Source: an uncultured Actinomycetota bacterium (lineage in GTDB: Bacteria > Actinomycetota > Actinomycetes > JAHEKZ01). From it: a stretch of 64,000 nucleotides of DNA. The notes beneath the pieces are model-generated. The model made no database searches. It was not told where the DNA came from and worked only from the letters and a program-made list of their open reading frames with translations. The stretch covers positions 475,555-539,554 of the forward strand of contig CAVSCR010000007.1 of assembly GCA_963726575.1 (NCBI GenBank), in the 5' to 3' direction. Both the position numbers and the translations under genes were made by a program. Shown piece after piece: positions 1 to 64,000 of this stretch. Within the stretch, counting starts at the first letter, position 1; every line of letters starts with the position of its first letter.

Positions 1-184
1 GACGTCTCGTTGGCTCGATCGGGCGATGCCGGCGATCGAGGTGGAAACCACTGCTACCTCCCTCATCCGGCCGTCAGTCCGGCGCGACCGCTCGACCTGA
101 TGACGCGGATGCTAGAGCACGAGGTGCCGTGCTGGGTACCGACCGGCGATGTCACGGTTGTCACCGGCGACGCCCGGTAACTAG

Positions 185-811
185 TCATTGCGCGGCGAGC
201 AGCTGCTTCAGCACCCGCAGCAGCGAGGCCGAGTCCACGCCACCGATCACCCTGGCGGCGACACCTCCCTGCTGGTCGACGATGAGCGTGCTCGGGATGG
301 CGGTGGCCGGGACCATTCGCAGCTTGGCGAGCAGCGAACCGCTTCGGTCGACCAGGTGCGGGTAGGTCGTGCCGGCGGCCGTGGCGAAGGTCTTCGCCGC
401 GTTCGCGGAGTCCTGCTCGTCGATCCCGACGAACCGCACCTGGCTCAACGCGGGGAGGCCGGCCAAGTGGGCCAGCGCGGGCGACTCTCGGCGGCACTCG
501 GTGCACCACGAGGCCCACACGTTGAGCACGACTACGTGTCCGCGCAGCGAGCCGAGATCCAGGGTCCCGCCGTCCAAGGTCTGCCCGGAGACGTCAGGCA
601 GCACAGTCCGCTGACCGGCCGGGTAGGTCGTGAGACCGATGGTCTGGGAGTCCGCCATTCCGGTGGACCCGGTCCCTGGCGGAACCATCGGAGAGTTCGA
701 GCATCCGGCCAGGAGCACGCAGCCGAACACGACTGCGGACATCAGCCGGATTCGCTGCATCGTCACCAGCCGAGCGTACCCGCGCTGCCGAGCCGGTCGG
801 CCCGCCGACAA
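185..811 (-). CDS. TlpA/ResA-like thioredoxin-fold thiol-disulfide oxidoreductase (putative lipoprotein, CxxC = WCTEC)
   Basis: 208-aa ORF with N-terminal signal/lipobox-like segment (LLAGCSNS) and a thioredoxin motif WASWCTECRRE. Lies 7 nt downstream of the GGDEF-EAL gene stop. Confidence 0.7.
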   Translation of the reverse strand: MSAGRPARQRGYARLVTMQRIRLMSAVVFGCVLLAGCSNSPMVPPGTGSTGMADSQTIGLTTYPAGQRTVLPDVSGQTLDGGTLDLGSLRGHVVVLNVWASWCTECRRESPALAHLAGLPALSQVRFVGIDEQDSANAAKTFATAAGTTYPHLVDRSGSLLAKLRMVPATAIPSTLIVDQQGGVAARVIGGVDSASLLRVLKQLLAAQ

Positions 812-818
812 GGCGCCG

Positions 819-2812
819 TCAGGCTGACGTAATGGTCGTCATCTCCCGCACGCTCAACCAATCCATCAGGTCATCGGCCGACATCGGCCGGGCCAGTACG
901 TAGCCCTGGGCCAGATCACACGAGAGGTCACGCAGCCGTTGCCATGTGGCGTCGTCCTCCACGCCCTCGGCGACGACGACCAACCCCAGGTTGTGCGACA
1001 GCTCGACGACCGAACGAACGATCGCGGCATGAGCGTCGTCGAGCAGCAAGTCGGTGACGAAGCTGCGGTCGATCTTCAGTTCGTGCAAGGGCAAACGCGA
1101 CAGGTAGCCCAGCGACGTCTGCCCTCGTCCGAAGTCGTCGATACTGACGGGAACTCCCATGGCAGCCAACCGGACCAGGTTGTGCGTGGCACGATCCACA
1201 TCGGTCAGCAGCGCCGTCTCGGTGATCTCGACGATCAGGGACCCCACGGGAACCCGCGCGTGGGACAGCGCGGCCTGGACGCGTCCGGCGAACTCCACAT
1301 GACACAGGTTCCGGGCTGAGACGTTCACCGCGACCGACACGTGAATGCCGACGTCGTTCCACCGCGCAACCTGCCGCAGCGCCTCACCGATCACCCAGTC
1401 GGTGAGACCGTCGATCAGCCCGGTCTGTTCCGCCACTGGCAGGAATGCATCGGGGTAGATCAACCCGTGGCGCGGGTGGTTCCACCTCACCAGCGCCTCG
1501 ACAGAGCGGATGGCATCGTCGCGCAGCGACGCCTTCGGCTGGTAGTGCAGCACGAGCTCGTCGTTGCCGAGTGCCCGGCGCAGCTCGGCCACCAGAGCGA
1601 GTCGATCCGAGTCGTAGTCATCCTGCGCGGGGTCGTAGCGCACCACGACACTGTGGCCGACCTTCGCGAGGTACATCGCGACGTCCACGTGCTGGAGCAG
1701 CGCGTCGGCATCCGCACCGTCGTCCGGACACAGTGCGAGGCCGACACTCGCCTCCGGGGTGAGGGGCAGACCAGCGATGTCGATCGGTTGGCTCAGTACG
1801 TCGAGCAGCCGACGAAGCTCCGCCAAGGCTTCGTCCTCGCTGACCAGGTCCTGCAGGATGACGCCGAACTCGTCGCCACCGAGTCGTGCCACCGTGTCGC
1901 CGGCCCGGGCGTGTTCGTTCAGTCGTTGTCCGATGCGCTTGAGCAACTCGTCGCCGTTGTGGTGACCCAGTGAGTCGTTGACCTCCTTGAACCGGTCCAC
2001 GTCGATCAGTGCCACGGCCCCGAACTTGTGACCGCCGTCGGTGAGCTCGGTGAGCTGCCGGCGGAAGTTGGCGCGGTTGGGCAGACCGGTCAGGTGGTCG
2101 TACTGCGCCAGGTAGGCGTTGGTCTGTGCGTGCTGACGCAGCCGCCGTGTGGTGGCCAGTGATAGCCCGGCCAGGATGACGTACAGCGCACCGAGACCGA
2201 GTGCGAGGTGTCGGTAGAGCTCACCGAACCCTTGCGCGATGTCGGCCCGGATCGGTTCGTAGGGGAGGTAGATCTCGAGCACACCGACTCGCGCGTGGTC
2301 GGGACCTGCGACGAGTGGACGGTAGACCTCGACGACCTCGGCACCAATCGGGCCGGTGTCGTTGGCATCGGAGTTCAGCCGGTTCAGCTCGGTCTTGACC
2401 TGACCGTTCGCAGCCTCGAGTGCGGAGTCCTCCGGCGCTTCGCCCAGGCCCGAACCGTCGCTGGTGAAGATGACCCGCCCGTCCAGGTCACGGATCCGCA
2501 GACGTTCGATGCCGTTGGCGTCGGTGGCGATCGTGCGCAAGGCATGGCGGGTTGCCGGATCGAGGCCGCCGCGAAGGTCGCTACCGTCGAGCAGTGGCTC
2601 GATCGCTGTGGTCGCGATGATCTGCGACTGCGCCGTCCCTTCGGCCAAACCTCGACGGGTCGCTTCCGAGCGGTAGGACGCGGCCAGGGTCAGCCCCAGC
2701 AGCACGACGACGACAGCGCTCAGCACGGCGTAGACCGCAAAGAGGCGGACCGCCGACCTCGGAACCGCTGCTGGACCCATCTCTCCTTCAATGTCGGGTC
2801 GGCGACGACCCA
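819..2812 (-). CDS. Membrane sensor diguanylate cyclase/phosphodiesterase (TM - periplasmic sensor - TM - GGDEF - EAL)
   Basis: RLGGDEFGVIL (GGDEF), EALVRW and DDFGRG motifs (EAL domain). Two hydrophobic segments flank a ~150-aa N-terminal region. The ORF track over-extends it to 3311; start chosen at the ATG preceding the first TM (alternative ATG at 2778). Confidence 0.8.
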
Positions 2813-2900
2813 TCTGAATCGGTTTGGCGGGCGCAGTCGGCACTGACTGACCTGTCCTGATCGGCCGGCGTCTGGGACGGGCACGACTAGGGTCCGCTGG

Positions 2901-3440
2901 GTGATCGACGTCGACGCGGGGTGGCGGACGCGACGGCTGGTGCTCGAGCCCCTCACCGCCGCCCACGCCGCCGCGATGCAACCGGTCCTCGCGGACCCAT
3001 CGATGTACCAGTTCACCGGCGGTGCTGCGCTCACGACCGAACAGCTCGAGGCCCGATATGCGCGTCTGGCGCAACGACGCTCCCCCAACGGTCACGAGAT
3101 CTGGGGCAACTGGGTGCTGCGGACGACGACGTCGAACGCCTTGGTCGGCGCAGTTCAGGTGTCGCTCCCAGCGAACGGACCAGGTGCTGACGTCGCGCGC
3201 GTCGCCTGGGAGGTCGGCGTGCCGTTCCAGGGCCAGGGCTACGCCAGCGAGGCCGCCACCGAGCTGGTCCAGCGGCTGCTGATTGACGGGCTGGTGCGTG
3301 GTGGCGACCATCCACCCCGATCACATCGCCTCGCAGCGTGTCGCAGAACGTGCTGGTCTCGTGCCGACGCAAGCGCATCGAGGACGGCGAAGTCGTGTGG
3401 TGGGCCGATCCCTGGGGCGGTCGTGAGCTGGACGAGGGTG
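2901..3440 (+). pseudogene. GNAT N-acetyltransferase (RimJ/RimL-like), disrupted by frameshifts
   Basis: N-terminal 130 aa are GNAT-like (RLVLEPLTAAHAAAM...QGQGYASEA). The reading then continues in another frame (VATIHPDHIASQRVAERAGLVPT) and ends at a stop near 3425, with a third frame carrying RIEDGEVVWWADPW. At least 2 frame changes within 540 nt. Confidence 0.5.
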
Positions 3441-4013
3441 AGTGGCAAGCCGTGGCTTGCCGCACCAGGTCGCGGAACGGCTCAGCGGCGTTCGAGCGCC
3501 GTGGGCGGTGGCAGCGGGTGGGCTCTCGACCTGTTCGCCGGCGGACAGTCGCGCGAACACGAGGATCTCGAGATCGCTGTTCCGATCAGACGGTTCGAGG
3601 AAGTGCAGTCGAGGCTGGGCGAGTACGACTTCGAGGTGGTCGGCGCCGGACACGCATGGTCGCTCGACAGCGGAGCCTTCGACGTGATGGTGCAGACGTG
3701 GATGAGTGACCACACCACGGGCGTGCATCTGCTAGACGTGTTCCGCGAGCCGCACGACGGCGACACCTGGATCTGCCGACGAGATCCCAGCATTCGCCGT
3801 CCGTACAGCGACATCATCGAGACGACCGGCGACGGCATCCCCTACGTCGTTCCCGAAGTGGTGTTGCTGTTCAAGGCGAAGCACACTCGCGAGAAGGACG
3901 AAGCGGACTTCCGCCGGGTACTACCCATGCTCGACGACCAACGACGGGCATGGCTGTGGGAGTCGCTCACAGCTGTTCATCCCGGGCACGCGTGGCTGGC
4001 CGCACTGGCCTGA
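3440..4013 (+). pseudogene. Nucleotidyltransferase, ANT(2'')-like (PF10706-like), N-terminus frameshifted
   Basis: ERLSGVRAPWAVAAGG in one frame continues as GGSGWALDLFAGGQSREHEDLEIAVP in another. From memory this resembles the aminoglycoside 2''-adenylyltransferase motif PLWIGGGWAIDARLG...HDDIDL, but the database match is not verified. The C-terminal 160 aa are intact in the 2901 frame. Confidence 0.45.
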
Positions 4014-4227
4014 CGAATGTCACGTCGCAGCGGAGACGGCTGGCGTTGCGAGCCGTCCGAGAAGCGCAGCCCCCGGGTAGTGGGAGTGCCACGGGGGAAG
4101 CTCCACAGATCCCCTGGCAACGTGGGCGGCCGAACACCTCGCACCCGTGCGGGCCACGACGTATGTTGGGGAGATACTTCGCCGAAGGGACCTCGGCTGC
4201 GTCCGGCACGACAATGAAGGGGGACTG

Positions 4228-4956
4228 ATGAACAGACTGCTACCTCTTGCCATTGCGGCAGCAGCGGTAATCGCGCCCTCACTGAGCGCAACCACCTCCC
4301 AGGCAGCCACACCTCAGGTGGTGGCGTCCTGGCAGATGAACGAAGCGCCGGGCTCGACCGTCCTGGTCGACTCTGGCCCCAATGCCATCAACGGCTCCAT
4401 CGGCACGAGCCTCACCCTCAACGGTGCCGCGCACTCATTCCCTCAGGTGCAGCGAGGGTTCAACAACGCCACGTTCGACCCGCAGCACCTGGACTTGGTG
4501 AACGATCCGCGCATGAACCCCGGCACGTCAGACTTCAGCGTGACGGTTGTGCTGAAGATCGCCAAGCCATCTGACTCTTTCGGGAACGTGATGCAGAAGG
4601 GTCAGTCAGGAGCACCCACTGGATTCTGGAAGATCGAGCTCGATGGACCAACCCGCGGTCTCGTGTTCTGTGGTTTCCGGTCGATCGTCAACGGCGTGAC
4701 GACCAGCGGAGGTATCCGCAGCCCGATCAACATCGCGGACAACCAGTGGCACACGGTGACGTGTGAGCGAGGTCCTGGCTTCGTCGCCACGACGGTTGAC
4801 GGTCACACCACAAAGCAGATGCACGCGACGGGTGCCATCACCAACAATGTGCCGCTGAGTATCGGTGGCAAGACCCACTGCACGGCAGCAACACCGCAGC
4901 ACGACTGTGACTACTTCGTCGGGCAGATCGACTCCGTGGTGGTCACTACCGCCTGA
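4228..4956 (+). CDS. Secreted concanavalin A-like lectin/LamG domain protein
   Basis: Signal peptide MNRLLPLAIAAAAVIAPSLSATTSQAA follows an AAGGGGG Shine-Dalgarno 5 nt upstream of the ATG. The body is LamG/pentraxin-like and beta-rich (WKIELDG...NQWHTVTCE). Confidence 0.6.
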   Translation: MNRLLPLAIAAAAVIAPSLSATTSQAATPQVVASWQMNEAPGSTVLVDSGPNAINGSIGTSLTLNGAAHSFPQVQRGFNNATFDPQHLDLVNDPRMNPGTSDFSVTVVLKIAKPSDSFGNVMQKGQSGAPTGFWKIELDGPTRGLVFCGFRSIVNGVTTSGGIRSPINIADNQWHTVTCERGPGFVATTVDGHTTKQMHATGAITNNVPLSIGGKTHCTAATPQHDCDYFVGQIDSVVVTTA

Positions 4957-4962
4957 CCTTGT

Positions 4963-5038
4963 TGGCGCGCCCGGAGGGATTCGAACCCCCAACCTTCTGA
5001 TCCGTAGTCAGATGCTCTATCCGTTGAGCTACGGGCGC
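4963..5038 (-). tRNA. tRNA-Arg (anticodon ACG)
   Basis: Cloverleaf read by eye on the minus strand: acceptor GCGCCCG/CGGGCGC, anticodon arm TCTGA-CTACGGA-TCAGA, T-arm GGTTCGAATCC, CCA encoded. Confidence 0.85.
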
Positions 5039-5145
5039 AGTGGTCGCCTGACCAGGCGCTGAGTGTAGCCGCCGTCGTAACGCGATCGAAATTCCACCGG
5101 GCCCAGGGGCCGGTGTCGGGATGAGCTCGTACCGTCAAACGACAA

Positions 5146-5172
5146 GAGCCCCGGCGGGCTACCGGGGCTCTG
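5146..5172 (-). terminator. Candidate intrinsic terminator hairpin immediately 3' of tRNA-Ser (GAGCCCCGG-loop-CCGGGGCTC)
   Basis: Perfect 9-bp GC-rich inverted repeat followed on the minus strand by cttgtcgttt. Confidence 0.4.
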
Positions 5173-5175
5173 ACG

Positions 5176-5266
5176 CGGAGGCGGCGGGATTTGAACCCGC
5201 GAGGGGCTTTGAGTCCCCAACCCGCTTAGCAGGCGGGCGCCATAAACCGGGCTAGGCGACGCCTCC
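5176..5266 (-). tRNA. tRNA-Ser (anticodon GCT), long variable arm
   Basis: Acceptor GGAGGCG/CGCCTCC, anticodon loop CTGCTAA, extra arm, T-loop GGTTCAAATCC. Confidence 0.85.
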
Positions 5267-5397
5267 ACGCTCCGACGCCTGCCAAAGCAAGCGGGGATGC
5301 AGGAGAAGGGTAGCGAAACGCTGGGGTTCCGCACGACCTGCTTACGCCTCCACCGCGTCGTCGGCCACTGACCGGTTCGGCGTCCTACGCTCGGCAC

Positions 5398-6403
5398 GTG
5401 ACCACTACCGTCCGGATCCTGCGCAACGGCGTGTTCGAGCCACGGAGTGCGGACAAAGCCGCCGGGCTCGCCGCAGCCAAGGAGCCGGACACCTGCGTGT
5501 GGTTCGACTCCGACGTCCACGACGTGCGTGACCTCGCGGCCCTGCTGGGCTTCAACCCACACGCCATCGAGGACGCGACTGAAGCCGAGCACGAAGACCG
5601 TCGACGTGGCGCAGCGGGCGAAGCTGGAGCGCTACCCCGGTCATGTCTTCTTGTACCTGTACCGAGCACGCGTGAAGGAAGACGGCAATGTCGCCCTGCA
5701 CGACATCCCGGTGTTCGCGACGCCGCACGTGGTCGTCGCGTTGGACCGCAGCGATGCGTACGGCGTCACGGAGCTGGACGAACGGTGGGATGCCCACCCC
5801 GAGCTCCTGAAGTACGGGACGCCCGCGTTGCTGCACGCGATCCTCGACCTGGTGATCGACTCCCAGCTCGCGGCCGTCGACGCGCTCAGCGACTCGGTGG
5901 ACTCCCTCGAGGATGCGCTGTTCGACAGGAGCGACCTGGCCAAGGACGACGGCATGGACCTGCCGCGGCGCGGGTACGCCACGCGCAAGGCGCTCGTCCG
6001 GCTGCGGCGGGTGGTGCAGCCGATGCGCGAGATCGTCAACGGGATCATGCGGCGTGAGGAGGACGACGCCACACCGATCGACAGTGCGTTGATGCCTTAC
6101 TACCAGGACCTGTACGACCACACGCTGCGGACCAGCGAGACCATCGAGGGTCTGCGCGACTTGCTCACCACGATCTACGAGACGCGCCTCGCCATGGCCG
6201 ACCACACGATGAACACGGTCATGAAGAAGCTCACCGGCTGGGCCGCCATCATCGCCGTGCCCACCGCCGTGACTGGCTTCTACGGCCAGAACGTCTTGTA
6301 CCCGGGCTTCCTCAGCCACTGGGCGTTCCTCTTCAGCACTGCCGTCTGGGGCGGTTTGTCGCTCGTGCTGTTCGTCGCGTTTCGCCGCCGCCGCTGGATC
6401 TGA
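5398..6403 (+). pseudogene. corA: CorA-family Mg2+/Co2+ transporter with a +/-1 frameshift near 5590
   Basis: The N-terminus (VWFDSDVHDVRDLAALLGFNPHAIEDATEAEHED) is in frame 1. The rest (VDVAQRAKLERYPGHVFLYLY ... FYGQNV ... two C-terminal TMs) is in frame 2 through to 6403. A 1-nt indel lies between the codons for EHEDR and VDVAQ. Confidence 0.7.
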
Positions 6404-6620
6404 CCGTTGGATCCGGCCGGCCCCCTAGTCGTCGATCTTGGCTGAGACGACGAAACCAGCTGCAGGAGCTGGGGTTCCGGGTCGTCCACCTCGAGAAGTC
6501 CCTGCTCACCTCGCGTCATGAGGTGGTTCGCACGATCGCCGCAGTACTGCGGTTGCAGGGGTGGGTCGGAGACCCCGACTTCACGTTCAACAGTGACTGG
6601 GCGCCAGGGCCCGAACCCCG

Positions 6621-6696
6621 TGTTGATCTAGGAGATGATGCTGGCTTTTCAAGATCAACTTACACATCAAGTCCAAGATCAACTTTGGTTTGGGTT
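6621..6696. repeat. AT-rich conserved intergenic element, copy A (TGTTGATC ... CAAGATCAAC-N14-CAAGATCAAC)
   Basis: About 85% identical over ~75 nt to 47136-47210. It is ~35% GC in a ~70% GC background and lies between the convergent corA and CFA-synthase genes. Confidence 0.6.
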
Positions 6697-7946
6697 ACCA
6701 GGTGGGGCGCAGGGGCATGTCGCTGACGCCGCGACGCCTCAGCCGCACCCCCAGCACCTGGTGCAGCTGGATCCGGTTCAGGTCGAACCCGACCCGGGAC
6801 GCCGCCATGTAGAGCCGCCAGACGCGCGCCTTCGCCACGCCGACCTCGGAGACGGCGGGTTCCCACTCGCGATTGAGGTTGGCTCCCCAGTCGCGCAGCG
6901 TCATGGCGTAGTGCTCGCGCAGGTTCTCCTCGTGTCGGATCTCGAAGCCGTTGTCGTTCATCGCCTCCATGATCGTCGCCGGGCTGCTGAGCTCACCGTC
7001 GGGGAAGATGTAGCGGTCGATGAAGCCGCCTGCCTTGGCCCGCTCGTGACCGTTGGGCCGGGTGATGCAGTGGTTCAGCAGTCGTCCGCCCGGGCGCACC
7101 TTGGAGTGCAGCCGGGCGAAGTACGACGGGTAGTTGCGTCGTCCGATGTGTTCGGTCAGTCCGATGGACGAGACGGCGTCGAAGGCCGACTCAGGCACGT
7201 CGCGGTAGTCGAGGAAGCGCACCTCGGCGCGGTCGGACAGGCCGCGCTCCGCGATCGCCTTGTTCGCCCACTCAGCCTGTCGGCGCGACAAGGTGACGCC
7301 GATCGCATGCACGTCGTAGTGCTCTGCCGCGTGCATGACCATGCCGCCCCACCCGCAGCCGACGTCGAGCAGGCGCATGCCGGAGTCGAGTCCGAGCTTG
7401 CGGGCCACCAGGTCGTACTTGGTGCTCTGAGCAGCCTCCAACGACGCGTCCGCGGTCGGGTAGACAGCACACGTGTAGGTCATCGACGGCCCGAGGACCA
7501 TGGCGTAGAAGGCGTTCGACACGTCGTAGTGGTGCGAGATGGCGGCCGCGTCGCGGCTCTTGGAGTGACGTCGTCCGCGCAGGAAGGGGTGCGGCGCCTC
7601 GAGCGTCGGGATCGGCGGTCGCTTGATGACGCGCAGGCCGTAGCCACGCAAGAGCTCGGTGGCTTGAGCCCACGGGACGCGGCGCCGCTCCTCGCCGACG
7701 AGCGCGCGTAGACCCGTGTAGAGGTCGCCGACCACCTCGAGCGAACCGGAGACGAACGCCCGGGCGACCCCGAGGTCGCCGGGGGCCGTAGCGATGTACT
7801 GCACGGCCTTCTCGTCGACAAGTCTCAGCGTCACCGGTGCGTCGGCGCGGACCGGCGCTGCTGCCGTCGTAGGCCTCGAACCGCACGTCGTTGGTCGGGC
7901 CAACGAAGGTTTCGAAGATGTCAGCGAGTTGCGGAGATCCGGACAT
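6695..7946 (-). pseudogene. cfa: Cyclopropane-fatty-acyl-phospholipid synthase family SAM-dependent methyltransferase, frameshift near 7845
   Basis: MSGSPQLADIFETFVGPTNDVRFEAYDGSSAGP is in one frame. The continuation VRADAPVTLRLVDEKAVQYIATAPGDLG ... VGCGWGGMVMHAAEHYDVHAIGVTLS is in the frame of ORF 6695..8008. Confidence 0.7.
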
Positions 7947-7961
7947 CGTGGTCTGCCTTTC

Positions 7962-9335
7962 TCACCGACTCCGTACGCACTTTGCGTACAGGTCGAGCAA
8001 CCGGCCATCTGAGTCGTACGTCTTCTTCAACACGTCGTATGTCTCGCCGTTGTACGTGGCCCAGAACTCATCCTCCTCGTAGCACGACGACGAGTACAGG
8101 GACTTGCGCCCCCCGAGGTCGGCCACGAGGCGCTCGACGATCCGGTTGTAGGTGCCGTCGGACTCACCGGGCTCCAGCGCCACCGAGGACCAGAATCCGA
8201 AGTTCACGTAGGTGGTGGATGGATCCAGCCGGTACAGGTCCCACGGTGCGGCACCTCGGTTGCGCAGCGGGCACATCCACACCGGTGCGATCCCGATCTG
8301 CTCGTGGAACCGCTCCAGAAACTCCGGCGCCCGGCTGATCGGGATCTCGACGTCCTGGATCACGGCCTCACGCTCTGGCTGACCACGCCGGCGTTGCAAC
8401 GCACTGAGGTAGCCGTGACGACGCTCGAACCCGACCAGCTTCCAGTAGGTGTCGCTGCGCAGGTAGCGCCGCGGGATCAGCGGCCGGATGAGCGGGTGCT
8501 GGACACCCAGCGCCCGCGAGCACCAGAACCAGTCCGTGTCCCAGCGCCACAGGTAGTCGTGCACCGTCAGGTAGTCGCGGCTGCGGTCGTGCTGCGACCG
8601 GTAGTAGATCTGGTTGCCCGTGTAGTCGGAGACGTAGGGCGCCTCAGAGACGAACCGGCCGAGCGTCATCACATGATCGCCCTCGCCGAACACCGTGCCG
8701 TCGACGAAGTCGACGTGGGCTCCGTCCCAAGCCGAGTCTGCGACGACGCGCTCGACGGCCGCGAAGTACTCCTCGGCCTTGCCGAACCGGATGTGTCTCA
8801 ACTCGACAAAGGGTTCGACCTGCTCCAGCTCGATCGTCAGGCGCAACGCGTACCCGAGCGTGCCGTAGGAGTTGGGGAAGCCGTGGAAGAGGTCGCGGTG
8901 CTCGTTGTCGGCGGTCGCCACCACGATCTGTCCGTCGCCGGTGAGGATCTCCATCTCGAGCACCGACTCGTGCGGGCAGCCGTTGCGGAACGACGACGAC
9001 TCGATCCCGAGTCCGGTCACCGCGCCACCCAAGGTGATCGTCTTCAGCTGCGGCACGACCAGCGGCATCATGGCGAACGGCAGCGTCGCCTCGACCAGAT
9101 CCTCGTAGGTGGTCATGCCCAGCACGTCAGCCGTCTTGGCCACGGGATCGATCGACAGGACCCCCGAGAAGGCCGACACGTCGAGGCCCGGCTGGGCGGT
9201 CGCAGCGCGCACCCGGAACAGGTTCGAGGTCTTCTTGGCCAGGCGAACCGGCTCACCGGGGGGGATCGCGGCATAGTCCGCCCGCAGTTGTTCTCGGGCG
9301 GCGTGGAACCTCTCGATCCCGGGCATGACGATCAT
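7962..9335 (-). CDS. FAD-binding oxidoreductase, PCMH-type (DHCR24/DWF1-like)
   Basis: FAD-binding domain and a DHCR24-like C-terminal tail (LYSSSCYEEDEFWATYNGETYDVLKKTYDSDGRLLDLYAK). Start placed at MIVMPGIERF; the upstream 31 codons of the ORF look non-coding. Confidence 0.6.
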   Translation of the reverse strand: MIVMPGIERFHAAREQLRADYAAIPPGEPVRLAKKTSNLFRVRAATAQPGLDVSAFSGVLSIDPVAKTADVLGMTTYEDLVEATLPFAMMPLVVPQLKTITLGGAVTGLGIESSSFRNGCPHESVLEMEILTGDGQIVVATADNEHRDLFHGFPNSYGTLGYALRLTIELEQVEPFVELRHIRFGKAEEYFAAVERVVADSAWDGAHVDFVDGTVFGEGDHVMTLGRFVSEAPYVSDYTGNQIYYRSQHDRSRDYLTVHDYLWRWDTDWFWCSRALGVQHPLIRPLIPRRYLRSDTYWKLVGFERRHGYLSALQRRRGQPEREAVIQDVEIPISRAPEFLERFHEQIGIAPVWMCPLRNRGAAPWDLYRLDPSTTYVNFGFWSSVALEPGESDGTYNRIVERLVADLGGRKSLYSSSCYEEDEFWATYNGETYDVLKKTYDSDGRLLDLYAKCVRSR

Positions 9336-9384
9336 CGTAGGAAGGTCGACCGAACCTGACCAGGGAACCCCGGGATCGGCCAGG

Positions 9385-9876
9385 TCAGGGGCGAGGGAGC
9401 CGCTCCTGCAGCACGGCCGCGAGCTCATCGGCCCGTTGGGAGCCCAACAGCACCAGGCGACCCTGGGTGAGCTCCAGCCGGACCCCGCGGTTGCCGCGAA
9501 CCGTGTAACAGAGGTTCGCGCGGCGACCTCGGACCCCCCAGCCCCAGTAGTCGCCGAACGGCCGGTAGGTGACGGCCTGCGCGCTCACCATCTCGGAGAA
9601 CGAAATCGACCGGTTCGCGAACGGAGGGTATGACACCAAGACCTCACCGGCTCGCACCACTGTGGTCAGGCCGCAGATGAGCAGAACCTGAGGGGCCACG
9701 ACGCCCAGCAGCAGCCACAACAGCACCATCGTGAAGTTCGACGGGGGATGATGTCCCACGGGATGGTGCAGGAGCACCTGCAGCACGAAGACCGCCCAGG
9801 CGACGATCGCGCCCACCGCCACGATGGCGCTGATCCACCAAACGCGCGCGATGCGCTGCTTCTCGGTGAAGACGAT
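9385..9876 (-). CDS. Membrane-anchored bacterial PH-domain protein (bPH_2/DUF304-like)
   Basis: GTG start (VTATTIVFTEKQRIARVWW), two TM helices, then a PH-like domain (EVLVSYPPF...GNRGVRLELTQGRLVL). Confidence 0.5.
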   Translation of the reverse strand: MVFTEKQRIARVWWISAIVAVGAIVAWAVFVLQVLLHHPVGHHPPSNFTMVLLWLLLGVVAPQVLLICGLTTVVRAGEVLVSYPPFANRSISFSEMVSAQAVTYRPFGDYWGWGVRGRRANLCYTVRGNRGVRLELTQGRLVLLGSQRADELAAVLQERLPRP

Positions 9877-9902
9877 CGTCGTCGCGGTCACGACGGCTCT
9901 GC

Positions 9903-10178
9903 TCAGCCGTGCGTGCCCGGCTCGTCCTCGGCACGCGCACGGATGGCCGGATTCCCCGATCGCCGTGCCCGGCCCGAGGCACCGGGCTGCGTCGTCGTGG
10001 TGGGCTTGCGTTGCGACGGTCCGAGCGAGCGCGTCACGACGACGAGCATGATCAGGCCGCACGCGATGTAGCACACCGGCACGAACCAACGAGCGCCGTT
10101 CAGGGCCGACATCACCGCCAAGCCGAACCACGCAGCAGTGATCACGACGCTGGCGATGAAGCGACCACGCGAGCCCAT
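9903..10178 (-). CDS. Small membrane protein (2 predicted TM helices)
   Basis: 91-aa ORF with hydrophobic stretches FIASVVITAAWFGLAV and VPVCYIACGLIMLVVV, placed directly upstream of the PH-domain gene. Confidence 0.35.
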   Translation of the reverse strand: MGSRGRFIASVVITAAWFGLAVMSALNGARWFVPVCYIACGLIMLVVVTRSLGPSQRKPTTTTQPGASGRARRSGNPAIRARAEDEPGTHG

Positions 10179-10258
10179 GACAGAACTCCCACTGAGCCAG
10201 GGGTGTACTGGATCGAGACGACGCTACCCGACCGGGCAGCGGATCGGTCCCGGCTCGG

Positions 10259-11875
10259 TCAGATCCGGAACCGGGCGATCGACTGCCGCAAGTCGTCCGC
10301 CAAGGACGTCAGCGACGCGGCGGCGGCTGCCGCATGGCGCGACCCATCCGCGGACTGCTGCGACACCGTCGACACCGCAGCCATGGCGCCCACCACATCA
10401 GCCGACGCCGAACGCTGCATCTGGCTGGCGTTGGAGATCTCGCGGGCTGCAGTCGTCGTCTCATCGGCCATGTCAGAGATCCGCTCGAGCACTGACACGA
10501 CGTCGCGCGCCAGGGCGACGCCGGTCACGACTTCGTCTGCGCCCTGTGCGGTCACCTGGGTGGTGGCGCGCATCTCGCCCTGGATCTCGTTGACGATCCC
10601 CTGAATCTGCTTGGTCGACGTCTGGGCGCGCTCGGCCAGCTTGCGCACCTCGGCGGCGACGACGGCGAAGCCGCGGCCATGTTCGCCGGCGCGCGCGGCC
10701 TCGATCGCGGCATTCAGAGCCAGCAGGTTCGTCTGGTTGGCCAGGTCGTCGATCACCACCAGGATCCGGCCGATCTCACCGGAGCGGTCGGCCAACGCCG
10801 CAGTGCGCTCGGCCACCGCACGGGAACGCTCGGCGATGGCATCGATCGCCGTCACTGCCTGTGCGACCGCCGTCTGGCCCTGCTCGGCGTACTGATAGGT
10901 GAGAGCGGCGTGGTCGACCACCTCGGCACTGCTCGCGGCGATCTGCTCGGCCATGCTGGCGAGTTGTTCCAGGGTGGTCGTCGACTCCACGAGCGCGTTG
11001 GACTGCTCGGTGGTGGCTATCGCCTGTGCCTGCGCGGCGTGGTGCAACTCGGTGGCACTGCCGGCAATGCGCTCACCGCCGTCGCGGACCCGGTCGACCA
11101 GCATGCGCAGGCTCACCAGCGTCTCGTCGATCGACACCGCCAAGAGGCTCAGGGACGGGTCGTCGTCCGGCGACGAGACGTGTACGGCAAGGTCACCGTC
11201 GGCCGCCTGTGCCAACGTCACGGACAACTCGTCCACGTGACGCCTGAGGTGGTCGTTGTGCGCCTGGTGGATCGACGACTTCAGCGCGGCGTCGAACAGG
11301 ACCACCAGGGGGATGATCGCACTCGCGGCCAGCAGGAACGGGATCTCCGGGACGGTGAACGTGCCGGCCGCCAGCGTCGAGACCAGCAACAAGACGGCAC
11401 CCAGCACGGACAGGGCTACCTGGGCCTTGCGGCCCGCGACGTCGGCCACGAAGACCGCGACGGTCACGTAGAGCACCCAGACCGGGCTGGACAGCCCGCC
11501 GGTGAGGGCGACCATGCCGGCGACCCAGGCCATCTCGGCCACCAGTAGCACGAGTGGGAGGGCCGGCGGGATCGTCCACGCCTGAGCCCGGCCGTCAGCC
11601 GGCTCGCGGACCCGGCGGGCGAGTCCGGTCAGCAGGATCGCCAGGCCGACGCCGCCGGCGCACCAGAAGAGCATGGGGACGAGGAGCACGGGGACGGACC
11701 GGTCGACCGCACGGAGCAGCAGTCCCAGGGTCAGCCCCAGGCCAAGGTTGAGCCACGCCGCGACCGCGGCGGACCGCGCGACTTGAGACGAGTTGTCCAT
11801 CGCCCTGGCGAGCCCCCTGTGCTCATGGACGTCCCCGACGCCGGAGTAGACGTCGCAACCGATCTTCGGCATCAC
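10259..11875 (-). CDS. Methyl-accepting chemotaxis protein (multi-TM N-terminus, MCP signalling domain)
   Basis: Highly conserved MCP core [35 protein letters not shown], with about 6 N-terminal TM helices. Confidence 0.8.
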
Positions 11876-11991
11876 CGCAGCGACACTTGACTCGATCGGG
11901 CTAGTCCGGGCCTGGTACGCCGAACGGGTGATGGGCCCTCCGGAGTAACCATGCTCCGGTCGGCGCCTGTGGGGTACGGCACCATGAGCCG

Positions 11992-13455
11992 GTGAGTTCG
12001 CAGGCGGCGGTGGCCGCAGGGAACCGCGACACGGTGGCTGCCGCGGTGTCCGTGCTCCGAGCCGGGGGCAATGCCTTCGACGCCGCGCTGGCGGCGGGGT
12101 TCGCGGCCGCCGTCACCGAGCCGGGGCTGTCCAGCCTCGGCGGAGGTGGCTTCCTGCTGGCCCACCACGCGAGCGGACGGCAGGAGCTCTACGACTTCTT
12201 CGTCGACGTCCCGGGACGGGGTCGTTCGGCTCAGGTGCGCGAGCCGCACTTCACGCCGGTCACCGTCCAGTTCGCCGGGATCGCCCAGGTGTTCTACGCC
12301 GGCTACGGCTCGGTGGCGGTGCCAGGCTGCCTGGACGGCTACCTCATGGCCCACGCCCGTTTGGGCCGACTCCCCCTGGCGGCCGTCGTCGGGCCGGCGC
12401 AGCGCCTGGCAGAGGACGGCTTTGCCTTGGCGCCGACGCAGGCCGACGTGCTCCAGCTGCTGACGGGGATCTTGTCGCTGACGAAGGAGGGACGTGCCGC
12501 GTTCTTGCCGCACGGCCGGCTGCCGGTTGCTGGGGAGACGCTGCGCCAACCCGACTACGCCGACACCCTGGCCCGAATCGCGTCGGGCGGGATCCAGGGG
12601 TTCGCCAGCGCCGGACTCGGCGACGTGCTGGCGTCGGCGATGAGCGAGCACGACGGTCTGGTGGGTGCGGACGACCTGGCCGGATACGCACCTGTGGTCC
12701 GTGCACCGTTGTCGGTGGACTATCGCGGCTGCCGGATCGCCACCAACCCACCACCGTCCTTCGGCGGCAGCATCGTCATGCGCGCGCTTTCGTTGTTCGG
12801 CGAAGGCGCCCAGCTCGCCGCCCCGAACGACCTGGCCCGCCTGGTCGGCACCGTCGCGACGGCCACGGAGGAGGAGAAGCGACGTCGCGCAGGACCGTCA
12901 TCCAGCCAGGGAACGACACACGTCAGCGTGGTCGACGGCGACGGCAACGTCGCCTCGATGACGACGTCGAACGGCTCGTGTTCAGGGGTCTTCGTCCCCG
13001 GTACGGGCATCCAGCTCAACAACGTCATGGGTGAGCGCGACCTGCATCCCGAGGGTTTCCACGTGGCCGAACCCGGGACCCGGGTGGCCTCGATGATGGC
13101 CCCGACGGTGATCACCGCTCCTGACGGCTCGGTCACTGCACTCGGCAGCGGCGGCAGCGAGCGGATCCGCAGCGCGCTGCTGCAAGTGATCGTCAACCTC
13201 ATCGATCGAGGGCAGACGCCCGAGCAGGCTGTGACAGCTCCCCGGGTCCATCTCGACGACGGCGTCGTGCAGGCCGAGCCCGGTTTCGCCACGGAGACCT
13301 ACGAAGCCTTGTCACAGGTCTTCGACGTGAACGCGTGGTCGCGTCCGGATCTGTACTTCGGCGGCACCCACGTCGTGCGTCTCGACGCGCACGGGCGGGC
13401 GACGGCCGCGGGTGACCCGCGACGCGGTGGGGCCTCAGCCGTGGTCGACCTGTGA
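11992..13455 (+). CDS. ggt: Gamma-glutamyltransferase family protein
   Basis: GGT signatures: GGGGF, the autoprocessing threonine region [21 protein letters not shown], and GSGGS. Confidence 0.8.
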
Positions 13456-14817
13456 TCCGCCTGCCAGTCGTTCCACACGCGCGTGCAGCCAACCCAACGT
13501 CGTCTCGCTCTCTGGCTTGAGCAGGACGCTGCGCAAGATCCTTGGCCGTTCGACGTCGGCCACGATCCCGGGACACGCGTGCGCAAGCTGATCACCGGTG
13601 ACTCGCAGCGTCGACAGGTACACCGGGTCGATCGCGTCGTCCATGCCTTCGGTGAGCATCCTCGCCGACTCCCGGTCCACCGCCGACGCGGTCGCGCGTC
13701 GGGGCAGATAGGTGACGATGTCGGTCGCCGGTGGGACGAAGGGAGCCAGAACCTGCGACGTCTCCAGCAGTTCGTGCCAGCGCACCGCTGCTCGCCGTCC
13801 CGCCGCCAGCCCGGCGCCCAGGCCGTCGTGGCTCAGCGGGAACACCTGCAGGGTGAGCCACAGTGCCGCCGCAGCCGCGCCGGCGCGCGAGCATTCGAGG
13901 CTGATCTCACCGAGGTGCAGCTCGTCGGACGTGAAGTACGTGTACGGGGAGTCGTGCGCGTAGAAGCGACCGACGGCCGGATCACGGAACAACACTGCTC
14001 CGCACCCGTAGGGCTGCAACCCGTGCTTGTGGGGGTCAACGACCACCGAATCCGCCTGCGCGATCGCCAGCCACGGCGGCGGCTCGACGCCGCCGGCAGC
14101 GTCAGACGCGCCCGTCGCCAGCAGCCGGAAGAATCCGCCGTACGCCGCATCGACGTGGACCCGTGCACCGTACTCATGCGCCAAGGGCACGATCGCGTCG
14201 ATCGGATCCACTGCGCCGAGTCCGGTCGTGGCTGCGGTCGCGACGACTGTTCCGACCGTGCCCGTCGCCAACACGTCACGGAGTGCGGCGACGTCCATGC
14301 GGCCTGCGTCGTCGGTCGGCACCGGAGTCGACTCGATGCCGAGGAGACGACACATCCTGGCGTGGGTGTAGTGGCTGTCGACGGAGAAGGCGACGCCGGC
14401 GCGGGGGTGGAGTTCGCGCGCCACGAACAGCGCCTCCAGGTTCGCGATGGTTCCGCTGCTGGTGAGGTGACCGAGGTGCTGTTCGAAGCCGAACATGGCG
14501 GCGAGGTCGGCCACCACCTCCTTCTCCATGCGCGCCGTCGCGGGTCCACCGTCGAGCGCGTGGTTGTTCGGGTTGATGAGCATCGTGGCCAGGTAGCCCA
14601 CCACGGCCACCGGGTGCGGCGGCTTGAGCATCTGCCCGGCATAGCGAGGGTGGTGGAAGGGGTAGTTGTCGCCCAGTCGGTCGACGAGGTGCTCCAGGGC
14701 GCTCGCCAGCCTCGCCTCGTCGACCACCTGGGAGGAATGCGGCTCGAACTGACCGGCCTGCGACTGCCAGTCCTGGACCGCCTCGACCGCACGCGTGGTC
14801 CAGACGTTCAGGTCCAC
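13435..14817 (-). CDS. Pyridoxal-phosphate-dependent group II decarboxylase (aspartate/glutamate/diaminobutyrate decarboxylase family)
   Basis: YPFHHPRYAGQMLKPP, SVDSHYTHARM and a PLP-lysine region. The ORF track extends to 14988 across a tRNA gene, so the start was trimmed to the GTG at 14817. Confidence 0.75.
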   Translation of the reverse strand: MDLNVWTTRAVEAVQDWQSQAGQFEPHSSQVVDEARLASALEHLVDRLGDNYPFHHPRYAGQMLKPPHPVAVVGYLATMLINPNNHALDGGPATARMEKEVVADLAAMFGFEQHLGHLTSSGTIANLEALFVARELHPRAGVAFSVDSHYTHARMCRLLGIESTPVPTDDAGRMDVAALRDVLATGTVGTVVATAATTGLGAVDPIDAIVPLAHEYGARVHVDAAYGGFFRLLATGASDAAGGVEPPPWLAIAQADSVVVDPHKHGLQPYGCGAVLFRDPAVGRFYAHDSPYTYFTSDELHLGEISLECSRAGAAAAALWLTLQVFPLSHDGLGAGLAAGRRAAVRWHELLETSQVLAPFVPPATDIVTYLPRRATASAVDRESARMLTEGMDDAIDPVYLSTLRVTGDQLAHACPGIVADVERPRILRSVLLKPESETTLGWLHARVERLAGGSQVDHG

Positions 14818-14841
14818 GCGTCCGCCCTTCGGCCGGTCGGC

Positions 14842-14925
14842 GGCGAGGGAGGGATTTGAACCCCCGGAGGATCGCTCCTCAGACGCTTTCAAGGCGCCCG
14901 CATTAGGCCGCTCTGCCACCTCGCC
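14842..14925 (-). tRNA. tRNA-Ser (anticodon TGA), long variable arm
   Basis: rc = GGCGAGGTGGCAGAGCGGCCTAATGCGGGCGCCTTGAAAGCG...GGTTCAAATCCCTCCCTCGCC, with anticodon loop CTTGAAA. Confidence 0.8.
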
Positions 14926-15032
14926 CGGTGCTCCGGCGAGCAGGCTAGCGTCCGGCCGACCTGTGCCGCGGATTCTGCTCCGGCGCACCTGCGTGCGAGA
15001 CTGCCAGGCGTTGTTCCCCCGCCAGGAAGAAG

Positions 15033-16058
15033 ATGATGGACGGCAACGCCAGCTATCGCCACGCCAATACCGCCGTTCTCTCGGTCACTGCCGTGAAGGC
15101 GCCCCAGGTGGTGACGTCGGCCCAGTTCGACGAGGTGCTCGAACCTACGTTTCGGCGTCTGGGCCTGCGGCCCGGCCTGCTCGAAGGGCTCGCTGGGATC
15201 TACGAACGCCGCTGGTGGCCCGAGGGCTACCACTTCACGGACGCGGCTGCTGCCGCCGGCGAGTCCGCACTCGAGGCCGCCGGGATCGAGCGCGACCGCA
15301 TCGGCCTGATGATCAACTCCTCCATCTCGCGCGAGTACCTCGAGCCTTCGTCAGCTGTGAAGATCCACCACGACCTCCGGCTGCCGACCTCGGCCACGAA
15401 CTTCGACCTCGCCAATGCCTGCCTCGGGTTCATGAACGGCATGCACCTCGCTGCGTCGATGATCGATGCGGGCCACATCGACTACGCCCTCGTCGTGGAC
15501 GGCGAGGATGCGCGAGCCGTCCAGGAGTCCACCCTCGCTCGCCTCTCGCGCGACCACGTGACCACCGAAGACCTGTTCAGCGAGTTCGCCTGCCTGACGC
15601 TCGGATCCGGAGCGGCGGCGATGGTGCTGGGGCGCGCGGACCGGCACCCGGAGGGTCACCGACTGGTCGGCGGCATCTCGCGGGCGGCTACCGAGCACCA
15701 CATGCTCTGTATCGGTGACAACGAGCACATGACCACCGACACCAAGGGCCTGCTCGACGCTGGGCTGGAGCTCGCCGAGTCGGCCTGGAAGGAAGCGCTG
15801 GTCGACTTCGACTGGCGCGACATGGACTGCTACGTCCTGCACCAGGTGTCGCGCGTCCATACCGAGTCGTTGTGTGCTCGCTTGGGTATCGACTTGAAAC
15901 GTGCGCCGTTGACCTTCCCCACGTACGGCAACATCGCGTCTGCCGCATTGCCGTTCACCCTGGCACTGCAGTCCGAGCAGCTCAACGCCGGCGAGCGCGT
16001 GCTGTGCATGGGCATCGGCTCGGGACTCAACGTCGCGTTCTGTGAGATCACCTGGTGA
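15033..16058 (+). CDS. oleA: OleA, FabH-like thiolase-superfamily acyl-CoA condensing enzyme (olefin biosynthesis)
   Basis: 341-aa KAS III-like protein leading a 4-nt-overlap operon. It reads alpha/beta-hydrolase::AMP-ligase fusion, then 3beta-HSD-family reductase, which is the oleA-oleBC-oleD arrangement. Confidence 0.75.
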   Translation: MMDGNASYRHANTAVLSVTAVKAPQVVTSAQFDEVLEPTFRRLGLRPGLLEGLAGIYERRWWPEGYHFTDAAAAAGESALEAAGIERDRIGLMINSSISREYLEPSSAVKIHHDLRLPTSATNFDLANACLGFMNGMHLAASMIDAGHIDYALVVDGEDARAVQESTLARLSRDHVTTEDLFSEFACLTLGSGAAAMVLGRADRHPEGHRLVGGISRAATEHHMLCIGDNEHMTTDTKGLLDAGLELAESAWKEALVDFDWRDMDCYVLHQVSRVHTESLCARLGIDLKRAPLTFPTYGNIASAALPFTLALQSEQLNAGERVLCMGIGSGLNVAFCEITW

Positions 16059-18637
16059 CTGCCGGGCCGACCATCGCGGCGTCACTTCCCCCGCACGGCT
16101 TGCCTGGGCTCGACTCCTCGTGGTCGCGGCTGGTGGTGACCCAAGACGAGGACGATGTGAGGCACACGTGGCACGTGCTCGACACGTGGGCCCATCGAAC
16201 CGGTGCCCCGCGCCTGACCTACCTGTGCGTGCACGGCAACCCCACGTGGTCCTACCTGTGGCGCAGCCTCGCGGCCGCGATCGACCCGCGCGACCGGTTG
16301 ATCGCGGTCGACCAGCTGGGTATGGGCTTCTCTGAGCGCACGGGACAGTTCCCCCGCTTCGCCGAGCGCGTCACCCAGTTGGGGCAGCTCACGAACGCAG
16401 TCGGCGTCACCGGACAGGTCGTCACGGTGGGACACGACTGGGGTGGTGCGATCTCGCTTGCGTGGGCGTTGGACCACCGCGAGCAGCTCGCCGGCATCGT
16501 GTTGACGAACACCGCTGTCGCCCAGCCGGACGGCGCACGACCTCCGGCCCTGATCTCGCTGGTCACCTCCCGGCCGCTGCTGCGCGTGAACACGGTGCGC
16601 ACCCCGGCGTTCCTCGCCGGCACTCTTCGCCTGGCACATCCGGCGCTGCCGGACGACGTCGCGCGCGCGTACCGGGCTCCCTACCGGGGCGCTTTCCGCC
16701 GCCAGGCCATCGGTGACTTCGTCGCCGACATCCCCTTGTCGCAGGAGCATCCCAGCTACGCCGCGTTGCGCCGCGTCTCCGACGGCCTCCCGACACTTTC
16801 CGACGTACCCGCCCTGCTGCTCTGGGGCCCGCGCGACCCGGTGTTCTCCGACCGCTACCTGCGCGATCTGTTGCGCCGGCTGCCCCAGGCACAGGTGCAT
16901 CGCTTCGAAGGCGCCGGCCACCTCGTGGTGGAGGACGCTCCCGTCGCCGCGCAGGTGACTCGGTGGGTCGAGACAACGGCGCTGGCAGAAGCTGAGCCGG
17001 GGGAACCAGCTCCGCACGTCGAGGCGGCGGACGCCGAGCCTCTGTGGGCGGCCATCGATCGCCGGCGCGACGACGCGACACCGGCCGTGGTCGAGTGCGG
17101 TAGCCCGGCCCGCGTGGTGAGCTGGCGCGATCTGGCCAGCGTGGTCGACGCACTCGCCGCGGGACTGGTGGCGGACGGGCTGACCCCCGGGGACCGGGTG
17201 GCGCTGCTGGTACCGCCCGGTGCGGATCTGACCGCTCTGGTCTACGCGTGCTGGAAGGCCGGCGCCGTGATCGTGGTCGCTGATGCTGGGCTGGGTCTGC
17301 CCGGCCTTCGACGCGCTCTGCGTGGCGCACACCCCGACGTCGTGGTCGGGATCCCCCAGGCACTCGCTGCGGCCCGCCTCATGCGCCTGCCGGGGCGGTA
17401 TCTGCTGGTGGGTGGGAGCTCTCGTTGGTCGGCCAGGGCGCTGCGGGCGCGATCGGTGCGCGACGTCGTGCGCGACGGCCGCGGCCGCACCCCTCCTTCG
17501 CCGCCCGAGAGCGATGACGAAGCGGCGGTGCTGTTCACCTCTGGTGCAACCGGACCTGCCAAGGGTGTGGTCTACCGACACCGACACCTGCACGCCCAGC
17601 GAGAGATGCTCGCGACCGCGTACCAGATCACTCCCGACGACCGGCTCGTTGCAGCGTTCGCGCCGTTCGCGCTGTACGGACCCGCACTCGGCATCGGATC
17701 GGCGGTCCCGGACATGGAGGTGACCGCACCCGCGACCCTCACCGCAGCGGCGCTGGCTGACGCTGCGCAGCAGATCGACGCAACCTTGGTGTTCGCCTCG
17801 CCGGCGGCCCTGTCGAACGTGGTGGCCACCGCGTCGGAGCTGTCCGACACCCAACAGGCGACGCTGCAGCGAGTCCGGCTCCTGCTGTCCGCCGGCGCGC
17901 CCGTTCCGGTCGATGTCCTGCGCCGTGCTGCAGAGCTCTTGGGCGACGCCAGCGCGCACACGCCCTACGGCATGACCGAGGTGCTACCGGTGACCGACGT
18001 GACCTTGCCGGAGATCGAGAAGGCGGGCGTCGGCAACGGTGTCTACGTGGGGCACCCCCTCGCCGGCGTCCAGGTCGCGATCGCCCCGCTGGATGCCTCC
18101 GGCGTTCCCCTGCTCGGGTCGACGCTCGAGCCCCAGGTCAGCGGTGAGATCTGCGTCAGCGCGGCGCACGTGAAGGATCGCTACGACCAGCTGTGGGCGA
18201 CCCAGCAGGACAGCGGACAGCTGCCCGGATGGCACCGCACCGGCGACGTCGGCCACCTCGATGCCGACGGCGGGCTGTGGGTCGAGGGACGTCTGGTCCA
18301 CATCGTCGTGACGAGCCGTGGCGTCGTGACCCCGGTGGGTGTGGAAGCCCGCCTTGAGCAGCTGCCCGGAGTGCAACGGGCGGCGATCGTGGGGGTGGGA
18401 CCGGTCGGCACCCAGCAGGTGGTCGCCGTGATCGTTCCCGACGCCAAGCGCCAGGGACTGGTGGCGAGCCCAGACCTCTGCGACCAGGTGCGGGAGGCCG
18501 CCGGCGTCGCCGTTGCTGCTGTCTTGCTGCGCGACGCCCTGCCGGTGGACATCCGGCACAACGCCAAGATCGACAGAGGAGACCTGGCGCGGTGGGCGTC
18601 CGACGTCCTCGCCGGCCGGGGTGAGAGCAGGCCATGA
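16055..18637 (+). CDS. oleBC: OleBC fusion: haloalkane-dehalogenase-like alpha/beta hydrolase (OleB) fused to AMP-dependent synthetase/beta-lactone synthetase (OleC)
   Basis: N-terminal YLCVHGNPTWSYLWR (alpha/beta hydrolase). The C-terminal 550 aa form an adenylate-forming domain (LFTSGATGPAKGVVYRH ... TGD). GTGA overlap with the oleA stop. Confidence 0.8.
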   Translation: MTAGPTIAASLPPHGLPGLDSSWSRLVVTQDEDDVRHTWHVLDTWAHRTGAPRLTYLCVHGNPTWSYLWRSLAAAIDPRDRLIAVDQLGMGFSERTGQFPRFAERVTQLGQLTNAVGVTGQVVTVGHDWGGAISLAWALDHREQLAGIVLTNTAVAQPDGARPPALISLVTSRPLLRVNTVRTPAFLAGTLRLAHPALPDDVARAYRAPYRGAFRRQAIGDFVADIPLSQEHPSYAALRRVSDGLPTLSDVPALLLWGPRDPVFSDRYLRDLLRRLPQAQVHRFEGAGHLVVEDAPVAAQVTRWVETTALAEAEPGEPAPHVEAADAEPLWAAIDRRRDDATPAVVECGSPARVVSWRDLASVVDALAAGLVADGLTPGDRVALLVPPGADLTALVYACWKAGAVIVVADAGLGLPGLRRALRGAHPDVVVGIPQALAAARLMRLPGRYLLVGGSSRWSARALRARSVRDVVRDGRGRTPPSPPESDDEAAVLFTSGATGPAKGVVYRHRHLHAQREMLATAYQITPDDRLVAAFAPFALYGPALGIGSAVPDMEVTAPATLTAAALADAAQQIDATLVFASPAALSNVVATASELSDTQQATLQRVRLLLSAGAPVPVDVLRRAAELLGDASAHTPYGMTEVLPVTDVTLPEIEKAGVGNGVYVGHPLAGVQVAIAPLDASGVPLLGSTLEPQVSGEICVSAAHVKDRYDQLWATQQDSGQLPGWHRTGDVGHLDADGGLWVEGRLVHIVVTSRGVVTPVGVEARLEQLPGVQRAAIVGVGPVGTQQVVAVIVPDAKRQGLVASPDLCDQVREAAGVAVAAVLLRDALPVDIRHNAKIDRGDLARWASDVLAGRGESRP

Positions 18638-19599
18638 AGGTGCTGGTCACCGGTGCCAGCGGCATGCTCGGCACGGGTGTCGCGCAGGCACTGATCGAGC
18701 GCGGGGACGACGTCACCGTGCTGCAACGACGCCCCAGCGGCCTGCCCTGCGCAGAGATTCGGGGCGACCTCACGGACGCGACTGTCGTCAACGCTGCAGT
18801 CGTCGGGCAAGTGGCCGTGGTGCACCTCGCCGCCAAGGTCTCGGTGACCGGCCCGTGGGCGGAGTTCGCCCGGGTCAACGTGCTCGGGACTCGTGCGCTC
18901 GTGCGGGCCGCGCGCGACGCCGGCGTCGCCCGCTTCGTGCACGTGTCGTCGCCCTCGGTCGCGCACGCCGGAGACCCGCTCGTGGGAGCCGGCGCGAGCG
19001 CGGCCGACCCGGTAGCGGCTCGCGGCTCCTACGCGCGCAGCAAGGCGATGGCCGAGCTGGCTGCCCTCGACGCGGCTGACGACTCGATGTCGGTGGTCGC
19101 GGTGCGACCTCACCTGGTGTGGGGACCAGGCGACACCCAGCTCGTCGAGCGGATCGTGCAGCGGGCCTCCTCAGGACGGTTGGTGCTCATCGACGGCGGT
19201 CGCGCCCTCATCGACACCACCTACGTGACCAACGCCGTCGAGGCGCTCGTCGCGGCTCTCGACCACGCGCCCGACGTCAGCGGCCGCGCTTTCGTGGTGT
19301 CCAACGGTGAGCCACGGACCGTCGCCGAGCTGTTCGCCCGGATCTGCGCCGCTGCAGGTGTCGTCGCGCCGTCGCGTACGGTCGGGTACCCGCTGGCGCG
19401 GGCCGCCGGGTCGGTGGTGGAGCACGCGTGGTCGATGCTGCGAAGGACCGACGAACCGCCTATGACCAGCTTCCTTGCCGAGCAGCTCGCCACCGCGCAC
19501 TGGTTCGACCAGCGTGAGACGCAGCGGGCTCTGCACTGGAGCCCACGGGTCAGCCTGGCCGACGGGTTCGCGCAGCTGACCGCGTACTACACGAGATGA
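18634..19599 (+). CDS. oleD: OleD, NAD(P)-dependent 3beta-hydroxysteroid dehydrogenase/epimerase-family reductase
   Basis: Rossmann [17 protein letters not shown] overlap with the oleBC stop. Confidence 0.75.
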
Positions 19600-20786
19600 T
19601 CGGGATCTAGCCGCACCGGATGAGCCGCCGCGAAGGCCGCGACCGCTAGGGCGATGTCATCGTCGGTGTGAGCTGCGGACAGCTGAACCCGGATCCGCGC
19701 CTGACCCTCCGGCACCACCGGGTAGGAGAACGCAACGGCGTAGACCCCACGCTCCCACAGGCCGGCCGCCACCGAACCCGCAACGCGTGCGTCCCCGAAC
19801 ATCACTGGGACGATGGGGTGCTCGCCAGGCAGCAACGTGAACCCGGCCTCCGTCATGCCGCTGCGGAATGCGGCCGAGTTCGCATGAACGCGCTCGCGCA
19901 GGTCAGAGCTGCTCGCCAGGAGTTCGAGAACCGCGAGCGACGCACCGACCACGGGCGGTGGCACGCTGTTCGAGAACAGGTACGGACGGGCGCGTTGACG
20001 CAGCAGCTGGACGATCTCCGCGCGGGCACTCACGTAACCGCCGCTGGCCCCACCCAGCGCCTTGCCGAGCGTGCCGGTGACGATGTCCACGCGGTCGGCG
20101 ACACCGAACAGTTCCGGCGTACCGCGTCCGGTGGGTCCCACGAACCCGACGGCGTGTGAGTCGTCGACCATGACGAGAGCGTCGTACTCGTCGGCAAGGG
20201 CACAGATCTCGTCGAGTGGAGCCAGGTACCCATCCATCGAGAACACGCCGTCGGTGACGATGAGCCGGTAGCGCGCATCGGCCGCCTCCGCCAGACGGCT
20301 GCTCAGCTGGGCCATGTCTGCGTTGGCATAGCGCAGACGCCGCGCCTTGCACAGCCGGATGCCGTCGATGATCGACGCGTGGTTCAAGGCGTCGGAGATG
20401 ACGGCGTCACGCTCGTCGAGGAGGGCCTCGAACACGCCACCGTTGGCGTCGAAGCACGATCCGAACAAGATCGTGTCCTCGGTTCCCAGGAACTGTGACA
20501 GGCGCTGCTCGAGCTCGCGGTGAACTTCTTGCGTGCCACAGATGAAGCGCACCGAGGCCATCCCGTAGCCCCATCGGTCCAGGGCGTCATGAGCGGCGGC
20601 CAGCACCCGCGGGTCGTCGGCGAGCCCGAGGTAGTTGTTGGCGCACAGGTTGAGGATCTGCCGCCCCGCCTCGTCGGCGACGTGCGTCGCCTGCGGCGTG
20701 CTGATGATGTGTTCGGGCTTGAAGACTCCGCTGTCGTGCATCTGGGTGAGACGCTCACTGAGCTCGGCACGCAGTTGGGTCAACAC
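19587..20786 (-). CDS. kbl: Glycine C-acetyltransferase (2-amino-3-ketobutyrate CoA ligase)
   Basis: Alpha-oxoamine synthase family ([39 protein letters not shown]). Located downstream of tdh. Confidence 0.85.
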
Positions 20787-20787
20787 G

Positions 20788-21852
20788 TCACGCCTCCGAC
20801 CAGTCGAGCACGACCTTGCCGCAGTTTCCGCTGCGCGCGGTAGCGAACGCCTCGTCGAAATCGCGGTAGGAGTAGCGATGTGTGATGACCGGACGAATGT
20901 CGAGACCTGCTCCGACGAGCACGGACATCGCGTACCAGGTCTCGAACATCTCGCGCCCGTAGATACCGCGGATCGTCAGCATCGACGTGATCACCCTGGC
21001 CCAGTCGACGGGAAGGTCACGGACCTCGCCCCCAGGGAGCCCGAGCAGGGCGATCTTCGCGCCGTGTGCCATGACCTCGACCATCGAACGCAGCGCTGCC
21101 GCGGCCCCTGACATCTCCAGCCCGATGTCGAAGCCCTCCTTCATACCAAGCTCGGCGACGACGGAACCCACCTGCGTCTGCGCGACGTTCACGGTGCGGG
21201 TCACGCCCATGCTGCGCGCCAGCGCCAGACGCGACTCGCTGATGTCGGTGACGACCACATGCCTGGCACCGGCGTGCCGCACGACCGCCGCCGCCATGAT
21301 GCCGATCGGCCCGGCCCCGGTGACGAGCACGTCCTCGCCGAGCGTGGGAAAGGCCAACGCCGTGTGCACAGCGTTACCGAACGGATCGAAGATGGCTGCC
21401 ACGTCGAGGTCACGATCGGCCGGATGGCGCCAGACGTTGGTGGCTGGCACGACGACGAACTCGGCGAAGCCACCGTCGCGGTTGACGCCGACGCTGACGG
21501 TGTTCGGGCAAAGTTGGCGGCGGCCGGCCAGGCAGTTGCGGCAGCGACCACACACCAGGTGCCCCTCGACGCTGACGAGGTCGCCGACCTCGACCGTGTC
21601 GACGCCCGGGCCGACGATGTCGACCAGTCCGGCAATCTCGTGTCCGATGACGCGTGGCGCCGAGATCGTGGCAGCGGCCCAAGCGTCCCACGACTGGATG
21701 TGGAGATCGGTGCCACAGATTCCGGTGCGCAGGACTCGGATCCGAACCTCACCGCTGCCGACATCGGGCACAGGGACTTCGCGCAGCACCAAGCCGGGCG
21801 CCGGCTCGGGCTTGACGAGCGCCTTCATCAACGGGTTGCTGCTGCTGGTCAC
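20788..21852 (-). CDS. tdh: L-threonine 3-dehydrogenase (Zn-dependent MDR family)
   Basis: [44 protein letters not shown]. The kbl start codon is 2 nt downstream of the tdh stop. Confidence 0.85.
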
Positions 21853-21882
21853 GTACTCTCCCGGCGAGTCGATCCCCGGACG

Positions 21883-22359
21883 CTAGCGTGGCGGCAGGTC
21901 CTTGGCGAAGCAGAGGTTGCCGGGCTCGTCGGCGTAAAGGCCGAAACCGGGGATCTGGTAGTAGCCACTGGAGCGGTACAGGCTCACGGCCTCTGGCTGC
22001 GCCCGGCCGGTCTCCAGCAGGATCCGTCGGTAGCCGAGACCGGCAGCCTGAGCCTCGACCGCAGTCAGCAGATGACGGGACAGACCACGACCACGAAACG
22101 GCCGACGGACGAACATGCGCTTGACCTCTGCCCGTGTCTCGTCGTGTCGACGGATACCCGCACACGCCACTGCTGAACCGTCCAGCGTCAGGACGAGGAA
22201 TGCTCCGTGAGGCGCCGCGAACTCGGCGGGGGTGACCGGAGTGTGGTCGTGGTCCCCGTAACGGTCGACGTACTCCAGCTGCAGCTCTTCGATGAGCGTG
22301 TGAGACGTCGCATCGTCGTAGCTCTGTTGAAGCACCTCGATCTCGTCCACCAACGTCAC
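21883..22359 (-). CDS. GNAT family N-acetyltransferase
   Basis: GNAT core RRPFRGRGLSRHLLTAVEAQAAGLGYRRILLETG. The GTG start overlaps the upstream enoyl-CoA hydratase stop (GTGA). Confidence 0.7.
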   Translation of the reverse strand: MTLVDEIEVLQQSYDDATSHTLIEELQLEYVDRYGDHDHTPVTPAEFAAPHGAFLVLTLDGSAVACAGIRRHDETRAEVKRMFVRRPFRGRGLSRHLLTAVEAQAAGLGYRRILLETGRAQPEAVSLYRSSGYYQIPGFGLYADEPGNLCFAKDLPPR

Positions 22360-23129
22360 TGCACCCCTGACCAGTCGGCGGGACGCCGAGCGAGGAACGC
22401 CGCCATTCCCTCGGCGGCCTCGGAAGAGCCGAACAGGGCCTGGGACACCTCTGCCGTCCATGGCCACGCGTCCGCTCGCGGCATGTTCGGTACCCGAGCC
22501 AAGAGGTCTTTGGTCGCAGCAACCGCGCGAGGGCCACAACGGTCGAGGTCTGCCACCCATTCTGCGACGGTGTCGTCGAGGTCGACGTCGGCAACGACCC
22601 GTTGCACCAGGCCGGCCTGTCGGACCCGCTCAGCCGGCACGCGTGCCCCAGTGAGCATGAGCTCCGCGGCATCGACGGGGCGCAGCTTGCGCAGGACGGC
22701 GACGGAGATGACCGCGGGAGCCACCCCCAACCGCACCTCACTGAAGGCAAACGTGGCAGCCTCGACCGCCACGGCGAGGTCGCTCGCGGCGACCAGTCCC
22801 ACACCCCCGCCGGCCACGTGCCCCTGCACCCGCGCGATGACCGGCTTGGGCAACGAGATCATCTGCTCGAGTACCTCGGCCAGAGCAGCCGGACCGGCGG
22901 AGAAGGCGTCGTCGGCCGCGGTGCCTTGCGTGAGATCAGCCCCCGAGCAGAAGACCGTGCCGCTTCCCGTCAGCACCACCGCACGCACGCCCGGGTCGTC
23001 AGCCGCGCGCGAGAGTGCCTGCCGCAGCGACGCAAGGCTGGCCGCGTCCAGGGCATTGCGCACCTGTGGTCGGTCGAGGGTGATCCGGGCGACTGATCCG
23101 ACGACCTCGAGGTGCACGGTCTCTGTCAT
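22356..23129 (-). CDS. Enoyl-CoA hydratase/isomerase family protein
   Basis: Crotonase fold (VVLTGSGTVFCSGADL). 4-nt overlap with the upstream ACAD gene. Confidence 0.8.
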   Translation of the reverse strand: MTETVHLEVVGSVARITLDRPQVRNALDAASLASLRQALSRAADDPGVRAVVLTGSGTVFCSGADLTQGTAADDAFSAGPAALAEVLEQMISLPKPVIARVQGHVAGGGVGLVAASDLAVAVEAATFAFSEVRLGVAPAVISVAVLRKLRPVDAAELMLTGARVPAERVRQAGLVQRVVADVDLDDTVAEWVADLDRCGPRAVAATKDLLARVPNMPRADAWPWTAEVSQALFGSSEAAEGMAAFLARRPADWSGVQ

Positions 23130-24274
23130 CGGCGTCCCATCCCCTCCAGCATCGTCAGGATCCGCAACATGACCTCGTCGGCGCCACCACCGATGGACAG
23201 CAGGCGCGAGTCGCGGAAGTAGCGCGACACCCAGTGGTCGCTCATGTACCCCATACCGCCATGGAACTGCAGGCAGGTGTCGGCGACCTCGCGCACCAGC
23301 CGGCCCGTCTTCAGCTTGGCGACTGTGGCAAAACGGGTGGGGTCGACGCCGTCGACGACCGCCTGTGCCGCGGCGTAGTTGTAGTGCCGCAGCAGATCGA
23401 CCTCCGCAAGCAGCTCCGCGAGTCGGTACTGCACCGCCTGGTTGGCCAGCAGCGGTTTGCCGAACGCGTCGCGCTCACGCAAGAAGGCGATGGTGCGGTG
23501 CAGGGCGCGTTCCATGCCCACGACGGCGATGTAGCAGCCGATCAGGCGCTCGTCCTGGAACTGCATCATCTGTTGCTGGAACCCCTGCCCGACTTCGCCG
23601 ATCGTGTTCGTCACGGGCACGACCACGTCTTCGAACACGAGCTCCGCGGTGTCGCTGCTGCGGTTCCCCAGCTTGTCCAGGGTCCGACCGACGCTGAACC
23701 CGGGCGTCTGCGTCGGCACCACTACCTGCGACATGCCCTGGTGGCCGCCCTCGTCGGAAGTGCGCACGAGTACGCAGACCCAGTCCGCCTGCGCGCCGTT
23801 GGTGATGTACAGCTTCGTCCCGTTGATGACCCAGTCGTCGCCCTCGCGCTTCCCAGCGGCACGGATCCCCGCGACGTCGCTGCCGGCGTCCGGTTCGGTG
23901 ACGGCGACGGCGGCGACGACCTCACCGCGGATCGCCGGGGCCAAGAAGCGCTGCTTCAGCTCAGGGGACCCGAAGCGGTGGAGGCTGGGAGTCGCCATGC
24001 AGGCCTGCACCGCGATCGCCATGGGAACGCCCGCCGCCTCGCATCGACCCAGTTCTTCGCCGAGCACGACGGTGTAGCTGTGGTCGACCCCCATCCCGCC
24101 GTACTCCTCGTCGTACTCCAACCCGAGCAGACCAAGCGCGCCGAGCTTGGGGAACAGCTCGTGGGCGGGGAACGCGCCCGCTTGCTCCCACTCATCGATG
24201 TGGGGATTGATCTCGCGGTCGACGACGTCACGCACGAGGGCACGTAACGCCTCGTGCTGCGCGGTGAACCTCAT
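23126..24274 (-). CDS. Acyl-CoA dehydrogenase
   Basis: Full ACAD three-domain pattern. Start placed at MRFTAQHEAL, overlapping the TetR stop. Confidence 0.8.
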   Translation of the reverse strand: MRFTAQHEALRALVRDVVDREINPHIDEWEQAGAFPAHELFPKLGALGLLGLEYDEEYGGMGVDHSYTVVLGEELGRCEAAGVPMAIAVQACMATPSLHRFGSPELKQRFLAPAIRGEVVAAVAVTEPDAGSDVAGIRAAGKREGDDWVINGTKLYITNGAQADWVCVLVRTSDEGGHQGMSQVVVPTQTPGFSVGRTLDKLGNRSSDTAELVFEDVVVPVTNTIGEVGQGFQQQMMQFQDERLIGCYIAVVGMERALHRTIAFLRERDAFGKPLLANQAVQYRLAELLAEVDLLRHYNYAAAQAVVDGVDPTRFATVAKLKTGRLVREVADTCLQFHGGMGYMSDHWVSRYFRDSRLLSIGGGADEVMLRILTMLEGMGRR

Positions 24275-24924
24275 CGGCTCACCTCCTCCCTCACGTACGA
24301 GACCGAGGCCGCCGCCGGACGGGACAGGCCGATCGCCTGCACCCAGAGTCGGTTGAGGGTGGCCACGGTCGTCGCGTCGGTGACGCCCCGACCGGCTCGG
24401 GTCTGACGTCGGGCGTAGCTCTCCACCATGCCGCACAGTGCTTCTCCGGCAATCACCGGATCGAGCCCGCGATCGGCCTCGCCCTGGCGCTGCAGCCGAC
24501 GCAGGCTGCGCACCGCACGTTCGACGAACGACGCCCGCAGCTCATCGAGGATCTTCCGGTACCGCGGGTCGGTAGTCGCTGCATGCTCCACGACGGCCAT
24601 GAGCCGGGCGTGGCGCTCGAACGCCACGAGGTACTTCTGGTTGGCCACCTCGAGACGTTCGACGAGATCCTCCGGGTCGCCTGGCGTCATCGTCAGCTCG
24701 GCGACGACATCTCCCGCCAATGCGTCGACGACAGCGGCGAGCACGGCGTCCTTGTTCTCGAAGTACGTGTACACGGTGCCGTGTGAGACGCGCGCAGCAT
24801 CCGCGATGTCCGACATGGTGGCGTCGGCGAAGCCACGCGACTCGAACACCTCTCGCGCAGCGACGAGCACGGCCTCCTTCGTGCGGTGCCCGCGCGGGGT
24901 CAAGGGCACCATGCGCGTGGTCAT
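24271..24924 (-). CDS. TetR/AcrR family transcriptional regulator (AtuR-like position)
   Basis: N-terminal HTH TKEAVLVAAREVFESRGFADATMSDIADAARVSHGTVYTYF. ATGA overlap with the AtuA stop. Confidence 0.75.
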   Translation of the reverse strand: MTTRMVPLTPRGHRTKEAVLVAAREVFESRGFADATMSDIADAARVSHGTVYTYFENKDAVLAAVVDALAGDVVAELTMTPGDPEDLVERLEVANQKYLVAFERHARLMAVVEHAATTDPRYRKILDELRASFVERAVRSLRRLQRQGEADRGLDPVIAGEALCGMVESYARRQTRAGRGVTDATTVATLNRLWVQAIGLSRPAAASVSYVREEVSR

Positions 24925-26753
24925 GGCGTCGCCTCGTTGAGCAGGAACCGCGGGGCATGGACCCACCTCGCGCGCAAGTACTCGCCCAGTCCCTTGCCCT
25001 GCGGATCGAGGAACACGTTCTCGGCCACGCCGCGGCCCAGCAGGCCGCGCACGACGAAGTTGACGGCGCGCAGGTTGGGGAGCTCGTATCGGTCCACGAC
25101 CAGACCCGCGCACTCGGGCAGCAGCCGCTGCAGCTCCCACGGCGTGAGCGTTGCGCTCAGCCACTCGAAGGCGGCGTCGACGTCGGGCAAGCCGTCGCGC
25201 ACCCAGACGCCGATGTTGGCGTTGCCACCCTTGTCCCCGGAACGGGCACCGACCAGGCGTCCCCAGGGCAGGTGCACGGTGTCCTGTTCGCGGCCCGGGT
25301 CCACGTCCGGCGCCGGCTCCGGTTGGCGCGAGCTCAGACCGGGCATCGGCGGTTGCCACGGCATCGCGGCCGGTGAGACGCCGGGAACTTGCGCCACCTG
25401 GTCGCCGTCGACGCACACCACCTGGGCGAGCGCGGCACCGACGGAGGTGGGCCAGTAGACCCCGAAGGGACTGCCCGGCGCGGGTTGGCCGGTGGCGAAC
25501 AGCCCGGGCACGCTGGCCAAGGTCAGCTCGATCGCCGGCGCCGTGAACGCCTTGCCCACGAGGTTCGGGTCGCGGCTGCGAACCGTGATCCGCAGGTCGG
25601 ACTGGGCCTGCCACAGGTCCTGCGGCTCGCCGGCGTCAGCGTGGTGGCGCAGGAGCTGGACGTCGACGGCGTCGAAGACGTCGCGGCCCCCGGGGATGGC
25701 CGCGAACAGCTGCTCCGTCACCAGGTCCGCCTTGGCCTCCACGTCAAGTCCGGTGAGGACGAAGGTCACCGCGTTGCGGAACCCACCGAGGTAGTTCAGG
25801 GCCACCTTCAACCGGTCCGGGGGTGCCAGCCCGCGCACCCCCTCGATCGCCACCCGGTCGTCGCCGTCGGCCCGCAGGCGAATCGAGCCGAAGTCGGCCG
25901 TGGCGTCCGGGTTCGGGTAGGCGACAGATTCGATCTCGTAGAGCAGTTGCGCTGTCACCGTGCCGCAGGTGACCTCACCGCCCAACCCCCGCGGCCCCGC
26001 ATGCTTGGTGATGACGCTGCTGCCGTCGGGCGCGATCTCGGCGATCGGGAATCCGAGCCGCGCGATGCCCGGAACCTCCTGGAAGAACGCGTAGTTGCCA
26101 CCGGTCGCCTGCGTGCCGCACTCGATGACGTGTCCCGCCACGATCGCGCCAGCCAGCGCGTCGAGGTGGTCCGGCGACCAACCGAACCGCCAGGCGGCCG
26201 GGCCGACCACCAGCGCCGCGTCTGTCACGCGCCCGGTGACCACGATGTCGGCGCCGGCGTCCAACGCCGCTTTGATCCCGAACCCGCCCAAGTAGGCGTT
26301 GGCGGTCAAGGCCGGCACGCCGAGCTCACTGAACGTCTCACCGGTGTCCAGGTTGGTGAACGGCTCCCCCGCCGCGCGCAGCTCGTCGATGCGCGGGACA
26401 AGGTCGTCGCCCGTGACGACCGCGATCACCGGACTCAGGCCGAGCCGCTCGGCGAGATCACGTAGGGCATCGGCCAGGCCGTTCGGGTCCAGGCCTCCCG
26501 CGTTGGACACGACCTTGATGTCGCGCTCGAGAACGGGGGCTAGGACCTGTTCCATCTGCGTCACGAACGTGCGCGCATAGCCGCTACCCGGCCCGTGCTT
26601 CATGCGGCTGCGGGCCAGGATCAACATGGTCAGCTCGGCCAACCAGTCGCCGGTCAGGACGTCGATCGGACCGCCTTGCACCATCTCGGCGGCCGCCGAT
26701 ATCCGGTCGCCGTAGAAGCCACTCACGTTGGCGATGCGCAGCACCTGGCTCAT
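24921..26753 (-). CDS. atuA: Acyclic terpene utilisation AtuA family protein (DUF1446 + DUF4387)
   Basis: MSQVLRIANVSGFYGDRISAAAEMVQGGPIDVLTGDWLAEL is the AtuA N-terminal signature. 610 aa. Confidence 0.75.
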   Translation of the reverse strand: MSQVLRIANVSGFYGDRISAAAEMVQGGPIDVLTGDWLAELTMLILARSRMKHGPGSGYARTFVTQMEQVLAPVLERDIKVVSNAGGLDPNGLADALRDLAERLGLSPVIAVVTGDDLVPRIDELRAAGEPFTNLDTGETFSELGVPALTANAYLGGFGIKAALDAGADIVVTGRVTDAALVVGPAAWRFGWSPDHLDALAGAIVAGHVIECGTQATGGNYAFFQEVPGIARLGFPIAEIAPDGSSVITKHAGPRGLGGEVTCGTVTAQLLYEIESVAYPNPDATADFGSIRLRADGDDRVAIEGVRGLAPPDRLKVALNYLGGFRNAVTFVLTGLDVEAKADLVTEQLFAAIPGGRDVFDAVDVQLLRHHADAGEPQDLWQAQSDLRITVRSRDPNLVGKAFTAPAIELTLASVPGLFATGQPAPGSPFGVYWPTSVGAALAQVVCVDGDQVAQVPGVSPAAMPWQPPMPGLSSRQPEPAPDVDPGREQDTVHLPWGRLVGARSGDKGGNANIGVWVRDGLPDVDAAFEWLSATLTPWELQRLLPECAGLVVDRYELPNLRAVNFVVRGLLGRGVAENVFLDPQGKGLGEYLRARWVHAPRFLLNEATP

Positions 26754-28825
26754 GAGCCCTCCGGCACGGCGTCGAGCACGACGAGCAGCTCATGGGCGTC
26801 GACACTGCCCCCGACCACGACACGTACCTCGCGCACCACACCCTCAGTCTGCGCGACGACGTGGTGCTCCATCTTCATGGCCTCTAGGACCACGAGGGTC
26901 TGGCCGGCCACCACTGCGTCACCGGCCGCCACCGACACTTGCGTCACGGTGCCCGGCACCGGGGCGGTGGGACCTTGACCCGCGGACGCCTGCGCCGGGT
27001 CAGGGAATCGTGCCTGCTCGAGGAACCGAAGCTGTGCGTCGCTCGCATCGGTCCACCAGGTCGAGTCCGGGTAGCCGCGGACCACGACGCTACGACGAAG
27101 GCCGTCGACCTCGAGATCGACGTCGACGTTGACGACATCGGGGGCGGATGAGCGCATGCCCGCAGACCAGATCCTCGCCTCGACGTCGACCGGCTGGGCA
27201 CGGACCCCGGCGACACGTGCGCTGATCCACTGCTGGGTACCGGTCATGCGCATGCGGTAACCGACGCCTACCTGATGATCGGCAAGGCTCAACGTCGTGA
27301 CCTGCCCCCCGGCGGGCAGGTTGCGCCAGCCGCTGGGGACGTTGGCCTGGACCCGGGCACGTTGCCGCCGGTGCAGCTGACCTGCGACAGATGCGGCCAC
27401 CGCGTGCAGCACGACCGTGTCCAGGTCGGGCGTGTCCGAGGCCAGGTCAACGCGTTCGTCCAGGAACGCGGTGGTCGCACCCTCGTGGCGGAACTGACGG
27501 TCGTCGACCACGGCGGTGAGCAATGCGCGGTTGGTGACGAGACCGTGAATCGTGGCGCGGCGCAGTGCGCGTGACAACCGCGCGACCGCCTCAGGGCGGT
27601 TGGCCCCATGCGCCACCACCTTGGCGAGCAAGGCGTCGTACTCGTGGGAGACGACGTCGCCGCTGACGACGCCTGAGTCGACCCGTTGGCCCGGCGCTGC
27701 AGCGATCTCGAACGCGTGCAGCCTGCCGGTCTGCGGCAGGTAGTCGGCCGCCGGGTCCTCGGCGTAGATGCGCGCCTCGATCGCGTGGCCGCGCACGATG
27801 ACGTCGCCCTGCGACAGGGCCAGCGGTCGGTCCATGGCGACCTCGAGCTGGAGTCGGACGAGGTCCAGGCCGGTCACCTCCTCGGTCACGGTGTGCTCGA
27901 CCTGCAGCCGCGTGTTCATCTCCAGGAAGTAGAGGGCCGCATCCTCATCTTGACCATCCACGAGGAACTCGACGGTTCCCAGACTCACGTAGTCGACCGC
28001 CGCGGCCACGACAAGCGCTGCCTCGAACAGACGACTGCGCAGCTGTGCGGTCAGTCCCGTGGCCGGCGCCTCCTCGATCAGCTTCTGATGGCGACGCTGC
28101 ACCGAACAGTCACGTTCGTACAGGTGGATCCGCCGACCATGCTGGTCACCCAGCACCTGCACCTCGATGTGTCGCGCAGCGGGTACGAAACGCTCGAGGA
28201 ACACCCGGGCGTCACCGAACGCCGACCCGGCCTCGCGCTGGGCCGACTCGATCGCCGTGTCCAGCGACTCCGGCTCGGCGACCAGACGCATCCCGCGACC
28301 GCCCCCGCCTGCTGCGGCCTTGACGAGGAGTGGGTACCCCACCTCGTCGGCTGCCTGCGACCAGCCATCGGGGCGATTCGCATCGACGACTGCACTGGCG
28401 AGCACGGGGACTCCGGCCCGGCTGACCAGGTTCTTGGCCGCCACCTTGTCGCCCATCACCGCGACCGTGTCCGGGTGCGGGCCGATCCAGGTGAACCCGG
28501 CCTCCACCACGGCCCGCGCGAACGCAGCGCTCTCGGCGAGGAACCCGTAACCCGGATGGACAGCGTCGGCGCCGGCGCGACGGGCGGCTTCGAGCAGCGC
28601 ATCCTGGTTCAGATAGGTGTCCGCGACCGTGACGCCGGGCAGCTCGACCGCCACATCGGCCTCGGCGACGTGCGCAGACATCGCGTCGACGCCACTGAAG
28701 ACCGCGACGGCATCCAGGCCCATCTCATGCAGCGTGCGGATGATGCGACGCGCGATCTCACCACGGTTGGCGACCAGAACTCGGCGCAGTGCGACTACTT
28801 CGTTGTTGTCCATCAGTGCCGCCAC
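26750..28825 (-). CDS. Biotin-dependent acyl-CoA carboxylase alpha subunit (biotin carboxylase + BCCP; geranyl-/methylcrotonyl-CoA carboxylase type)
   Basis: ATP-grasp biotin carboxylase domain plus a C-terminal biotinyl-lysine motif (EAMKME). Confidence 0.85.
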   Translation of the reverse strand: MAALMDNNEVVALRRVLVANRGEIARRIIRTLHEMGLDAVAVFSGVDAMSAHVAEADVAVELPGVTVADTYLNQDALLEAARRAGADAVHPGYGFLAESAAFARAVVEAGFTWIGPHPDTVAVMGDKVAAKNLVSRAGVPVLASAVVDANRPDGWSQAADEVGYPLLVKAAAGGGGRGMRLVAEPESLDTAIESAQREAGSAFGDARVFLERFVPAARHIEVQVLGDQHGRRIHLYERDCSVQRRHQKLIEEAPATGLTAQLRSRLFEAALVVAAAVDYVSLGTVEFLVDGQDEDAALYFLEMNTRLQVEHTVTEEVTGLDLVRLQLEVAMDRPLALSQGDVIVRGHAIEARIYAEDPAADYLPQTGRLHAFEIAAAPGQRVDSGVVSGDVVSHEYDALLAKVVAHGANRPEAVARLSRALRRATIHGLVTNRALLTAVVDDRQFRHEGATTAFLDERVDLASDTPDLDTVVLHAVAASVAGQLHRRQRARVQANVPSGWRNLPAGGQVTTLSLADHQVGVGYRMRMTGTQQWISARVAGVRAQPVDVEARIWSAGMRSSAPDVVNVDVDLEVDGLRRSVVVRGYPDSTWWTDASDAQLRFLEQARFPDPAQASAGQGPTAPVPGTVTQVSVAAGDAVVAGQTLVVLEAMKMEHHVVAQTEGVVREVRVVVGGSVDAHELLVVLDAVPEGS

Positions 28826-30408
28826 ACGCCGAACTCACTGGTGCCGCTCACGGCGGCGCTGTGCACCGCCGACAGCGCGATCGAGACGACGGTCCGGGTA
28901 TCGCGCGGGTCGATGATGCCGTCGTCCCAGAGACGTCCAGTGGCGAACAGCGCAGTGGATTGGGCGTCCACGTTCGCCTCGACGCTGCGCCGCAGGGCGG
29001 CATCGGCGGCCTCGTCGAACGGCTGGCCGGACTGCTCGGCCTTCTGCCGGTTGACGATGCTCAGCACACCGGCCAGCTGCTTGGGCCCCATGACGGCGAT
29101 GCGGTGTGACGGCCACGAGAACACGAAACGTGGGTCGTAGGCCCGCCCGGACATGCCGTAGTTCCCAGCGCCGTAGGACGCGCCGATCATCAGCGTGATG
29201 TGCGGCACCTCGGAGTTGGCAACAGCGTTGATGAGCTTCGCGCCGTCCTTGATGATCCCCGCCTGCTCGTACTTCGTGCCCACCATGAACCCGGTGATGT
29301 TCTGCAGGAACAGCAACGGGGTGTCGAAGCGATTGGCGAGCTGGATGAACTGCGCTCCCTTGCGCGCCTCCTCGCTGAAGAGGATCCCGTTGTTCGCGAG
29401 GATGCCCACGGCGAAGCCGTCCACGTGCGCCCAACCGCACACGAGCTCACTGCCGTAAGCAGGCTTGAACTCGTCGAACTCACTGTCGTCGACGAGGCGG
29501 GCCAGCACCTCGCGCATGTCGAACGGGACCCGGAGGTCTTCCGGTACGACGCCGAGCAGCTCGTCGCCGTCGTACCTGGGTGGTCGCGGGAGCTGACCGA
29601 CCCCAGGACCGTGCTTGCGCCAGCGCAGGCTGCGCACGATCTGACGGACCAGCCGCAACGCATCGGGCTCGTCCTGCGCCAGGTAGTCGGCCAGACCCGA
29701 CACCGTGGCATGCATCTGAGCTCCCCCGAGCTCCTCGTCGTCGGCGTCCTCATCGATCGCCATCTTCACCAGCGGCGGCCCACCCAGGTACACCCTCGCG
29801 GCGTCCCGCTGCAGCACGGTGTGGTCGGAAAGGCCGGGCAGATAGGCGCCCCCTGCCGTCGACGGTCCGAACACGGCGGTGATCGTGGGGACGCCGGCGC
29901 GCGACAGCTGCGCGAGGTTCTTGAACACCTCCCCGCCGGGCACGAAGACGTCGGCCTGGCGGGTGAGATCAGCACCGGCCGACTCGGTCAGGTTGACCAG
30001 CGGGAGCCGGTTCTCACCGGAGATGGTCATGGCCCGCAGCATCTTCGCGACGCTGGTGGGCGACTGCGCCCCGCCCTTGACGGTGGCGTCGTTGCCACCG
30101 ATCACGCACTCGACGCCCTCGATCACACCGATGCCGGTGACCACCCCGCCACCGAGTGGGTCGTCGGTGCCCCAGCCGGCCAGCGGCGACAGCTCGAGGA
30201 AGGCGCTGTCCTGGTCGACCAGCGCGTCGATGCGCTCGCGCACCAACTGCTTGCCGCGGGCGCGGTGACGCTCGACCTTGGCCGGCCCTCCACCGGCCAC
30301 CACCGTGGCCTGCGCGTCACGAACCTCCTCGAGGGCCGCCAGCATCGCGGCACGGCGGGCCCGCACCTGCGGATCGGTGGCGTCGAGACGGCTGGCCAGG
30401 GTCGGCAC
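28813..30408 (-). CDS. Acyl-CoA carboxylase carboxyltransferase beta subunit
   Basis: Carboxyltransferase N- and C-domains (crotonase-like). 531 aa, the typical length for a methylcrotonyl/geranyl-CoA carboxylase beta subunit. Confidence 0.85.
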   Translation of the reverse strand: MPTLASRLDATDPQVRARRAAMLAALEEVRDAQATVVAGGGPAKVERHRARGKQLVRERIDALVDQDSAFLELSPLAGWGTDDPLGGGVVTGIGVIEGVECVIGGNDATVKGGAQSPTSVAKMLRAMTISGENRLPLVNLTESAGADLTRQADVFVPGGEVFKNLAQLSRAGVPTITAVFGPSTAGGAYLPGLSDHTVLQRDAARVYLGGPPLVKMAIDEDADDEELGGAQMHATVSGLADYLAQDEPDALRLVRQIVRSLRWRKHGPGVGQLPRPPRYDGDELLGVVPEDLRVPFDMREVLARLVDDSEFDEFKPAYGSELVCGWAHVDGFAVGILANNGILFSEEARKGAQFIQLANRFDTPLLFLQNITGFMVGTKYEQAGIIKDGAKLINAVANSEVPHITLMIGASYGAGNYGMSGRAYDPRFVFSWPSHRIAVMGPKQLAGVLSIVNRQKAEQSGQPFDEAADAALRRSVEANVDAQSTALFATGRLWDDGIIDPRDTRTVVSIALSAVHSAAVSGTSEFGVWRH

Positions 30409-30487
30409 GAACTTGACAGTAGCGTCAAGTTCGACACCACGTCGAGCGCCCGGTCGGGTGGGCGGCGCTGCCGCCTAGGGTCGGCTG

Positions 30488-31498
30488 GTGCTCGCCTACC
30501 GCATCCCCACCCCCGGTGGCCCCGATGCCCTCGTGCTGTCGGAGGTGCCCGAGCCACAGGCCGGACCCGACGAGGTGCTGATCGACGTCGCCGGCATCGG
30601 CCTCAACCGGGCCGACCTGCTGCAGCGCCAGGGCCACTACGACCCGCCGCCGGGGACCTCTCCCTATCCGGGCCTGGAGGTGTCGGGACTCATCGCCGGC
30701 GTGGGCGCCGACGTGACCGGCTGGTCGCTCGGCGACGAGGTCGTGGCGCTGCTCACCGGCGGTGGCTACGCGCAACGAGTCGCCGTGCCTGCGGCTCAGG
30801 TGCTCCCGTTGCCGCGCGGTATCGACCTCGTCGCTGCGGCCGCCCTTCCGGAGGCGACCTGCACCGTCTGGTCGAACGTGTTCATGGTGGCGGGCCTGCG
30901 CCCCGAGGAGACGTTGCTCGTGCACGGAGGTGGCTCCGGGATCGGGACCATGGCCAGTCAGCTGGCGCACGCGGTGGGAGCTCGGGTCCTGGTGACGGTC
31001 GGCTCCGACCGCAAGGGTGACGCGTGTCTGGCTCTCGGTGCCGACCACGCCATCAACTACCGCGACACCGACTTCGTCGAGGAGGTCGCCCGGCTCACCG
31101 ACGGTCACGGTGCAGACGTCGTGCTCGATGTGATCGGCGCCGCCTACCTCGACAAGAACGTCCGCGCGCTCGCCAGCGAGGGACGACTGGTGGTGATCGG
31201 GATGCAGGGAGGAGTCCGAGGAGAGCTCGACCTCGGCGCCTTGATGGCAAAGCGCGCGGCGGTGGTGGCCACCACGCTGCGCGCCCGCCCACCCCGGGAG
31301 AAGGCCGCCATCGTGGCCGCCGTCCGCGAGCACGTGTGGCCGTTGATCGAGCAGGGCACGGTACGTCCCGTGGTCGACCAGGTGCTCCCGTTCGACGCGG
31401 CGGCGCGAGCCCACGAAGCCATGGCAGATGGCAAACACATCGGCAAGATCCTCTTGGCCGTCCCGGGAGCCACTGACAACGGGGACCCGACCTCATAG
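30488..31498 (+). CDS. qor: NAD(P)H:quinone oxidoreductase (zinc-free MDR/Qor family)
   Basis: MLAYRIP...PDEVLIDVAGIGLNRADLLQRQGHY and a Rossmann GGGSGIG. Confidence 0.8.
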   Translation: MLAYRIPTPGGPDALVLSEVPEPQAGPDEVLIDVAGIGLNRADLLQRQGHYDPPPGTSPYPGLEVSGLIAGVGADVTGWSLGDEVVALLTGGGYAQRVAVPAAQVLPLPRGIDLVAAAALPEATCTVWSNVFMVAGLRPEETLLVHGGGSGIGTMASQLAHAVGARVLVTVGSDRKGDACLALGADHAINYRDTDFVEEVARLTDGHGADVVLDVIGAAYLDKNVRALASEGRLVVIGMQGGVRGELDLGALMAKRAAVVATTLRARPPREKAAIVAAVREHVWPLIEQGTVRPVVDQVLPFDAAARAHEAMADGKHIGKILLAVPGATDNGDPTS

Positions 31499-31507
31499 TC
31501 TCCGCGG

Positions 31508-34500
31508 GTGATCGCCTGCCCGGCGTGCGGTACCCAGAACCCTGAGGGCTTCGTCTTCTGTGGTCGATGCGCGACGCCGCTGACGGGCAAGTCGGCATCG
31601 GTCCGCGAAGAGCGGAAGGTGGTCACGGCCCTGTTCTGCGACCTTGTCGACTTCACCTCGACCTCTGAGTCCGTCGACCCCGAAGACGTCGACGCAATGC
31701 TCGCCGCGTATTTCGCCATGGCACAGGCGCGGATCGAGACCCACGGCGGAATCGTCGAGAAGTTCATCGGCGATGCCGTCGTCGGCATCTTCGGCGTTCC
31801 AGCCGCGCACGAGGACGATCCGGAGCGCGCTGTGCGTGCGGCACTGCGCATCGTCGAGGACGCCGAAAGCATGACGTCGGTGAACGACGCGCCGCTTCGC
31901 CTGCGGATCGGCGTCAACACCGGCGAGACGTTGGTGCGGCTGGGAGTTGTACCCGGCTCGGGTGACGGGTTCATCACCGGTGACGCGATCAACACCGCGT
32001 CTCGTATCCAGACGGTCGCACCTGACATGGGCGTTGCCGTCGGGCCGAGCACATTCGAGATCACCAAGTCGGTGTTCGACTACGCCGAGCTGCCGACCGC
32101 GACCTTGAAGGGCAAGTCAGTGCCCGTCGCGGTGTTTCACGCAAAGTCGCCACTCGCGCGCTTCGGCGCGGATGTGACCCGCAGCCACGACACACCGTTC
32201 GTCGGCCGGGAGGTGGACCTGGCCCTGCTGAAGGGGTTGTTCGACAAGACGGTCGCGTCGGCTGCCCCCCAGCTCGTGACCGTCGTCGGCGAACCCGGAC
32301 TCGGTAAGAGCAGGTTGGTGGCGGAGTTCTTTCGACACATCGACCGACTGCCGCAGCTCATCACGTGGCGACAAGGCAGCTGTCCGCCGTACGGAGAAGG
32401 AATCACCTTCTGGGCGTTGGGCGAGATCCTCAAGGCACACGCTGGGATTCTCGAGTCGGACTCACCAGAGGTTGCCTCCGCGAAGCTCGACGCCGTGCTC
32501 CCCGAGGACGGGGAGCGTGCCTGGTTTCGGCAACGGCTGCTGCCGCTGCTCGGAATCGAAGCGACGTCGACAGCCGAGCGAGAGGAGCTCTACACGGCGT
32601 GGCGGCGGTTCCTGGAGCACATCGCTGAAGCCGACCCCACAGTGCTCGTGTTCGAGGACCTGCATTGGGCCGACCCCGCGATGCTGGACTTCATCGAGCA
32701 TCTGGCCGACCGGGCCGGAGGCGTGCCCCTGCTGATCATCGGGACAAGCGCGTCCAGAGCTGTTCGAGAAGCACCCCGACTACGCGCGCGGCCTACGCAA
32801 CTCCACACCCATCAACCTGGGTCCACTGTCGGAGCAGGAGACCGCACGCCTCGTGTCGGCCCTGCTGGACAGCGCAGTCATACCGGCCGATCTGCAGGCG
32901 CCGCTGCTGGAACGGGCAGGCGGCAACCCGCTCTACGCCGAGGAATACGTGCGGCTGCTCAAGGACAAGAACCTGTTGACTCGCAACGGCGCCACTTGGC
33001 AGCTCGTCGAAGGAGCCGACATCCCCTTCCCCGACTCCGTGCAGGCGCTGATCGCGGCGCGGATCGACACGTTGTCGCCCGCACGCAAGGCCATGCTGGC
33101 GGACGCAGCCGTGGTCGGAAAGTCCTTCTGGGTCGGCGCCGTCGCGGCGATGGGGGACGTGCCGGAGGACGACGTGGCCGAGGCCATGCGGGAACTGACC
33201 CGCAAGGAGCTCGTCAGACCGGTGCGTCACTCCAGCATGGAGGGCCAGGCGGAGCTCGCCTTCTGGCACGTGGTCGCCCGCGATGTCGCCTACGGTCAAC
33301 TTCCGCGCGCGGTTCGAGCGGCTCGCCACGTGGCAGCGGCGGCGTGGATCGAGTCGCACTCAGGTGGACGAGCGGAGGACTCCGCCGATGTCCTCGCCTA
33401 CCACTACGCCACCGCGGTGGATCTGACCCAAGCCGCCGGTGAGCTCGACCAGGTGGCGACGCTCCAGGCCTCCGCCCTGCGCTTCTTGACCCTCGCCGGC
33501 GAGCGTGCCCTCGGCCTTGACACCACCGCCGCGCTCTCGAACTTTCAGCGAGCGTTGGACCTCACTGCACCCGCAGACCCGGCGCGTCCTAGTGCACTCG
33601 CCAAGTTCGGTGAGGCTGCGCTGCACGCCGGCCGTCTCGCTGAGGCGCAGCGAACCTTGGAGCAGGCGGAGGAGGCGTATCGGGCACGCGCCGATGTGCT
33701 GGCGCAAGCCCGCTGCCTGGTCCTCCTCTCACACGTGATGCACCGGCTAGGCGACAGTCGATGGGCAGAGCCTCCCGGCGAGAGCGGTGGAGCTGCTCGA
33801 GCCGCTGCCGCCGGGCCCAGCGATCATCGACGCCTACAGTGAGATCGCTCGACGCGACACGCTGCAGGCCAGGAACGAGTCGGCCATCAGCTACGCGAAC
33901 CTGGCGCTCGACCTGGCCGTTCGACCTCGGGCACGACCAGCCGGCTCGGGCGCTCGGTTACCGGGGTGGCGCACGGGCGAGCCTCGGGGACGCAGAAGGA
34001 CTCGACGACCTCCAGGAAGCGATCGTGTGGGCCACCGATGCGGGCCAGGGACGTGAAGTCGCGGTGCTCCACAACAACCTGGCTCTGGCGGTCTGGAAGT
34101 TCCACGGGTCTCGTGCCTCGCTCGAGGTCGCCGAAGCCGGTATCGCACTTCGCCACGGGCGCGAGGATTGGCCGAGATGTCCGAAGCGCTCGATAGCCAT
34201 GACGGTCGACCTGCTCAACGAGGTCGGCCGGGCCAGCGAGGCTCTCCTGGTGGCAGCAGAACTTGCACCGCGCCTGGAAGCCAGCGGTTCTGTCTTCAGA
34301 CCTGATAGGCGTGCGCCCGATTCAAGTAGTGGATTCTGGTGACGCAAGGCCGAGCGGCTGACGCGGCTCAGCTCTTGGACTGGATCGAGTCGACCTCGCG
34401 GATCACCGGCGATCCCGAAGACGTCGTGGTGGGCCTCGGGTCTGTTGCGCTGGCTCGAGCCGCCCTCGGGCAGGCGGCCACGGCTGCGGCCTTGTTGCGC

Positions 34501-34957
34501 GAGGTCGTCGAACGTGCCGACGACTGGCGACAGCGCCAACTTCGTCACCTGGCTCCCCACGCTGGTGCGGACGGCGCTGGCAGTCGGCGAGCCCCGGCTC
34601 GCCGCTCAGCTCACGGACGCCGTAGTACCCCGCTATCCCAGTGCCGAGCGGGCGCTCGTTGCTGCGCAGGCTGCGCTCGATGAAGCTCGCCAAGATCTTC
34701 CCGCGGCGTCGGCCGGCTACGCCCAGGCAGCGGCCGGGTGGGCCGAATTCGGCTCTCGTGCCGGAGGAGGGGTTTGCCCTGCTCGGGCAGGGCCGCTGCC
34801 TCGTTGCGCTCGCGTCGAACTGACGAAGCGATCCCGAGTCCTCGGGCGCGCACAGGACATCTTCGATCGCCTAGGGGCTCGTCCGGCCCTGGCCGAGACC
34901 GACGCACTGCTCGCGCATCGCTCTGCGACGCGTGGCGAAGCAGAGACCGCGACGTAG
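31508..34957 (+). pseudogene. Large adenylate/guanylate-cyclase-domain + AAA(P-loop NTPase) + TPR-repeat regulator, heavily frameshifted (>=7 frame changes)
   Basis: N-terminal zinc-ribbon, a class III cyclase domain (FCDLVDFTS...IGDAVVGIFG) and a P-loop (VVGEPGLGKSRL) are intact to about 32750. The reading frame then switches near 32752, 33770, 33915, 34320, 34525, 34770 and 34810. Protein-like sequence (TPR-like helices) is recoverable each time in another frame. Confidence 0.6.
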
Positions 34958-34972
34958 CCGACGTCTACCCTG

Positions 34973-35687
34973 GTGTCCATGCGCGCACTGGTGATCGCCA
35001 ACATCGGCGACGACGACTCCGGCTACGTGGGTGAGCGTCTGGTGGAGCGCGGCTACGAACTCGTGATCGCTTACCGCGATGAAGCCGGCGCCCTCCCGGA
35101 CAACCTGGACGGCTACGACCTGGTGTTGCTGCTCGGCTCCGACTGGTCGACGTACTGGGAGCACAAGGCCGACCTCGTCGAACGGGAGTCGGGGCTGGTG
35201 CGTGAGGCCGCGGTCCGTGATCTTGCGGTGCTGGGCATCTGTTACGGCGGGCAGTTGCTCTCCCACGCACTCGGCGGCCGCGTGGAGCTGGCCGATCGCA
35301 CCGAGATCGGCTGGTTCGACCTGACGACGAGCGACCCGGACCTTGCCCCCGTCGGCCCGTGGTTCGAGTTCCACATCGACCGGTTCACCCCACCGCCGGG
35401 TGCGGAGGTCCTGGCCAGCACCGACGCCGGGACCACAGGCGTTCCGGATCGGACGGATGCTCGGCTGGCAGTTCCATCCAGAGGTGACACCGCAGATCGT
35501 GCGCCGGTGGGGCGACGGCTCACGCGACCAGGCCGACCGTGCTGGTGTCTCACTCGAGGAGGTGTACGCAGCAACCGACGCACTCGCGCCGGCAGCGCGG
35601 CTGCGGACTCACGCGCTGGTCGACGCGTTCCTCGACAAGGTCGCATCGTCGCCCTTGAGCGCCAGCGTCAACAGCCACGAGTCGTAG
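34973..35687 (+). pseudogene. Class I glutamine amidotransferase-like protein, frameshift near 35430
   Basis: The N-terminal 150 aa (LVLLLGSDWSTYW ... LGICYGGQLLSHALGG) are in one frame. The C-terminus (PQAFRIGRMLGWQFHPEVT...) is in the +1 frame. Confidence 0.55.
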
Positions 35688-36631
35688 GTGACCACCGGTC
35701 GCATGCCGACCGACTCGTACAACTTCGTCGCCCCGGCCTCGTTCTGCGAGTCCACGACCAACATGACGTGCGCTCGCCCGCGCCGCGCATACTCCGCGAA
35801 CGACGTCAGCAGGAGCGCGCGCGCGATGCCGCGCCCGCGAGCCGACTCCTTGACCCCGAGCGTGCGCACGTAGCCGGCGTCGTCGTCACGTCGACTGTCG
35901 TTGGCCAGCAGCATGCCCAGCGGCTCGGTGTCGGACTCGGCGACCCACCACGCCGTGGGGTCGAAGCCGGCGGCGCTGAACCAGCTGTCGCGGAACTGCT
36001 CGAGCGTCATGGGCAGATGCCCGAACTCGCCTTTCATCACGTCGTCACGCATCTCCTGCGCCAGTCGCAGGTCGTCGTCCGTTGTCGGATCGAGGTGACG
36101 AATCGTCACACCAGCCGGTGGCGTCGGGTCGTCGTGAGACAACCTGTCGAGGTCGATGTTCATCCGCAGGTAGACCCGTACGTGGCGAAAGCCGGCCTCG
36201 GCGTAGATCCGCTGCAGGCGTTCGCCGCGGTAGGCCCCGGCGTCGATCTCGACGACGTCGCGGTCCCGAGCGACACCGAGCGTCACGAGGCGACGCACGC
36301 CGTGGTCCACCAGCCGCCGTGCGATCGGTTCGAACTCGTCGTCTGAGACATCGGGATGCACGTAGACGTCCACGTTGCCGCGCTCGTCGTGGTTGTCGAA
36401 CGCCGACCCCCAGGCCACCGTCTGGTCCTGCTCGTCGAGAACCAGGAGCCCGTCCAGCTCCAGGTCGGTACGCGGTCCGGCCAGGTACGACATGACCTCG
36501 TCCAGCGTGGTGTCGTCGGTGCCGATGCTGGCTCGACCCAGCGCGGCCATGAGCTCGCGCACCTGCTCCGCGTCGTCCAACCGCGCCGGTCGAGCGCGGT
36601 AGCCGGCTGGGAGAGCAGGACGGTCGAGCAC
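35609..36631 (-). CDS. Tandem-GNAT acetyltransferase (MshD/mycothiol-synthase-like architecture)
   Basis: Two GNAT domains in 340 aa. The 3' end overlaps the convergent GATase-like gene by about 79 nt. Confidence 0.6.
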   Translation of the reverse strand: MLDRPALPAGYRARPARLDDAEQVRELMAALGRASIGTDDTTLDEVMSYLAGPRTDLELDGLLVLDEQDQTVAWGSAFDNHDERGNVDVYVHPDVSDDEFEPIARRLVDHGVRRLVTLGVARDRDVVEIDAGAYRGERLQRIYAEAGFRHVRVYLRMNIDLDRLSHDDPTPPAGVTIRHLDPTTDDDLRLAQEMRDDVMKGEFGHLPMTLEQFRDSWFSAAGFDPTAWWVAESDTEPLGMLLANDSRRDDDAGYVRTLGVKESARGRGIARALLLTSFAEYARRGRAHVMLVVDSQNEAGATKLYESVGMRPVVTYDSWLLTLALKGDDATLSRNASTSA

Positions 36632-36675
36632 GATCCCCCACCCTCACCGACACCGGCGGGGGCGTCCAGCGAATT

Positions 36676-37251
36676 GTGCGGAAGGATGGGGTCATGACGC
36701 AGTCGCCTGAGGTGCCCGAGCCCATGGAGGCCCGCCGCCTGATCGTGGGACCCGACGGCGCGCCGGTGGCGCCGCACGAGGCGCCGACCGACGAGGCCGT
36801 CCAGCTCACCGAGCTGGTCGAGCAGCCGGACAAGGTCATGCGGATCGGCACGATGATCAAGCAGCTGCTGGACGAGGTGCGGGCCGCGCCGCTGGACGAG
36901 GCCGGACGCGCCCGGCTCAGCGAGATCCACCGGCGCTCGATCAAGGAGCTCGAGTCGGGACTGGCCCCCGAGCTCGTGGCCGAGCTGGAGCGGCTGAGCC
37001 TGCCGTTCGACGAGGGCATCGTGCCCTCCGAAGCCGAGCTGCGCATCGCCCAGGCCCAGCTCGTCGGGTGGCTCGAGGGGCTGTTCCACGGGATCCAGAC
37101 GGCGCTGTTCGCCCAGCAGATGGCCGCGCGCGCCCAGTTGGAGGAGATGCGCCGCCGAGCGCTCCCGCCGGGCAGCCTCGCCATCGGCCCGGACGGCAAC
37201 CCGATGCAGGTCCCCACGGCGGCGCCGGACTCCGGCGGTCCCTACCTCTGA
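36676..37251 (+). CDS. bpa: Bacterial proteasome activator Bpa/PafE-like (DUF2587), C-terminal GPYL
   Basis: 191 aa with a coiled-coil-prone helical core (MIKQLLDEVR...). The flexible C-terminus ends ...DSGGPYL, matching the GQYL-type proteasome-docking tail. Confidence 0.7.
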   Translation: MRKDGVMTQSPEVPEPMEARRLIVGPDGAPVAPHEAPTDEAVQLTELVEQPDKVMRIGTMIKQLLDEVRAAPLDEAGRARLSEIHRRSIKELESGLAPELVAELERLSLPFDEGIVPSEAELRIAQAQLVGWLEGLFHGIQTALFAQQMAARAQLEEMRRRALPPGSLAIGPDGNPMQVPTAAPDSGGPYL

Positions 37252-37302
37252 GCTGCGCAGGCCCTGAGCCAGCGCCGCGATGCCAGCAGCCAGGTGCGGG
37301 AG

Positions 37303-38049
37303 TCAGCCCCGCAACAGCGCCTCGATGACCTGGGCCACCCCGTCCTCGGAAACCGACGCTGCAACGTGAGGCGCCGCTGCCACGGCCTCCGGATGCGCTC
37401 CCGCCATCGCGAAGCCCCACCCGGCCCACTGCAACATCGGCACATCGTTTGGCATGTCGCCGAACGCGAGCACCTGTGTGGATTCGATTCCCCATTCGCA
37501 GGCGAGGCGCGCCAATGTGGTTGCCTTGCTCACTCCTGGCGCACACACCTCGAGCAGGCCGTCGTTGCTGGAATGCGTGGGTTCGGCAAGGTCGGTCAGC
37601 GCAGCGCGCGCCAGCGACAGCATCTCGTCGCTGGGCATGGTGTCGTGGCGCACGAGCAGCTTGGTCACCGGCCGGTCGATCAACTCCTCGATCGGCGCAA
37701 CGATCGGGTCCCCAACGTCCCAGCGTGGGTGGTAGTTGTGGTCGTGCCCGAACCCCTTGAGGTACTCCACGGCGAACCCGGCCTCGGGCATCACCGCCCG
37801 CAGCCGCGCGACGACTTCGACGGTCAGGTCGGGAACCAACGGGAACCACTCCCGCAGCTTCTCGGCGTGCAGGTCGTAGACCACTGCACCGTTGGCACAG
37901 ATCGCAACGCCCCGGTGTCCGGTGGCCTCGACGATCGGGCCCATCCACCGCACCGGGCGGCCGGTCACGAGCACGAGCCGACGACCGGACTGCTCGACGT
38001 CGGCCAGGGCACGCACCGTTCGCTCACTGATCGTGCCGTCGGGCCGCAC
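37303..38049 (-). CDS. HAD-IIB (Cof-type) hydrolase
   Basis: Cof-like motifs (GRPVRWM, FGDMPND). The conserved DLDGT motif lies upstream of the annotated GTG with no canonical in-frame start until a stop at 38119, so the true start is uncertain (possibly CTG at about 38115). Confidence 0.7.
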   Translation of the reverse strand: MRPDGTISERTVRALADVEQSGRRLVLVTGRPVRWMGPIVEATGHRGVAICANGAVVYDLHAEKLREWFPLVPDLTVEVVARLRAVMPEAGFAVEYLKGFGHDHNYHPRWDVGDPIVAPIEELIDRPVTKLLVRHDTMPSDEMLSLARAALTDLAEPTHSSNDGLLEVCAPGVSKATTLARLACEWGIESTQVLAFGDMPNDVPMLQWAGWGFAMAGAHPEAVAAAPHVAASVSEDGVAQVIEALLRG

Positions 38050-38165
38050 GATGGTGCCGTCGAGGTCGGTGGCGACGAGCCGGATCGCGCCCGGATCAAG
38101 CGGGGACGCGATCAGTGCTCACGCGAGTCCTGACCGACTCTGCGCAACGCGGTCGTCCAAGAGAG

Positions 38166-39434
38166 TCACGCCGGACGGAGGACGTCGGTGCCCAGATACG
38201 GCTGCAGCGCCTGTGGCAACACGACGGATCCGTCGGGCTGCTGGTGGTTCTCCAGGATCGCGACGATGGTTCGCGGGATCGCGACCAGCGTGCCGTTCAG
38301 CGTCGCGAGCGGACGGACGCCGTCGGCGTCGCGCAGCCGGGTGTTGAGCCGGCGCGCCTGGAACTGCGTGCAGTTCGACGTCGACGTGAGCTCGCGGTAG
38401 CGACCCTGGGTGGGGATCCATGCCTCGCAGTCGAACTTGCGCGCTGCACTCAAGCCGAGGTCACCAGCAGCGGTGTCGATGACGCGGAACGGCAGGTCGA
38501 GCAGCGCGAGGAACTCCTTCTCCCACGCGAGCAGCCGCTGATGCTCTGCGGACGCGTCGTCCGGATCGGTGTAGACGAACATCTCGACCTTGTCGAACTG
38601 ATGGACGCGGATGATGCCTCGCGTGTCCTTGCCGTAGGAGCCGGCCTCGCGACGGAAGCAGGCGGAGAACCCGACGTAGCGCTTCGGCAAGGTCGCGGCC
38701 TCGAGGATCTCGTCCATGTGGTACCCGGCCAGTGGCACTTCGGCAGTGCCGACCAGGTACATGTCGTCGGCCTCGAGGCGGTACACGTTCTCGGCCGCCT
38801 GACCGAGGAAGCCGGTGCCCTCCATGGCCTCCGGCTTGACCAGCACCGGCGGGATCATCGGGACGAAGCCGGCAGCCACCGCGCGTGCGATCGCCAGGTT
38901 CAGCAACGCCAGCTCCAGCAATGCGCCTACCCCGGTGAGGTAGTAGAACCTCGCGCCGGACACCTTCGTGGCCCGCTCGATGTCGATCGCCCCGAGCAAG
39001 CGCCCGAGATCGACGTGGTCGCGCGGTTCGAAACCTTCGGCCGCGAAGTCGCGGGGGGTCCCGACCTCCTCGAGCACGACGTAGTCGTCCTCGCCCCCCA
39101 CCGGTACGCCTGGCTGAACGAGGTTGGACAGCTCATGCGCGAGGGCATTCAGTCGCTCCTGAGCCGCAGCCGCAGCCACATCGGCGTCCTTGACGGCGGC
39201 CGCGAGCTTCTTGGCCCGCTCCAGGAGCGCGGGACGCGAGTCGTCGTCGGCTTGCGACACCTGCTTGCTCAGCGACTTCTGCTCGGCCCGCTGGTTGTCG
39301 TAGTCCGACACCGCAGCGCGGCGCGCGGCATCGGCGGCCAAGAGGGCATCGACCAGCTCGGGGTCCTCACCGCGGGCCCGTTGGGAGTCCCGAAAGGCCT
39401 CAGGATCCTCGCGCAGCTGACGAAGGTCGATCAC
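38166..39434 (-). CDS. serS: Serine--tRNA ligase
   Basis: Class II aaRS SerRS ([18 protein letters not shown]; motif 2/3 regions [14 protein letters not shown]). The GTG start overlaps the stop of the upstream GGDEF-EAL gene (GTGA). Confidence 0.9.
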
Positions 39435-41410
39435 GTCCCCGAGGGTACCGGGGTCCGTTCCTTGTCCTTTTGGGCAGCGGCAAGGCGCACCACGACCTCG
39501 AGCAGCTCCGCGGGGGGCAGCGGCCGTGACCACAAGAATCCCTGTGCCTGGTCGCAGCCCAGGGCCTTGAGGTGCTCGGTGAGCTCCTGGTCCTCGACGC
39601 CCTCGGCGACCACCGACAGGCCGAACTCGTGGGCCAGCTCGACGATCGCGCGCACCAACGTCGTGCCGCCGTCGTCGCGCATCAGGCGGATGACGAACGA
39701 CCGGTCGATCTTCAGGGTGTTCAGCGGCATCTGCTCCAGCTGGGCCATCGAGGTGTAGCCCGTGCCGAAGTCGTCCACGGCCAGCGTCACACCGAGGTTG
39801 GACAGCTCCTCGAGCATGCGTCGGGTCCGCATCGGGTCCTCGATCAATGCGGTCTCGGTGACCTCGAGGATCAGCCGGTCGGCCGGCAGGTCGAAGCTGC
39901 CCAACAGGTCCTCGATGAACTCCGCCAGCGTCGGCTCCACGAGGTTGCGGGCTGACAGATTCACCGCCACGGGGAGTCCGGCGAACGGGGTGCGCCGGTG
40001 GTCCCACTCGGCCATCTGGCTCACGACTTCTTCCAGCACGTAGCGGGTGATCGCGTGGATCATGCCCGTGGTCTCGGCGAGCGGGATGAACTCACCGGGC
40101 GGGATCGGTCCCCGCTCGGGGTGGGTCCAGCGCAACAGGGCCTCGAACCCGACGACGGCGTCGCTTTGCAGGTCGATGGTCGGCTGGTAGTACACCTGCA
40201 ACTGGTCGCCGCCGATCGCACTGCGCAGGTCGCCGAGCAGCATCAGGCGGTCTGCGCTCGCGCCGTCGTGCTCGGGCTGGAACAACAGCGTTCCCAGCCG
40301 CGCCTGCTTGGCGCCGTACATCGCCATGTCGGCACGTTGCATGAGCTCCGCAGCGTTCTCGGCATGACCCGGCATGACGGCCACGCCAAGGCTCGAGTCG
40401 ACGTGCAGCATGAGCTGGTCGACCTCGAACGGACGGTCGAACGCAGTGTGGATCCGACGCGCCAAGCGCTCGGCGTCGAGCACCGAGTGCAGCCCCGGCG
40501 CGAGCACTGCGAACTCGTCGCCACCGAGCCGGGCCACCGTGTCCACCTCGCGCACGCGGGTCAGCAGGCGATCGGCGACGAGCTTGAGCAACGTGTCGCC
40601 GCGGTCGTGGCCGAGGGTGTCGTTCACCTCCTTGAACCGGTCGACGTCGAGGATCATCAGCGCCACGACGCCGCCGGCCCGTTCGGAGGACATCACCGCT
40701 CGCTCGAGGCGGTCGGTGAGCAAGCGACGGTTCGGCAGCCCGGTCAAGGGATCGTGCAGGGCCAGACGTTCGTTCTCGACCGCCTGGTCACGCAGGCGTC
40801 GGCTCGCCCGGTGCACTGTGCGGAACATGAGCAACCACGCGATCAGGAACGTCCCGAACACCACCAGGGCCATCGTGAGGATCGTCCGCTGCTGGCGCGA
40901 CTGGGTGGAGGCGTAGGGGATGGCGACCTCGGCAACGCCCTCCACGAGCCGACCGCTCTGGATCGGGGTGTAGACCACCAGCACGGGCTGACCCCCGTAC
41001 TGCTCCACCGTCGCGGTCCGACCGCCGTCCAGCACGGTCTCGACCCGCGTCCGGGTGGCCGAGTCGGGCAACCGGAGCAAGTCGTTGGGGGCGTCACTGT
41101 GGTAGACGATCTGCCCGTTCTGGCCGTACACGCGCAAGAAGGCGAGCTCGGCGCCGCTGCCCTGGTTGCGGGTCAGGCCGATCAGTACCGCGCCGTCGTC
41201 GCGCAGCGGCACCCGCCCGGACAGGTCGGCTGAGGTGGTGAGCAGGCGCTTGACCCCGGTGTCCACCACGCTCTGGGCGGTGAGCTGGCCGTCGGAGCGG
41301 GCCTGGGCCCGCAGTGCGGAGGAGAAGACGGCGACCAGGGCCACGCCGAGGAGCGCCATGGTGAGCACGCTCACCACAGCGAACGCCCCGGTCAGGGAGA
41401 GCCGCCGCAC
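39431..41410 (-). CDS. Membrane sensor diguanylate cyclase/phosphodiesterase (TM - sensor - TM - GGDEF - EAL), paralog of 819..2812
   Basis: [16 protein letters not shown] and DDFGTG motifs. Same domain order and TM topology as the first GGDEF-EAL protein. Confidence 0.85.
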
Positions 41411-41459
41411 CCGGTGCCTATCGGCAGGGGTGATGCCGGCCTGAAGCCACCCGAACGGA

Positions 41460-42431
41460 CTAGATGCGACCCTCGCGGACGCGGGCCAGCCAGGCCTGGG
41501 CGCCCGCGAACTCCTGGTCGGTGACGCCGGGGCGCAACCGGGGGCGCTGTCCGTCCAGCCGAGGGTAGGAGCCGAGGTACCGAACGTCGCGGCAGACCCG
41601 ACGTAGGCCGATCAGCGCCTCACCGACACGGGCATCGTCGACGTGACCCTCGGCGTCGACACAGAAGTAGTAGTCGCCCAGCCCACCGCCGGTGGGTCGC
41701 GACTCGATGCGGGACAAGTTGATACCGCGCACCGCCAGCTCGGTGAGCAGCTCCAGCAGGGCACCGGGGTGGTCGGGCCCCATGAACAACGCCAGGGTCG
41801 TCTTGTCCGCCCCGGTGGCGGGCTCCGGCGGCCGCGGCCGACAGACCAGGACGAACCGGGTCTCCGCGTCCGGGTGGTCGCCCACGCCTGAGGCCAATAC
41901 GTCCAGGTCGTACACCTGTGCCGCCAGCGGAGCCGCGATGGCCGCGTCAGCCGTGGCCGTGGTCGCGTCCCCCGGCAGCCTGGAGCCGGTGAGGCCGGCG
42001 GCTGCGCCCGCGGTGGACGACGCCCACACCACGGTGGCGGCCGGCAGGTTCTTCGCCAGCCAGCCGCGGCACTGCGCCTGCGCGTGGGGATGGGTGGTGA
42101 CCGAGTGCACGTCGGACAGCTGCGTGCCCGGCGCAGCCATGAGAGCGAACGACACCGGCACCTGCGCCTCGGCGACGATCACCAGCGGATCGCCGAATGC
42201 GAGAGCGTCCACGGTGGCACTGACCGAGCCCTCGATCGAGTTCTCCAGCGGCACCATCGCGCCGTCGACCTCGTGGCGGCGCACCGCGTCGAGCGCCTCC
42301 TCGACGCTCGGCTCCGAGATCAGCTCAGCCTGCGCTCCCGCGAGGTGGCCCAGCAGTGCTTGCTCGGTGAACGTGCCTGCCGGCCCGAGGTAGGCGTAAC
42401 GGGGCACCTGGTCGGCTTCTGCGTCGGACAC
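41460..42431 (-). CDS. pheA: Prephenate dehydratase
   Basis: PDT domain plus an ACT domain (ESRPTGGGLGDYYFCVDAEGH). Confidence 0.85.
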   Translation of the reverse strand: MSDAEADQVPRYAYLGPAGTFTEQALLGHLAGAQAELISEPSVEEALDAVRRHEVDGAMVPLENSIEGSVSATVDALAFGDPLVIVAEAQVPVSFALMAAPGTQLSDVHSVTTHPHAQAQCRGWLAKNLPAATVVWASSTAGAAAGLTGSRLPGDATTATADAAIAAPLAAQVYDLDVLASGVGDHPDAETRFVLVCRPRPPEPATGADKTTLALFMGPDHPGALLELLTELAVRGINLSRIESRPTGGGLGDYYFCVDAEGHVDDARVGEALIGLRRVCRDVRYLGSYPRLDGQRPRLRPGVTDQEFAGAQAWLARVREGRI

Positions 42432-42454
42432 CCGCGCAGCGTAGCGAGGGCCGC

Positions 42455-42961
42455 TCAGCTGGACGCCGAGCGTCGCGCGTACGCGATCGCCTGTTCCTCC
42501 TCCGGCGACAACGTCGCCTCACTGCCGGCCGCCTTGATGCCCTTGGCGTACGTCCGCGTCTCCGTCCGCCCGTTGATCGAGGTGATGACCAGTCCGTCAC
42601 CGGCGTCGTCGAGCATCGCCGCGGAGAACGACATGCGTCCGCCCATGTCGCCGAAGGCGTCATAGCGCACCACCGCCACGTGCCGGATGGCATCGGCCAG
42701 GTCGCTGCGCAGTCGCGTCACCTGTTGCTGATACGCAGTGACGTCGCCCCGCAACGCGTCGACCTGCTCGGTCTTGGCACGCACGACGTCGACGAACGAC
42801 TCGCGGCCGTCCTCGCCCTGCAGGATCACCAGCGTCTTCTTCAGCCGTGCGGTTCGCGACCACGCGACGGCAGCGATGACCACGGAGAGCAGGCCGAGCA
42901 CGAGGCCGGCGATGGCGAGATACGCAACCGCATCTGCGCTCAAGCCGAACGGATAGGACAC
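42455..42961 (-). CDS. DUF4446 family protein (N-terminal TM, coiled-coil)
   Basis: Family typically found next to pheA/serS in Actinobacteria. AVAYLAIAGLVLGLLSVVIAAVAW forms the TM segment. Confidence 0.65.
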   Translation of the reverse strand: MSYPFGLSADAVAYLAIAGLVLGLLSVVIAAVAWSRTARLKKTLVILQGEDGRESFVDVVRAKTEQVDALRGDVTAYQQQVTRLRSDLADAIRHVAVVRYDAFGDMGGRMSFSAAMLDDAGDGLVITSINGRTETRTYAKGIKAAGSEATLSPEEEQAIAYARRSASS

Positions 42962-43058
42962 ACGGCGAGCCTAACCGGGGCCACGCCCTCGCCCCTCCAC
43001 CCCTCCACCCGAAGTTGATCTTGGACGCCGACGACCGCGGCAGGGCCATGGCCGGCCC

Positions 43059-44189
43059 ATGTCATCGCCCCCTATCGTCGGCGCGGTGAGAACGTTGGCG
43101 GTGATCGTCGGCATCGCGATCGTCGTGGGCGTCACGTCGAGCGTGCTGCGGACGCTGGTGGTGCCGCGCGTGCTGCGTTCGAAGCTGACCGAGAGCACGC
43201 TCTGGCTGACGCTGGTGCCGTTTCGCTGGCTCGCCCGGCGCTCGAACCACTACGAGACACGCGACCGGATCCTGGCGTGGGCCGGGCCGCTGTCGATCGT
43301 CGTCACGTTGCTCGTCTGGATCGCGGGGTATCTCGTCGGTTACGCCACGATCCTGTACGGCCTCTCGGCGATGGACCCGACGACTGCACTGCGCGAGGCC
43401 GGATCGTCATTGCTGACGCTCGGGTTCGCCTCCACCGACCGCAACCAGCTGACCGCCGTCGATTTCCTCGCCGCGGCTACCGGGCCGATCGTCATCGGCC
43501 TGCTGATCGGTTACCTGGCCACCGTCTACAGCGCCTACAACCGTCGCGAGACCGAGGTCACCAGGCTCGAGAGCCGTGCCGGTGAGCCGAACTGGGGCCC
43601 CGAGATCCTGGCGCGCCACGCCAACATCGGGGCGGAGGTGAATCTGGACGACCTGTTCCTGGACTGGGAGCGCTGGGCTGCGGACTTGTCAGAGAGCCAC
43701 ACGAACTACCCGGTGCTGGTGTGGATCCGCTCGGCCAGGCCGTGGCGGCACTGGCTCATCGGGCAAGTCGCGGTGATGGACGCAGCCGCGCTGAGGCTCG
43801 CGTTGACCCCGTCGCTCCCGCAGGGTCGCCCACGGATCTGTCTTCGCATGGGTTTCGTGGCTCTGCGCGACATCGCCAAGGTCCAGGGGCTGGTCTTCGA
43901 CCCGGACCCGAGTCCGGACGATCCGATCCGGCTGACGTACGAGGAGTTCGCGGCGGGCGTGCAGCGGGCGACGTCGCGGGGGTACGTCGCTGAACGCACC
44001 GCCGAACAGGCGTGGCCCCACTTCCGCGGCTGGCGGGTGAACTACGAGGCCATCGCCTACGGGCTGAGCGACCTGCTCGACGCACCCCCCGCACTGTGGT
44101 CGGGATCGCGGCACGGCCAGATGAACCAGGTGCCGCCGAACGCCCCGGTCAACCGACAGCCCGGAGAGGGTCCGAAGCCGGCTCGCTAG
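43059..44189 (+). CDS. Hypothetical integral membrane protein with a channel-like TM - pore-helix-like - TM segment and a ~200-aa cytoplasmic C-domain
   Basis: TMs at 8-38, 85-115 and 145-170. The short re-entrant-like segment SLLTLGFAST between TM2 and TM3 resembles a selectivity-filter context. No confident family assignment. Confidence 0.4.
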   Translation: MSSPPIVGAVRTLAVIVGIAIVVGVTSSVLRTLVVPRVLRSKLTESTLWLTLVPFRWLARRSNHYETRDRILAWAGPLSIVVTLLVWIAGYLVGYATILYGLSAMDPTTALREAGSSLLTLGFASTDRNQLTAVDFLAAATGPIVIGLLIGYLATVYSAYNRRETEVTRLESRAGEPNWGPEILARHANIGAEVNLDDLFLDWERWAADLSESHTNYPVLVWIRSARPWRHWLIGQVAVMDAAALRLALTPSLPQGRPRICLRMGFVALRDIAKVQGLVFDPDPSPDDPIRLTYEEFAAGVQRATSRGYVAERTAEQAWPHFRGWRVNYEAIAYGLSDLLDAPPALWSGSRHGQMNQVPPNAPVNRQPGEGPKPAR

Positions 44190-44391
44190 GAGACAGCCCA
44201 GGCGCTGGGCCGCGCAGGATGCGGGCAGAGGGAGGCCCGGGCGCCACCGACGGGGGATGCAGTGACGCCCGGGCCTGCGTCCACGATCACCGAGGCGCAC
44301 CTGACGGGCAACCTGAACAAAGCCGGTTTGACGAAGGCTTGACCAAAGGTTCAATTCCGAATGTATGTCCGTCGAGAACGAGCGTGTTTCC

Positions 44392-45378
44392 TCACGCACC
44401 GGGCCGCAGGGTCACCTGTCGGCCGACCAGGGCCGATCGAGCCCGTCGCTGCTGCGCCGTCAGCACTGTCGTGGTGCCCAAGGCGTCGTCGAGACGCCGC
44501 CGGAACGCGGCCGCCGGCTCCTCAACCGCCTCCACTGCCGTGTCAGAGGCGAGGTCCCACACCGGAACGAGATGGCCATAGGCGCGAAACGACCCGACGT
44601 AACGCGAGCCCTCGCCGACCTCGAGCGCTGACGCGTCGGCGAGCCGCGCGAGCGCATCGAGCAGCGCGTCCTCGTCCTCCGGCATCACCCAGCGCAGGTG
44701 CCAGCGCTGCCCGATCTGGCACCAGTACGCCGCCTCGACGCCGGCCAGCCGGGCGGTGGGAACGACCGCCTCGTTGGCGCGTTGCATCGACTCCCGGGTG
44801 GCCTCATCGACGACGGACGCATCGAGTCCGTCCAGCCAGAAGTCGAAGCCCTCGTGCACGGTGACCGGCAACGTCGAGTCGGGGTCGACCAGGTCGTTCA
44901 GGCGAGGACCATCAGCAGGCAGCAGGCGAGGCGGCACCGGAGTGCCGGGCTCGGCCTCCAGCGCGCGCACCAGAGCGTCGGCGACGTCGGCGCTGAGGTC
45001 GCCAGAGGCGGTGCTCGTCTGCAGGGCCACCATGACCTGGCCATCGGATCGCACCAGCGCCGGCCACGCCATCGGGAGCACAGTGGCGAGCGTGGCCTGG
45101 CGACCCGCGTACTCACCGGTCAGCGTCAGCGCAGCGGTGGCCGCGGGAACGATCTCCCGCAGTGCGATCCAGTCGGGTTCGGCGGGCAGCCCTGCGAAGG
45201 GACGCAGCGTGCGGGTGTGCTCCGCCCGCGCGTTTGCCCGACCATGGCAAGCCTTGTACCGCCGACCAGACCCGCACGGACACGGTTCGCGCGCGCCGAC
45301 CACGGGCACGCCCGCGGTGTCGGGGTCAGATGTCCGCGTCGTGCGTTGCCGGGCCACGCGGTCAGCGTAGAGCCCCAC
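44392..45378 (-). CDS. SEC-C metal-binding motif / DUF5926 family protein
   Basis: N-terminal CPCGSGRRYKACHG (SecA C-terminal-type zinc motif) followed by a ~280-aa conserved actinobacterial domain. Confidence 0.6.
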   Translation of the reverse strand: MGLYADRVARQRTTRTSDPDTAGVPVVGAREPCPCGSGRRYKACHGRANARAEHTRTLRPFAGLPAEPDWIALREIVPAATAALTLTGEYAGRQATLATVLPMAWPALVRSDGQVMVALQTSTASGDLSADVADALVRALEAEPGTPVPPRLLPADGPRLNDLVDPDSTLPVTVHEGFDFWLDGLDASVVDEATRESMQRANEAVVPTARLAGVEAAYWCQIGQRWHLRWVMPEDEDALLDALARLADASALEVGEGSRYVGSFRAYGHLVPVWDLASDTAVEAVEEPAAAFRRRLDDALGTTTVLTAQQRRARSALVGRQVTLRPGA

Positions 45379-45396
45379 TCACCGGCGCTCGCCGGG

Positions 45397-46236
45397 TCAG
45401 CCGTCGACGCTCGCGCGCCCGAGCTGCCGCAGGACCGCGGCCGGACGGTTGGTGATGATGGCGTCGACACCGGCGTCGATCGCGATCGCGACGTCGTCCG
45501 GCTCGTCCACGGTCCAGGCGAAGGTCGGATGTCCGCGCTTGTGCAGCCGGCCGACGAATGCCGGGTGAGCGCGCAGAATCTCGATCGAGGGTCCAGCGAT
45601 CTGGAACCCGGCCGGCAGCTGGCCCGACCGATAGGCCAGCGGAACCCGCTCCATGAGCATCACCAAGGGCAGCGACGGCGCAAGCCGACGCATGCGGCGC
45701 AACGCCAGCTCCGAGAAGCTCATGACGTGCACGGTTGCCGCAGGGCCGGACGCGGGATCGGCGAGGTCGTAGCGACGCAACAGCTCCGCCAGCTTCTGCT
45801 CGACCAACCCGGCGTAGCGAGTGGGGTGCTTGGTCTCGATGGCCAACCCGACCGGCCGTGACGCCTCGAGCGTGAACCGGATCAACCGGTCCAGCGTCAG
45901 CACCGTGCGACGTTCGGCCAGACTGTCGTCCTGATCCGGTGCCTCGAGCCCATATCCGTTGGAGTCGCCGCTGCGCTCGGCGTCCTTCCAGGACCCGAAG
46001 TCGAGCTGTTGCAGGTCGGCCAGCTCAAGCGTGGACAACACACCACGACCGTTCGACGTGCGCTCCACCCGGCGGTCGTGCACGCACACCAGATGTCCAT
46101 CGGCGGTGAGCCGGACGTCGGCTTCCAACGCGTCGGCGCCTTCGTCGATCGCTTGTCGGTAGGCCGCGAGCGTGTGCTCGGGAACGGTGTCGCTGGAACC
46201 GCGGTGGGCGATGACCCGCACCTCGTCAGCGTGCAC
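45397..46236 (-). CDS. Glycerophosphodiester phosphodiesterase
   Basis: VIAHRGSSDTVPEHTLAAY...EADVRLTADGHLVCVHD is the GDPD catalytic signature. Confidence 0.8.
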   Translation of the reverse strand: MHADEVRVIAHRGSSDTVPEHTLAAYRQAIDEGADALEADVRLTADGHLVCVHDRRVERTSNGRGVLSTLELADLQQLDFGSWKDAERSGDSNGYGLEAPDQDDSLAERRTVLTLDRLIRFTLEASRPVGLAIETKHPTRYAGLVEQKLAELLRRYDLADPASGPAATVHVMSFSELALRRMRRLAPSLPLVMLMERVPLAYRSGQLPAGFQIAGPSIEILRAHPAFVGRLHKRGHPTFAWTVDEPDDVAIAIDAGVDAIITNRPAAVLRQLGRASVDG

Positions 46237-46313
46237 AGGAGCATCGTGGCACTCCGAGATCCGCCGCGTCCTTCGGGGCGCGGCAAAGTCTTTCCCTTGA
46301 GCTGTCCCGGCAG

Positions 46314-47132
46314 TTGCGTTGCGTGAATGATGGCGTCGTGGTCGAACCAGGCGGAGTGGTCCCTCGGAAGGAGTCGTTCAACGCCGTCGCCGAGCGGTAC
46401 GACCGGTCCAGACCCGGCTACCCGGACGAGCTGGTGAAGGACCTCGTCCAGCTGGCCGAACTGCGGCCGAGCAGCAGGGTCCTCGAGATCGGGTGCGGGA
46501 CTGGCCAGCTGACGGTTCCGCTGGCTCGTACCGGCTCGAGCATCGTCGCCGTCGAACTCGGTGATCGGCTGGCCGAGCTCGCCCGGCGCAACCTCGCCGG
46601 CTTCAAGGCCGTGAGCGTCGTCAACTCCGCGTTCGAGGACTGGGCGCTGCCTGATGAACCGTTCGACTGCGTCGTCAGTGCCACGGCCTTCCACTGGCTC
46701 GACCCCGGCGTTCGTCTGGTCAAGTCGGCGCAGGCGCTGCGCGCCGGAGGCGCCATCGCGATCATCGCCACGCACCACATCGCGGGTGGCACGGACGGTT
46801 TCGATGACGCTTGCCAGCCCTGCTACACGCGTTGGACCGGGGCTGACCCCGACTTCCGGCTCCCGACCGCCGACGACGTCGAGAGCGACGACGAGCTGCA
46901 GCGGTCCGACCTGTTCGACCGGGTGACCCTGCGCAGATACGTGCGCGAGCTGCCGTACCCGACCCAGCGGCTGGCCGATCTGCTCGGGACGTTCTCACCG
47001 CATCTCGCCCTGAGCCCCGAGGCGCGCGCCGGTCTGATCGACTGCCTGTCGAACCTCGTCGACTCCGAGTTCGACGGACGGGTCACACAGCGTTACCTGA
47101 ACGAGCTGCAGGTGGCGACCAAGGTCGACTGA
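46314..47132 (+). CDS. Class I SAM-dependent methyltransferase
   Basis: Motif I VLEIGCGTGQLT. The start is uncertain: a TTG at 46314 or an internal GTG. Confidence 0.7.
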   Translation: MRCVNDGVVVEPGGVVPRKESFNAVAERYDRSRPGYPDELVKDLVQLAELRPSSRVLEIGCGTGQLTVPLARTGSSIVAVELGDRLAELARRNLAGFKAVSVVNSAFEDWALPDEPFDCVVSATAFHWLDPGVRLVKSAQALRAGGAIAIIATHHIAGGTDGFDDACQPCYTRWTGADPDFRLPTADDVESDDELQRSDLFDRVTLRRYVRELPYPTQRLADLLGTFSPHLALSPEARAGLIDCLSNLVDSEFDGRVTQRYLNELQVATKVD

Positions 47133-47135
47133 CTG

Positions 47136-47210
47136 TGTTGATCAAGGAAAAGATGTCGGGTTTTCAAGATCAACATGCACCTGAAGTCCAAGATCAACTC
47201 AAGGGTTGGG
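47136..47210. repeat. AT-rich conserved intergenic element, copy B (TGTTGATC ... CAAGATCAAC-N14-CAAGATCAAC)
   Basis: Aligns base-for-base with 6621-6696. Direct repeats CAAGATCAAC sit at 47165-47174 and 47189-47198 (24-nt start-to-start, as in copy A). It lies between the convergent methyltransferase and FAD oxidase genes and overlaps the last codons of the oxidase. Confidence 0.6.
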
Positions 47211-48533
47211 GTGGGGGTGGGGGTAGGGCAGGAGGACGCCGGGGTTGAGCAGTCCGGCGGGGTCCAGCGCATCCTTGATGGCACGCATCGCGGCGAGTTC
47301 CGCAGCCGAGCGGCTCAGCGGCAGGTCGGCGACCTTCGCGACGCCGACGCCGTGCTCCGCGCTGATCGTGCCGCCGTTCGATGCGACGAGCCGCAGCAAC
47401 GCCGCGTCCACCTCGTGGTCGTCGGGGGCGGCCCCGACGACCTCCACGTGCAGGTTGCCTTCGAGCAAGTGCCCGAACACGTACAGGTCGTGCGGCGCTG
47501 CTGCCGACGGCATCGCCTCCATCACCACGCGCAGCCGGTCCAGCGGCACACCCACGTCGAGCTTGTGCACCACTCCCAGGGTCCCCACGGCCTCGGTCTG
47601 GCGCTCGCGATAGGCCCAGAGCCGACGGTCCACCACCGCGTCGGCATCGACATCGAGCAGTGGCGCCGACGTGGTCTCGATCAGCAGGTACACCGGCCAC
47701 CGCTTCTGCAGAGGGAAGGGCAGCTCAGCGACGGTCGTCACCAGGTCCATGGCGCTGCCACCGATGAACTCGGCCGCCAGCAGATCATCCTGGTCACGGG
47801 CGATCGCCACAGCCGCGTCGATGTCACTGACCCCCACCAACGTCGTCAACCTGCCTTCGGGCAACGGCGACACCAGATGAAGGCGCACCTGCGTGATCAG
47901 GCCGAGGGTTCCTTCGCTGGCCACCATCAGGTGGCTCACGTCGAAACCTGCGGAGTCCTTGGGAAGACCGGCCAGGTGTGTCGCCACCGACCCGTCGGCC
48001 AGCACGTACTCCAGCCCGCACATCTGGCGGCGGGTGTCACCGTGTCGCACGACACGCAGTCCCCCGGCGTTCGTCGCCACGGTTCCGCCGATCGTCGCCG
48101 AGTCGCGGGCCGCGAGGTCGACCCCGTAGTCGAGACCGGCGGTCGCGGCCAGGCGTTGCACCTGCGCGATCGTCACACCTGCGCCGACCGTGACCTGTCG
48201 ACTGCTGACGTCGACAGAACCGATCGAGGTGAGACCACGGGTGGACACGATCACCATGGGCCGCGAACGTGGCACCGATGCCCCGACGAGTCCGGTGTTG
48301 CCGCCTTGCGCGACGATCGGCATGCCGAACTGCGCGCAGGTGCGAACGACCTGGCTCACCTGCGCCGTGTCGTGCGGACGGACCACTGCGGCTGCCTCCC
48401 CGCGGTAGCGACCGGTCCAGTCGATGCAATACGGAGCCCGAAGGTCGGGGTCCGTGAGCACGTCGTCGGGTCCCACGACGGCGCGCAACGCACGAGTGAG
48501 TGCCTCGGCGTCGGCAGTGCCGGGTGAACTCAC
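47199..48533 (-). CDS. FAD-linked oxidase (GlcD / D-lactate dehydrogenase-like, PCMH-type FAD binding + C-terminal oxidase domain)
   Basis: FAD-binding domain (IVAQGGNTGLVGASVP) and a C-terminal FAD-oxidase domain. Start trimmed to the GTG at 48533 that overlaps the fpg stop (GTGA). Confidence 0.8.
   Translation of the reverse strand: MSSPGTADAEALTRALRAVVGPDDVLTDPDLRAPYCIDWTGRYRGEAAAVVRPHDTAQVSQVVRTCAQFGMPIVAQGGNTGLVGASVPRSRPMVIVSTRGLTSIGSVDVSSRQVTVGAGVTIAQVQRLAATAGLDYGVDLAARDSATIGGTVATNAGGLRVVRHGDTRRQMCGLEYVLADGSVATHLAGLPKDSAGFDVSHLMVASEGTLGLITQVRLHLVSPLPEGRLTTLVGVSDIDAAVAIARDQDDLLAAEFIGGSAMDLVTTVAELPFPLQKRWPVYLLIETTSAPLLDVDADAVVDRRLWAYRERQTEAVGTLGVVHKLDVGVPLDRLRVVMEAMPSAAAPHDLYVFGHLLEGNLHVEVVGAAPDDHEVDAALLRLVASNGGTISAEHGVGVAKVADLPLSRSAAELAAMRAIKDALDPAGLLNPGVLLPYPHPHPNP
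47203..47228 (+). other. G-quadruplex-forming motif GGGTTGGGGTGGGGGTGGGGGTAGGG
   Basis: Five G-tracts of 3-5 Gs with 1-2-nt loops on the + strand. The complementary strand encodes the PYPHPHPNP C-terminus of the FAD oxidase. Confidence 0.5.
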
Positions 48534-49396
48534 TTCAGCAACCGCGAGAGGCGCCGATCGGCCAACGGTTTGCCGCCGGTCTGACACGTCGCGCAGTACT
48601 GCAGCGACGAGTCAGCGAACGACACCTCGCGCACGATGTCGCCGCACACGGGGCACAGTTGCCCGGTGCGCCCATGCACCCGCATACCGGCGCGCTTGCC
48701 GTCCTTCAGCTCATTCGCCGCAAGACCTTCGGAACGCTCGACCGCCTCCCTCAGTGTGGTGATGGTGGCGTCGTACAGGGTCGCCCGTTCGTCGTCGGTC
48801 AGTGCTCCGGCCAGACGAAACGGTGACAGCTTCGCCACGTGCAGGATCTCGTCGCTGTAGGCGTTGCCGATCCCGGCAATCACCGACTGGTCGCGCAGCA
48901 CTCCCTTCAGCTGGGTCCGCGCGTGCGCCGCGAGGATGGCATCGAAGGTGGCACCGTCGAAATCCGGTGCCAACGGGTCGGGGCCGAGCCGGGCGATCCC
49001 GGGAACGTCGAACGGGTCGCGCACGACGTAGACGGCCAGCTTCTTCTTGGTCCCTGCCTCGGTGAGGTCGAAACCGCTCCCGTCGTCCAGGTGCAGCCGC
49101 AACGCGATGGCCTGGCCACGGCCAGGCTTGAGCGGGGTCGTCGGGAGCTCTGCCCGCCAGCGCAGCCAGCCCGCCCTGGCGAGATGGAACACCAGGTGCA
49201 GACCCCCGACGTCCAGGTCGAGGAACTTGCCGCGCCGGGTGACGCTGGTGACGGTGAGCCCGCACAGCGACGTGGGTGGCGGGTCGTAGGTCTTCAGCGC
49301 AGCGATGCTCGGGGTGTCGACCCGCGCCACGACCCGGCCGACGGCCTGGCCCTCCAGGAAGGCCGCCAGGGCCTCGACCTCGGGCAACTCGGGCAC
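48530..49396 (-). CDS. fpg: Formamidopyrimidine-DNA glycosylase / Nei-family DNA glycosylase-AP lyase
   Basis: (M)PELPEVE N-terminus with catalytic Pro2, an H2TH region, and a C-terminal zinc finger CPVCGD...CATCQ. Confidence 0.8.
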   Translation of the reverse strand: MPELPEVEALAAFLEGQAVGRVVARVDTPSIAALKTYDPPPTSLCGLTVTSVTRRGKFLDLDVGGLHLVFHLARAGWLRWRAELPTTPLKPGRGQAIALRLHLDDGSGFDLTEAGTKKKLAVYVVRDPFDVPGIARLGPDPLAPDFDGATFDAILAAHARTQLKGVLRDQSVIAGIGNAYSDEILHVAKLSPFRLAGALTDDERATLYDATITTLREAVERSEGLAANELKDGKRAGMRVHGRTGQLCPVCGDIVREVSFADSSLQYCATCQTGGKPLADRRLSRLLK

Positions 49397-49471
49397 CGGT
49401 CCAGTCTGGCGCAACCGCGGCCGGCGCGCGGCTTTGCTACGGCAGCGTAGGTTACGGTACCGTAGGTTCTC

Positions 49472-50923
49472 GTGAATTCCGGAACGAAAGCCCCCCTCCC
49501 CGTCGTCATCCAAGGCGGCATGGGCGTCGGCGTCTCGAGTTGGCGGCTGGCCCGCACCGTGGCCCAGGCCGGCGGCCTCGGCGTCATCTCGGGGGTGGCC
49601 CCGGACCTCGTGCTCTCCCGCTGGCTGCAAGACGGCGACCCCGACGGGTTCGTGCGCGCGGCCATCGCCGACTACCCCGACCAGGAGTTCCTGGCCGCGA
49701 CCCTGCAGAAGTTCTTCCGTCCCGGCGGTCGCCCGCCCGGCAAGTCCTACCGCCCGATCACCAAGCTGGACCTGAACCAGCGGCTGGACGCGGTGCGCCT
49801 CACCGCCCTGGGCGCGTACGCCCAGGTCCGCATGGCCAAGGCCGGTCATGACGGCGTGGTCGGCATCAACCTGCTCGAGAAGGTCCAGCTCTGGACCCCC
49901 GCCGCCCTGCTCGGCGCGGTCCTCGCGGAGGTCGACTACGTCCTCGTGGGCGCCGGCGTCCCCACCCACCTGCCCCGCATGCTCAACGGCATCGCCGCCT
50001 GCGAGCCGGTCTCGCTGCCGATCGACGTGTCTGGCGCGCTGAGCGGGGAGAGCTACGGCATCACCCTCGACCCGGCTGTGGTCGTTCCGGGGCTGACGGC
50101 ACCGCTGAAGCGGCCGACGTTCCTCGCGATCATCTCCTCGAACATCCTGGCTACCTACCTCGCCCGCGACGAGGCAACGCGACCCGACGGCTTCGTGGTC
50201 GAGGGCCCAGGCGCCGGTGGGCACAACGCACCACCGCGCAAGTTGGTGCTCGACGACGACGGCCAGCCCATCTACGGCCCGCGCGACGAGGTCGACCTAG
50301 CCAAGCTGGCGACCATCGGACTGCCGTTCTGGCTGGCCGGTGGCTACGCCAACCCCGAGAAGGTGGCGGAGGCGCTCGAGGCAGGTGCCGCAGGCGTCCA
50401 GGTCGGCACCGCGTTCGCCCTGTCCGACGAGTCCGGCCTGACCGAGCCGATCCGGCGCACCCTGGTCAACCGGCTGCGGGCCGACGACCTGGACGTACGC
50501 ACCGACCCGCTGGCTTCACCCACCGGATTCCCGTTCAAGGTCGTGCAGCTCTCCGGAACCGTCGCCGATCCGGCCGTCGGTTCTGCGCGGGAACGGATCT
50601 GCGACCTGTCTTACCTGCGCAGCCCATATCGTCGCGAGGACGGCAGTGTGGGTTACCGCTGCCCGAGTGAGCCGGTGGACGACTACGTGCGCAAGGGCGG
50701 GACGGCCGAGGACACGGTAGGTCGGATGTGCCTCTGCAACGGACTGTCAGCAACGCACGACCAGGCACAGCTGAAGAAGAACGGCACGCTGGAGCCGCCG
50801 GTCGTCACCCTCGGCGCCGATCGGGCGCAGCTCGCGGGACTCTTCGAGCGCTTCGACGACCACTGGGGCGCCAACGACGTCATGACGTGGCTCACCTCGA
50901 AGGTCGCGGTGCCCGTCAGCTAG
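49472..50923 (+). CDS. Nitronate monooxygenase / 2-nitropropane dioxygenase-like FMN oxidoreductase (FabK-like TIM barrel)
   Basis: VVIQGGMGVGVSSWRLARTVAQAGGLGVIS is the NMO N-terminal signature. 483 aa. Confidence 0.75.
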   Translation: MNSGTKAPLPVVIQGGMGVGVSSWRLARTVAQAGGLGVISGVAPDLVLSRWLQDGDPDGFVRAAIADYPDQEFLAATLQKFFRPGGRPPGKSYRPITKLDLNQRLDAVRLTALGAYAQVRMAKAGHDGVVGINLLEKVQLWTPAALLGAVLAEVDYVLVGAGVPTHLPRMLNGIAACEPVSLPIDVSGALSGESYGITLDPAVVVPGLTAPLKRPTFLAIISSNILATYLARDEATRPDGFVVEGPGAGGHNAPPRKLVLDDDGQPIYGPRDEVDLAKLATIGLPFWLAGGYANPEKVAEALEAGAAGVQVGTAFALSDESGLTEPIRRTLVNRLRADDLDVRTDPLASPTGFPFKVVQLSGTVADPAVGSARERICDLSYLRSPYRREDGSVGYRCPSEPVDDYVRKGGTAEDTVGRMCLCNGLSATHDQAQLKKNGTLEPPVVTLGADRAQLAGLFERFDDHWGANDVMTWLTSKVAVPVS

Positions 50924-50929
50924 CGCCCG

Positions 50930-52246
50930 TCAAGCAAGGCCGAGGGCATGCGCTTCCTCCCACAGTTCCTCGTGGACATCCGGATGCGCGGCGCACTCGA
51001 TCAGGTTGCGCGCCTGTTCGTGCTGGCTGCGGCCCCAGATCAGCGCAACTCCGTTCTCGGTCACCACGGCACTGTGCTGGAAGGACGTGACGGGCTCATC
51101 GATCAGGGGCACGATCGTCGAGCAGTTCGCCCGCGGATGCCACGACCTCAGTGCGATCAGCGCCTGTCCGCCCCGTGAGTGCAGCGCTCCCACCACGAAG
51201 TCGGTCTGACCGCCGAACCCGGAGTAGATCCGCGAGTTGATGCGCGACGCGTTCGCCTGGCCGAACAGATCCACCTGCAGCGCCGCATTGACGCTCACCA
51301 GCTGCGGGTTGGCCGCAATCCTGGCGGGGTCGTTGGTCGTCTCCGTGCGCAGCACCTGCACACGCGGGTTGCGGTCGACCCAGGCATAGAGCTCAGGTGA
51401 GCCGAACACGAACGACGCGGTCAGCAACTCGTCCTCGTCGAGGGCTCCACTTTCCTCGAGGGCGAGAATGCCATCGCTGAACATCTCTGACCACACGCGC
51501 AGCCCGCGACGCCCCACGAGGCCGTGCAATGTGGCATCGGGGACGGCTCCGATCCCCAGCTGCATGGTCGAGCCGTCGAGTACCCGCTCGGCCACGCGCG
51601 CCCCGATCTCACGCGAGACGTCGTCGAGCTCCAGCGCCGGTGGCGAGACCATCGGCTGGTCCACCTCGACCAGGAAGTCCAGGTCGTCCACCGACATCAC
51701 ACCGTCGCCGTAGGTGTAGGGCATCTGGGCGTTCGCCTGCGCCACCACGATCCCCCCGCGGGCGCGGGCTGCCTCGATCGCCGCGGGGAGCAGGTTGACC
51801 TCGGTGCCGAGCGACACCGTCCCGTCTCGGACCACCGATGTGTGCACCACGACGGCGTCCGGCGGACAGCTCGTGCGAAACAACAAGGGCGCCAGCGACA
51901 ACCGCGACGGCACGTAGCGCAGCTCGGCCTGGCCGCGCATCCCCGGCCCGACGAAACACGTCTCGAGGCAGACGCCTGGCCGGGTCGGGATCCCCCGTTG
52001 GGCATTGAGCATGAACAAGCGGTACTGCTCGACGGCCGCGTCCAGTAGTCCGAGCGCGACGGTCGGTGTGGCGAAGTTGCCGCTGGCGACCACGCGCGGC
52101 AGATCGGGCAGCCGTCCGAAGACCGCAGCCAATTCCTCGACGGGAACGGTTCGCACGGACCCATCTTGGCGCGACTGCTGGTCTGGCGCGGCATCACCCA
52201 CCTGGGCGAGCCAGCGATCGACCTGACCGCCCGATCCATCAGGCAC
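50930..52246 (-). CDS. Acetyl-CoA hydrolase/transferase family protein (4-hydroxybutyrate CoA-transferase-like)
   Basis: Two-domain CoA-transferase pattern (ASGNFATPT ... GGQTDFVVGA). Confidence 0.75.
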   Translation of the reverse strand: MPDGSGGQVDRWLAQVGDAAPDQQSRQDGSVRTVPVEELAAVFGRLPDLPRVVASGNFATPTVALGLLDAAVEQYRLFMLNAQRGIPTRPGVCLETCFVGPGMRGQAELRYVPSRLSLAPLLFRTSCPPDAVVVHTSVVRDGTVSLGTEVNLLPAAIEAARARGGIVVAQANAQMPYTYGDGVMSVDDLDFLVEVDQPMVSPPALELDDVSREIGARVAERVLDGSTMQLGIGAVPDATLHGLVGRRGLRVWSEMFSDGILALEESGALDEDELLTASFVFGSPELYAWVDRNPRVQVLRTETTNDPARIAANPQLVSVNAALQVDLFGQANASRINSRIYSGFGGQTDFVVGALHSRGGQALIALRSWHPRANCSTIVPLIDEPVTSFQHSAVVTENGVALIWGRSQHEQARNLIECAAHPDVHEELWEEAHALGLA

Positions 52247-52297
52247 ACCAGCACTGCCGGTGCCAGACGAGGGGTTGGCATCGGCAGTGCTCGTGCG

Positions 52298-53110
52298 TCA
52301 GCCCAAGCCCGGCGACAATGCCTGACGTGTCGCGGCGAGCACCACGTCGTCGCTGGCCATCCAGTAGTCGGCCGCGCTGATCTGCCACCCGGCAGCCAGC
52401 AGGACGGGGACTCCTGGATGCGGCCCCGGCAACGCGACGAACGCGCGCCCACCCACGGTGGTCAGCGCTGCCACCAAACTCGCCACGGCTGAGTCGTCGT
52501 CGCGAGCAGTGAAGTGGCACAGACCGTGGTGCTCCCCGTCACCGCCCAGGGCTCCCACGCCCACCACGTCACCTCTGGTGTCTCGCACGACAATGGCGCG
52601 TCCCCCGGCGTCGTGCACCCAGTACCGGTAGTCGTCGCTCCGGTCGACCCCCAGCCACTGCTGCTCCACCGCCACCACCTCGTCGACGCCCGGCTGCTCG
52701 ACGTCCAACGCGGCCGAGGGAAGTGCGGTCGGATCTCCGTGCAGCCACAGCAGCGGCCACCGTGGCGCCATGCCGGCGCGAACGTAGAGCGGCAGGGCAT
52801 GAGGATGCTGGCTGCTGAACGTCATACGCGGGCCGATCGGCCGGGTCCATGCGGCTTCCAGCAGTCGGCGGCCGACGCCCGCGCCGTGGTGCTCCGGATG
52901 GACGAACAGGTCGGTGACCATCTCGACTTCACCGACGAGGTGTGAGGCGGCGTACCCCACGACGGCGTCGTCGCGTCGGCCCACGACCACGCGCCCGTGG
53001 CTTCGAAGATGAGACAGGTAGCGCGGGTCGCCGCAGCCGCCCTCCATCTCGTCGACGAGCGCGGCGACCGCCGCGATGCCGGCAACGTCAGCATCGGCGG
53101 CCTCGGCCAC
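52298..53110 (-). CDS. GNAT family N-acetyltransferase
   Basis: GNAT core FVHPEHHGAGVGRRLLEAA. Start trimmed to the GTG at 53110 because the upstream in-frame extension overlaps the next gene. Confidence 0.6.
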   Translation of the reverse strand: MAEAADADVAGIAAVAALVDEMEGGCGDPRYLSHLRSHGRVVVGRRDDAVVGYAASHLVGEVEMVTDLFVHPEHHGAGVGRRLLEAAWTRPIGPRMTFSSQHPHALPLYVRAGMAPRWPLLWLHGDPTALPSAALDVEQPGVDEVVAVEQQWLGVDRSDDYRYWVHDAGGRAIVVRDTRGDVVGVGALGGDGEHHGLCHFTARDDDSAVASLVAALTTVGGRAFVALPGPHPGVPVLLAAGWQISAADYWMASDDVVLAATRQALSPGLG

Positions 53111-53144
53111 GTGCAGCGCTGGGTCGGTCAAGGGCGCGGGCGGC

Positions 53145-53603
53145 TCAGCCGCCCCACGGCCACCACCACGACTGCACCCAGACCCGGCGCGCCACGGTGT
53201 CCTGTTCGCGACAGGTGGCCTTCTGCGGGGTGCGGGCATAGGTGCGTCCACCGTTCGCCCGCCACAGCGACTCGCTCATCTGCCACTTCCCGAGGAACCG
53301 TCCGTCCCGGCTGACCGCGGTGCAGACGTTGTGTGACTCCCGCCACGCGATTCGCTTGCCGTGCCGGGACGCCTGCCACTGGGCGAGGGTGATGGTCTTG
53401 CGGAAGGTGATCGACTTCTGCGCCTTGCTGGTGACGGTGACGTCGGACACGACGGGTGCATGAGCGGGGGAACTGTGCGGTCCCGACAGTGCTGGGGCCG
53501 CCACGGCCAACGGCGCACCCAAGAGAGCACCACAGACAGCACCGGCCAGGACCGGAGCAGCCACCCACGATCGGGCGCGCGAGGGCCACGTCAGAACCAG
53601 CAA
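53145..53603 (-). CDS. Secreted transglycosylase-like (Rpf-like) domain protein
   Basis: Signal peptide, then WRESHNV...GKWQMSESLWRANGG, which resembles the Rpf/transglycosylase-like core (QFSQSTW...GG). Confidence 0.5.
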   Translation of the reverse strand: MLVLTWPSRARSWVAAPVLAGAVCGALLGAPLAVAAPALSGPHSSPAHAPVVSDVTVTSKAQKSITFRKTITLAQWQASRHGKRIAWRESHNVCTAVSRDGRFLGKWQMSESLWRANGGRTYARTPQKATCREQDTVARRVWVQSWWWPWGG

Positions 53604-53736
53604 GACGAAACCCCCAGGTCGGCGTCTCCCCAGACCCTAGCCAGACCGATTCGGCGGACGTCAAGCCGAACTCACCGGGACGAACCGGTACAAAGCGGCT
53701 GGGATCGGGCGTCAAGATCTCCCAAGTCGGCGCTCG

Positions 53737-56037
53737 TCAGGGCGTCAGGACCAGTGACCACGCCAGCTGGCTGCCGGAGGGCTGGTCGGTGCTGGCGGCG
53801 GTGCCCGGCACACTGCCGGGCGCGGCGGGGCCGGCGATGTCACCGATCAGGGCGTCGATGTGACCGCCACCGGTGCCGTCCGACGTCGAGCGCGCCGTCA
53901 TTCCGCTCGGGGTGATCCACCTGGTGGCGCTGGACGAACGGCTCGACCAGTACGACACCACCCACGACCCGGGGGTCGTGACGGTGGTGGCGGGGGTAGC
54001 GAACGTCGTCAGACTCGAGCTGCCGGTGCGGGCCACCGCGCTCGCCAACGGACCGGCGGCGTTGGTTCCGGAGTAGGCCAGCAGCTGCACCGTGGCCTTC
54101 GTCAACTGCGTCCCGAACGACACGGTCACGCTGTTCCCGGGGTCACTGCCGGTGGCAACGCGCTGCCACACGGTGCTGTACATGGTCGAGCTGCTCGCGG
54201 TCTTCACCACCTGCCATCCACTCGGGGCGGTCTGCGGTGTGGCTGTTGCGCTCGTGGCCACCAGGAGCAGGCCGTTACCTGCGCTCACGCTGGCCGGGAT
54301 CGTGATGGTCTGTGCCTTCGCATTTGCTGCGCTGGCGGTTGACGCAACGAATCGGATCCCGTTCCCCGGCGCGACCACGGTGACGTTGTGAGTGGTGGTC
54401 GTGACGTCGCCGCTCGAGTCGGTGATCGACAGCACCACGGCGTAGGTGCCGGGCGCCGCGAAGGTGTGGGACGTGGTGATGCCGGATCCCGCATTCACGT
54501 CACCGAAGTCCCAGGAGTAACCGGTCACGCTCGCCCCTGGGGCCGTCGAGGTCGAGGCGTCGAAGCTGCACGTCAGAGCACTGCACGACGACGTGAACGC
54601 GGCCGTCGCCGACACCACCGTGAGCTGCTGGCTCGTGGTCGCTGTGGCGCCGAGCCCGTCGCCGACGGTGACCGTGACGACGTAGGTGCCACCACTGGTG
54701 TAGTGGTGCGGGACCGAGGGCACGTCGGTGGTCTGCTGGCCCGTGCCGTCGCCGAAGTCCCACTGGTATGACGTGATGCCCGCAAGCGTTGAGCCGCTTG
54801 CATCAGCTGTGCAGTGCAGCAGGAGACACGAGACGGTCAAGGCCGCCTGGCTGGGCGGTGCGACCGTCACGATCTGTGACGCCGATGCGACCTGACCGTC
54901 GCCATCGGTCACGGTCAGCGAGGCGGAGTAGCTGCCGGCGTCGGTGTACGTGTGGGTGACAACAGCACCGCTTTGCGGTGGGCTCCCGTCCCCGAAGTCC
55001 CAGTCGTAGGACGACAGAGCTGTGCCCTGGGAGCCGGAGCCGTCGAAGGTGCACGTCAGGCCGCTGCACTGCGTGGAGATGTGAGCCGTCGGCGTGGCGG
55101 GTCCGGCCAGACCGAAGTCGGCGAGCAGGTCCGGTGCGCTGGAGGCCAGGCCCAGCTCGCTGACACCGAGCAGGTCCTCGGTGGCCCGCAACGTCGAGTA
55201 CTGCGTCAGCTTGCGGGTCGACGTCGTCCCGACGCTGTACGGGCTGATCACCAGCAGCGGGATGTGGCAGGACTGACTGGTGCTGTTCGTGCAGTCGACG
55301 CCCTTCAAGGTGCCGGCCGCTGAGCCTTCGTCGAACGTGACGATGACGACGGTCGAGCCCGAGGTGAACTCCGGGCTGTTCAGGACGGCAGGAAGGTTCG
55401 CGGACAACCACGAGTCGCCAGTGGCGATGCTGCCGCTGTGCATGTCGTTGGCAAGGTTCGGCGAGATGAACGAGAACGCCGGCAGGGTGTGGTTGGCCAA
55501 GTCGGTCGCGAGCTGGGTGTAGTTCACGTCGTTCGCCTTGCAGCTGTCCGGCGTGATGTCGGTGAAGTACAGCGCGGGGTTGTGGCGCGGCACGTACAGA
55601 CCACCGGAGTCCTGAACCCGGCGACAGGGCGTAGTCATGGACTCCTGGTACGCCCGCCAACTGCTCACCTGGGTGAACAGGTCGGGACCCGGCTTGGTGC
55701 ATGTGGTGCAGTCGGTGGCGGGAAGTTGAGCCAGAGGGAGCCCCGACAGGCCACCGATGTAGTTCGGCGCGCTCGGGTGGGTGATGCCCCACGCATTGGT
55801 GGCGGAGCCGTACTGGTTGGCCAGCGAGTTGAGGTACGGGGCCGACGACGACCCGATCACGTCGTTGTAGGAGCGGTTCTCCATCCAGACCCAGACGACG
55901 TGCTGGATCCCGCTGCGCGCCGCACCGGTCGTCGCAGCCCGCGCCACCGAGGTGGCAGTCAGCGCCCCCATCATGGAGACGACGGCCAGGGCGGACACCA
56001 CGATCGTGAGCAACGCAAGCCGGGCGGGCCTGGCCAA
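53737..56037 (-). CDS. Secreted phosphoesterase (phospholipase C / acid phosphatase family, PF04185-like) with four PKD domains and a C-terminal beta-rich domain
   Basis: Signal peptide, HVVWVWMENRSYNDV...HPSAPNY phosphoesterase motifs, then 4 repeats of the PKD consensus (YSWDFGDGS.../YQWDFGDGT...). Confidence 0.75.
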   Translation of the reverse strand: MARPARLALLTIVVSALAVVSMMGALTATSVARAATTGAARSGIQHVVWVWMENRSYNDVIGSSSAPYLNSLANQYGSATNAWGITHPSAPNYIGGLSGLPLAQLPATDCTTCTKPGPDLFTQVSSWRAYQESMTTPCRRVQDSGGLYVPRHNPALYFTDITPDSCKANDVNYTQLATDLANHTLPAFSFISPNLANDMHSGSIATGDSWLSANLPAVLNSPEFTSGSTVVIVTFDEGSAAGTLKGVDCTNSTSQSCHIPLLVISPYSVGTTSTRKLTQYSTLRATEDLLGVSELGLASSAPDLLADFGLAGPATPTAHISTQCSGLTCTFDGSGSQGTALSSYDWDFGDGSPPQSGAVVTHTYTDAGSYSASLTVTDGDGQVASASQIVTVAPPSQAALTVSCLLLHCTADASGSTLAGITSYQWDFGDGTGQQTTDVPSVPHHYTSGGTYVVTVTVGDGLGATATTSQQLTVVSATAAFTSSCSALTCSFDASTSTAPGASVTGYSWDFGDVNAGSGITTSHTFAAPGTYAVVLSITDSSGDVTTTTHNVTVVAPGNGIRFVASTASAANAKAQTITIPASVSAGNGLLLVATSATATPQTAPSGWQVVKTASSSTMYSTVWQRVATGSDPGNSVTVSFGTQLTKATVQLLAYSGTNAAGPLASAVARTGSSSLTTFATPATTVTTPGSWVVSYWSSRSSSATRWITPSGMTARSTSDGTGGGHIDALIGDIAGPAAPGSVPGTAASTDQPSGSQLAWSLVLTP

Positions 56038-56198
56038 CCGATCCCCTCCGGGCCCCCCCAGAGCTATGAGTCATGCGGCCTGGCGCGACTCACGTCCCGG
56101 CCGACACTGGCACCCTGCCACACATCGACGGGGTCGCGAACCACGGCGATCCCTCGCTGACGAGATAGATCGCCCGCTCCACGACAAAGATCGCCGAC

Positions 56199-56221
56199 CC
56201 TGTAGCAGGGTCGGCGCTGTA
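56199..56221. terminator. Perfect 10-bp inverted repeat GCCGACCCTG-tag-CAGGGTCGGC (candidate terminator for the small repeat gene, or 5'-UTR structure of the phosphoesterase gene)
   Basis: Read directly from the sequence. On the minus strand it is followed by GCGATCTTTGTCG. Confidence 0.3.
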
Positions 56222-56347
56222 ATGCAGTCGACGGACCGCCCGCGCCGGTGCCGGGAGCGGCTGGCGGTGAGGCTCGCCACTCCCGGCTACCGCGCGACCA
56301 CTCCGCTGCGGACGGCTACGACGGCACCGTCGCAGAGGTTTGGTCTG

Positions 56348-56689
56348 TCAGTGGTTGTGCGAGAACCGGTGACCTTCGACGTCGGGGTTGTCGTCGTCGG
56401 AGTCGGCCGGGTGCCACCGGCGGTGGTGACCTTCGACGTCCAGTTCCTCTGTGTCGCCGTCGTCGGGACGGTGTGCGATGCGGTGGCCTTCGACGTCCAG
56501 CTCTTCGGTGCCGTCGTCGGGACGGTGTGCGATGCGGTGGCCTTCGACGTCCAGCTCTTCGGTGCCGTCGTCGGGACGGTGTGCGATGCGGTGGCCTTCG
56601 ACGTCCAGCTCTTCGGTGCCGTCGTCGGGACGGTGTGCGATGCGATGGCCTTCGACGTCCAGGTCGTTCCGCTCGGGTGTGTCGTTCAT
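56348..56689 (-). CDS. Small acidic histidine-rich tandem-repeat protein (six D-V-E-G-H motifs, predicted intrinsically disordered)
   Basis: ATG at 56689 with a GAAGGAG Shine-Dalgarno 6 nt upstream. Product MNDTPERNDLDVEGHRIAHRPDDGTEE(x4)...DVEGHRFSHNH. The ORF track starts 15 codons earlier. Confidence 0.55.
   Translation of the reverse strand: MNDTPERNDLDVEGHRIAHRPDDGTEELDVEGHRIAHRPDDGTEELDVEGHRIAHRPDDGTEELDVEGHRIAHRPDDGDTEELDVEGHHRRWHPADSDDDNPDVEGHRFSHNH
56424..56680. repeat. Tandem 54-bp direct repeats (3 perfect copies at 56482-56643, with degenerate copies on each side) inside the small His-rich gene
   Basis: Unit GGTGGCCTTCGACGTCCAGCTCTTCGGTGCCGTCGTCGGGACGGTGTGCGATGC repeats head-to-tail with 100% identity. 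Confidence 0.9.
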
Positions 56690-56717
56690 GTCGTACTCCT
56701 TCGGGTGGTCGCGCGCG

Positions 56718-56736
56718 GTGTGCGTGCGGGTCACAC
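56718..56736. promoter_or_regulatory. CRP/FNR-like palindrome GTGTGcgtgcgggtCACAC in the divergent intergenic region
   Basis: TGTG-N9-CACA is one nt longer than the canonical TGTGA-N6-TCACA. A Crp/Fnr-family regulator gene is 1.6 kb away. Confidence 0.3.
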
Positions 56737-56886
56737 GATCCCCGTGTGGGCGCTGCAGGTCCGCAAGGCGGATGACACCGTGAACGTCGGCTGGCTGACA
56801 GTCCCGACGATAGCCCGAAGTGACCGTGCCCGCTGCGGGCTTTCGCCTTCCTTCGCCATACTGCCCACCAACTGAAGGAGAAGGCG

Positions 56887-57516
56887 ATGGAACCGACCAG
56901 GGTCAGCGATGACACGTTCGCCACGCCGGAGTGGGCGGCCGCCCCTGACCTGCCGCCGCTCGTGGCCCGGCTGCTCGGCACGGTAGGGCCCCTCCTGGGG
57001 GCGGCCGCGTGCTCGGTGGCCCTCGTCGAGCGGGGCCGGGCGCTGCGGTTCATCGCCGCAACGGGCAAGGGGGCCCGGGACATCGTCGGCCAGTCGATGC
57101 CCACCGATCGGGGGGTGGCGGGCTGGGCGGTCACCACCGGTCAGGCCATCAGCGTGGGAGACGTCGAGTCCGACGCCCGCTTCCACCGCGACCTCGCCGA
57201 GTCCACCGGCTACGTGCCGCGCCAGATCACCGCGGTGCCGATCATGGGCGACGACGACGCCATGGGCGTCCTGGAGGTGCTCGACGGTGACCACGCGCAG
57301 ATGACGTCGCCGGCCGGCACCGCTGCGTTGCACGGGCTGGTGGCCACTACGGCCGACCTGATCGCCACGCTGGGGACCGGTTCGTCGAACTCGGCCAGCC
57401 AACGGTCGCTGACTGAGGCATTGGCTCGGCTCGACGACGCAGATCCCGACCTGGTGGAGCACCTCAGCGCCGTCATCCAAGCCCTGTCAGGTGGCCGCGG
57501 GGGATATCGCCGATGA
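56887..57516 (+). CDS. GAF domain protein
   Basis: GAF fold pattern (RGRALRFIAATGKGARDIVGQSMPTDRGVAGWAVTTGQAISVGDVESDARF). Shine-Dalgarno GAAGGAGAAGG upstream. ATGA overlap with the S8 gene. Confidence 0.75.
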   Translation: MEPTRVSDDTFATPEWAAAPDLPPLVARLLGTVGPLLGAAACSVALVERGRALRFIAATGKGARDIVGQSMPTDRGVAGWAVTTGQAISVGDVESDARFHRDLAESTGYVPRQITAVPIMGDDDAMGVLEVLDGDHAQMTSPAGTAALHGLVATTADLIATLGTGSSNSASQRSLTEALARLDDADPDLVEHLSAVIQALSGGRGGYRR

Positions 57517-58325
57517 TGCCCCACGGCGCCGACGGCATGGCCGCGGCGTTGGCCCAGCACGTTCCCACGCTCCCCATGGCCAGTCCGGCCTGGGAGTGGG
57601 CGACGCAGGGTGCCACCGGCGCCGGCATCACCGTGGGCATCATCGACAGCGGGATCGACCCCAAGCACGCCGATGTAGGGCCGATCAGCCGCTCGCTCCT
57701 GGCCACCCGCGACGACTCCGGTGAGGTCGTGGTGGTGGACGACGAGGAAGCCGTGGACGTGGTCGGGCACGGCACCGCCTGCGCCGCCATCATCCGGGGG
57801 CTGGCGCCAGAGGTTGAGCTCGTGTCGATCCGCGTGCTCAACGACGACCTCAAGGGTCATGCGCGCATGTTCGCGGCCGGCCTCGACTGGGCAGTGGAGA
57901 ATGGCATTTCGGTCGTGAACCTCAGCCTCAGCACCTCCAACGACGCCTGGTTCGCCTCCTTCCACGACCTCGCCGACCAGGCGTACTTCGCCGGCACCGT
58001 CCTGGTTGGCGCGCTCAACAACGTGCCGCGACCGAGCTTTCCCACCGAGTACGCGGCCGTGGTGTCGGTGGCGTCCCTGCCCGACAACGACGCCGGCCCG
58101 CTGGCGTACAACCCGAAGGGTCCGGCTGAGTTCGGAGCACCCGGCCTCGACGTCCGGGTGGCCTGGCTGGATGGTGGCCACGCCACGGTCACGGGCAACA
58201 GCTTCGCGTCGCCCTACGTGGCCGGGCTGGTGGCCCAGATGCGCAGCAAGCACCCGTGGCTCCAGCCGTTCCAGGTGAAAGCCGTGCTGCAGGCCATGGC
58301 GGTCAACGCCACGGCCGCCCCCTGA
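57513..58325 (+). CDS. Minimal intracellular S8 (subtilisin-like) serine peptidase, no signal peptide or pro-domain
   Basis: Catalytic triad contexts GIIDSGID (Asp), VGHGTACAAI (His) and TGNSFASPYVAG (Ser). 270 aa. Confidence 0.85.
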   Translation: MMPHGADGMAAALAQHVPTLPMASPAWEWATQGATGAGITVGIIDSGIDPKHADVGPISRSLLATRDDSGEVVVVDDEEAVDVVGHGTACAAIIRGLAPEVELVSIRVLNDDLKGHARMFAAGLDWAVENGISVVNLSLSTSNDAWFASFHDLADQAYFAGTVLVGALNNVPRPSFPTEYAAVVSVASLPDNDAGPLAYNPKGPAEFGAPGLDVRVAWLDGGHATVTGNSFASPYVAGLVAQMRSKHPWLQPFQVKAVLQAMAVNATAAP

Positions 58326-58340
58326 GGCGTCCTCGCTTCG

Positions 58341-59003
58341 CTACCAGCCGGTGCGTTGGCGCAGGCCGGGCGGGTCGAGGATCTCGACCCTTCCCCGCGC
58401 GAGTCGGACCAGTCCCAGCTCCTCCAGCCGACGCAGCGCCTGGTTCGCCGTCGGTCGGGTCGTCCCGGCCAGCCCGGCCACGTCATCTTGGGTCAGCGGC
58501 ACGATCACGGGGACGCCGTCGTCGATGTACAGCCGGCCGACCTCGTACAACCGACGGGCCACCCGGCGGTCGACCGACACGAAGTGCGCCTCGGCCACCA
58601 GGCCGCTCAGGCGCTCGGCGCGAAGCGCGAGCAGCCGTAGGAACATGTCACTGACCTCGGGATAGGCGTGGCGCAACTCGTGGAAGGCGTCCTTGCGCAG
58701 CGTCAACGTCTCCACGGCCTCCAGCGCGACGATCGTGGCGGTGCGCTCGGCCCGGTCGATGAACAGAGCCATCTCGCCGAACACCTCACCTGGACCCATG
58801 ACCGACAACGTCACCGTCTCGCCGCGCACCGTCGAGACCCGGGCGGCGACGCGTCCGGTCTGGATGAGATGGACGACGTCTCCCGGGTCGCCCTCGTGGC
58901 AGACCACTTCACCGCGCGCGAACCGCCGGGGTCGACCGGCCTGCACGAGTGCGTCGCGCGCCGCGTCCGGCAACCCACTCGCGGCGTGCGGCGCGGTGGA
59001 CAT
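58341..59003 (-). CDS. Crp/Fnr family transcriptional regulator
   Basis: cNMP-binding domain (GEVFGEMALF) plus a C-terminal HTH (DVAGLAGTTRPTANQALRRLEELGLV). Confidence 0.8.
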   Translation of the reverse strand: MSTAPHAASGLPDAARDALVQAGRPRRFARGEVVCHEGDPGDVVHLIQTGRVAARVSTVRGETVTLSVMGPGEVFGEMALFIDRAERTATIVALEAVETLTLRKDAFHELRHAYPEVSDMFLRLLALRAERLSGLVAEAHFVSVDRRVARRLYEVGRLYIDDGVPVIVPLTQDDVAGLAGTTRPTANQALRRLEELGLVRLARGRVEILDPPGLRQRTGW

Positions 59004-59233
59004 AGGGGCAGATTACTGGCGTCGACCTTCGGCCAAGGCTGGATCGGCATCCCGGTGTGCGGCGCCTGGCCCCCCCGGTCGAGTCCACGGGAGTGAAGTG
59101 TGAAGCGGTCACCAGTTCGGACAGTCCCGTCCGGGGGCGACGAACCTCCCACAGGCAGCGCCGGGTCGCCCGAGAGCCGTTCGAGGCGATGGTGAACGTC
59201 AGGTTCCGGTCGCGGGCCAAGCCCGATCTTGAC

Positions 59234-60085
59234 TCAGACGAGCGGGAGGGCGGCCGCGAGGGCCTCGTCCCACGGTCGCATCGGAGGCAGCCCGGCCCGG
59301 GCCCAGCCGGCGTGGCCGAGTACCGACCACGTCGGCCGTGGTGCCGGCCGCGGGTACTCCTGCGTCGTGCAGGGGACGACATGCGTGGTCGTGTCACCGG
59401 CGTACCGCAGCACCGCCTCGGCCAGGCCGTGCCACGTCGTCGCACCGGCGTTCGTCGCGTGGTAGGTCCCAGGCGGGGCGTCCACCTCGACGACGTCGAC
59501 GATGCGGTGCGCCAGGTCCACCGTCCAAGTGGGCTGGCCGTGCTGGTCGTCGACGACCCGCAGCTCGTCCCGCTCGGCGGCGAGCCGTCGGATCGTCGCG
59601 ACGAAGTTGGGCCCGTGCCACCCGTAGAGCCACGCGGTGCGCAACACCCACGAGCGGTCGGGCAGCTCGGCTCGGACGGCCCACTCCCCGGCGGCCTTCG
59701 TCCGCCCGTACGCGGTCCGCGGGTCCTGCGGCGCGTCCTCGGGGTACGGGGCGACGGCCTGCCCAGCAAACACGTAGTCGGTGGAGAGCTGGAGCAGCCG
59801 GGCTCCGGTTGCCCGGCACGCCCGGGCCAGCAGAGCCGGCCCGACGGCGTTCACCCGGAACGCAGCAGCCTCGGCAGCTTCGGCGCCGTCGACGTCGGTC
59901 CATGCGGCGGCGTTCACCACCACGTCCACGCCAAGCACCGCGTCGCCCACCTGCGCCTCATCGGTGACGTCGAGGGTGGCGCGGTCGGCCGCCCGGGCAT
60001 CGTCGAGTGGGCGCCGGTCGGCGAGCACGGCCAGCAGGTCGGTGCCGAGCATCCCGCCGGCACCGGTGACGAGCCAGCGCGTCAC
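59234..60085 (-). CDS. rmlD: dTDP-4-dehydrorhamnose reductase
   Basis: RmlD pattern (LVTGAGGMLG ... STDYVF ... YGRTK). GTGA overlap with the rmlB stop. Confidence 0.85.
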   Translation of the reverse strand: MTRWLVTGAGGMLGTDLLAVLADRRPLDDARAADRATLDVTDEAQVGDAVLGVDVVVNAAAWTDVDGAEAAEAAAFRVNAVGPALLARACRATGARLLQLSTDYVFAGQAVAPYPEDAPQDPRTAYGRTKAAGEWAVRAELPDRSWVLRTAWLYGWHGPNFVATIRRLAAERDELRVVDDQHGQPTWTVDLAHRIVDVVEVDAPPGTYHATNAGATTWHGLAEAVLRYAGDTTTHVVPCTTQEYPRPAPRPTWSVLGHAGWARAGLPPMRPWDEALAAALPLV

Positions 60086-61077
60086 GAGCCCACGAGCGCC
60101 GCGCGCGCCTTCAACGGCTCCCACCAGTCTCGATGCTCCTGGTACCAGGCGACGGTCGCGGCAAGCCCGGCGCCGAAGGTGACCTGCGGCCGGTAGCCGA
60201 GCTCGTCGGCGATCTTGGAGATGTCGACCGAATAGCGCAGGTCGTGGCCGAGGCGGTCATCGACATGGCGCACGCGCTCCCAGCCCGCGCCCACCGCGGC
60301 GAGCAGGCGCTCGGTCAGCTCCCGGTTGGACAGCTCGGTGCCGCCACCGATGTTGTAGACCTCGCCGGGCCGGCCGGCATCCGCAACGAGTTGCACCCCC
60401 CGGCAGTGGTCGTCGACGTGGAGCCAGTCGCGGACGTTCCGGCCGTCGCCGTAGAGGGGGACGGTGCCGCCGTCGAGGAGGTTCGTCACGAACAGCGGGA
60501 TGACCTTCTCGGGGAACTGGTAGGGCCCGTAGTTGTTGGAGCAGCGGGTGACGACGACGGGAAGCCCGAAGGTGCGGTGGTAGGCCAGGGCGACGAGGTC
60601 GGAGGAGGCCTTGCTGGCCGCATACGGCGAGTTCGGCGACACCGGGTGCGTCTCTGGCCAGGAGCCAGCCTCGATCGAGCCGTACACCTCGTCGGTGGAC
60701 ACGTGCACGAACCGGGCGACGTCGTGGCGGCAGGCGGCGTCGAGGAGAGTCTGGGTGCCCAGGACGTTGGTGAGGACGAAGTCGGCGGCGCCGGTGATGG
60801 AGCGGTCGACGTGGGACTCCGCGGCGAAGTGCACGACGACATCGGCACCGGCCAGGACGTCTTCGACGCAGGCCGGGTCGCAGATGTCGCCCTCGACGAA
60901 CGTCAGCCGGGGGTCGTCGGCAACTGGGTCGAGATTGGCGCGGACGCCGGCATAGGTGAGCTTGTCGATTACGGTGAGGGCGCTGGGCGCGGCGGGGGTG
61001 GCCATGCGGCCATCGAGGAGCATGCGGACGTAATTCGAGCCGATGAAGCCCGCACCACCGGTCACGACGTAGCGCAC
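60082..61077 (-). CDS. rmlB: dTDP-glucose 4,6-dehydratase
   Basis: YVVTGGAGFIGSNYV, HFAAESHVDRS and YAASKA motifs. The start is an internal GTG of a longer track ORF. Confidence 0.85.
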   Translation of the reverse strand: MRYVVTGGAGFIGSNYVRMLLDGRMATPAAPSALTVIDKLTYAGVRANLDPVADDPRLTFVEGDICDPACVEDVLAGADVVVHFAAESHVDRSITGAADFVLTNVLGTQTLLDAACRHDVARFVHVSTDEVYGSIEAGSWPETHPVSPNSPYAASKASSDLVALAYHRTFGLPVVVTRCSNNYGPYQFPEKVIPLFVTNLLDGGTVPLYGDGRNVRDWLHVDDHCRGVQLVADAGRPGEVYNIGGGTELSNRELTERLLAAVGAGWERVRHVDDRLGHDLRYSVDISKIADELGYRPQVTFGAGLAATVAWYQEHRDWWEPLKARAALVGS

Positions 61078-61110
61078 CGGCCCAGTCTGACACGAGGCCA
61101 CGGTTAAGGT

Positions 61111-61995
61111 ATGGCGGTGCGTGGAATCGTGCTGGCCGGTGGGACCGGGTCGCGGCTGTGGCCGGTCACGCAGGCGGTGAGCAAGCAGCTGATGCCGGTG
61201 TATGACAAGCCGATGGTGTACTACCCGCTCACCACGTTGATGGTGGCGGGGATCCGTGAGGTGCTCTTCATCACCACCCCCGAGGACACCTGGGCGTTTC
61301 GTCGCCTGCTCGGCGACGGGTCCGCCTGGGGGTTGCGGATCGAGTACGCCGAGCAGCCCCGGCCCGAGGGTCTGGCGCAGGCGTTCGTCATCGGCGCGGA
61401 CTTCATCGGTGACGAGCCGGTGGCTCTCGTCCTCGGCGACAACATCTTCTACGGGGTGGGGTTGGGCACCCAACTGCGGGCAGCTACCGCAGTGGACGGC
61501 GGGCGGGTCTTCGCCTACCGGGTGGCCAACCCCAGCGAGTACGGGGTGGTGGAGTTCGACCCCGCCGGGGTGGTCCGCTCGATCGAGGAGAAGCCGGCGG
61601 TGCCGAAGAGCAGCTACGCGGTGCCGGGGCTGTACTTCTTCACCCCGGACGTCGTCGAGATCGCCCGGGGGGTCAGGCCCAGCGCCCGTGGGGAGCTGGA
61701 GATCACCGCGGTGCATGCCGAGTACCTGCGGCAGGGCCGGCTGGAGGTGGTCGTGCTGCCCCGGGGGACGGCCTGGCTGGATACCGGAACGTTCACCACG
61801 TTGATGCAGGCCGCGGAGTTCGTGCGGGTCATTGAGGACCGGCAGGGCCGCAAGATCGGCTGCCCAGAGGAGCTGGCCTGGCGCAACGGCTGGATCGACG
61901 ACGACGCGCTGGCGGCGCTGGCCGAGCCGCTGCGGCGCAGCGGGTACGGAGAGTACCTGCTCGGGCTGCTCGCCGATCGCGACGGGCAGCGCTGA
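61111..61995 (+). CDS. rmlA: Glucose-1-phosphate thymidylyltransferase
   Basis: [36 protein letters not shown]. Confidence 0.9.
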
Positions 61996-61997
61996 GC

Positions 61998-62588
61998 ATG
62001 CACGTCGAGCCGCTGGTCGTCCCCGACGCCTTCGTCGTGACCCCCCGCCAGCACGCGGACGATCGCGGCGTCTTCCTCGAGTGGTTCAAGGCGGAGGTGT
62101 TCCAGCGCGCCAGCGGCCACCGGATGCCCTTGGGCCAGGCCAACTGCTCGGTGTCGCGCCGCGGGACGCTGCGCGGCATCCACTTTGCCGACGTGCCACC
62201 CGGGCAGGCCAAGTACGTGACGTGCACGGCCGGGGCGGTCCTCGACGTCGTCGTCGACCTCCGCGTCGGGTCGCCGACGTTCGGGGTGGGCGACACCGTC
62301 GTCCTCGACGACCAGGACCGGCAAGCGGTGTTCCTCGCTGAGGGCCTCGGCCACGCGTTCCTCGCCCTCAGCGAGACCGCGACCGTCGTGTACTTGTGCT
62401 CGACGCCCTACAACCCTGTTGCGGAGCACGGCATCCAGCCGTTGGATCCCGAGCTCGCCATCCCCTGGCCTGCCGACCTCGAGCCGTTGCTGTCACCCAA
62501 GGACGCCGCCGCCCCCACCCTCACCGAGGCTCAGGCGGCCGGGCTGCTGCCCAGCCACGAGGACTGCCTGACCGAGTACCGGCACTGA
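61998..62588 (+). CDS. rmlC: dTDP-4-dehydrorhamnose 3,5-epimerase
   Basis: Cupin RmlC motifs (RGVFLEWF, RGIHFAD). Confidence 0.9.
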   Translation: MHVEPLVVPDAFVVTPRQHADDRGVFLEWFKAEVFQRASGHRMPLGQANCSVSRRGTLRGIHFADVPPGQAKYVTCTAGAVLDVVVDLRVGSPTFGVGDTVVLDDQDRQAVFLAEGLGHAFLALSETATVVYLCSTPYNPVAEHGIQPLDPELAIPWPADLEPLLSPKDAAAPTLTEAQAAGLLPSHEDCLTEYRH

Positions 62589-62595
62589 CGCCTCC

Positions 62596-63930
62596 TCACA
62601 CGCCGTCAAGGACGGCGCCGAGCTGCTCCCCGTAGACCGAGAGGTCCAGGCTGAACGAGACCAGGCTCTGCTTCCTTACTCTGCTGGGGTCCCACTCGTC
62701 GGCGGGCATCCAGAAGTAGTGCAGGTCGGCACCGAGGATCGCCGCGAACAGGTGTTCGTTGCGTGCGTTGTAGGTGCTAAGGCCGAGCACCACGATCGCG
62801 TCGAGTCGTCGGCAGTGCATCAGGTTGAACATGGCCGAGCCCGCGAACCCCGCCACCACGCGGGCTCCCGCGAACAATGCTGCCTGTTCCGGAAGCGGCA
62901 ACTCCTCGGGGTAGAAGACGTGGAAACCGTGGCTGGCGAACACCTCCTCGACCTCTGACTGATTCGTGCAGCCTCGGCGGTTGGCGTACTTGGATCCCCG
63001 TGAGACGAAGATCCGGTCGTGGGGGCTGGCCTCCCGATCCTGCAGGAGTCCGGTCGTCATGCGGTCCCAGGTGTCCCGGATCGCGGGATGGGCCCAGTAG
63101 GGGGGTGCGTTGTGCCACATCGGCGAGGCCCCGACGACACTGCGCAGGCGGACCGGCGTGTCCGTCGAGACGATCTGGGCCGGGTCGATCCCGTAGGAGG
63201 TGAACAGCAGTCGTTCCAGCGTCCCATCCCGTCCCCGGGCGGGATTGGTGTGGAACAGCGCCTTGAGGTCGGGGAACTCCTCCCTGGCTCGCTCCCAGCC
63301 CCAGAGCCGAGACACGACCTCGGTGGTGAGGTGCCCGAAATGCCCGGAGAACAGGCAATCGAGGTAGTAGTAGGTCCCCTCGAGTATCGGCGCCCCGGCA
63401 GACCGGGGAGCAAGAGTGAACCCATTCCACAATGCCGGCGAGCGCGCGTGCCGCAGCTCCGCCGCGTAGGGCCAGCGAAACGACTCCGGCAGCAACGTCG
63501 TCCCGAGGATGAGGCGGTTCGCCCCGGCGCTCACGATGGGGCCGCCATAGTGGCGCAGCGTCAGGTCCGGACCCTGAGTCGGGCGCCACACCTCAGCGGG
63601 TGGCTCGCCGTAGTCGACGACGCGGGCAGCCCCGTACCGGGGCGACTCCGCCGGAATCGTCGCCAGGATCGAGACCCGCGCGCGCGGCTCCCGAGCGATC
63701 AGGAGATCGCCGATCTGATCCTCACGCAACTGCAACAGCGCCTGGCGGCGCGTCTTGACCACCGCGCGATCTGGGGTGACGCGGACCGTCCCCACAAGAC
63801 GATCGCCCGCAGCCTCGGTGAGGAAGTCCTCGACGGACTCAGGGGTTCGATCAGTGGCGGACGCCGGCGCGACCGTCAAGTCGAACACGCACGTCCCAGG
63901 GCGGCGCAGGTGCACGAGGAGCGCCCTCAC
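62596..63930 (-). CDS. Glycosyltransferase family 61 / DUF563 protein
   Basis: EGTYYYLDCLFSGHFGH is the GT61/DUF563 signature. The N-terminal boundary is near the window edge and uncertain. Confidence 0.65.
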   Translation of the reverse strand: MRALLVHLRRPGTCVFDLTVAPASATDRTPESVEDFLTEAAGDRLVGTVRVTPDRAVVKTRRQALLQLREDQIGDLLIAREPRARVSILATIPAESPRYGAARVVDYGEPPAEVWRPTQGPDLTLRHYGGPIVSAGANRLILGTTLLPESFRWPYAAELRHARSPALWNGFTLAPRSAGAPILEGTYYYLDCLFSGHFGHLTTEVVSRLWGWERAREEFPDLKALFHTNPARGRDGTLERLLFTSYGIDPAQIVSTDTPVRLRSVVGASPMWHNAPPYWAHPAIRDTWDRMTTGLLQDREASPHDRIFVSRGSKYANRRGCTNQSEVEEVFASHGFHVFYPEELPLPEQAALFAGARVVAGFAGSAMFNLMHCRRLDAIVVLGLSTYNARNEHLFAAILGADLHYFWMPADEWDPSRVRKQSLVSFSLDLSVYGEQLGAVLDGV

Positions 63931-64000
63931 CCATGCCTGCGCGTCTGGAGACGACGGAGCTGTCGGACCAGCGTTCGCGGCGACGACGATGACGTCCCGA

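What the first reader, a model, noticed from the sequence alone, without database searches (positions are those of the whole stretch)
6621..6696. Conserved AT-rich ~75-nt intergenic element (copy A) with TTGATC/GATCAA repeat architecture
This stretch is about 35% GC in a roughly 70% GC genome. It aligns at about 85% identity with 47136-47210.

Both copies share TGTTGATC, a ~20-nt spacer, TTTTCAAGATCAAC, a 14-nt variable spacer ending AAGTC, then CAAGATCAAC. The two direct repeats are exactly 24 nt apart start-to-start. The 5' TGTTGATC is their inverted complement, so it can pair with either repeat. Two alternative stems are therefore possible.

Both copies sit in the same orientation between convergently transcribed genes (corA then cfa; methyltransferase then FAD oxidase). 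Candidates are a multi-copy regulatory or terminator-associated element, a small RNA, or a miniature mobile or recombination site. The variable spacer carries mostly non-synonymous differences when read as the short ORF it could encode. It is therefore more likely a nucleic-acid element than a peptide gene.
Basis: seen in the sequence. Interest (0 to 1): 0.6.

Follow-up and report, generated by a model that had tools for sequence, protein, structure and literature searches.

The report
Palindromic bracket of a nuclease gene
The AT-rich stretch is a real, selectively maintained 62-base near-palindrome which, in related bacteria, sits as an inverted pair around a gene for a DNA-binding nuclease of unknown role; here that gene has decayed, and the result points to a possible repeat-plus-nuclease system in a large uncharacterised protein family.

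Summary
Copies A (6622-6683) and B (47137-47198) are 84% identical and are the two most AT-rich spots in a 69% GC window.

The unit is an exactly 62-nt imperfect palindrome: 19-nt arms GTTGATCAAGGAGAAGATG / CATGAAGTCCAAGATCAAC, a 24-nt middle, and usually a G-rich tandem-repeat tail that abuts the stop codon of the facing gene. I found 17 further full-length copies in metagenome contigs, all 62 nt.

In five relatives the corA-cfa interval holds an intact gene X. X has an AbiEi-like DNA-binding half and a DUF559 / Vsr-like (I-Bth0305I-like) nuclease half. Two inverted copies of the element bracket it. In this window X is reduced to its last ~53 codons, the corA-side copy is truncated, and copy A is the surviving cfa-side bracket.

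The arms are 100%, 92% and 89% conserved where fourfold-degenerate sites of cfa are 66%, 52% and 52% identical; the middle drifts. Eight or nine of ten independent X-family loci carry their own flanking repeat pair; none of 36 control genes does.

Copy B lies in a lineage-specific insertion. No Rfam family, intrinsic terminator, promoter or conserved small ORF fits. Best reading: the cognate site of this nuclease cassette, resembling REPIN-RAYT with a different enzyme. Binding, cleavage and mobility are untested.

The parts
6622..6683 (+). Copy A: 62-nt imperfect palindrome. Arms 6622-6640 and 6665-6683; middle 6641-6664. It is the cfa-side bracket of the decayed gene-X cassette.
   Evidence: nhmmer E 3e-20. 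The orthologous copy sits after the cfa stop in L139, L140-147, L152 and L149. Arms are 38/38 identical to L139.
6684..6694 (+). Short G/T tail of copy A (tttggtttggg), running up to the cfa stop codon at 6695-6697 on the minus strand.
   Evidence: The cfa C-terminus ...MPLRPTW is shared with relatives, so the G-rich sequence beyond 6695 is cfa coding sequence.
6442..6621 (+). Pseudogene remnant of gene X (AbiEi-like plus DUF559/Vsr-like nuclease). Only the last ~53-59 codons remain.
   Evidence: tblastn: 87% identity to X of L140 over residues 261-313; 92% to P0246. Full-length X lies at this position in L139, L140, L148, L149 and L152.
6404..6442 (-). Truncated corA-side copy. The C-rich tract (6404-6430) and the first 12 nt of the right arm, read as GTCGATCTTGGC (6431-6442), remain. 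The rest of the copy and about 260 codons of X are deleted.
   Evidence: 1-mismatch hit 6431-6440. The tract is orthologous to L148 'ccggccggccccgtagtcGTTGATCTTGGAC...'.
47137..47198 (+). Copy B: a solitary 62-nt palindrome between the methyltransferase stop and the FAD-oxidase stop.
   Evidence: nhmmer E 4e-21. Absent from the FAD-oxidase/GDPD junction in relatives L116-119, L136 and L137.
47199..47225 (+). G-rich tandem tail of copy B, roughly (gggggt)x3. Its complement now encodes the last 9 residues (PYPHPHPNP) and the stop of the FAD oxidase.
   Evidence: The relative L136 ends ...NPGVLLPLTS* where the window has ...NPGVLLPYPHPHPNP*.
42977..43026 (-). Solo remnant: the right-arm 13-mer GTCCAAGATCAAC (43014-43026, minus strand) plus a G-rich tail (C-rich on the plus strand, 42977-43013). 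It lies inside an ~85-nt insertion between a DUF4446 gene and a membrane-protein gene.
   Evidence: The insertion is absent from the orthologous 48-nt spacer of L136.
46314..47132 (+). Class I SAM methyltransferase gene. Together with copy B it forms the lineage-specific insert between FAD oxidase and GDPD. This is context and is not shown to be part of the element.
   Evidence: Pfam Methyltransf_11, E 4.6e-16. Relatives have FAD oxidase and GDPD 13-33 nt apart.

Best explanation
The element is the cognate ~62-bp pseudo-palindromic site of a gene cassette. The cassette's single gene, X, fuses an AbiEi-type DNA-binding half to a DUF559 / Vsr-like nuclease of the EDxHD homing-endonuclease fold.

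Shown:
- In this lineage X sits between corA and cfa. Two inverted copies of the palindrome bracket it, with their G-rich tails facing outward against the stop codons of the neighbouring genes.
- In the window genome X and the corA-side copy have been largely deleted. Copy A is the surviving cfa-side bracket.
- The arms are under strong purifying selection at the orthologous site, while the middle drifts.
- The two copies within one genome change together.
- Homologues of X at unrelated loci carry their own pair of flanking repeats, different in sequence for each paralogue.
- Solitary copies such as B, and truncated solos, exist at other loci in this lineage.

Inferred:
- A dimer of X binds the two arms through its winged-helix halves. 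This parallels AbiEi and Rv2827c binding inverted repeats, and I-Bth0305I footprinting about 60 bp of pseudo-palindrome.
- From the upstream copy, binding controls X's own expression.
- Through the nuclease half, X nicks or cuts at the site. That either lets the cassette or single palindromes be copied to new places near gene ends, or generates the deletions that leave solos.

Solitary copies are therefore either relics of decayed cassettes, as copy A is becoming, or non-autonomous copies made in trans, as REPINs are thought to be made by RAYTs.
For: Family and length:
- 19 full-length copies, all exactly 62 nt.
- Arms pair in 73% of cells against 21-36% when the partners are slid. Three pairs show changes on both sides, for example GTTGATC/GATCAAC becoming GTTGAAC/GTTCAAC in L149.

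Orthology and bracketing:
- L139 (cfa shown as 88% identical, 95% over the aligned C-terminal 379 codons), L140-147 (81%), L148, L152 and L149 all have corA > X > < cfa with one copy on each side of X, in inverted orientation.
- No other copies occur in about 115 kb of those loci.

Selection, window against L139 / L140 / L152:
- Arms: 38/38, 35/38 and 34/38 identical.
- Fourfold-degenerate sites of the adjacent cfa: 66%, 52% and 52% identical.
- Middle: 23/24, 16/24 and 11/24 identical.

Nature of gene X:
- PADLOC AbiEi models match residues ~36-180, E 1.7e-10.
- Pfam DUF559 matches the C-terminus.
- AlphaFold2 model: pLDDT 90, pTM 0.86.
- Foldseek: AbiEi 6y8q (probability 1.0) and the I-Bth0305I catalytic domain 3r3p (TM 0.77, rmsd 2.9 A).
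- Invariant acidic residues E201, D234 and E245.

Generality:
- L155 (39% identical, different locus) is bracketed by 62-nt palindromes with the same termini, GTTGATCAAGGAC...GTCCTTGATCAAC.
- L154, L157, L159, L160, L162 and L163 each have their own repeat pairs, scoring 40-94 bits. The maximum for 36 window genes is 28.2 bits. Among 72 random 900-nt segments the maximum is also 28.2 bits apart from one outlier at 81.8 bits, drawn from loci that contain X and likely spanning it (not checked).

Decay in the window.

Published parallels: I-Bth0305I is a homodimer with a ~60-bp footprint on a pseudo-palindromic target (PMC3239194). AbiEi and Rv2827c bind inverted repeats in their own promoters (PMC7319586). 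RAYT genes lie next to their REPINs (PMC3116915).
Against: - No binding, cleavage or transposition has been shown.
- X is syntenic and vertically inherited at corA-cfa down to 53% identity, so it is not recently mobile there.
- No X homologue lies near any of the nine solitary copies, although those contigs are only 1-4.5 kb long.
- In the window X is dead, yet the arms of copy A are intact. Either the deletion is recent, another X acts in trans, or the arms serve an X-independent function.
- The flanking pairs are inverted at corA-cfa but direct at L154, L157 and L159, so one uniform mechanism is not obvious.
- One of ten loci (L161) shows no repeat. In L158 the repeat was seen only by eye.
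- No target-site duplication was found.
- The constant orientation, with the tail against a stop codon, and the G-rich tandem tail are not explained by the model.
Confidence: 0.6

Rival explanations
1. An RNA-level 3'-end element. On the mRNA of the abutting gene, the stop codon is followed by a C-rich tract and a 62-nt imperfect hairpin. Together they would act as a portable terminator (Rho loading site plus pause hairpin), an insulator between convergent genes, or a 3' stabiliser. The link to X would then be secondary: a toxic nuclease gene insulated on both sides.
For: - In all 10 copies first examined, and in the bracket copies, the tail abuts the stop codon of a gene read towards the element.
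- The tract is C-rich and G-poor in that mRNA, sometimes with stop codons in all three frames, as in (CCCCTGA)x4 in L152.
- Most copies lie between convergent genes.
- Palindromic symmetry is conserved.
Against: - No G+C-rich stem with a U-tract.
- Folding energies are close to shuffled controls: z from +0.4 to -1.8 in 7 of 8 folds.
- The arms are conserved as sequence. Inner helices are broken rather than compensated, for example GGA to GCA in L152.
- No Rfam family matches.
- The solo at 43014 lies upstream of a gene start, not after a stop.
- This reading does not explain why each X paralogue has its own repeat pair.
Confidence: 0.17
2. [quoted passage not shown] It happens to have landed on both sides of gene X and is moved by a conventional transposase encoded elsewhere.
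For: - ~13-bp terminal inverted repeats, small size, multiple loci and intergenic location.
- Insertions relative to related genomes at copy B and at the solo.
Against: - No target-site duplication.
- No BLAST match in 72,556 plasmids or 50,697 phage records.
- No transposase lies next to any copy.
- Both brackets of X persist at the same place across lineages whose synonymous sites are saturated.
- Unrelated X paralogues each have their own pair. Chance double insertions would not give that.
- Variation is concentrated in the middle, not spread as in a recent burst.
Confidence: 0.08
3. A small protein gene: AAGGAG, then ATG, three variable codons, then QDQHAHEVQDQ...
For: - A Shine-Dalgarno-like AAGGAG and an ATG in most window-type copies.
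- The variable part is exactly 9 nt, which is three codons.
Against: - The ATG is ACG in L132 and GTG in L123. AAGGAG is AAGCAG or ATGCAG in L152, and the frame is lost in L149.
- The reading frame runs on for variable lengths, antisense into the neighbouring gene.
- The differences between copies in the conserved part change the amino acid, and the A/T-ending codons stay unchanged, which indicates selection on the nucleotide sequence (as worked out in the report).
- AAGGAG lies only 3 nt from the ATG.
Confidence: 0.02
4. Chance similarity, or a two-copy local duplication with no function.
For: Only two full copies occur in the 64-kb window.
Against: - 17 further full-length copies in other contigs.
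- The motif count exceeds all 100 shuffles.
- Arms are conserved far above synonymous-site identity.
Confidence: 0.01

Closest known systems
REP / REPIN elements and their RAYT genes (Nunvar 2010; Bertels and Rainey 2011, PMC3116915)
   Same: - Short extragenic imperfect palindromes, multi-copy, mostly at gene ends.
- A single-copy, vertically inherited nuclease gene flanked by copies of its own repeat type.
- Different paralogues have different repeat 'flavours'.
- The loop is more variable than the arms.
- Solo or decayed copies exist.
   Different: - The associated protein is not an HUH/Y1 (IS200-like) transposase. It is an AbiEi-like winged-helix half fused to a PD-(D/E)XK Vsr-like nuclease.
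- There is no GTAG-type 5' tetranucleotide.
- In this lineage the element is AT-rich rather than G+C-rich, and it carries a G-rich tandem tail.
- Copy number appears low: 2 full and 2 truncated copies in 64 kb.
I-Bth0305I and the EDxHD family of homing endonucleases (Taylor 2011, PMC3239194; PDB 3r3p)
   Same: - The C-terminal domain of X superposes on its Vsr-like catalytic domain (TM 0.77).
- I-Bth0305I is a multidomain homodimer that footprints about 60 bp with a pseudo-palindromic core. That is the size and symmetry of the 62-bp element.
   Different: - I-Bth0305I sits in a group I intron of a phage recA gene and cuts the intron-less allele. X is free-standing between chromosomal genes.
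- X has an AbiEi-type N-terminal half.
- X is flanked by intact copies of the presumed site rather than interrupting it.
- Cleavage by X is untested.
AbiEi / Rv2827c antitoxin operators (type IV toxin-antitoxin systems; Beck 2020, PMC7319586)
   Same: - The N-terminal half of X matches AbiEi in both sequence and fold.
- AbiEi proteins bind inverted repeats in their own promoters.
- One palindrome lies 80-175 nt upstream of the X start codon.
   Different: - There is no AbiEii (DUF1814) toxin partner next to X. The C-terminal half of X is a nuclease instead of an antitoxicity domain.
- A second copy lies downstream of the gene, and solitary copies lie elsewhere in the genome.
MITEs and the subterminal palindromes of IS200/IS605 elements (general knowledge, not tested against a library)
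   Same: Small non-coding units with inverted ends, found intergenically. Single-gene elements bracketed by imperfect palindromes.
   Different: No target-site duplication, no known transposase, and long-term vertical persistence at one locus.

Membership tests
REP/REPIN-RAYT system | Short, repeated, extragenic, palindromic sequence present at many loci | tested here: met
   19 full-length copies at 12 or more distinct loci, all intergenic or at gene ends. The palindrome test gives 73% paired against 21-36% when slid.
REP/REPIN-RAYT system | The cognate gene is flanked by copies of its own repeat type | tested here: met
   X is bracketed in L139, L140, L148, L149 and L152. Paralogues in L154, L155, L157, L159, L160, L162 and L163 have their own pairs. 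Control genes reach at most 28.2 bits.
REP/REPIN-RAYT system | The cognate gene is an HUH/Y1 transposase of the IS200/IS605 type | tested here: not met
   X is AbiEi-like plus DUF559 / Vsr-like PD-(D/E)XK.
REP/REPIN-RAYT system | Conserved GTAG-like tetranucleotide 5' of the palindrome (recalled from the literature) | tested here: not met
   The left flanks share nothing, and the element starts GTTGATC.
MITE | Terminal inverted repeats | tested here: met
   GTTGATC(A/T)(A/T)GGA... at one end and ...TCC(A/T)(A/T)GATCAAC at the other.
MITE | Target-site duplication flanking each copy | tested here: not met
   No direct repeat is shared by the left and right flanks of any of the 10 copies aligned.
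MITE | A parent insertion sequence with the same ends and a known transposase | tested here: inconclusive
   The only gene found between two copies is X, which belongs to no known transposase family. There is no match in the plasmid or phage collections. Whole genomes could not be scanned.
Intrinsic (Rho-independent) terminator | G+C-rich stem-loop followed by a U-tract | tested here: not met
   No site within either copy. The TTTT in A and B falls in the variable middle and is absent from most copies.
Any Rfam RNA family | Match to a curated covariance model | tested here: not met
   The gathering-threshold search found only 3 tRNAs. The E up to 10 search of 6380-6760 gave only chance hits at 14-15 bits.
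Integron attC site | RYYYAAC at the ORF-proximal end and GTTRRRY at the distal end | tested here: not met
   The element reads GTTGATC...GATCAAC in either orientation, the reverse of the attC arrangement, and GTTGATC does not fit GTTRRRY. This is by inspection; the attC consensus is recalled from the literature.
AbiEi-type operator | Inverted repeats in the promoter region of an AbiEi-family gene, bound by that protein | tested here: inconclusive
   Position is met: a palindrome lies 80-175 nt upstream of X in five lineages. Binding is not testable with these tools.
EDxHD homing-endonuclease target | ~60-bp pseudo-palindromic site cleaved by the dimeric enzyme | not testable with these tools
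   Size and symmetry match, and the fold of the X C-terminus matches 3r3p (PMC3239194). Cleavage is untested.
Small protein gene | Conserved start codon and frame, with substitutions biased to synonymous sites | tested here: not met
   ACG and GTG replace the ATG. The frame is lost in L149 and L152. The changes are non-synonymous.

The most novel reading that the evidence does not exclude
AbiEi-DUF559 (Vsr/EDxHD-like) genes, a family with about 12,500 representatives at E up to 1e-30, are the core of a previously unrecognised kind of selfish or domesticated cassette in Actinomycetes. The cassette is a site-specific nuclease bracketed by its own ~60-bp palindromes. It inserts at gene ends and, on decay or by action in trans, seeds solitary palindromes. 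This would be a REPIN-RAYT-like partnership built on a completely different enzyme.
Probability: 0.35. Interest if true: 0.85.

Novelty: new variant of a known kind. Interest (0 to 1): 0.68.

Why it matters
- It would give a first functional handle on a very large family of 'DUF559 / AbiEi-domain' proteins. The family has 38,891 cluster representatives at E up to 1e-10. The 25 full-text papers that mention DUF559, none in title or abstract, say almost nothing about what it does.
- It would show that partnerships between a palindromic repeat and its own nuclease, so far tied to HUH transposases (RAYTs), have arisen with a PD-(D/E)XK nuclease too.
- It gives a concrete, cheap experiment: one protein, one 62-bp DNA.
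- For annotation, it explains AT-rich or oddly conserved intergenic islands next to stop codons in high-GC actinobacterial genomes. It also explains short C-terminal extensions of neighbouring proteins, such as PYPHPHPNP on the FAD oxidase here.

Tried and rejected
- **Genome-contig scan.** None was a true copy.
- **Actinobacterial CAAGATCAAC repeats from that scan.** L017, L018, L024, L043, L061, L072, L107 and L110 have no X homologue nearby and a different architecture, so I set them aside as unrelated.
- **Source contig.** The exact FAD-oxidase protein and P0001 were 'not on record', so the rest of the 758-kb source contig could not be read.
- **Literature search for the sequence words.** Only primers were found.
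- **BLAST of the consensus.** Nothing in plasmids; only chance 34-nt hits in phages.
- **Viral-contig search for X relatives.** None found.
- **NCBIfam.** No model matches X.
- **Promoter readings.** TTGATC as a -35 box on either strand was rejected. The spacing and the -10 box are not conserved, and the scan found none.
- **tRNA-fragment, att-site or dif-like readings.** Considered by eye and dropped for lack of any match.
- **Left bracket for the methyltransferase.** CTCCGAGATC at 46251-46260 matches the inner end of the L140 variant at 11 of 14 positions. This is only suggestive and I do not claim it.

Full report
**Observation**

The two stretches are as described. Aligned, the cores 6622-6683 and 47137-47198 differ at 10 of 62 positions. 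They are the two lowest-GC islands of a window that is 69% GC. The 10-mer CAAGATCAAC, allowing one mismatch, occurs 9 times against 1.5 expected, and none of 100 shuffles reached 9. Copy B exactly fills the gap between the stop codons of a methyltransferase gene (plus strand) and an FAD-oxidase gene (minus strand). Copy A ends 11 nt before the stop codon of cfa.

**More copies and the true anatomy**

A metagenome scan with CAAGATCAAC-N9-15-GTCCAAGATCAAC returned eight further distinct copies in ~70% GC contigs. All copies are exactly 62 nt from GTTGATC to GATCAAC, with no insertions or deletions.

The unit is an imperfect palindrome:
- The left arm is GTTGATC-AA-GGA-GAAG-ATG.
- The right arm is CAT-GAAG-TCC-AA-GATCAAC.
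- The two mismatched blocks are purine on the same strand in both arms.
- The 24-nt middle holds 9 highly variable, GC-rich bases. In this lineage it also holds a third copy of CAAGATCAAC.

To the right of the core there is usually a G-rich tail of 6-35 nt. It is often a short tandem repeat with a different unit at every locus. It runs up to the stop codon of a gene read towards the element.

Where the tail meets a gene it can become coding. The FAD oxidase here ends ...NPGVLLPYPHPHPNP*, while a 69% identical relative ends ...NPGVLLPLTS*.

**What it is not**

- Rfam has nothing at the gathering threshold, nor at E up to 10.
- Neither copy contains a sigma-70-like promoter or a stem plus U-tract terminator.
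- RNA folding of either strand is barely better than shuffled sequence. The z-scores run from +0.4 to -1.8, with one exception of -3.5.
- The possible small ORF fails. Its ATG is ACG or GTG in some copies. AAGGAG and the frame are lost in deeper relatives. The conserved part keeps A/T-ending codons unchanged in a genome with GC3 near 0.86.
- There is no similarity to any record in the plasmid collection, and only chance 34-nt matches in the phage collection.

**The key result: orthologous loci**

Homologues of cfa led to contigs of closer relatives. In L139 (cfa shown as 88% identical, 95% over the aligned C-terminal 379 codons) and L140-L147 (81%), the element sits at the same place after the cfa stop. 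A second copy in inverted orientation sits after the corA stop. Between the two copies lies an intact gene, which I call X.

The same layout, corA > X > < cfa with a 62-nt copy on each side and the tails facing outward, recurs in three more lineages. These are L148 (X 73% identical), L152 (54%) and L149 (53%).

The window retains only parts of this cassette:
- the last ~53 codons of X (6442-6600);
- the corA-side copy cut down to its tail plus GTCGATCTTGGC (6404-6442).

Copy A is therefore the surviving bracket of a cassette that is decaying in this genome.

A second truncated copy, at 43014-43026, also keeps just the tail plus 13 nt of the right arm. It lies in an ~85-nt insertion that L136 lacks. 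Two independent truncations at the same point are suggestive but not significant. By my own rough estimate the chance is about 5%.

**Selection**

At the orthologous site the arms are far better conserved than neutral sites next door. Compared with L139, L140 and L152, the arms are 38/38, 35/38 and 34/38 identical. Fourfold-degenerate sites in the last ~380 codons of cfa are 66%, 52% and 52% identical. The middle drifts at 23/24, 16/24 and 11/24.

In L149 the whole element is GC-richer and its termini have changed together, from GTTGATC/GATCAAC to GTTGAAC/GTTCAAC. Both copies of that genome share the change.

Across 19 copies the palindromic pairing holds in 73% of cells, against 21-36% for slid controls. 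Three pairs show changes on both sides. All of these come from the single L149 lineage, so the covariation is modest. This pattern fits a hairpin or cruciform, or a dimeric protein reading two half-sites. It cannot tell them apart.

**Gene X**

- Its homologues carry Pfam DUF559 / REase_MTES_1575 at the C-terminus and AbiEi_1/AbiEi_4 at the N-terminus.
- PADLOC AbiEi models match residues ~36-180 at E 1.7e-10.
- An AlphaFold2 model built on 30 homologues has pLDDT 90 and pTM 0.86.
- In Foldseek the N-terminal ~190 residues match the AbiEi antitoxin (6y8q) and Rv2827c (1zel).
- The C-terminal ~100 residues match the catalytic domain of the homing endonuclease I-Bth0305I (3r3p), with TM 0.77 and rmsd 2.9 A.
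- The acidic residues expected of a PD-(D/E)XK site, E201, D234 and E245, are invariant.

Two published parallels bear on this. I-Bth0305I is a multidomain homodimer that footprints about 60 bp around a pseudo-palindrome (PMC3239194). AbiEi and Rv2827c bind inverted repeats in their own promoters (PMC7319586). Both properties fit a 62-bp pseudo-palindrome placed 80-175 nt upstream of X.

**Is the link between X and the repeats specific?**

In about 115 kb of the relatives' loci, every copy found (12 of 12) is immediately next to X.

More tellingly, X homologues at unrelated loci have brackets of their own:
- **L155** (39% identical; sits between a peptidase gene and an ABC-transporter cluster). 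It is flanked by two 62-nt palindromes with the same termini, GTTGATCAAGGAC...GTCCTTGATCAAC.
- **L154** (40% identical). It is flanked by a different ~67-nt palindrome. The upstream copy is preceded by a long C-rich tandem tract that starts right after the neighbour's stop codon.
- **Five paralogues in Tsukamurella tyrosinosolvens and one in Arthrobacter.** Most have their own pairs:
  - a 107-nt repeat at 86% identity;
  - a 59-nt repeat at 95%;
  - a 65-nt near-perfect palindrome at 89%;
  - 22-nt and 28-nt inverted matches;
  - a ~68-nt unit seen only by eye (L158).
- **One Nonomuraea locus (L161)** has none.

With the same test, none of 36 genes of the window exceeds 28.2 bits, while 10 of 13 X loci score 32-109 bits. 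Among 72 random 900-nt segments the maximum is also 28.2 bits, apart from one outlier at 81.8 bits. That outlier was drawn from loci that contain X and likely spanned the X locus, although I did not check this. Counted as independent loci, 8 or 9 of 10 are bracketed.

The family is large: 12,478 cluster representatives at E up to 1e-30. Only 25 full-text papers in the library mention DUF559, none in title or abstract; I did not read them.

**Copy B**

Three relatives (L116-119, L136, L137) have the FAD-oxidase and GDPD genes 13-33 nt apart on one strand. In the window, a methyltransferase gene on the other strand, plus copy B and its tail, lie between them. The insert replaces the last three codons of the FAD oxidase.

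B is thus a solitary copy at a lineage-specific insertion. Its 9 variable bases (TCGGGTTTT) equal those of the corA-side bracket in L139 and L148. That hints it derives from that copy.

I could not decide whether B moved alone, moved with the methyltransferase gene, or is what remains of another decayed cassette. A possible remnant of a left bracket (CTCCGAGATC, 46251-46260) is only an 11 of 14 match.

**Mechanism: best supported, and how far**

Shown:
- The element is the conserved bracket of an AbiEi-Vsr-like nuclease gene.
- The arms are under selection, and the copies within one genome change in concert.
- Brackets are specific to each paralogue.
- Cassette decay leaves solitary and truncated copies.

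Inferred:
- X dimers bind the arms.
- The upstream copy serves as an operator.
- The nuclease half cuts or nicks at the site. That would drive copying of the cassette or of single palindromes to gene ends, or produce the deletions.

This works like the REPIN-RAYT partnership (PMC3116915), but it is not a member of it. The enzyme is of a different superfamily and the REP hallmarks are missing.

The main rival is an RNA-level 3'-end role: a C-rich tract straight after the stop codon, followed by a hairpin. It is not excluded as an additional or exapted function. It would help explain two things the nuclease model does not: the constant orientation of the tail against stop codons, and the G-rich tandem tails.

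**Limits**

- All contexts are short metagenome contigs or 20-kb windows.
- The source genome beyond the window could not be read.
- The covariation comes from essentially one lineage.
- Nothing here measures binding, cleavage, transcription or movement.

Noticed in passing
window 47199-47225 and 42977-43013; L152 10985-11020; L121 (right of core); L140 12460-12495; L154 2767-2830; L157 1610-1900: The tail next to each palindrome is a G-rich short tandem repeat with a different unit at each locus: (gggggt)x3, (ggtggagg)x2, (ggggtca)x4, an 18-mer x2, a 12-mer x2.5, and (cagcgccccc)n. In Tsukamurella, X paralogues sit beside arrays of ~20-nt GGGGGA-N-TCGGCG units. The tail is always G-rich on the strand reading GTTGATCAAGGAG..., so it is C-rich in the abutting gene's mRNA. 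Its origin and role are unexplained.
   Followed up: partly
window 6431-6442 and 43014-43026: Both truncated copies keep only the tail plus the outermost 12-13 nt of the right arm. This may mark a preferred break point within the element.
   Followed up: partly
window 44326-44378: This is the third AT-rich island of the window (minimum GC 0.40). It lies between the stop codons of a membrane-protein gene and the SEC-C/DUF5926 gene. It has no GATCAAC motif and is unrelated to the element.
   Followed up: partly
window 6393-6422 (also L148 6415-6445): An imperfect 13-nt tandem duplication of the corA 3' end (ctggatctgaccg / ttggatccggccg) lies just before the C-rich tract. L139, L149 and L152 lack it.
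   Followed up: no
window 46254-47225: A ~970-bp lineage-specific insert carries a class I SAM methyltransferase gene in the opposite orientation between the FAD-oxidase and GDPD genes. It includes a small hairpin, ccgcgtccttcggggcgcgg, at 46264-46283.
   Followed up: partly
L140 14810-19538: In the 81% relative, a tyrosine integrase, a TrwC-type relaxase/helicase and an HTH_17 gene lie a few kb beyond corA, which suggests an integrative element. The window has tRNA-Arg and tRNA-Ser genes (4963-5266) upstream of corA instead.
   Followed up: no
L069 3520-3660 (Mycobacterium sp. URHD0025): The last 27 nt of the apparent tuf (EF-Tu) gene, identified by reading its 3' end rather than by annotation (...aagatcaacaagtag plus 12 nt), are tandemly repeated about four times downstream of the stop codon. 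An inverted GTTGATC follows.
   Followed up: no
window 53737-56070: A long minus-strand ORF has unusual codon-position composition (GC1 0.55, GC2 0.61, GC3 0.88). Several short high-GC3 ORFs lie on the opposite strand. I did not examine it.
   Followed up: no
L072, L107, L110 (Mycobacteriales / actinomycete MAGs): A different conserved unit, CAAGATCAAC-N10-CAAGATCAAC-(t/a)NNcggctacgcggtgcatttagg, follows the 3' end of similar ORFs in three contigs. It may be the end of an insertion sequence. It is unrelated to the 62-nt element.
   Followed up: no

Follow-up and report, generated by a model that had tools for sequence, protein, structure and literature searches.

An oleA-oleBC-oleD operon of the actinobacterial fusion type, predicted to direct olefin biosynthesis, in an uncultured Actinomycetota bacterium

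The stretch of DNA analysed, referred to here as the window, comprises 64,000 nt of a host organism that is known from assemblies only. It contains three tightly coupled open reading frames on the plus strand between positions 15033 and 19599, namely oleA (15033..16058, 341 aa, ATG start), which encodes an OleA thiolase, oleBC (16055..18637, 860 aa, GTG start), which encodes an OleB::OleC fusion in one reading frame, and oleD (18634..19599, 321 aa, ATG start), which encodes an OleD reductase. The coordinates are exactly those given in an earlier note on this DNA, as are the overlaps that chain the genes, GTGA at 16055-16058 between oleA and oleBC and ATGA at 18634-18637 between oleBC and oleD, both of which are seen directly in the sequence. 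These 4-nt overlaps of start and stop codons would couple the translation of the three genes. A second ATG at 15036 may serve as an alternative start of oleA. Upstream of the operon, a tRNA-Ser gene with the anticodon TGA (14839..14925, minus strand; ARAGORN, and Rfam RF00005 with 51.7 bits) is separated from oleA by a divergent intergenic region of 107 nt (14926..15032). The earlier note, which gave the distance as about 100 nt, needs one correction, in that the tRNA gene lies on the minus strand and is transcribed divergently from oleA, with its 5' end towards the operon; it is a neighbour only and stands outside the ole pathway. The remaining neighbours are a gene for a PLP decarboxylase beyond the tRNA-Ser gene and a kbl-tdh operon.

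In an alignment of the intergenic region with two metagenomic relatives (L081 and L083), two conserved blocks were recognised, GAGCAGGCTAGCG at 14938-14950 and GCGTGCGAGACT at 14991-15002. TAGCCT on the minus strand of the first block is a possible -10 element of the tRNA gene and GAGACT in the second a possible -10 element of ole, both assignments being conjectural since a scan with the sigma-70 consensus matched no promoter; a terminator was likewise not detected. A Shine-Dalgarno-like AGGAAG is located at 15024-15029 ahead of oleA. Transcription of ole would probably proceed from a predicted promoter inside the 107-nt gap, which it shares with the divergent tRNA-Ser gene.

The FabH-like thiolase, the alpha/beta-hydrolase::AMP-ligase and the 3beta-HSD-family reductase proposed in the earlier note were all matched by Pfam. 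For OleA, the domains are ACP_syn_III, ACP_syn_III_C and Thiolase_N. Its similarity to the OleA of Xanthomonas campestris (PDB 3ROW/3S21; E=1.6e-82, 280 bits) far exceeds that to any FabH (at most 68 bits). It passes the NCBIfam model NF006720 with 441.6 bits against a cut-off of 285 and fails the FabH models (107 bits against a cut-off of 249, and 89 against 292), and the crystallised Xanthomonas OleA gives the same outcome with these models. The catalytic Cys/His/Asn and Glu residues defined for the Xanthomonas enzyme (PMC8180931) are present, with E104, C130, H270 and N300 of the window OleA corresponding to E117, C143, H285 and N315. In addition, the PROSITE-style motif EPxx[AS]x(14,18)DxxNACL described for OleA (PMC7158056) is matched at aa 104-131. 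The failure of the FabH models together with the OleA-specific Glu and motif bears out the previous assignment of this FabH-like frame to OleA and not to FabH.

Within the oleBC frame, Pfam recognised Abhydrolase_1 (aa 57-296) and AMP-binding (aa 342-707). The OleB part (about aa 47-312, nt 16193-16990, plus strand), a predicted beta-lactone decarboxylase, is an alpha/beta-hydrolase of the haloalkane-dehalogenase-III (HLD-III) type whose best PDB match is the HLD-III enzyme DhmeA (8OOH/8CKP, E ~5e-25). The catalytic pentad as defined for HLD-III enzymes (PMC10503415) is complete with N62, D128, W129, D261 and H289; the last four are invariant in 76/76 homologues from ole clusters, and N62 is Asn in 75 of the 76. 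A linker rich in Ala, Glu and Pro (about aa 313-341) leads to the OleC part (about aa 342-855, nt 17078-18619, plus strand), a predicted adenylate-forming beta-lactone synthetase with the adenylation motifs TSGATGPAKG (495), YGMTE (638) and TGD (729). It scores 300 bits with NF045786 and 261 bits with NF045785, both below the narrow cut-offs of these models, a profile that is also obtained with the OleC of Arthrobacter agilis.

OleD, predicted to reduce 2-alkyl-3-oxoalkanoates with NAD(P)H and assigned to the extended SDRs of the 3beta-HSD family, was matched by the Pfam families Epimerase and 3Beta_HSD and carries the motifs TGASGMLG at aa 6 (TGxxGxxG) and YARSK at aa 133 (YxxxK). With the OleD model NF042422 it reaches 308.8 bits and misses the cut-off of 580, the next unrelated family being HpnA with 122.8 bits. 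OleC and OleD therefore both lie under the curated equivalog cut-offs of NCBI, as do bona fide actinobacterial homologues, such as the OleD of Arthrobacter and Pseudarthrobacter with 287 and 289 bits, the former being a genus with documented olefin synthesis (PMC7158056). For OleC and OleD of the window, the NCBIfam family that scores best is the OleC or OleD model itself or a closely related one, with scores at least equal to those of Arthrobacter agilis.

Among the known systems, the genes of Micrococcus luteus (Mlut_13230-13250 for oleA, oleBC and oleD) are reportedly backed by heterologous-expression evidence from Beller et al. in 2010. M. luteus and other Micrococcales (Arthrobacter, Pseudarthrobacter, Kocuria, Kytococcus and others) share the gene order, the OleB::OleC fusion in one frame and the domain set with the window, and the NCBIfam score profile of Arthrobacter agilis is that of the window, whereas the genomic context of the Micrococcales clusters differs. 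Sequence identity to Arthrobacter and Pseudarthrobacter amounts to 57-58% for OleA, about 49-53% for OleBC and about 57-61% for OleD, a divergence that is also found among the known olefin producers of the Micrococcales themselves, with 47% identity of OleA (PMC7158056). The OleABCD system of Xanthomonas campestris, which has been studied both biochemically and structurally, has in common with the window the Cys/His/Asn triad and the trans-subunit Glu of OleA. Its OleB is likewise an HLD-III protein with an identical pentad (PMC10503415), and models for OleC and OleD that derive from Xanthomonas score top or near top for the window proteins. However, identity to proteins of the Xanthomonas type and other non-actinobacterial proteins is only about 30-40%, and oleB and oleC are separate genes there, as in 36 of the 37 non-actinobacterial loci fetched. 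The exception is a Spirochaetes MAG (L070) with OleB and OleC in one frame, and an oleBC fusion on a single polypeptide is also described for Granulosicoccus (PMC7064751); unlike these, the window fusion belongs to a monophyletic actinobacterial fusion clade. In actinobacterial loci holding both parts, OleB and OleC are in one open frame without exception (41/41), including the Ilumatobacteraceae of the Acidimicrobiia. The fusion, which the earlier note had called the form described in Micrococcus-type actinobacteria, is the actinobacterial form and is not confined to the Micrococcus type.

Wherever a compared actinobacterial locus has all three genes, they stand in the order oleA-oleBC-oleD, a recurrence that chance is very far from explaining; these three proteins are also clustered in the non-actinobacterial loci that were listed. 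In a concatenated neighbour-joining tree, the window cluster falls inside the fusion-type actinobacterial ole clade with 100% support and, within it, in a subclade (100%) that also contains Micrococcaceae and Kineococcus. It is placed outside the clade formed by these two (itself 100%), together with MAGs of uncultured Actinomycetota. The nearest relative is L001, with 71% identity for OleA and 57% for OleBC. Clusters of the Actinomycetes type and those of Acidimicrobiia are split at 100%. The ole genes are under purifying selection, with dN/dS values of 0.04-0.16 (oleA 0.04, oleBC 0.14, oleD 0.16), and their dS is the same as in the adjacent genes kbl and tdh. An identical tRNA-Ser adjoins oleA in three metagenomic relatives (L081, L082 and L083) with 78-87% nucleotide identity.

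The tRNA gene 107 nt from oleA had tentatively been read as a hint of horizontal acquisition, and an arrival of the operon as or within a genomic island integrated at tRNA-Ser(TGA) would be in line with the patchy distribution and the rare documented lateral transfers of ole clusters (PMC7158056; PMC7064751). Moreover, none of six tested flanking genes (three per side) recurs beside ole in other actinobacterial lineages, and a tRNA gene adjoins ole in two further ones (tRNA-Leu in Kineococcus L022, tRNA-Cys in a subclade of Ilumatobacteraceae). However, we consider such an origin highly unlikely. The 3' end of tRNA-Ser, where integrases act, faces the PLP-decarboxylase gene, and ole lies on the 5' side, as it does in the Kineococcus and Ilumatobacteraceae cases. 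The partial tRNA-Ser 3' repeat suggested as an island boundary was not found, as no copy in the whole 64 kb matches at least 22 of the 25 3'-terminal bases, and near-matches to 18-mers of the tRNA are limited to a few scattered 15/18 singles (chance level) and the T-arms of the two other tRNA genes. A search for flanking direct repeats found none and the annotated neighbours checked include no integrase, transposase or phage genes, in agreement with the earlier note. The composition is not anomalous either, with codon-usage distances of the ole genes ranking 1, 12 and 24 among 43 genes, a tetranucleotide correlation of 0.980, where the mean for the window is 0.979, and a GC3 of 0.85-0.87 like that of the neighbours. 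Relatives with nucleotide identities of 87% and 78% keep the junction of PLP decarboxylase, tRNA-Ser and oleA, the dS agreement with kbl and tdh and the 100% separation from the Acidimicrobiia clusters point in the same direction, and OleBC-like genes were absent from 72,556 plasmids searched. The operon is inherited stably together with its neighbours, although a very ancient transfer may have occurred.

Equally improbable is a role in the formation of a beta-lactone natural product similar to nocardiolactone or lipstatin, with the OleB-like domain inactive or otherwise employed. Homologues of OleA, OleC and OleD do produce such compounds in actinobacteria including Nocardia and Streptomyces, by a chemistry that is the same up to the beta-lactone, but these clusters lack oleB and usually contain genes for tailoring enzymes or for two OleA proteins that form a heterodimer (PMC7064751). 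In the window, an OleB with a complete pentad is fused in frame to OleC, oleBC is under purifying selection, the cluster is nested in the olefin-type fusion clade, and no tailoring gene, be it for a P450, a glycosyltransferase or a second OleA-like subunit, lies next to the operon, the neighbours being the PLP decarboxylase and the kbl-tdh operon. The generic Pfam names ACP_syn_III, AMP-binding and Epimerase and the name of NF006720, "3-oxoacyl-ACP synthase III", would also be compatible with three housekeeping genes that have no common role, namely a FabH that initiates fatty-acid synthesis, an acyl-CoA ligase and an epimerase acting on sugars, but this can practically be dismissed, as OleA fails every FabH model and has the specific Glu and motif, its best PDB match is crystallised OleA by a margin of more than 200 bits, and the translationally coupled genes keep their order in every actinobacterial locus with all three.

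The olefin operon that had been proposed, complete with oleA, oleBC and oleD and with OleB fused to OleC, is supported by the profile scores, the catalytic residues, the conservation of synteny, the phylogeny and the purifying selection on its genes. The region very probably represents an ole operon of the three-gene form typical of actinobacteria that is functional and resides in the chromosome. Operons of this kind enable certain actinobacteria to condense two fatty acids head-to-head to long-chain alkenes. The mechanism is carried over from the systems characterised in Xanthomonas and Micrococcus. Cys130 of OleA would be acylated by one fatty acyl-CoA, and the alpha-carbon of the acyl group, deprotonated by Glu104 of the partner subunit, would attack a second acyl-CoA to give a 2-alkyl-3-oxo acid with retention of CO2. 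OleD would reduce this to the 3-hydroxy acid, the OleC half of the fusion would adenylate the carboxylate and close the beta-lactone, and the OleB half, with Asp128 as the nucleophile and His289/Asp261, would decarboxylate the beta-lactone to a cis internal alkene roughly one carbon short of double the fatty-acid length. Clusters with oleB lead to olefins and those without it to beta-lactones (PMC7064751), and by analogy long-chain internal alkenes are the expected product class, whose chain length and branching are not predictable from the sequence because they are set by the acyl-CoA pool of the host. Certain ole-positive Micrococcales yield mere traces of olefins (PMC7158056), and an intact cluster is therefore no guarantee of substantial production. 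The window cluster adds one more member to the well-known olefin pathway, and its modest interest lies in a lineage outside the clade of Micrococcaceae and Kineococcus.

The ole operon comprises three open reading frames on the plus strand, oleA (15033-16058, 341 aa, ATG start), oleBC (16055-18637, 860 aa, GTG start) and oleD (18634-19599, 321 aa, ATG start). The junctions were read in the sequence as a GTGA overlap at 16055-16058 (oleA/oleBC) and an ATGA overlap at 18634-18637 (oleBC/oleD), and the coordinates are exactly those of the earlier note, which had described three genes chained in this way. Pfam assigns KAS III/thiolase domains to the first product, Abhydrolase_1 (aa 57-296) followed by AMP-binding (aa 342-707) to the second, and Epimerase and 3Beta_HSD to the third. 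A tRNA-Ser(TGA) gene at 14839-14925, detected with ARAGORN and Rfam, lies 107 nt upstream of oleA, which agrees with the position and distance described before; it is encoded on the minus strand, a detail that had been left unstated. Rfam detected only three tRNAs and no rRNA in the window, whose GC content is about 69%. In the gap between tRNA-Ser and oleA, the blocks 14938-14950 and 14991-15002 are kept in the relatives compared, in an alignment including the metagenomic relatives L081 and L083, and are tentatively interpreted as the divergent promoters of the tRNA and ole genes. Consensus scans for promoters and terminators in the region 14600-20000 gave no match, including none to a sigma-70 site.

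Downstream, where the earlier note had stopped at 19599, the kbl-tdh threonine-degradation operon (19587-21852, minus strand) converges on oleD, and kbl (19587-20786, minus strand) shares the final 13 nt of oleD, with its stop codon 13 nt inside the coding end. The products of the operon are a glycine C-acetyltransferase (618 bits on NF005394, cut-off 460) and an L-threonine 3-dehydrogenase (519 bits on NF003808, cut-off 380). They are followed at 22356-30408 (minus strand) by an atu/liu-like cluster for acyl-CoA catabolism, with genes for an enoyl-CoA hydratase, an acyl-CoA dehydrogenase, AtuA (503 bits), a biotin carboxylase with a biotinyl domain and a carboxyltransferase. A functional link of this cluster to ole, for example through the supply of branched acyl-CoA, is conceivable; in L081, a TetR gene is located between its acyl-CoA dehydrogenase and AtuA genes. 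The tRNA side of the operon carries genes for an MCP, a γ-glutamyltransferase and a PLP-dependent decarboxylase. The mechanically called reading frame of the latter (13435-14988, minus strand) runs across the tRNA-Ser gene, an over-extension that automatic annotation could easily produce, and the GTG at 14817-14815, which is preceded by GAAGGG and lies about 21 nt from the tRNA 3′ end, is the most likely true start. Further away, a conserved actinomycete-type core block (36676-46236) contains the Bpa proteasome activator, a Cof-type HAD hydrolase, serS (38166-39440, TIGR00414 at 429 bits), pheA, DUF4446, DUF5926/SEC-C and GlpQ, with a GGDEF-EAL gene (39431-41410) inserted between serS and pheA. 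Elsewhere, the window carries another GGDEF-EAL gene (819-3311) and an adenylate-cyclase/AAA ATPase gene (31508-33442), and its content includes chemotaxis and c-di-GMP genes. Together with the GC content, these genes and the core block would fit a chromosome of the actinomycete type; judging from the serS-pheA-DUF4446-DUF5926-GlpQ synteny, the Bpa proteasome activator and the gene tree, the host belongs to the Actinomycetota and is probably of the Actinomycetes type.

The best solved structures for the OleA protein are those of Xanthomonas campestris OleA (3ROW, 3S21 and others; E=1.6e-82, 280 bits), as opposed to 68 bits for the best FabH. In the NCBIfam library, it clears NF006720 with 441.6 bits (cut-off 285) but none of the FabH models, NF006829 and TIGR00747 among them. 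Since NF006720 bears a generic name, the crystallised Xanthomonas OleA was run through the same library and gave the same pattern, with 473 bits on NF006720 and no FabH model passed. The residues E104, C130, H270 and N300 align to E117, C143, H285 and N315 of the Xanthomonas enzyme, for which the roles of Cys143, His285 and Asn315 and of the OleA-specific Glu117 in the [LIVYF]-E-P motif have been described (PMC8180931). In addition, the pattern EPxx[AS]x(14,18)DxxNACL, which Surger et al. used to search for OleA (PMC7158056), matches at aa 104-131. On the question of OleA or FabH, by which the earlier note had proposed to judge the function, structures, NF006720, residues and pattern thus all place the protein with OleA. 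It is predicted to be an acyl-CoA:acyl-CoA alkyltransferase of the thiolase superfamily that would catalyse the non-decarboxylative Claisen condensation of two long-chain acyl-CoAs.

The N-terminal OleB domain of the 860-aa fusion protein, a predicted β-lactone decarboxylase with an α/β-hydrolase fold, has its best PDB match in DhmeA (8OOH/8CKP), a haloalkane-dehalogenase-like enzyme of subfamily III (HLD-III), the subfamily to which X. campestris OleB has been assigned (PMC10503415). Its pentad N62, D128, W129, D261 and H289 aligns to N63, D129, W130, D258 and H286 of DhmeA, corresponding to the HLD-III arrangement of two halide/oxyanion residues (Asn and Trp), an Asp nucleophile, an acid Asp and a His base (PMC10503415). 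Across 76 OleB sequences from ole clusters (39 actinobacterial and 37 other), four of these positions are invariant, while N62 is Asn in 75 and Cys in one. NCBIfam holds no OleB-specific model, and its HLD models score the domain below their cut-offs. The OleC domain, a predicted olefin β-lactone synthetase of the ANL adenylate-forming superfamily, follows OleB in the same polypeptide, with oleA and oleD on either side of the fused gene, and contains the motifs TSGATGPAKG (aa 495), YGMTE (638) and TGD (729) of the adenylation core. Its top NCBIfam model is NF006754 with 369 bits (cut-off 478), compared with at most 165 bits for generic acyl-CoA ligase models, and it reaches 299.6 bits on NF045786 (cut-off 900) and 261 bits on NF045785 (cut-off 850), the olefin β-lactone synthetase models. 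OleD, a predicted 2-alkyl-3-oxoalkanoate reductase, shows the motifs of an extended SDR, TGASGMLG (aa 6; TGxxGxxG) and YARSK (aa 133; YxxxK) and scores 308.8 bits on the OleD model NF042422 (cut-off 580), the next unrelated family following at 122.8 bits. Sub-threshold scores of this kind also occur in Arthrobacter and Pseudarthrobacter, genera in which olefins have been measured (PMC7158056): the OleBC of Arthrobacter agilis scores 305, 236 and 333 bits on NF045786, NF045785 and NF006754, and the OleD proteins of Arthrobacter and Pseudarthrobacter score 287 and 289 bits on NF042422, likewise under 580. Because the proteins of A. agilis and Pseudarthrobacter scleromae score the same or lower than those of the window, the NCBI cut-offs for OleC and OleD appear to be set too tightly to admit actinobacterial members.

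A scan of one genome per species provided a comparison set of 80 ole loci, the best hit being 58% identical. The gene order oleA-oleBC-oleD occurs in all actinobacterial loci holding all three genes, and OleB and OleC are encoded in one open frame in 41/41 actinobacterial loci with both parts, including those of Ilumatobacteraceae (class Acidimicrobiia). Loci from Desulfobulbales and Geobacteraceae matching query residues ~40-855 had suggested that OleBC fusions are also widespread outside the Actinobacteria. This was rejected by the open-frame test, which found separate OleB and OleC reading frames in 36 of the 37 non-actinobacterial loci. The single other case, at positions 4342-6840 of locus L070 from a Spirochaetes MAG, encodes both parts in one frame of 940 codons and may represent a second independent fusion outside the Actinobacteria besides the reported Granulosicoccus case; its OleA sits on a long branch.

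In a neighbour-joining tree of concatenated OleA, OleB, OleC and OleD (200 bootstraps), the fusion-type clusters are monophyletic (100%) and fall into two subclades, each with 100% support. One comprises the Acidimicrobiia, and the other unites the window with Micrococcaceae, Kineococcus and four uncultured Actinomycetota MAGs. Within the latter, Micrococcaceae and Kineococcus form a group (100%) that excludes the window, which has the MAG locus L001 as its sister (70%; OleA 71% and OleBC 57% identical). Compared with Arthrobacter and Pseudarthrobacter, its OleA is ~57% and its OleBC ~50% identical, a difference that known olefin producers also show among themselves, with 47% OleA identity (PMC7158056). 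The earlier description of the fusion as the Micrococcus-type form was right about the shared OleB::OleC architecture but too narrow in taxonomic terms, as the fused oleBC is not limited to Micrococcales and is present in at least two actinobacterial classes in the comparison set.

Closer relatives were recovered from metagenomes, namely L081 (87% nucleotide identity) and L082 and L083 (78%). The dN/dS values against L081 are 0.04 for oleA, 0.14 for oleBC and 0.16 for oleD, as compared with 0.05-0.07 for adjacent housekeeping genes, and dS is similar across ole and the adjacent genes (0.43-0.58), from which it follows that the operon is kept by selection and shares its divergence history with its flanks. 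Against L082 and L083, OleA is far more conserved than OleBC (amino acid identity 91% and 70%, ~65% for the OleD N-terminus; dN/dS 0.04-0.10 versus 0.14-0.22). At a greater depth, ole may have entered the lineage by an ancient transfer, as the flanking genes tested do not recur beside ole in more distant ole-bearing actinobacteria; however, a loss of synteny is expected at such distance anyway.

By homology with characterised systems (PMC7158056, PMC7064751, PMC8180931), OleA would join two acyl-CoAs head-to-head to a 2-alkyl-3-oxo acid, which OleD would reduce; the OleC half of the fusion would then form a β-lactone via an acyl-adenylate, and the OleB half would decarboxylate it to the cis-alkene. 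These activities are those predicted for the window cluster. A cluster dedicated instead to a β-lactone natural product is unlikely, since such oleACD clusters are separated from olefin clusters by the intact OleB of the latter (PMC7064751), which is present here. For the olefin pathway, chain length is set by OleA specificity and the host acyl-CoA pool (PMC7158056), so that the C25-C31 alkenes proposed as products are no more than a reasonable guess.

Each test run counts against the ole operon being a tRNA-Ser-targeted genomic island. Islands that use a tRNA gene lie beyond its 3′ end and are bounded by a direct repeat of the 3′ part of the tRNA. Here, the tRNA gene is encoded on the minus strand, so that oleA lies on its 5′ side, and its 3′ end is directed towards the likely decarboxylase start ~21 nt away. 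A partial tRNA-Ser 3′ repeat, suggested in the earlier note as a possible island boundary, was searched for, and the 3′-terminal 25 nt have no copy with three or fewer mismatches in the 64 kb. Near-matches of 18-mers in the 64 kb are either single 15/18 hits at chance level or the T-arms of the two other tRNA genes, and a single 15-mer match is also at chance level. The repeat finder returned weak GC-rich matches and no flanking direct repeats, and neither integrase nor transposase was found among the neighbouring genes checked, so the previous observation that no integrase or direct repeat is visible holds. The composition is equally inconspicuous: the GC3 of the ole genes is 0.85-0.87, like that of other genes (the gene filter leaves out serS), their codon-usage distances rank 1, 12 and 24 of 43, and their tetranucleotide correlation is 0.980 as opposed to a window mean of 0.979. 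In addition, the junction of decarboxylase, tRNA-Ser and oleA is kept in L081, L082 and L083, the three relatives available, with kbl-tdh and the cluster behind it retained as well in L081, and tblastn of OleBC against 72,556 plasmids gave no match at E<=1e-30. A search for an empty site with the exact tRNA sequence in metagenome contigs returned two contigs only, both with ole. Geometry, repeats, composition and synteny thus all speak against the tRNA neighbour as a hint of horizontal acquisition.

A tRNA gene occurs within ~300 nt of ole in three separate actinobacterial lineages, with ole always on its 5′ side. Besides the window, these are a Kineococcus, with tRNA-Leu(GAG) upstream of oleA (L022, 8542-8627), and an Ilumatobacteraceae subclade, with tRNA-Cys ~64 nt after oleD (L020, L021, L023-L026, L031 and L035, at ~13560-13760). 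None of the 37 non-actinobacterial loci shows such adjacency, and as ~40 independent lineages were sampled, we treat it as a weak, post hoc pattern, which probably reflects chance or shared zones of genome plasticity. The presence of a tRNA gene beside an accessory cluster does not by itself point to an island; the strand, att repeats, composition and synteny in relatives need to be checked.

With regard to the acyl-CoA pool, a cyclopropane-fatty-acid-synthase-family methyltransferase gene (6695-8008, minus strand; PF02353, 329 bits) and its upstream partner, a FAD_binding_4 protein gene (7962-9428, minus strand), are located 6-8 kb upstream of ole. The pair (6695-9428) resembles, in architecture only, that is in gene order and domains, the bfaA-bfaB operon for 10-methyl-branched (tuberculostearic-type) fatty acids (PMC7791843, PMC5660069). 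If the resemblance is real, it would hint at a host fatty acid pool that differs from the anteiso-rich one of Micrococcales.

By 2020, ole clusters had been reported from 1082 genomes in five phyla (PMC7158056), and for actinobacterial clusters the oleBC fusion is textbook knowledge (PMC7064751), so the window operon is correctly annotated as a known system. The taxonomic breadth is mildly new compared with the literature consulted: in the survey of Surger et al., Gram-positive ole genes were confined to Micrococcales (PMC7158056), whereas the fusion cluster is also present in Acidimicrobiia MAGs and in the deep-branching lineage of the window. Searching the literature for ole in Acidimicrobiia yielded irrelevant matches only.

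The findings can be combined into a joint reading, which we consider rather doubtful, in which the host is a deep-branching uncultured bacterium of the Actinomycetes type outside Micrococcales, a bfaAB-like pool feeds OleA to give mid-chain-methylated or non-anteiso olefins, and the fusion is ancestral more widely. With the operon, the likely producers of membrane olefins include a further environmental actinobacterial lineage; such olefins attract attention as precursors of biofuels and lubricants and as lipid biomarkers. If its OleA draws on a 10-methyl pool, long-chain olefins with mid-chain methylation or another non-anteiso structure, so far undescribed, would be expected, and if the joint reading is true, together with the Acidimicrobiia clusters it would make the OleB::OleC fusion an ancestral trait in a far larger part of the Actinomycetota than is now recognised.

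Follow-up and report, generated by a model that had tools for sequence, protein, structure and literature searches.

Several subtilisin-family (S8) peptidases cut a dedicated peptide at a short recognition sequence. Two S8 RiPP proteases follow related patterns: ElxP reads (D/E-5)(L/V-4)X2(Q-1), and PatA cuts after G(L/V)E(A/P)S (PMC10885120). Here we describe a small gene in the window (the whole 64-kb stretch of DNA that was analysed) that encodes tandem modules carrying the motif DVEGH and lies beside genes for a GAF-domain protein, an S8 peptidase, and a Crp/Fnr-type regulator. Its likeness to PatE/PatA/PatG would lie in a multi-cassette precursor, a short recognition sequence beside hypervariable residues, and cutting by an S8-family enzyme; the PatA site G(L/V)E(A/P)S and D-V-E-G-H have a hydrophobic P4, Glu at P3, and a small P2 in common. 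Unlike cyanobactin loci, however, the DVEGH loci are without a YcaO heterocyclase, a macrocyclase insert, DUF domains, and tailoring enzymes. Their modules are highly charged, whereas cyanobactin cassettes are rich in Cys, Ser, Thr, and Pro, and they differ further in having partners of cNMP-binding type and in occurring in Actinomycetota and Chloroflexota.

ElxP, other leader peptidases of class I lanthipeptides, and QhpE all belong to the small intracellular subtilisins, each cleaving at a short motif a dedicated peptide that is encoded alongside it, and the ElxP pattern (D/E-5)(L/V-4)X2(Q-1) maps onto D-V-E-G-H. Enzymes of the ElxP/QhpE type make one cut, which takes the leader off a modified core, whereas DVEGH substrates would offer up to 14 sites and come with no modification enzymes. 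In the yeast alpha-factor precursor, as in fungal repeat proteins of the Kex2 type, tandem peptide copies are released by the S8-family protease Kex2, the copy number is variable, and the last unit lies at or near the stop codon. DVEGH proteins share with this type their tandem units, their variable copy number, and an end near the last unit. In contrast, precursors processed by Kex2 are secretory, with a signal peptide and dibasic KR sites that are cut by a P-domain kexin in the Golgi; the DVEGH site is acidic-V-E-G-H, the S8 enzyme is a minimal one of 270 aa, and by eye we saw no signal peptide on the repeat protein, whose MNDTPERND N-terminus is hydrophilic.

Among cyclic-nucleotide sensors, PDE2A GAF-B and Anabaena CyaB2 are closest to the window GAF, whose gene is translationally coupled to that of a catalytic partner. 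Unlike these, it is a separate polypeptide, and its predicted enzyme partner is a protease; the literature that we searched yielded no precedent for a cNMP- or GAF-regulated protease. Hpn, the His-rich tails of HypB and SlyD, and hydrophilins/LEA proteins are likewise small, hydrophilic, and rich in Asp, Glu, and His, although the DVEGH family, unlike Hpn-type proteins, is without His clusters or a Ni, urease, or hydrogenase context. The hydrophilin criterion is compositional only: Gly above 6% and a mean hydrophilicity above 1, that is, a Kyte-Doolittle average below -1.

The repeat gene and its flanking signals

The product of the repeat gene (Table 1) is made up of the 9-aa leader MNDTPERND, three copies of LDVEGHRIAHRPDDGTEE, a copy lengthened to 19 aa by an additional D, and two variant modules, and closes with RFSHNH, a 6-aa tail past the final motif His. 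The first four modules, of 18 or 19 aa, are near-identical, and the six DVEGH motifs are spaced at periods of 18, 18, 18, 19, and 19 aa. As an earlier note on this DNA had stated, the array holds three perfect 54-nt units and the protein six motifs: exact comparison gives 54/54 identity among 56482-56535, 56536-56589, and 56590-56643, and TRF and translation agree. Each base equals the base 54 positions further on throughout 56456-56644 (189 nt, 3.5 units). There is no other period-54 run of at least 60 nt in the 64-kb window, and because this run is the sole one, we do not regard the periodicity as chance.

Table 1. Features of the repeat gene and its partner genes, in window coordinates
Feature	Position	Strand	Basis and details
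Terminator-like hairpin	56192..56216	-	11-bp stem, 9 G-C pairs, then ATCTTTGTCG; 131 nt past the stop codon
DVEGH tandem-module protein CDS, 113 aa	56348..56689	-	Translation; ATG 56687-56689
54-nt tandem array	56425..56662	-	TRF: period 54, 4.4 copies, 96% matches, score 421
Divergent intergenic region, repeat gene/GAF gene	56690..56886	.	Alignment with L003, L125, L126, L127
Shine-Dalgarno GAAGGAG	56696..56702	-	6-nt spacer to ATG; kept in L003, L125, L126, L127
GAF-domain protein, 209 aa	56887..57516	+	Pfam GAF_2, E = 3.7e-11
Minimal leaderless subtilisin-family (S8) serine peptidase, 270 aa	57513..58325	+	Pfam Peptidase_S8, E = 1.5e-25
Crp/Fnr-type regulator	58341..59003	-	Domains cNMP_binding plus HTH_Crp_2; convergent with the S8 gene

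The Shine-Dalgarno sequence reported before is present ahead of the ATG (Table 1), which we adopted as the start because MN[DE]TPER is common to the relatives. We also considered a GTG further upstream, at 56734, but did not adopt it: the N-terminal extension that it would give is conserved only at the DNA level, as 5'UTR and Shine-Dalgarno, and fails in L127. Downstream of the gene, one terminator-like hairpin was found against 0.4 expected from shuffles. In the intergenic region shared with the GAF gene, the blocks 56718-56740, 56773-56802, and 56852-56863 are kept in relatives and are probably promoter or operator sequences. The same region has no match to the sigma-70 consensus and contains no Rfam family, and reading it turned up no clean TGTGA-N6-TCACA Crp site, only the conserved blocks and a GTGTG-N9-CACAC repeat.

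The 113-aa protein has a pI of 4.62 and a GRAVY of -1.63, with 12.4% His, 18.6% Asp, 13.3% Glu (Asp plus Glu, 32%), and 8.8% Gly, and a single HH is its only His-His pair. Its Gly content and GRAVY place it among hydrophilins by composition, so this part of an earlier suggestion stands, although the criterion says nothing on mechanism. The gene's GC content by codon position is 0.83/0.38/0.79. Its third positions are GC-biased, as had been expected of a coding gene, though less so than those of the neighbouring genes (GC3 0.88-0.91), and the antisense frame across the gene is likewise open.

The DVEGH family

A DNA pattern of two spaced DVEGH motifs, searched for in species-representative genomes, matched at least 119 loci, about 68 of them in Actinomycetota and 48 in Chloroflexota, and a profile search with a three-module alignment retrieved 712 proteins. 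Every named database match is a 'hypothetical protein'. With the 113-aa protein as query, Pfam gave nothing above E = 0.09 and no LEA or dehydrin match, and NCBIfam gave no family. Among the PADLOC defence models, the repeat protein and the GAF protein have no matches, and the S8 and Crp proteins match only generic subtilase and cNMP-domain models. Literature searches on DVEGH motif strings and on the gene combination found nothing relevant. The DVEGH family is large, unnamed, and without a family model or literature that we could find, in line with the earlier note, whose author did not recognise the module.

A word-indexed search with the 113-aa protein returned a single relative, P0001, and exhaustive phmmer returned 28 matches, with family members among the small ones only. 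The large top-scoring phmmer matches (P0002, P0003, P0005, P0006, and P0009) are unrelated repetitive proteins and were rejected. Exact look-ups, made with both possible starts of the window protein, located it in neither the assemblies nor the cluster tables.

A module consists of an acidic run, the core D-V/T-E-G-H, and about five basic plus hydrophobic residues, and modules recur every 15-18 aa (near 16). Family proteins carry 1-14 modules, and nearly all of the listed loci are small ORFs with 2-14. In the family logo and spacing, drawn from 129 proteins and 247 proteins, the motif is conserved at D (97%), V/T (97%), and E (98%); acidic residues occupy positions -1 to -4 and basic or hydrophobic residues positions +1 to +5 after the His, with acids excluded behind the His and bases excluded ahead. 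Outside the motif, it is composition and charge pattern that are constrained, not sequence, and there is no covariation. Many module tails are rich in Pro and Gly. The His-richness emphasized in the earlier note did not prove to be a family trait: across the family there is one invariant His per module, many tails are without another, and the second His (HxxxH) is limited to the window's own subclade, where every module has it.

All five motif codons vary synonymously (508 instances), and since the motif is conserved at the protein level with such synonymous variation, the coding status of the gene, and its conservation in related genomes, is confirmed. Array length varies between strains, as had been suggested from the identical units: L003 and L126, with flanks that are 99% identical, have two and four modules, L127 has four, and the window has six. 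Independent assemblies of close relatives hold arrays of 2, 4, and 4 modules. At least one perfectly identical pair of adjacent modules occurs in 23 of 129 family genes. The variable number of modules is flanked by N-terminal leaders and C-terminal followers that are clade-specific. In 61 of 129 proteins, 4-6 residues separate the last His from the C-terminus, and one family protein terminates exactly at ...DVEGH; several loci have 2-3 paralogous repeat genes. Chloroflexota members retain a basic, helical domain at the C-terminus that is conserved among them, and in one relative such a domain follows a single motif. Carriers come from soil and desert lineages such as Geodermatophilus, and those in culture include Nocardioides sp. 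Root240, Marmoricola sp. RAF53, Geodermatophilus amargosae, and Naasia lichenicola. The repeat gene is a real, fast-evolving, small gene built of repeated 18-residue modules.

As a separate observation, the DVEGH motif precedes beta-like segments in membrane-anchored proteins.

Partner genes and conserved neighbourhood

The best solved relatives of the GAF protein are cNMP-binding GAFs, namely PDE2A GAF-B (E = 4.8e-9), PDE10A, and CyaB2, with E-values ranging to 7e-7, and from these nearest relatives only we infer that it would bind cyclic nucleotides. The GAF stop codon overlaps the start codon of the S8 gene (ATGA), and the S8 gene is translationally coupled to the GAF gene. Residues 26-265 of the S8 protein align to subtilisins, leaving a catalytic domain only, and by eye we saw neither a signal peptide nor a propeptide in this putatively cytoplasmic protease. 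Across 70 homologues with 44-56% identity, its catalytic D, H, N, and S, the triad plus the oxyanion Asn, show conservation of 95% or more. Among curated models, QhpE (NF049966), a leader-peptide-processing subtilisin, matches it best, at 119.4 bits against a cut-off of 165, and qhpC and qhpD are absent nearby. The S8 protein falls below the curated cut-off of every leader-peptidase family tested; against the PatA/PatG maturation-protease model TIGR03895 it scores 16 bits (E = 0.0039, cut-off 421). The window neighbourhood contains no exporter, no peptide-modifying enzyme, and no radical-SAM or QhpC-like gene, its further members being a phosphoesterase-PKD protein and rhamnose-biosynthesis genes. 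The window holds a four-gene core without an exporter.

The same partners accompany the family elsewhere. Among the loci listed, homologues of the window GAF, S8, and Crp proteins were found at 89/123, 84/123, and 86/123, and within 3.5 kb of the repeat gene GAF and S8 at 80/106 and 75/106, in counts that drew on 8-kb blocks with one flank usually cut off. Where a locus had room on both sides, GAF and S8 were both present in four of five cases, and a reverse search via the S8 protein met a DVEGH gene in 4/4 assessable loci. L001, L002, and L004, located by protein identity, have the same neighbours. In Chloroflexota the order is MFS-cNMP, Crp, repeat, GAF, S8, on one strand and with few-base gaps. 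About half of the other loci have an MFS_3 exporter fused to a cNMP-binding domain, and some have a class III cyclase. When neighbourhoods were clustered from GC3-filtered ORFs, within limits of coverage, the sole recurrent neighbours in the 119 neighbourhoods listed were cNMP-binding regulators, GAF, S8, the MFS-cNMP transporter, and the cyclase, all others being confined to at most eight loci. Metal transporters, metallochaperones, metal-sensing regulators, and peptide-modifying genes are all absent from the recurrent neighbours in these 119 listed neighbourhoods. The DVEGH gene forms a conserved gene module with GAF, S8, and a Crp-type regulator.

A candidate substrate of a putatively GAF-regulated peptidase

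From gene linkage and analogy, we tentatively propose, at a probability of about 45%, that the DVEGH protein is a tandem substrate or precursor that the GAF-regulated S8 peptidase cuts at each motif. The repeat protein would be the dedicated substrate of this enzyme, and DVEGH would be a cleavage-recognition site at P5-P1, in which the hydrophobic S4 pocket would take up Val, His would stand at P1, and the basic tail would provide the prime-side residues. A single translation product could then yield several similar peptides of ~16-18 residues, such as RIAHRPDDGTEELDVEGH in the window. Control by cyclic nucleotide would be exerted on transcription through Crp, on proteolysis through GAF, and, where MFS-cNMP is present, on export through that protein. 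Unequal recombination between identical units would change copy number and with it the dose, while non-motif residues would be free to drift or diversify fast.

This reading is favoured by the family-wide linkage, the intact S8 triad, the precursor-like anatomy of the proteins, and the likeness of the motif, as DVEGH fits, by analogy, the P5-P1 pattern of known S8 leader peptidases. It is weakened because the S8 protein lies below the leader-peptidase cut-offs, because no modifying enzyme accompanies it, and because the window is without an exporter; an MFS pump would in any case be an unusual exporter for peptides of 16-18 residues, which also counts against it. The constraint on composition outside the motif would equally fit an intact, charge-patterned disordered protein, and the hairpin meander that AlphaFold2 gives for the window protein, with E-G at the turn, would be a poor protease substrate.

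If the linkage has this meaning, the small ORF would be the output of an unnamed conserved signalling module in two major soil phyla, and proteases would join the short list of enzyme classes under the control of cNMP-binding GAF domains. The locus would provide a function for the puzzling MFS transporters fused to cNMP-binding domains, and a bacterial counterpart to eukaryotic tandem-repeat propeptides. The prediction is directly testable because cultured carriers exist. The DVEGH family also shows that repetitive mini-ORFs called 'hypothetical' in high-GC genomes are in many cases real genes, and its hypervariable array could serve for strain typing.

A more far-reaching version, which we regard as doubtful, is that the DVEGH array, GAF, S8, Crp, the MFS-cNMP exporter, and the cyclase together make up an undescribed, phylum-spanning 'cyclic-nucleotide-gated peptide factory'. 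In such a system, a rise in cAMP or cGMP would turn on transcription, activate S8 allosterically via the separate GAF subunit, and open the cNMP-gated exporter. The second-messenger state would thereby give rise to a burst of strain-specific peptides, released by cutting a tandem precursor, that serve either in signalling between cells or as a secreted effector. Such a system would provide the first cNMP/GAF-regulated protease and a ribosomal multi-copy peptide pathway without modification enzymes.

Alternative explanations

The same gene linkage would be expected if the intact protein were functional, with its multivalent DVEGH short linear motifs binding or regulating GAF-S8 as a pseudosubstrate, inhibitor, or scaffold, or binding some other partner while the protease controls turnover. 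Conservation of the charge pattern only, without covariation, beyond the motif would suit such a protein. The basic helical C-terminal domain in Chloroflexota and the relative with a single motif suggest a role beyond peptide release, and the motif also stands ahead of beta-like segments in membrane-anchored proteins. However, the S8 catalytic residues are kept (at least 95% in 70 homologues), the motif matches the substrate patterns of S8 leader peptidases, and a copy number of 1-14 that varies between near-identical strains would be odd for a stoichiometric regulator. We consider this explanation unlikely, though the least so of the alternatives.

The earlier note had suggested that the protein buffers or chaperones metals (Ni/Zn/Cu) or is a hydrophilin. 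On such a model, metal binding or stress protection would depend on the Asp, Glu, and His of the modules, and the neighbours would be only regulatory or coincidental. Composition speaks for it (12.4% His, 32% Asp plus Glu, pI 4.62, GRAVY -1.63, 8.8% Gly), as do the H-x3-H pair in every module of the window's subclade, the near-invariant D, E, and H of the motif, and soil and desert carriers such as Geodermatophilus. Against it, the family conserves one His per module and many tails lack another, metal ligation leaves the invariance of the motif Val and Gly unexplained, and the context is unsupportive, as no metal-handling gene recurs in the 119 listed neighbourhoods. The neighbours encode a protease and cNMP-binding proteins, a linkage far too consistent to be coincidence, and because of this linkage of a cyclic-nucleotide sensor and a subtilisin, a protease substrate or peptide precursor is likelier than a simple metal buffer, which we judge improbable. 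The interpretation in the earlier note is thus partly supported.

A folded beta-hairpin repeat, in which an acidic strand pairs with a basic strand around a V-E-G-H turn to form a beta-meander with His and Glu lined up along one edge, appears very improbable. It comes from an AlphaFold2 model of the window protein, run on the single sequence, that shows eight strands (E8-12 through E69-73), E-G turns, pLDDT 65-75, and pTM 0.40; alternating basic and hydrophobic residues after the His, and motif-bearing membrane proteins that run on into beta-like segments, would agree with it. Single-sequence models of perfect repeats are, however, prone to regular artefacts, and Pro and Gly abound in the tails of many members. 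A search for acid/base covariation at cross-strand positions found none, and AlphaFold2 predicts the typical relative P0030 as coil (pTM 0.15); for these two reasons we do not take the hairpin fold as a model for the family. The earlier prediction of disorder accordingly holds for P0030, whereas the window protein is modelled, at moderate confidence, as a beta-hairpin meander.

Finally, an artefact, either a non-coding tandem repeat that is open by chance or a repeat inflated in assembly, is scarcely credible: the GC3 of 0.79, the open antisense frame, and the difficulty of assembling perfect 54-nt units from short reads would allow it, but hundreds of homologues keep the motif in frame with varying synonymous codons, relatives share the Shine-Dalgarno, the start codon, and the N-terminal leader, and arrays occur in independent assemblies, so that its non-coding version is effectively refuted.

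Concerning the position of the proposed cut within the motif, analogy with the P5-P1 sites favours cleavage after His over a cut between V and E. As an aside, V/E cleavage would yield peptides with N-terminal E-G-H, an ATCUN-type Cu/Ni site with His at position 3.

Results

The repeat protein opens with MNDTPERND and three copies of LDVEGHRIAHRPDDGTEE; a further copy, the fourth, contains an additional Asp, and the two modules that follow it are diverged and finish in ...PDVEGHRFSHNH. Translation yields the six DVEGH motifs counted in the earlier note, and the three 54-nt units described there as identical differ at no base on exact comparison. Compared base by base, perfect 54-nt periodicity spans 189 nt (TRF score for the array 421, 4.4 copies, 96%), and exact comparison found no comparable 54-nt periodic array elsewhere in the 64-kb window. 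The Shine-Dalgarno sequence is as had been claimed (GAAGGAG, a 6-nt spacer, then ATG), as is the composition (pI 4.62, 12.4% His, 32% Asp plus Glu); GC3 is biased at 0.79, yet lower than the 0.88-0.91 of the neighbouring genes. A strong terminator-like hairpin lies 131 nt downstream of the stop codon, and an Rfam search of the repeat-gene region gave no overlapping family. The first conserved block of the divergent promoter region contains GTGTG-N9-CACAC, and no clean Crp consensus site was found in the conserved blocks.

Coordinates of features in the window and at loci holding relatives
Feature	Coordinates	Strand	Basis or remark
Repeat ORF, 113 codons	56348-56689	minus	translation
Three identical 54-nt units	56482-56643		exact comparison
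Perfect 54-nt periodicity	56456-56644		base-by-base comparison
Conserved blocks, divergent promoter region	56718-56740, 56773-56802, 56852-56863		within 56690-56886; alignment with relatives
GAF gene, divergent from repeat gene	56887-57516	+	Pfam
S8 peptidase, 270 aa	57513-58325	+	start overlapped by GAF stop codon (ATGA)
Crp-type regulator	58341-59003	-	convergent with S8 gene
Phosphoesterase-family protein, 766 aa	53737-56037	-	three PKD domains; downstream of repeat gene
Zinc-ribbon/class III cyclase/AAA_16 homologue	31514-33503	+	tblastn, ~36% identity
MFS_3-cNMP fusion, L004	1014-2702
MFS_3-cNMP fusion, L124	1-1350
Single DVEGH before basic helical follower, L128	near 2655	+
Membrane-anchored motif protein, L040	6714-7496
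Membrane-anchored motif protein, L069	2129-2878
Membrane-anchored motif protein, L076	1100-1789
Membrane-anchored motif protein, L085	3-455
Membrane-anchored motif protein, L092
Membrane-anchored motif protein, L116	2025-3047

Pfam and NCBIfam searches with the repeat protein returned no family. So short and repetitive a query makes single-sequence searches weak, but these still surfaced small proteins built alike (e.g., P0001, P0011, P0023, and P0027). A DNA pattern of two DVEGH motifs 21-51 nt apart, run on species-representative genomes, identified at least 119 loci; among the matches listed, and as assigned from titles, ~68 belong to Actinomycetota (including Nocardioides, Marmoricola, Geodermatophilus, Naasia, Jatrophihabitans, Gaiellaceae, and Solirubrobacterales), ~48 to Chloroflexota, and the other 3 to odd MAG bins. 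A three-module profile matched 712 proteins at E <= 1e-3 among 8000 candidates scored (RefSeq example, WP_441923847.1); none has a Pfam domain, and the source names given are all "hypothetical protein," which bears out the view that the module lies outside described families. The odd bins are labeled Kiritimatiellae (L041), Candidatus Aldehydirespirator (L103), and Steroidobacteraceae (L109), and mis-binning or horizontal transfer could account for these hits; at L109, which lies on a contig of 6.8 kb, the usual Crp and MFS-cNMP genes are present as neighbours.

Among small members that are complete (129 proteins), the module count is 2-14 and the period peaks at 15-18 aa; L128, a relative retrieved via the S8 search, has a single module. 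Conservation reaches 97% for D (-1), 97% for V/T, and 98% for E, acidic residues occupy the 3-4 positions preceding the motif, and the five residues after His alternate basic with hydrophobic and are almost never acidic. The stop falls 4-6 residues past the last His in 61 of the 129. Synonymous variation is present at all five motif codons over 508 instances; conservation therefore operates at the protein level, which answers the doubts that the earlier note raised against itself on whether the ORF is conserved and coding. At these codons, GAA (27% of Glu) and GGT (30% of Gly) are high for ~70% GC genomes, one possibility being avoidance of GAGG-like internal Shine-Dalgarno strings. AlphaFold2 without an alignment gave a hairpin meander of moderate confidence for the window protein and coil for a typical relative, and no covariation supporting the hairpin was found.

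The DVEGH array is hypervariable. Perfectly identical adjacent module pairs occur in 23/129 genes, with 8-10 in some, and loci closely related to the window (79-86% identity in S8) have arrays of 2, 4, and 4 modules versus its 6, keeping the leader MN[DE]TPER..LDVEGH while their tails vary (RIAHRP, KAKHVA/RAAHNP, SFKHQKP). Length variation between strains, as had been proposed, is seen directly in loci L003 and L126, whose flanks are 99% identical and whose arrays differ by a 114-nt two-module indel.

The same partners accompany the DVEGH family nearly everywhere, and this context is the key result. Homologues of the window's partners were found among 123 loci (GAF 89, S8 84, Crp 86); no more than 3.5 kb separates GAF from the repeat gene in 80/106 and S8 from it in 75/106, a linkage that holds even though the neighbourhoods are 8-kb blocks mostly truncating one flank of that gene. 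Conversely, when loci were collected by searching with the S8 protein, each of the four that could be assessed had a DVEGH gene, in one case a single-motif version. An MFS_3 (EntS-like) transporter with a fused C-terminal cNMP-binding domain, absent from the window, is present in 59/119 loci, often in the same operon, and a zinc-ribbon/class III cyclase/AAA_16 protein sits beside the module in 16-17 other loci. Once genes were called with a GC3 filter, 8 loci was the most at which any further family recurred, and neither metal-handling nor peptide-modifying genes recur near the family. The outer neighbours in the window are unrelated: rhamnose-biosynthesis genes on one side and, on the other, the phosphoesterase-PKD protein, which was not recurrent in neighbourhood clustering. 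The N-terminus of the latter looks signal-peptide-like, and the window's cyclase homologue lies 25 kb from the DVEGH module.

The S8 protein aligns over its full length to subtilisins, with homologues from two phyla at 44-56% identity. Comparison of 70 homologues showed conservation of at least 95% at each of the Asp, His, and Ser positions and at the oxyanion Asn. Reading the S8 sequence by eye revealed neither a signal peptide nor a propeptide. Its top curated match, below the cut-off, is the leader-peptide protease QhpE, followed by mycosin. Among solved structures, the GAF protein comes nearest to GAF domains that bind cyclic nucleotides (PDE2A GAF-B, PDE10A, PDE5/6, and CyaB2); the recurrent partners therefore all fall into two classes, proteases and known or putative cNMP binders.

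Discussion

From the family, its anatomy, and its gene linkage we infer a mechanism in which the repeat protein would be a dedicated substrate of the GAF-regulated S8 peptidase and DVEGH its recognition site, a tentative reading, drawn by analogy, that we put at roughly 45%. Subtilisin specificity is governed mainly by the S4 and S1 pockets. Strings very like DVEGH are read by the S8 peptide-maturation proteases ElxP, which recognizes (D/E-5)(L/V-4)X2(Q-1), and PatA, which cuts after G(L/V)E(A/P)S (PMC10885120). Laid onto P5-P1, D-V-E-G-H would place the cut on the C-terminal side of His, and the basic tail would then supply the prime-side residues; the cNMP-gated MFS, where present, would export the products, and Crp would tie transcription to the same cyclic-nucleotide signal. 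A cut after His would explain why proteins stop a few residues past their final His or, in P0011, at that His itself, and cleavage would also explain the clade-specific leaders and followers around a variable module number, and the presence of several paralogous repeat genes in some clusters.

The main alternative, that the intact array acts as a multivalent regulator or pseudosubstrate, strikes us as unlikely, although tails constrained in composition rather than sequence, and the conserved C-terminal helix in Chloroflexota, speak for it. Metal binding, suggested in the earlier note, is more doubtful still: D, E, and H of the motif are invariant and H-x3-H is present in the window's subclade, but the family as a whole is not His-rich, the gene context lends no support, and the invariant Val and Gly are left unexplained. 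The hydrophilin suggestion stands as far as the compositional definition goes, a definition without mechanistic weight.

By analogy, the proposed DVEGH substrate-protease system would be a variant of the "tandem precursor plus subtilisin" theme. It has this theme in common with cyanobactins, alpha-factor/Kex2, and lanthipeptide leader peptidases, but falls outside each on their membership tests. What would set it apart is a layer of cNMP sensing, for which proteases offer no apparent precedent. Pfam, NCBIfam, PADLOC, and open-access text yielded neither a model nor a name nor a paper for the motif or gene combination.

Chloroflexota members (L053, L022, L102, L048, L006, L090, L089, and L019) have a conserved basic helical C-terminal "follower" (e.g., ...EGHWMPDAGSSMRLAKARNSDIEREARQHQLANEARQ...), whereas Nocardioides-type members terminate in EGHVQPPRDxD. 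Pfam gave no match for these followers and ends, nor for Chloroflexota membrane-anchored proteins carrying 2-3 D[VT]EGH motifs. In the membrane-anchored proteins, the last D[VT]EGH leads into a beta-like segment (AISVRFP..DAxAFRRRLL) with a transmembrane helix behind it, and they may represent a second, folded context of the motif.
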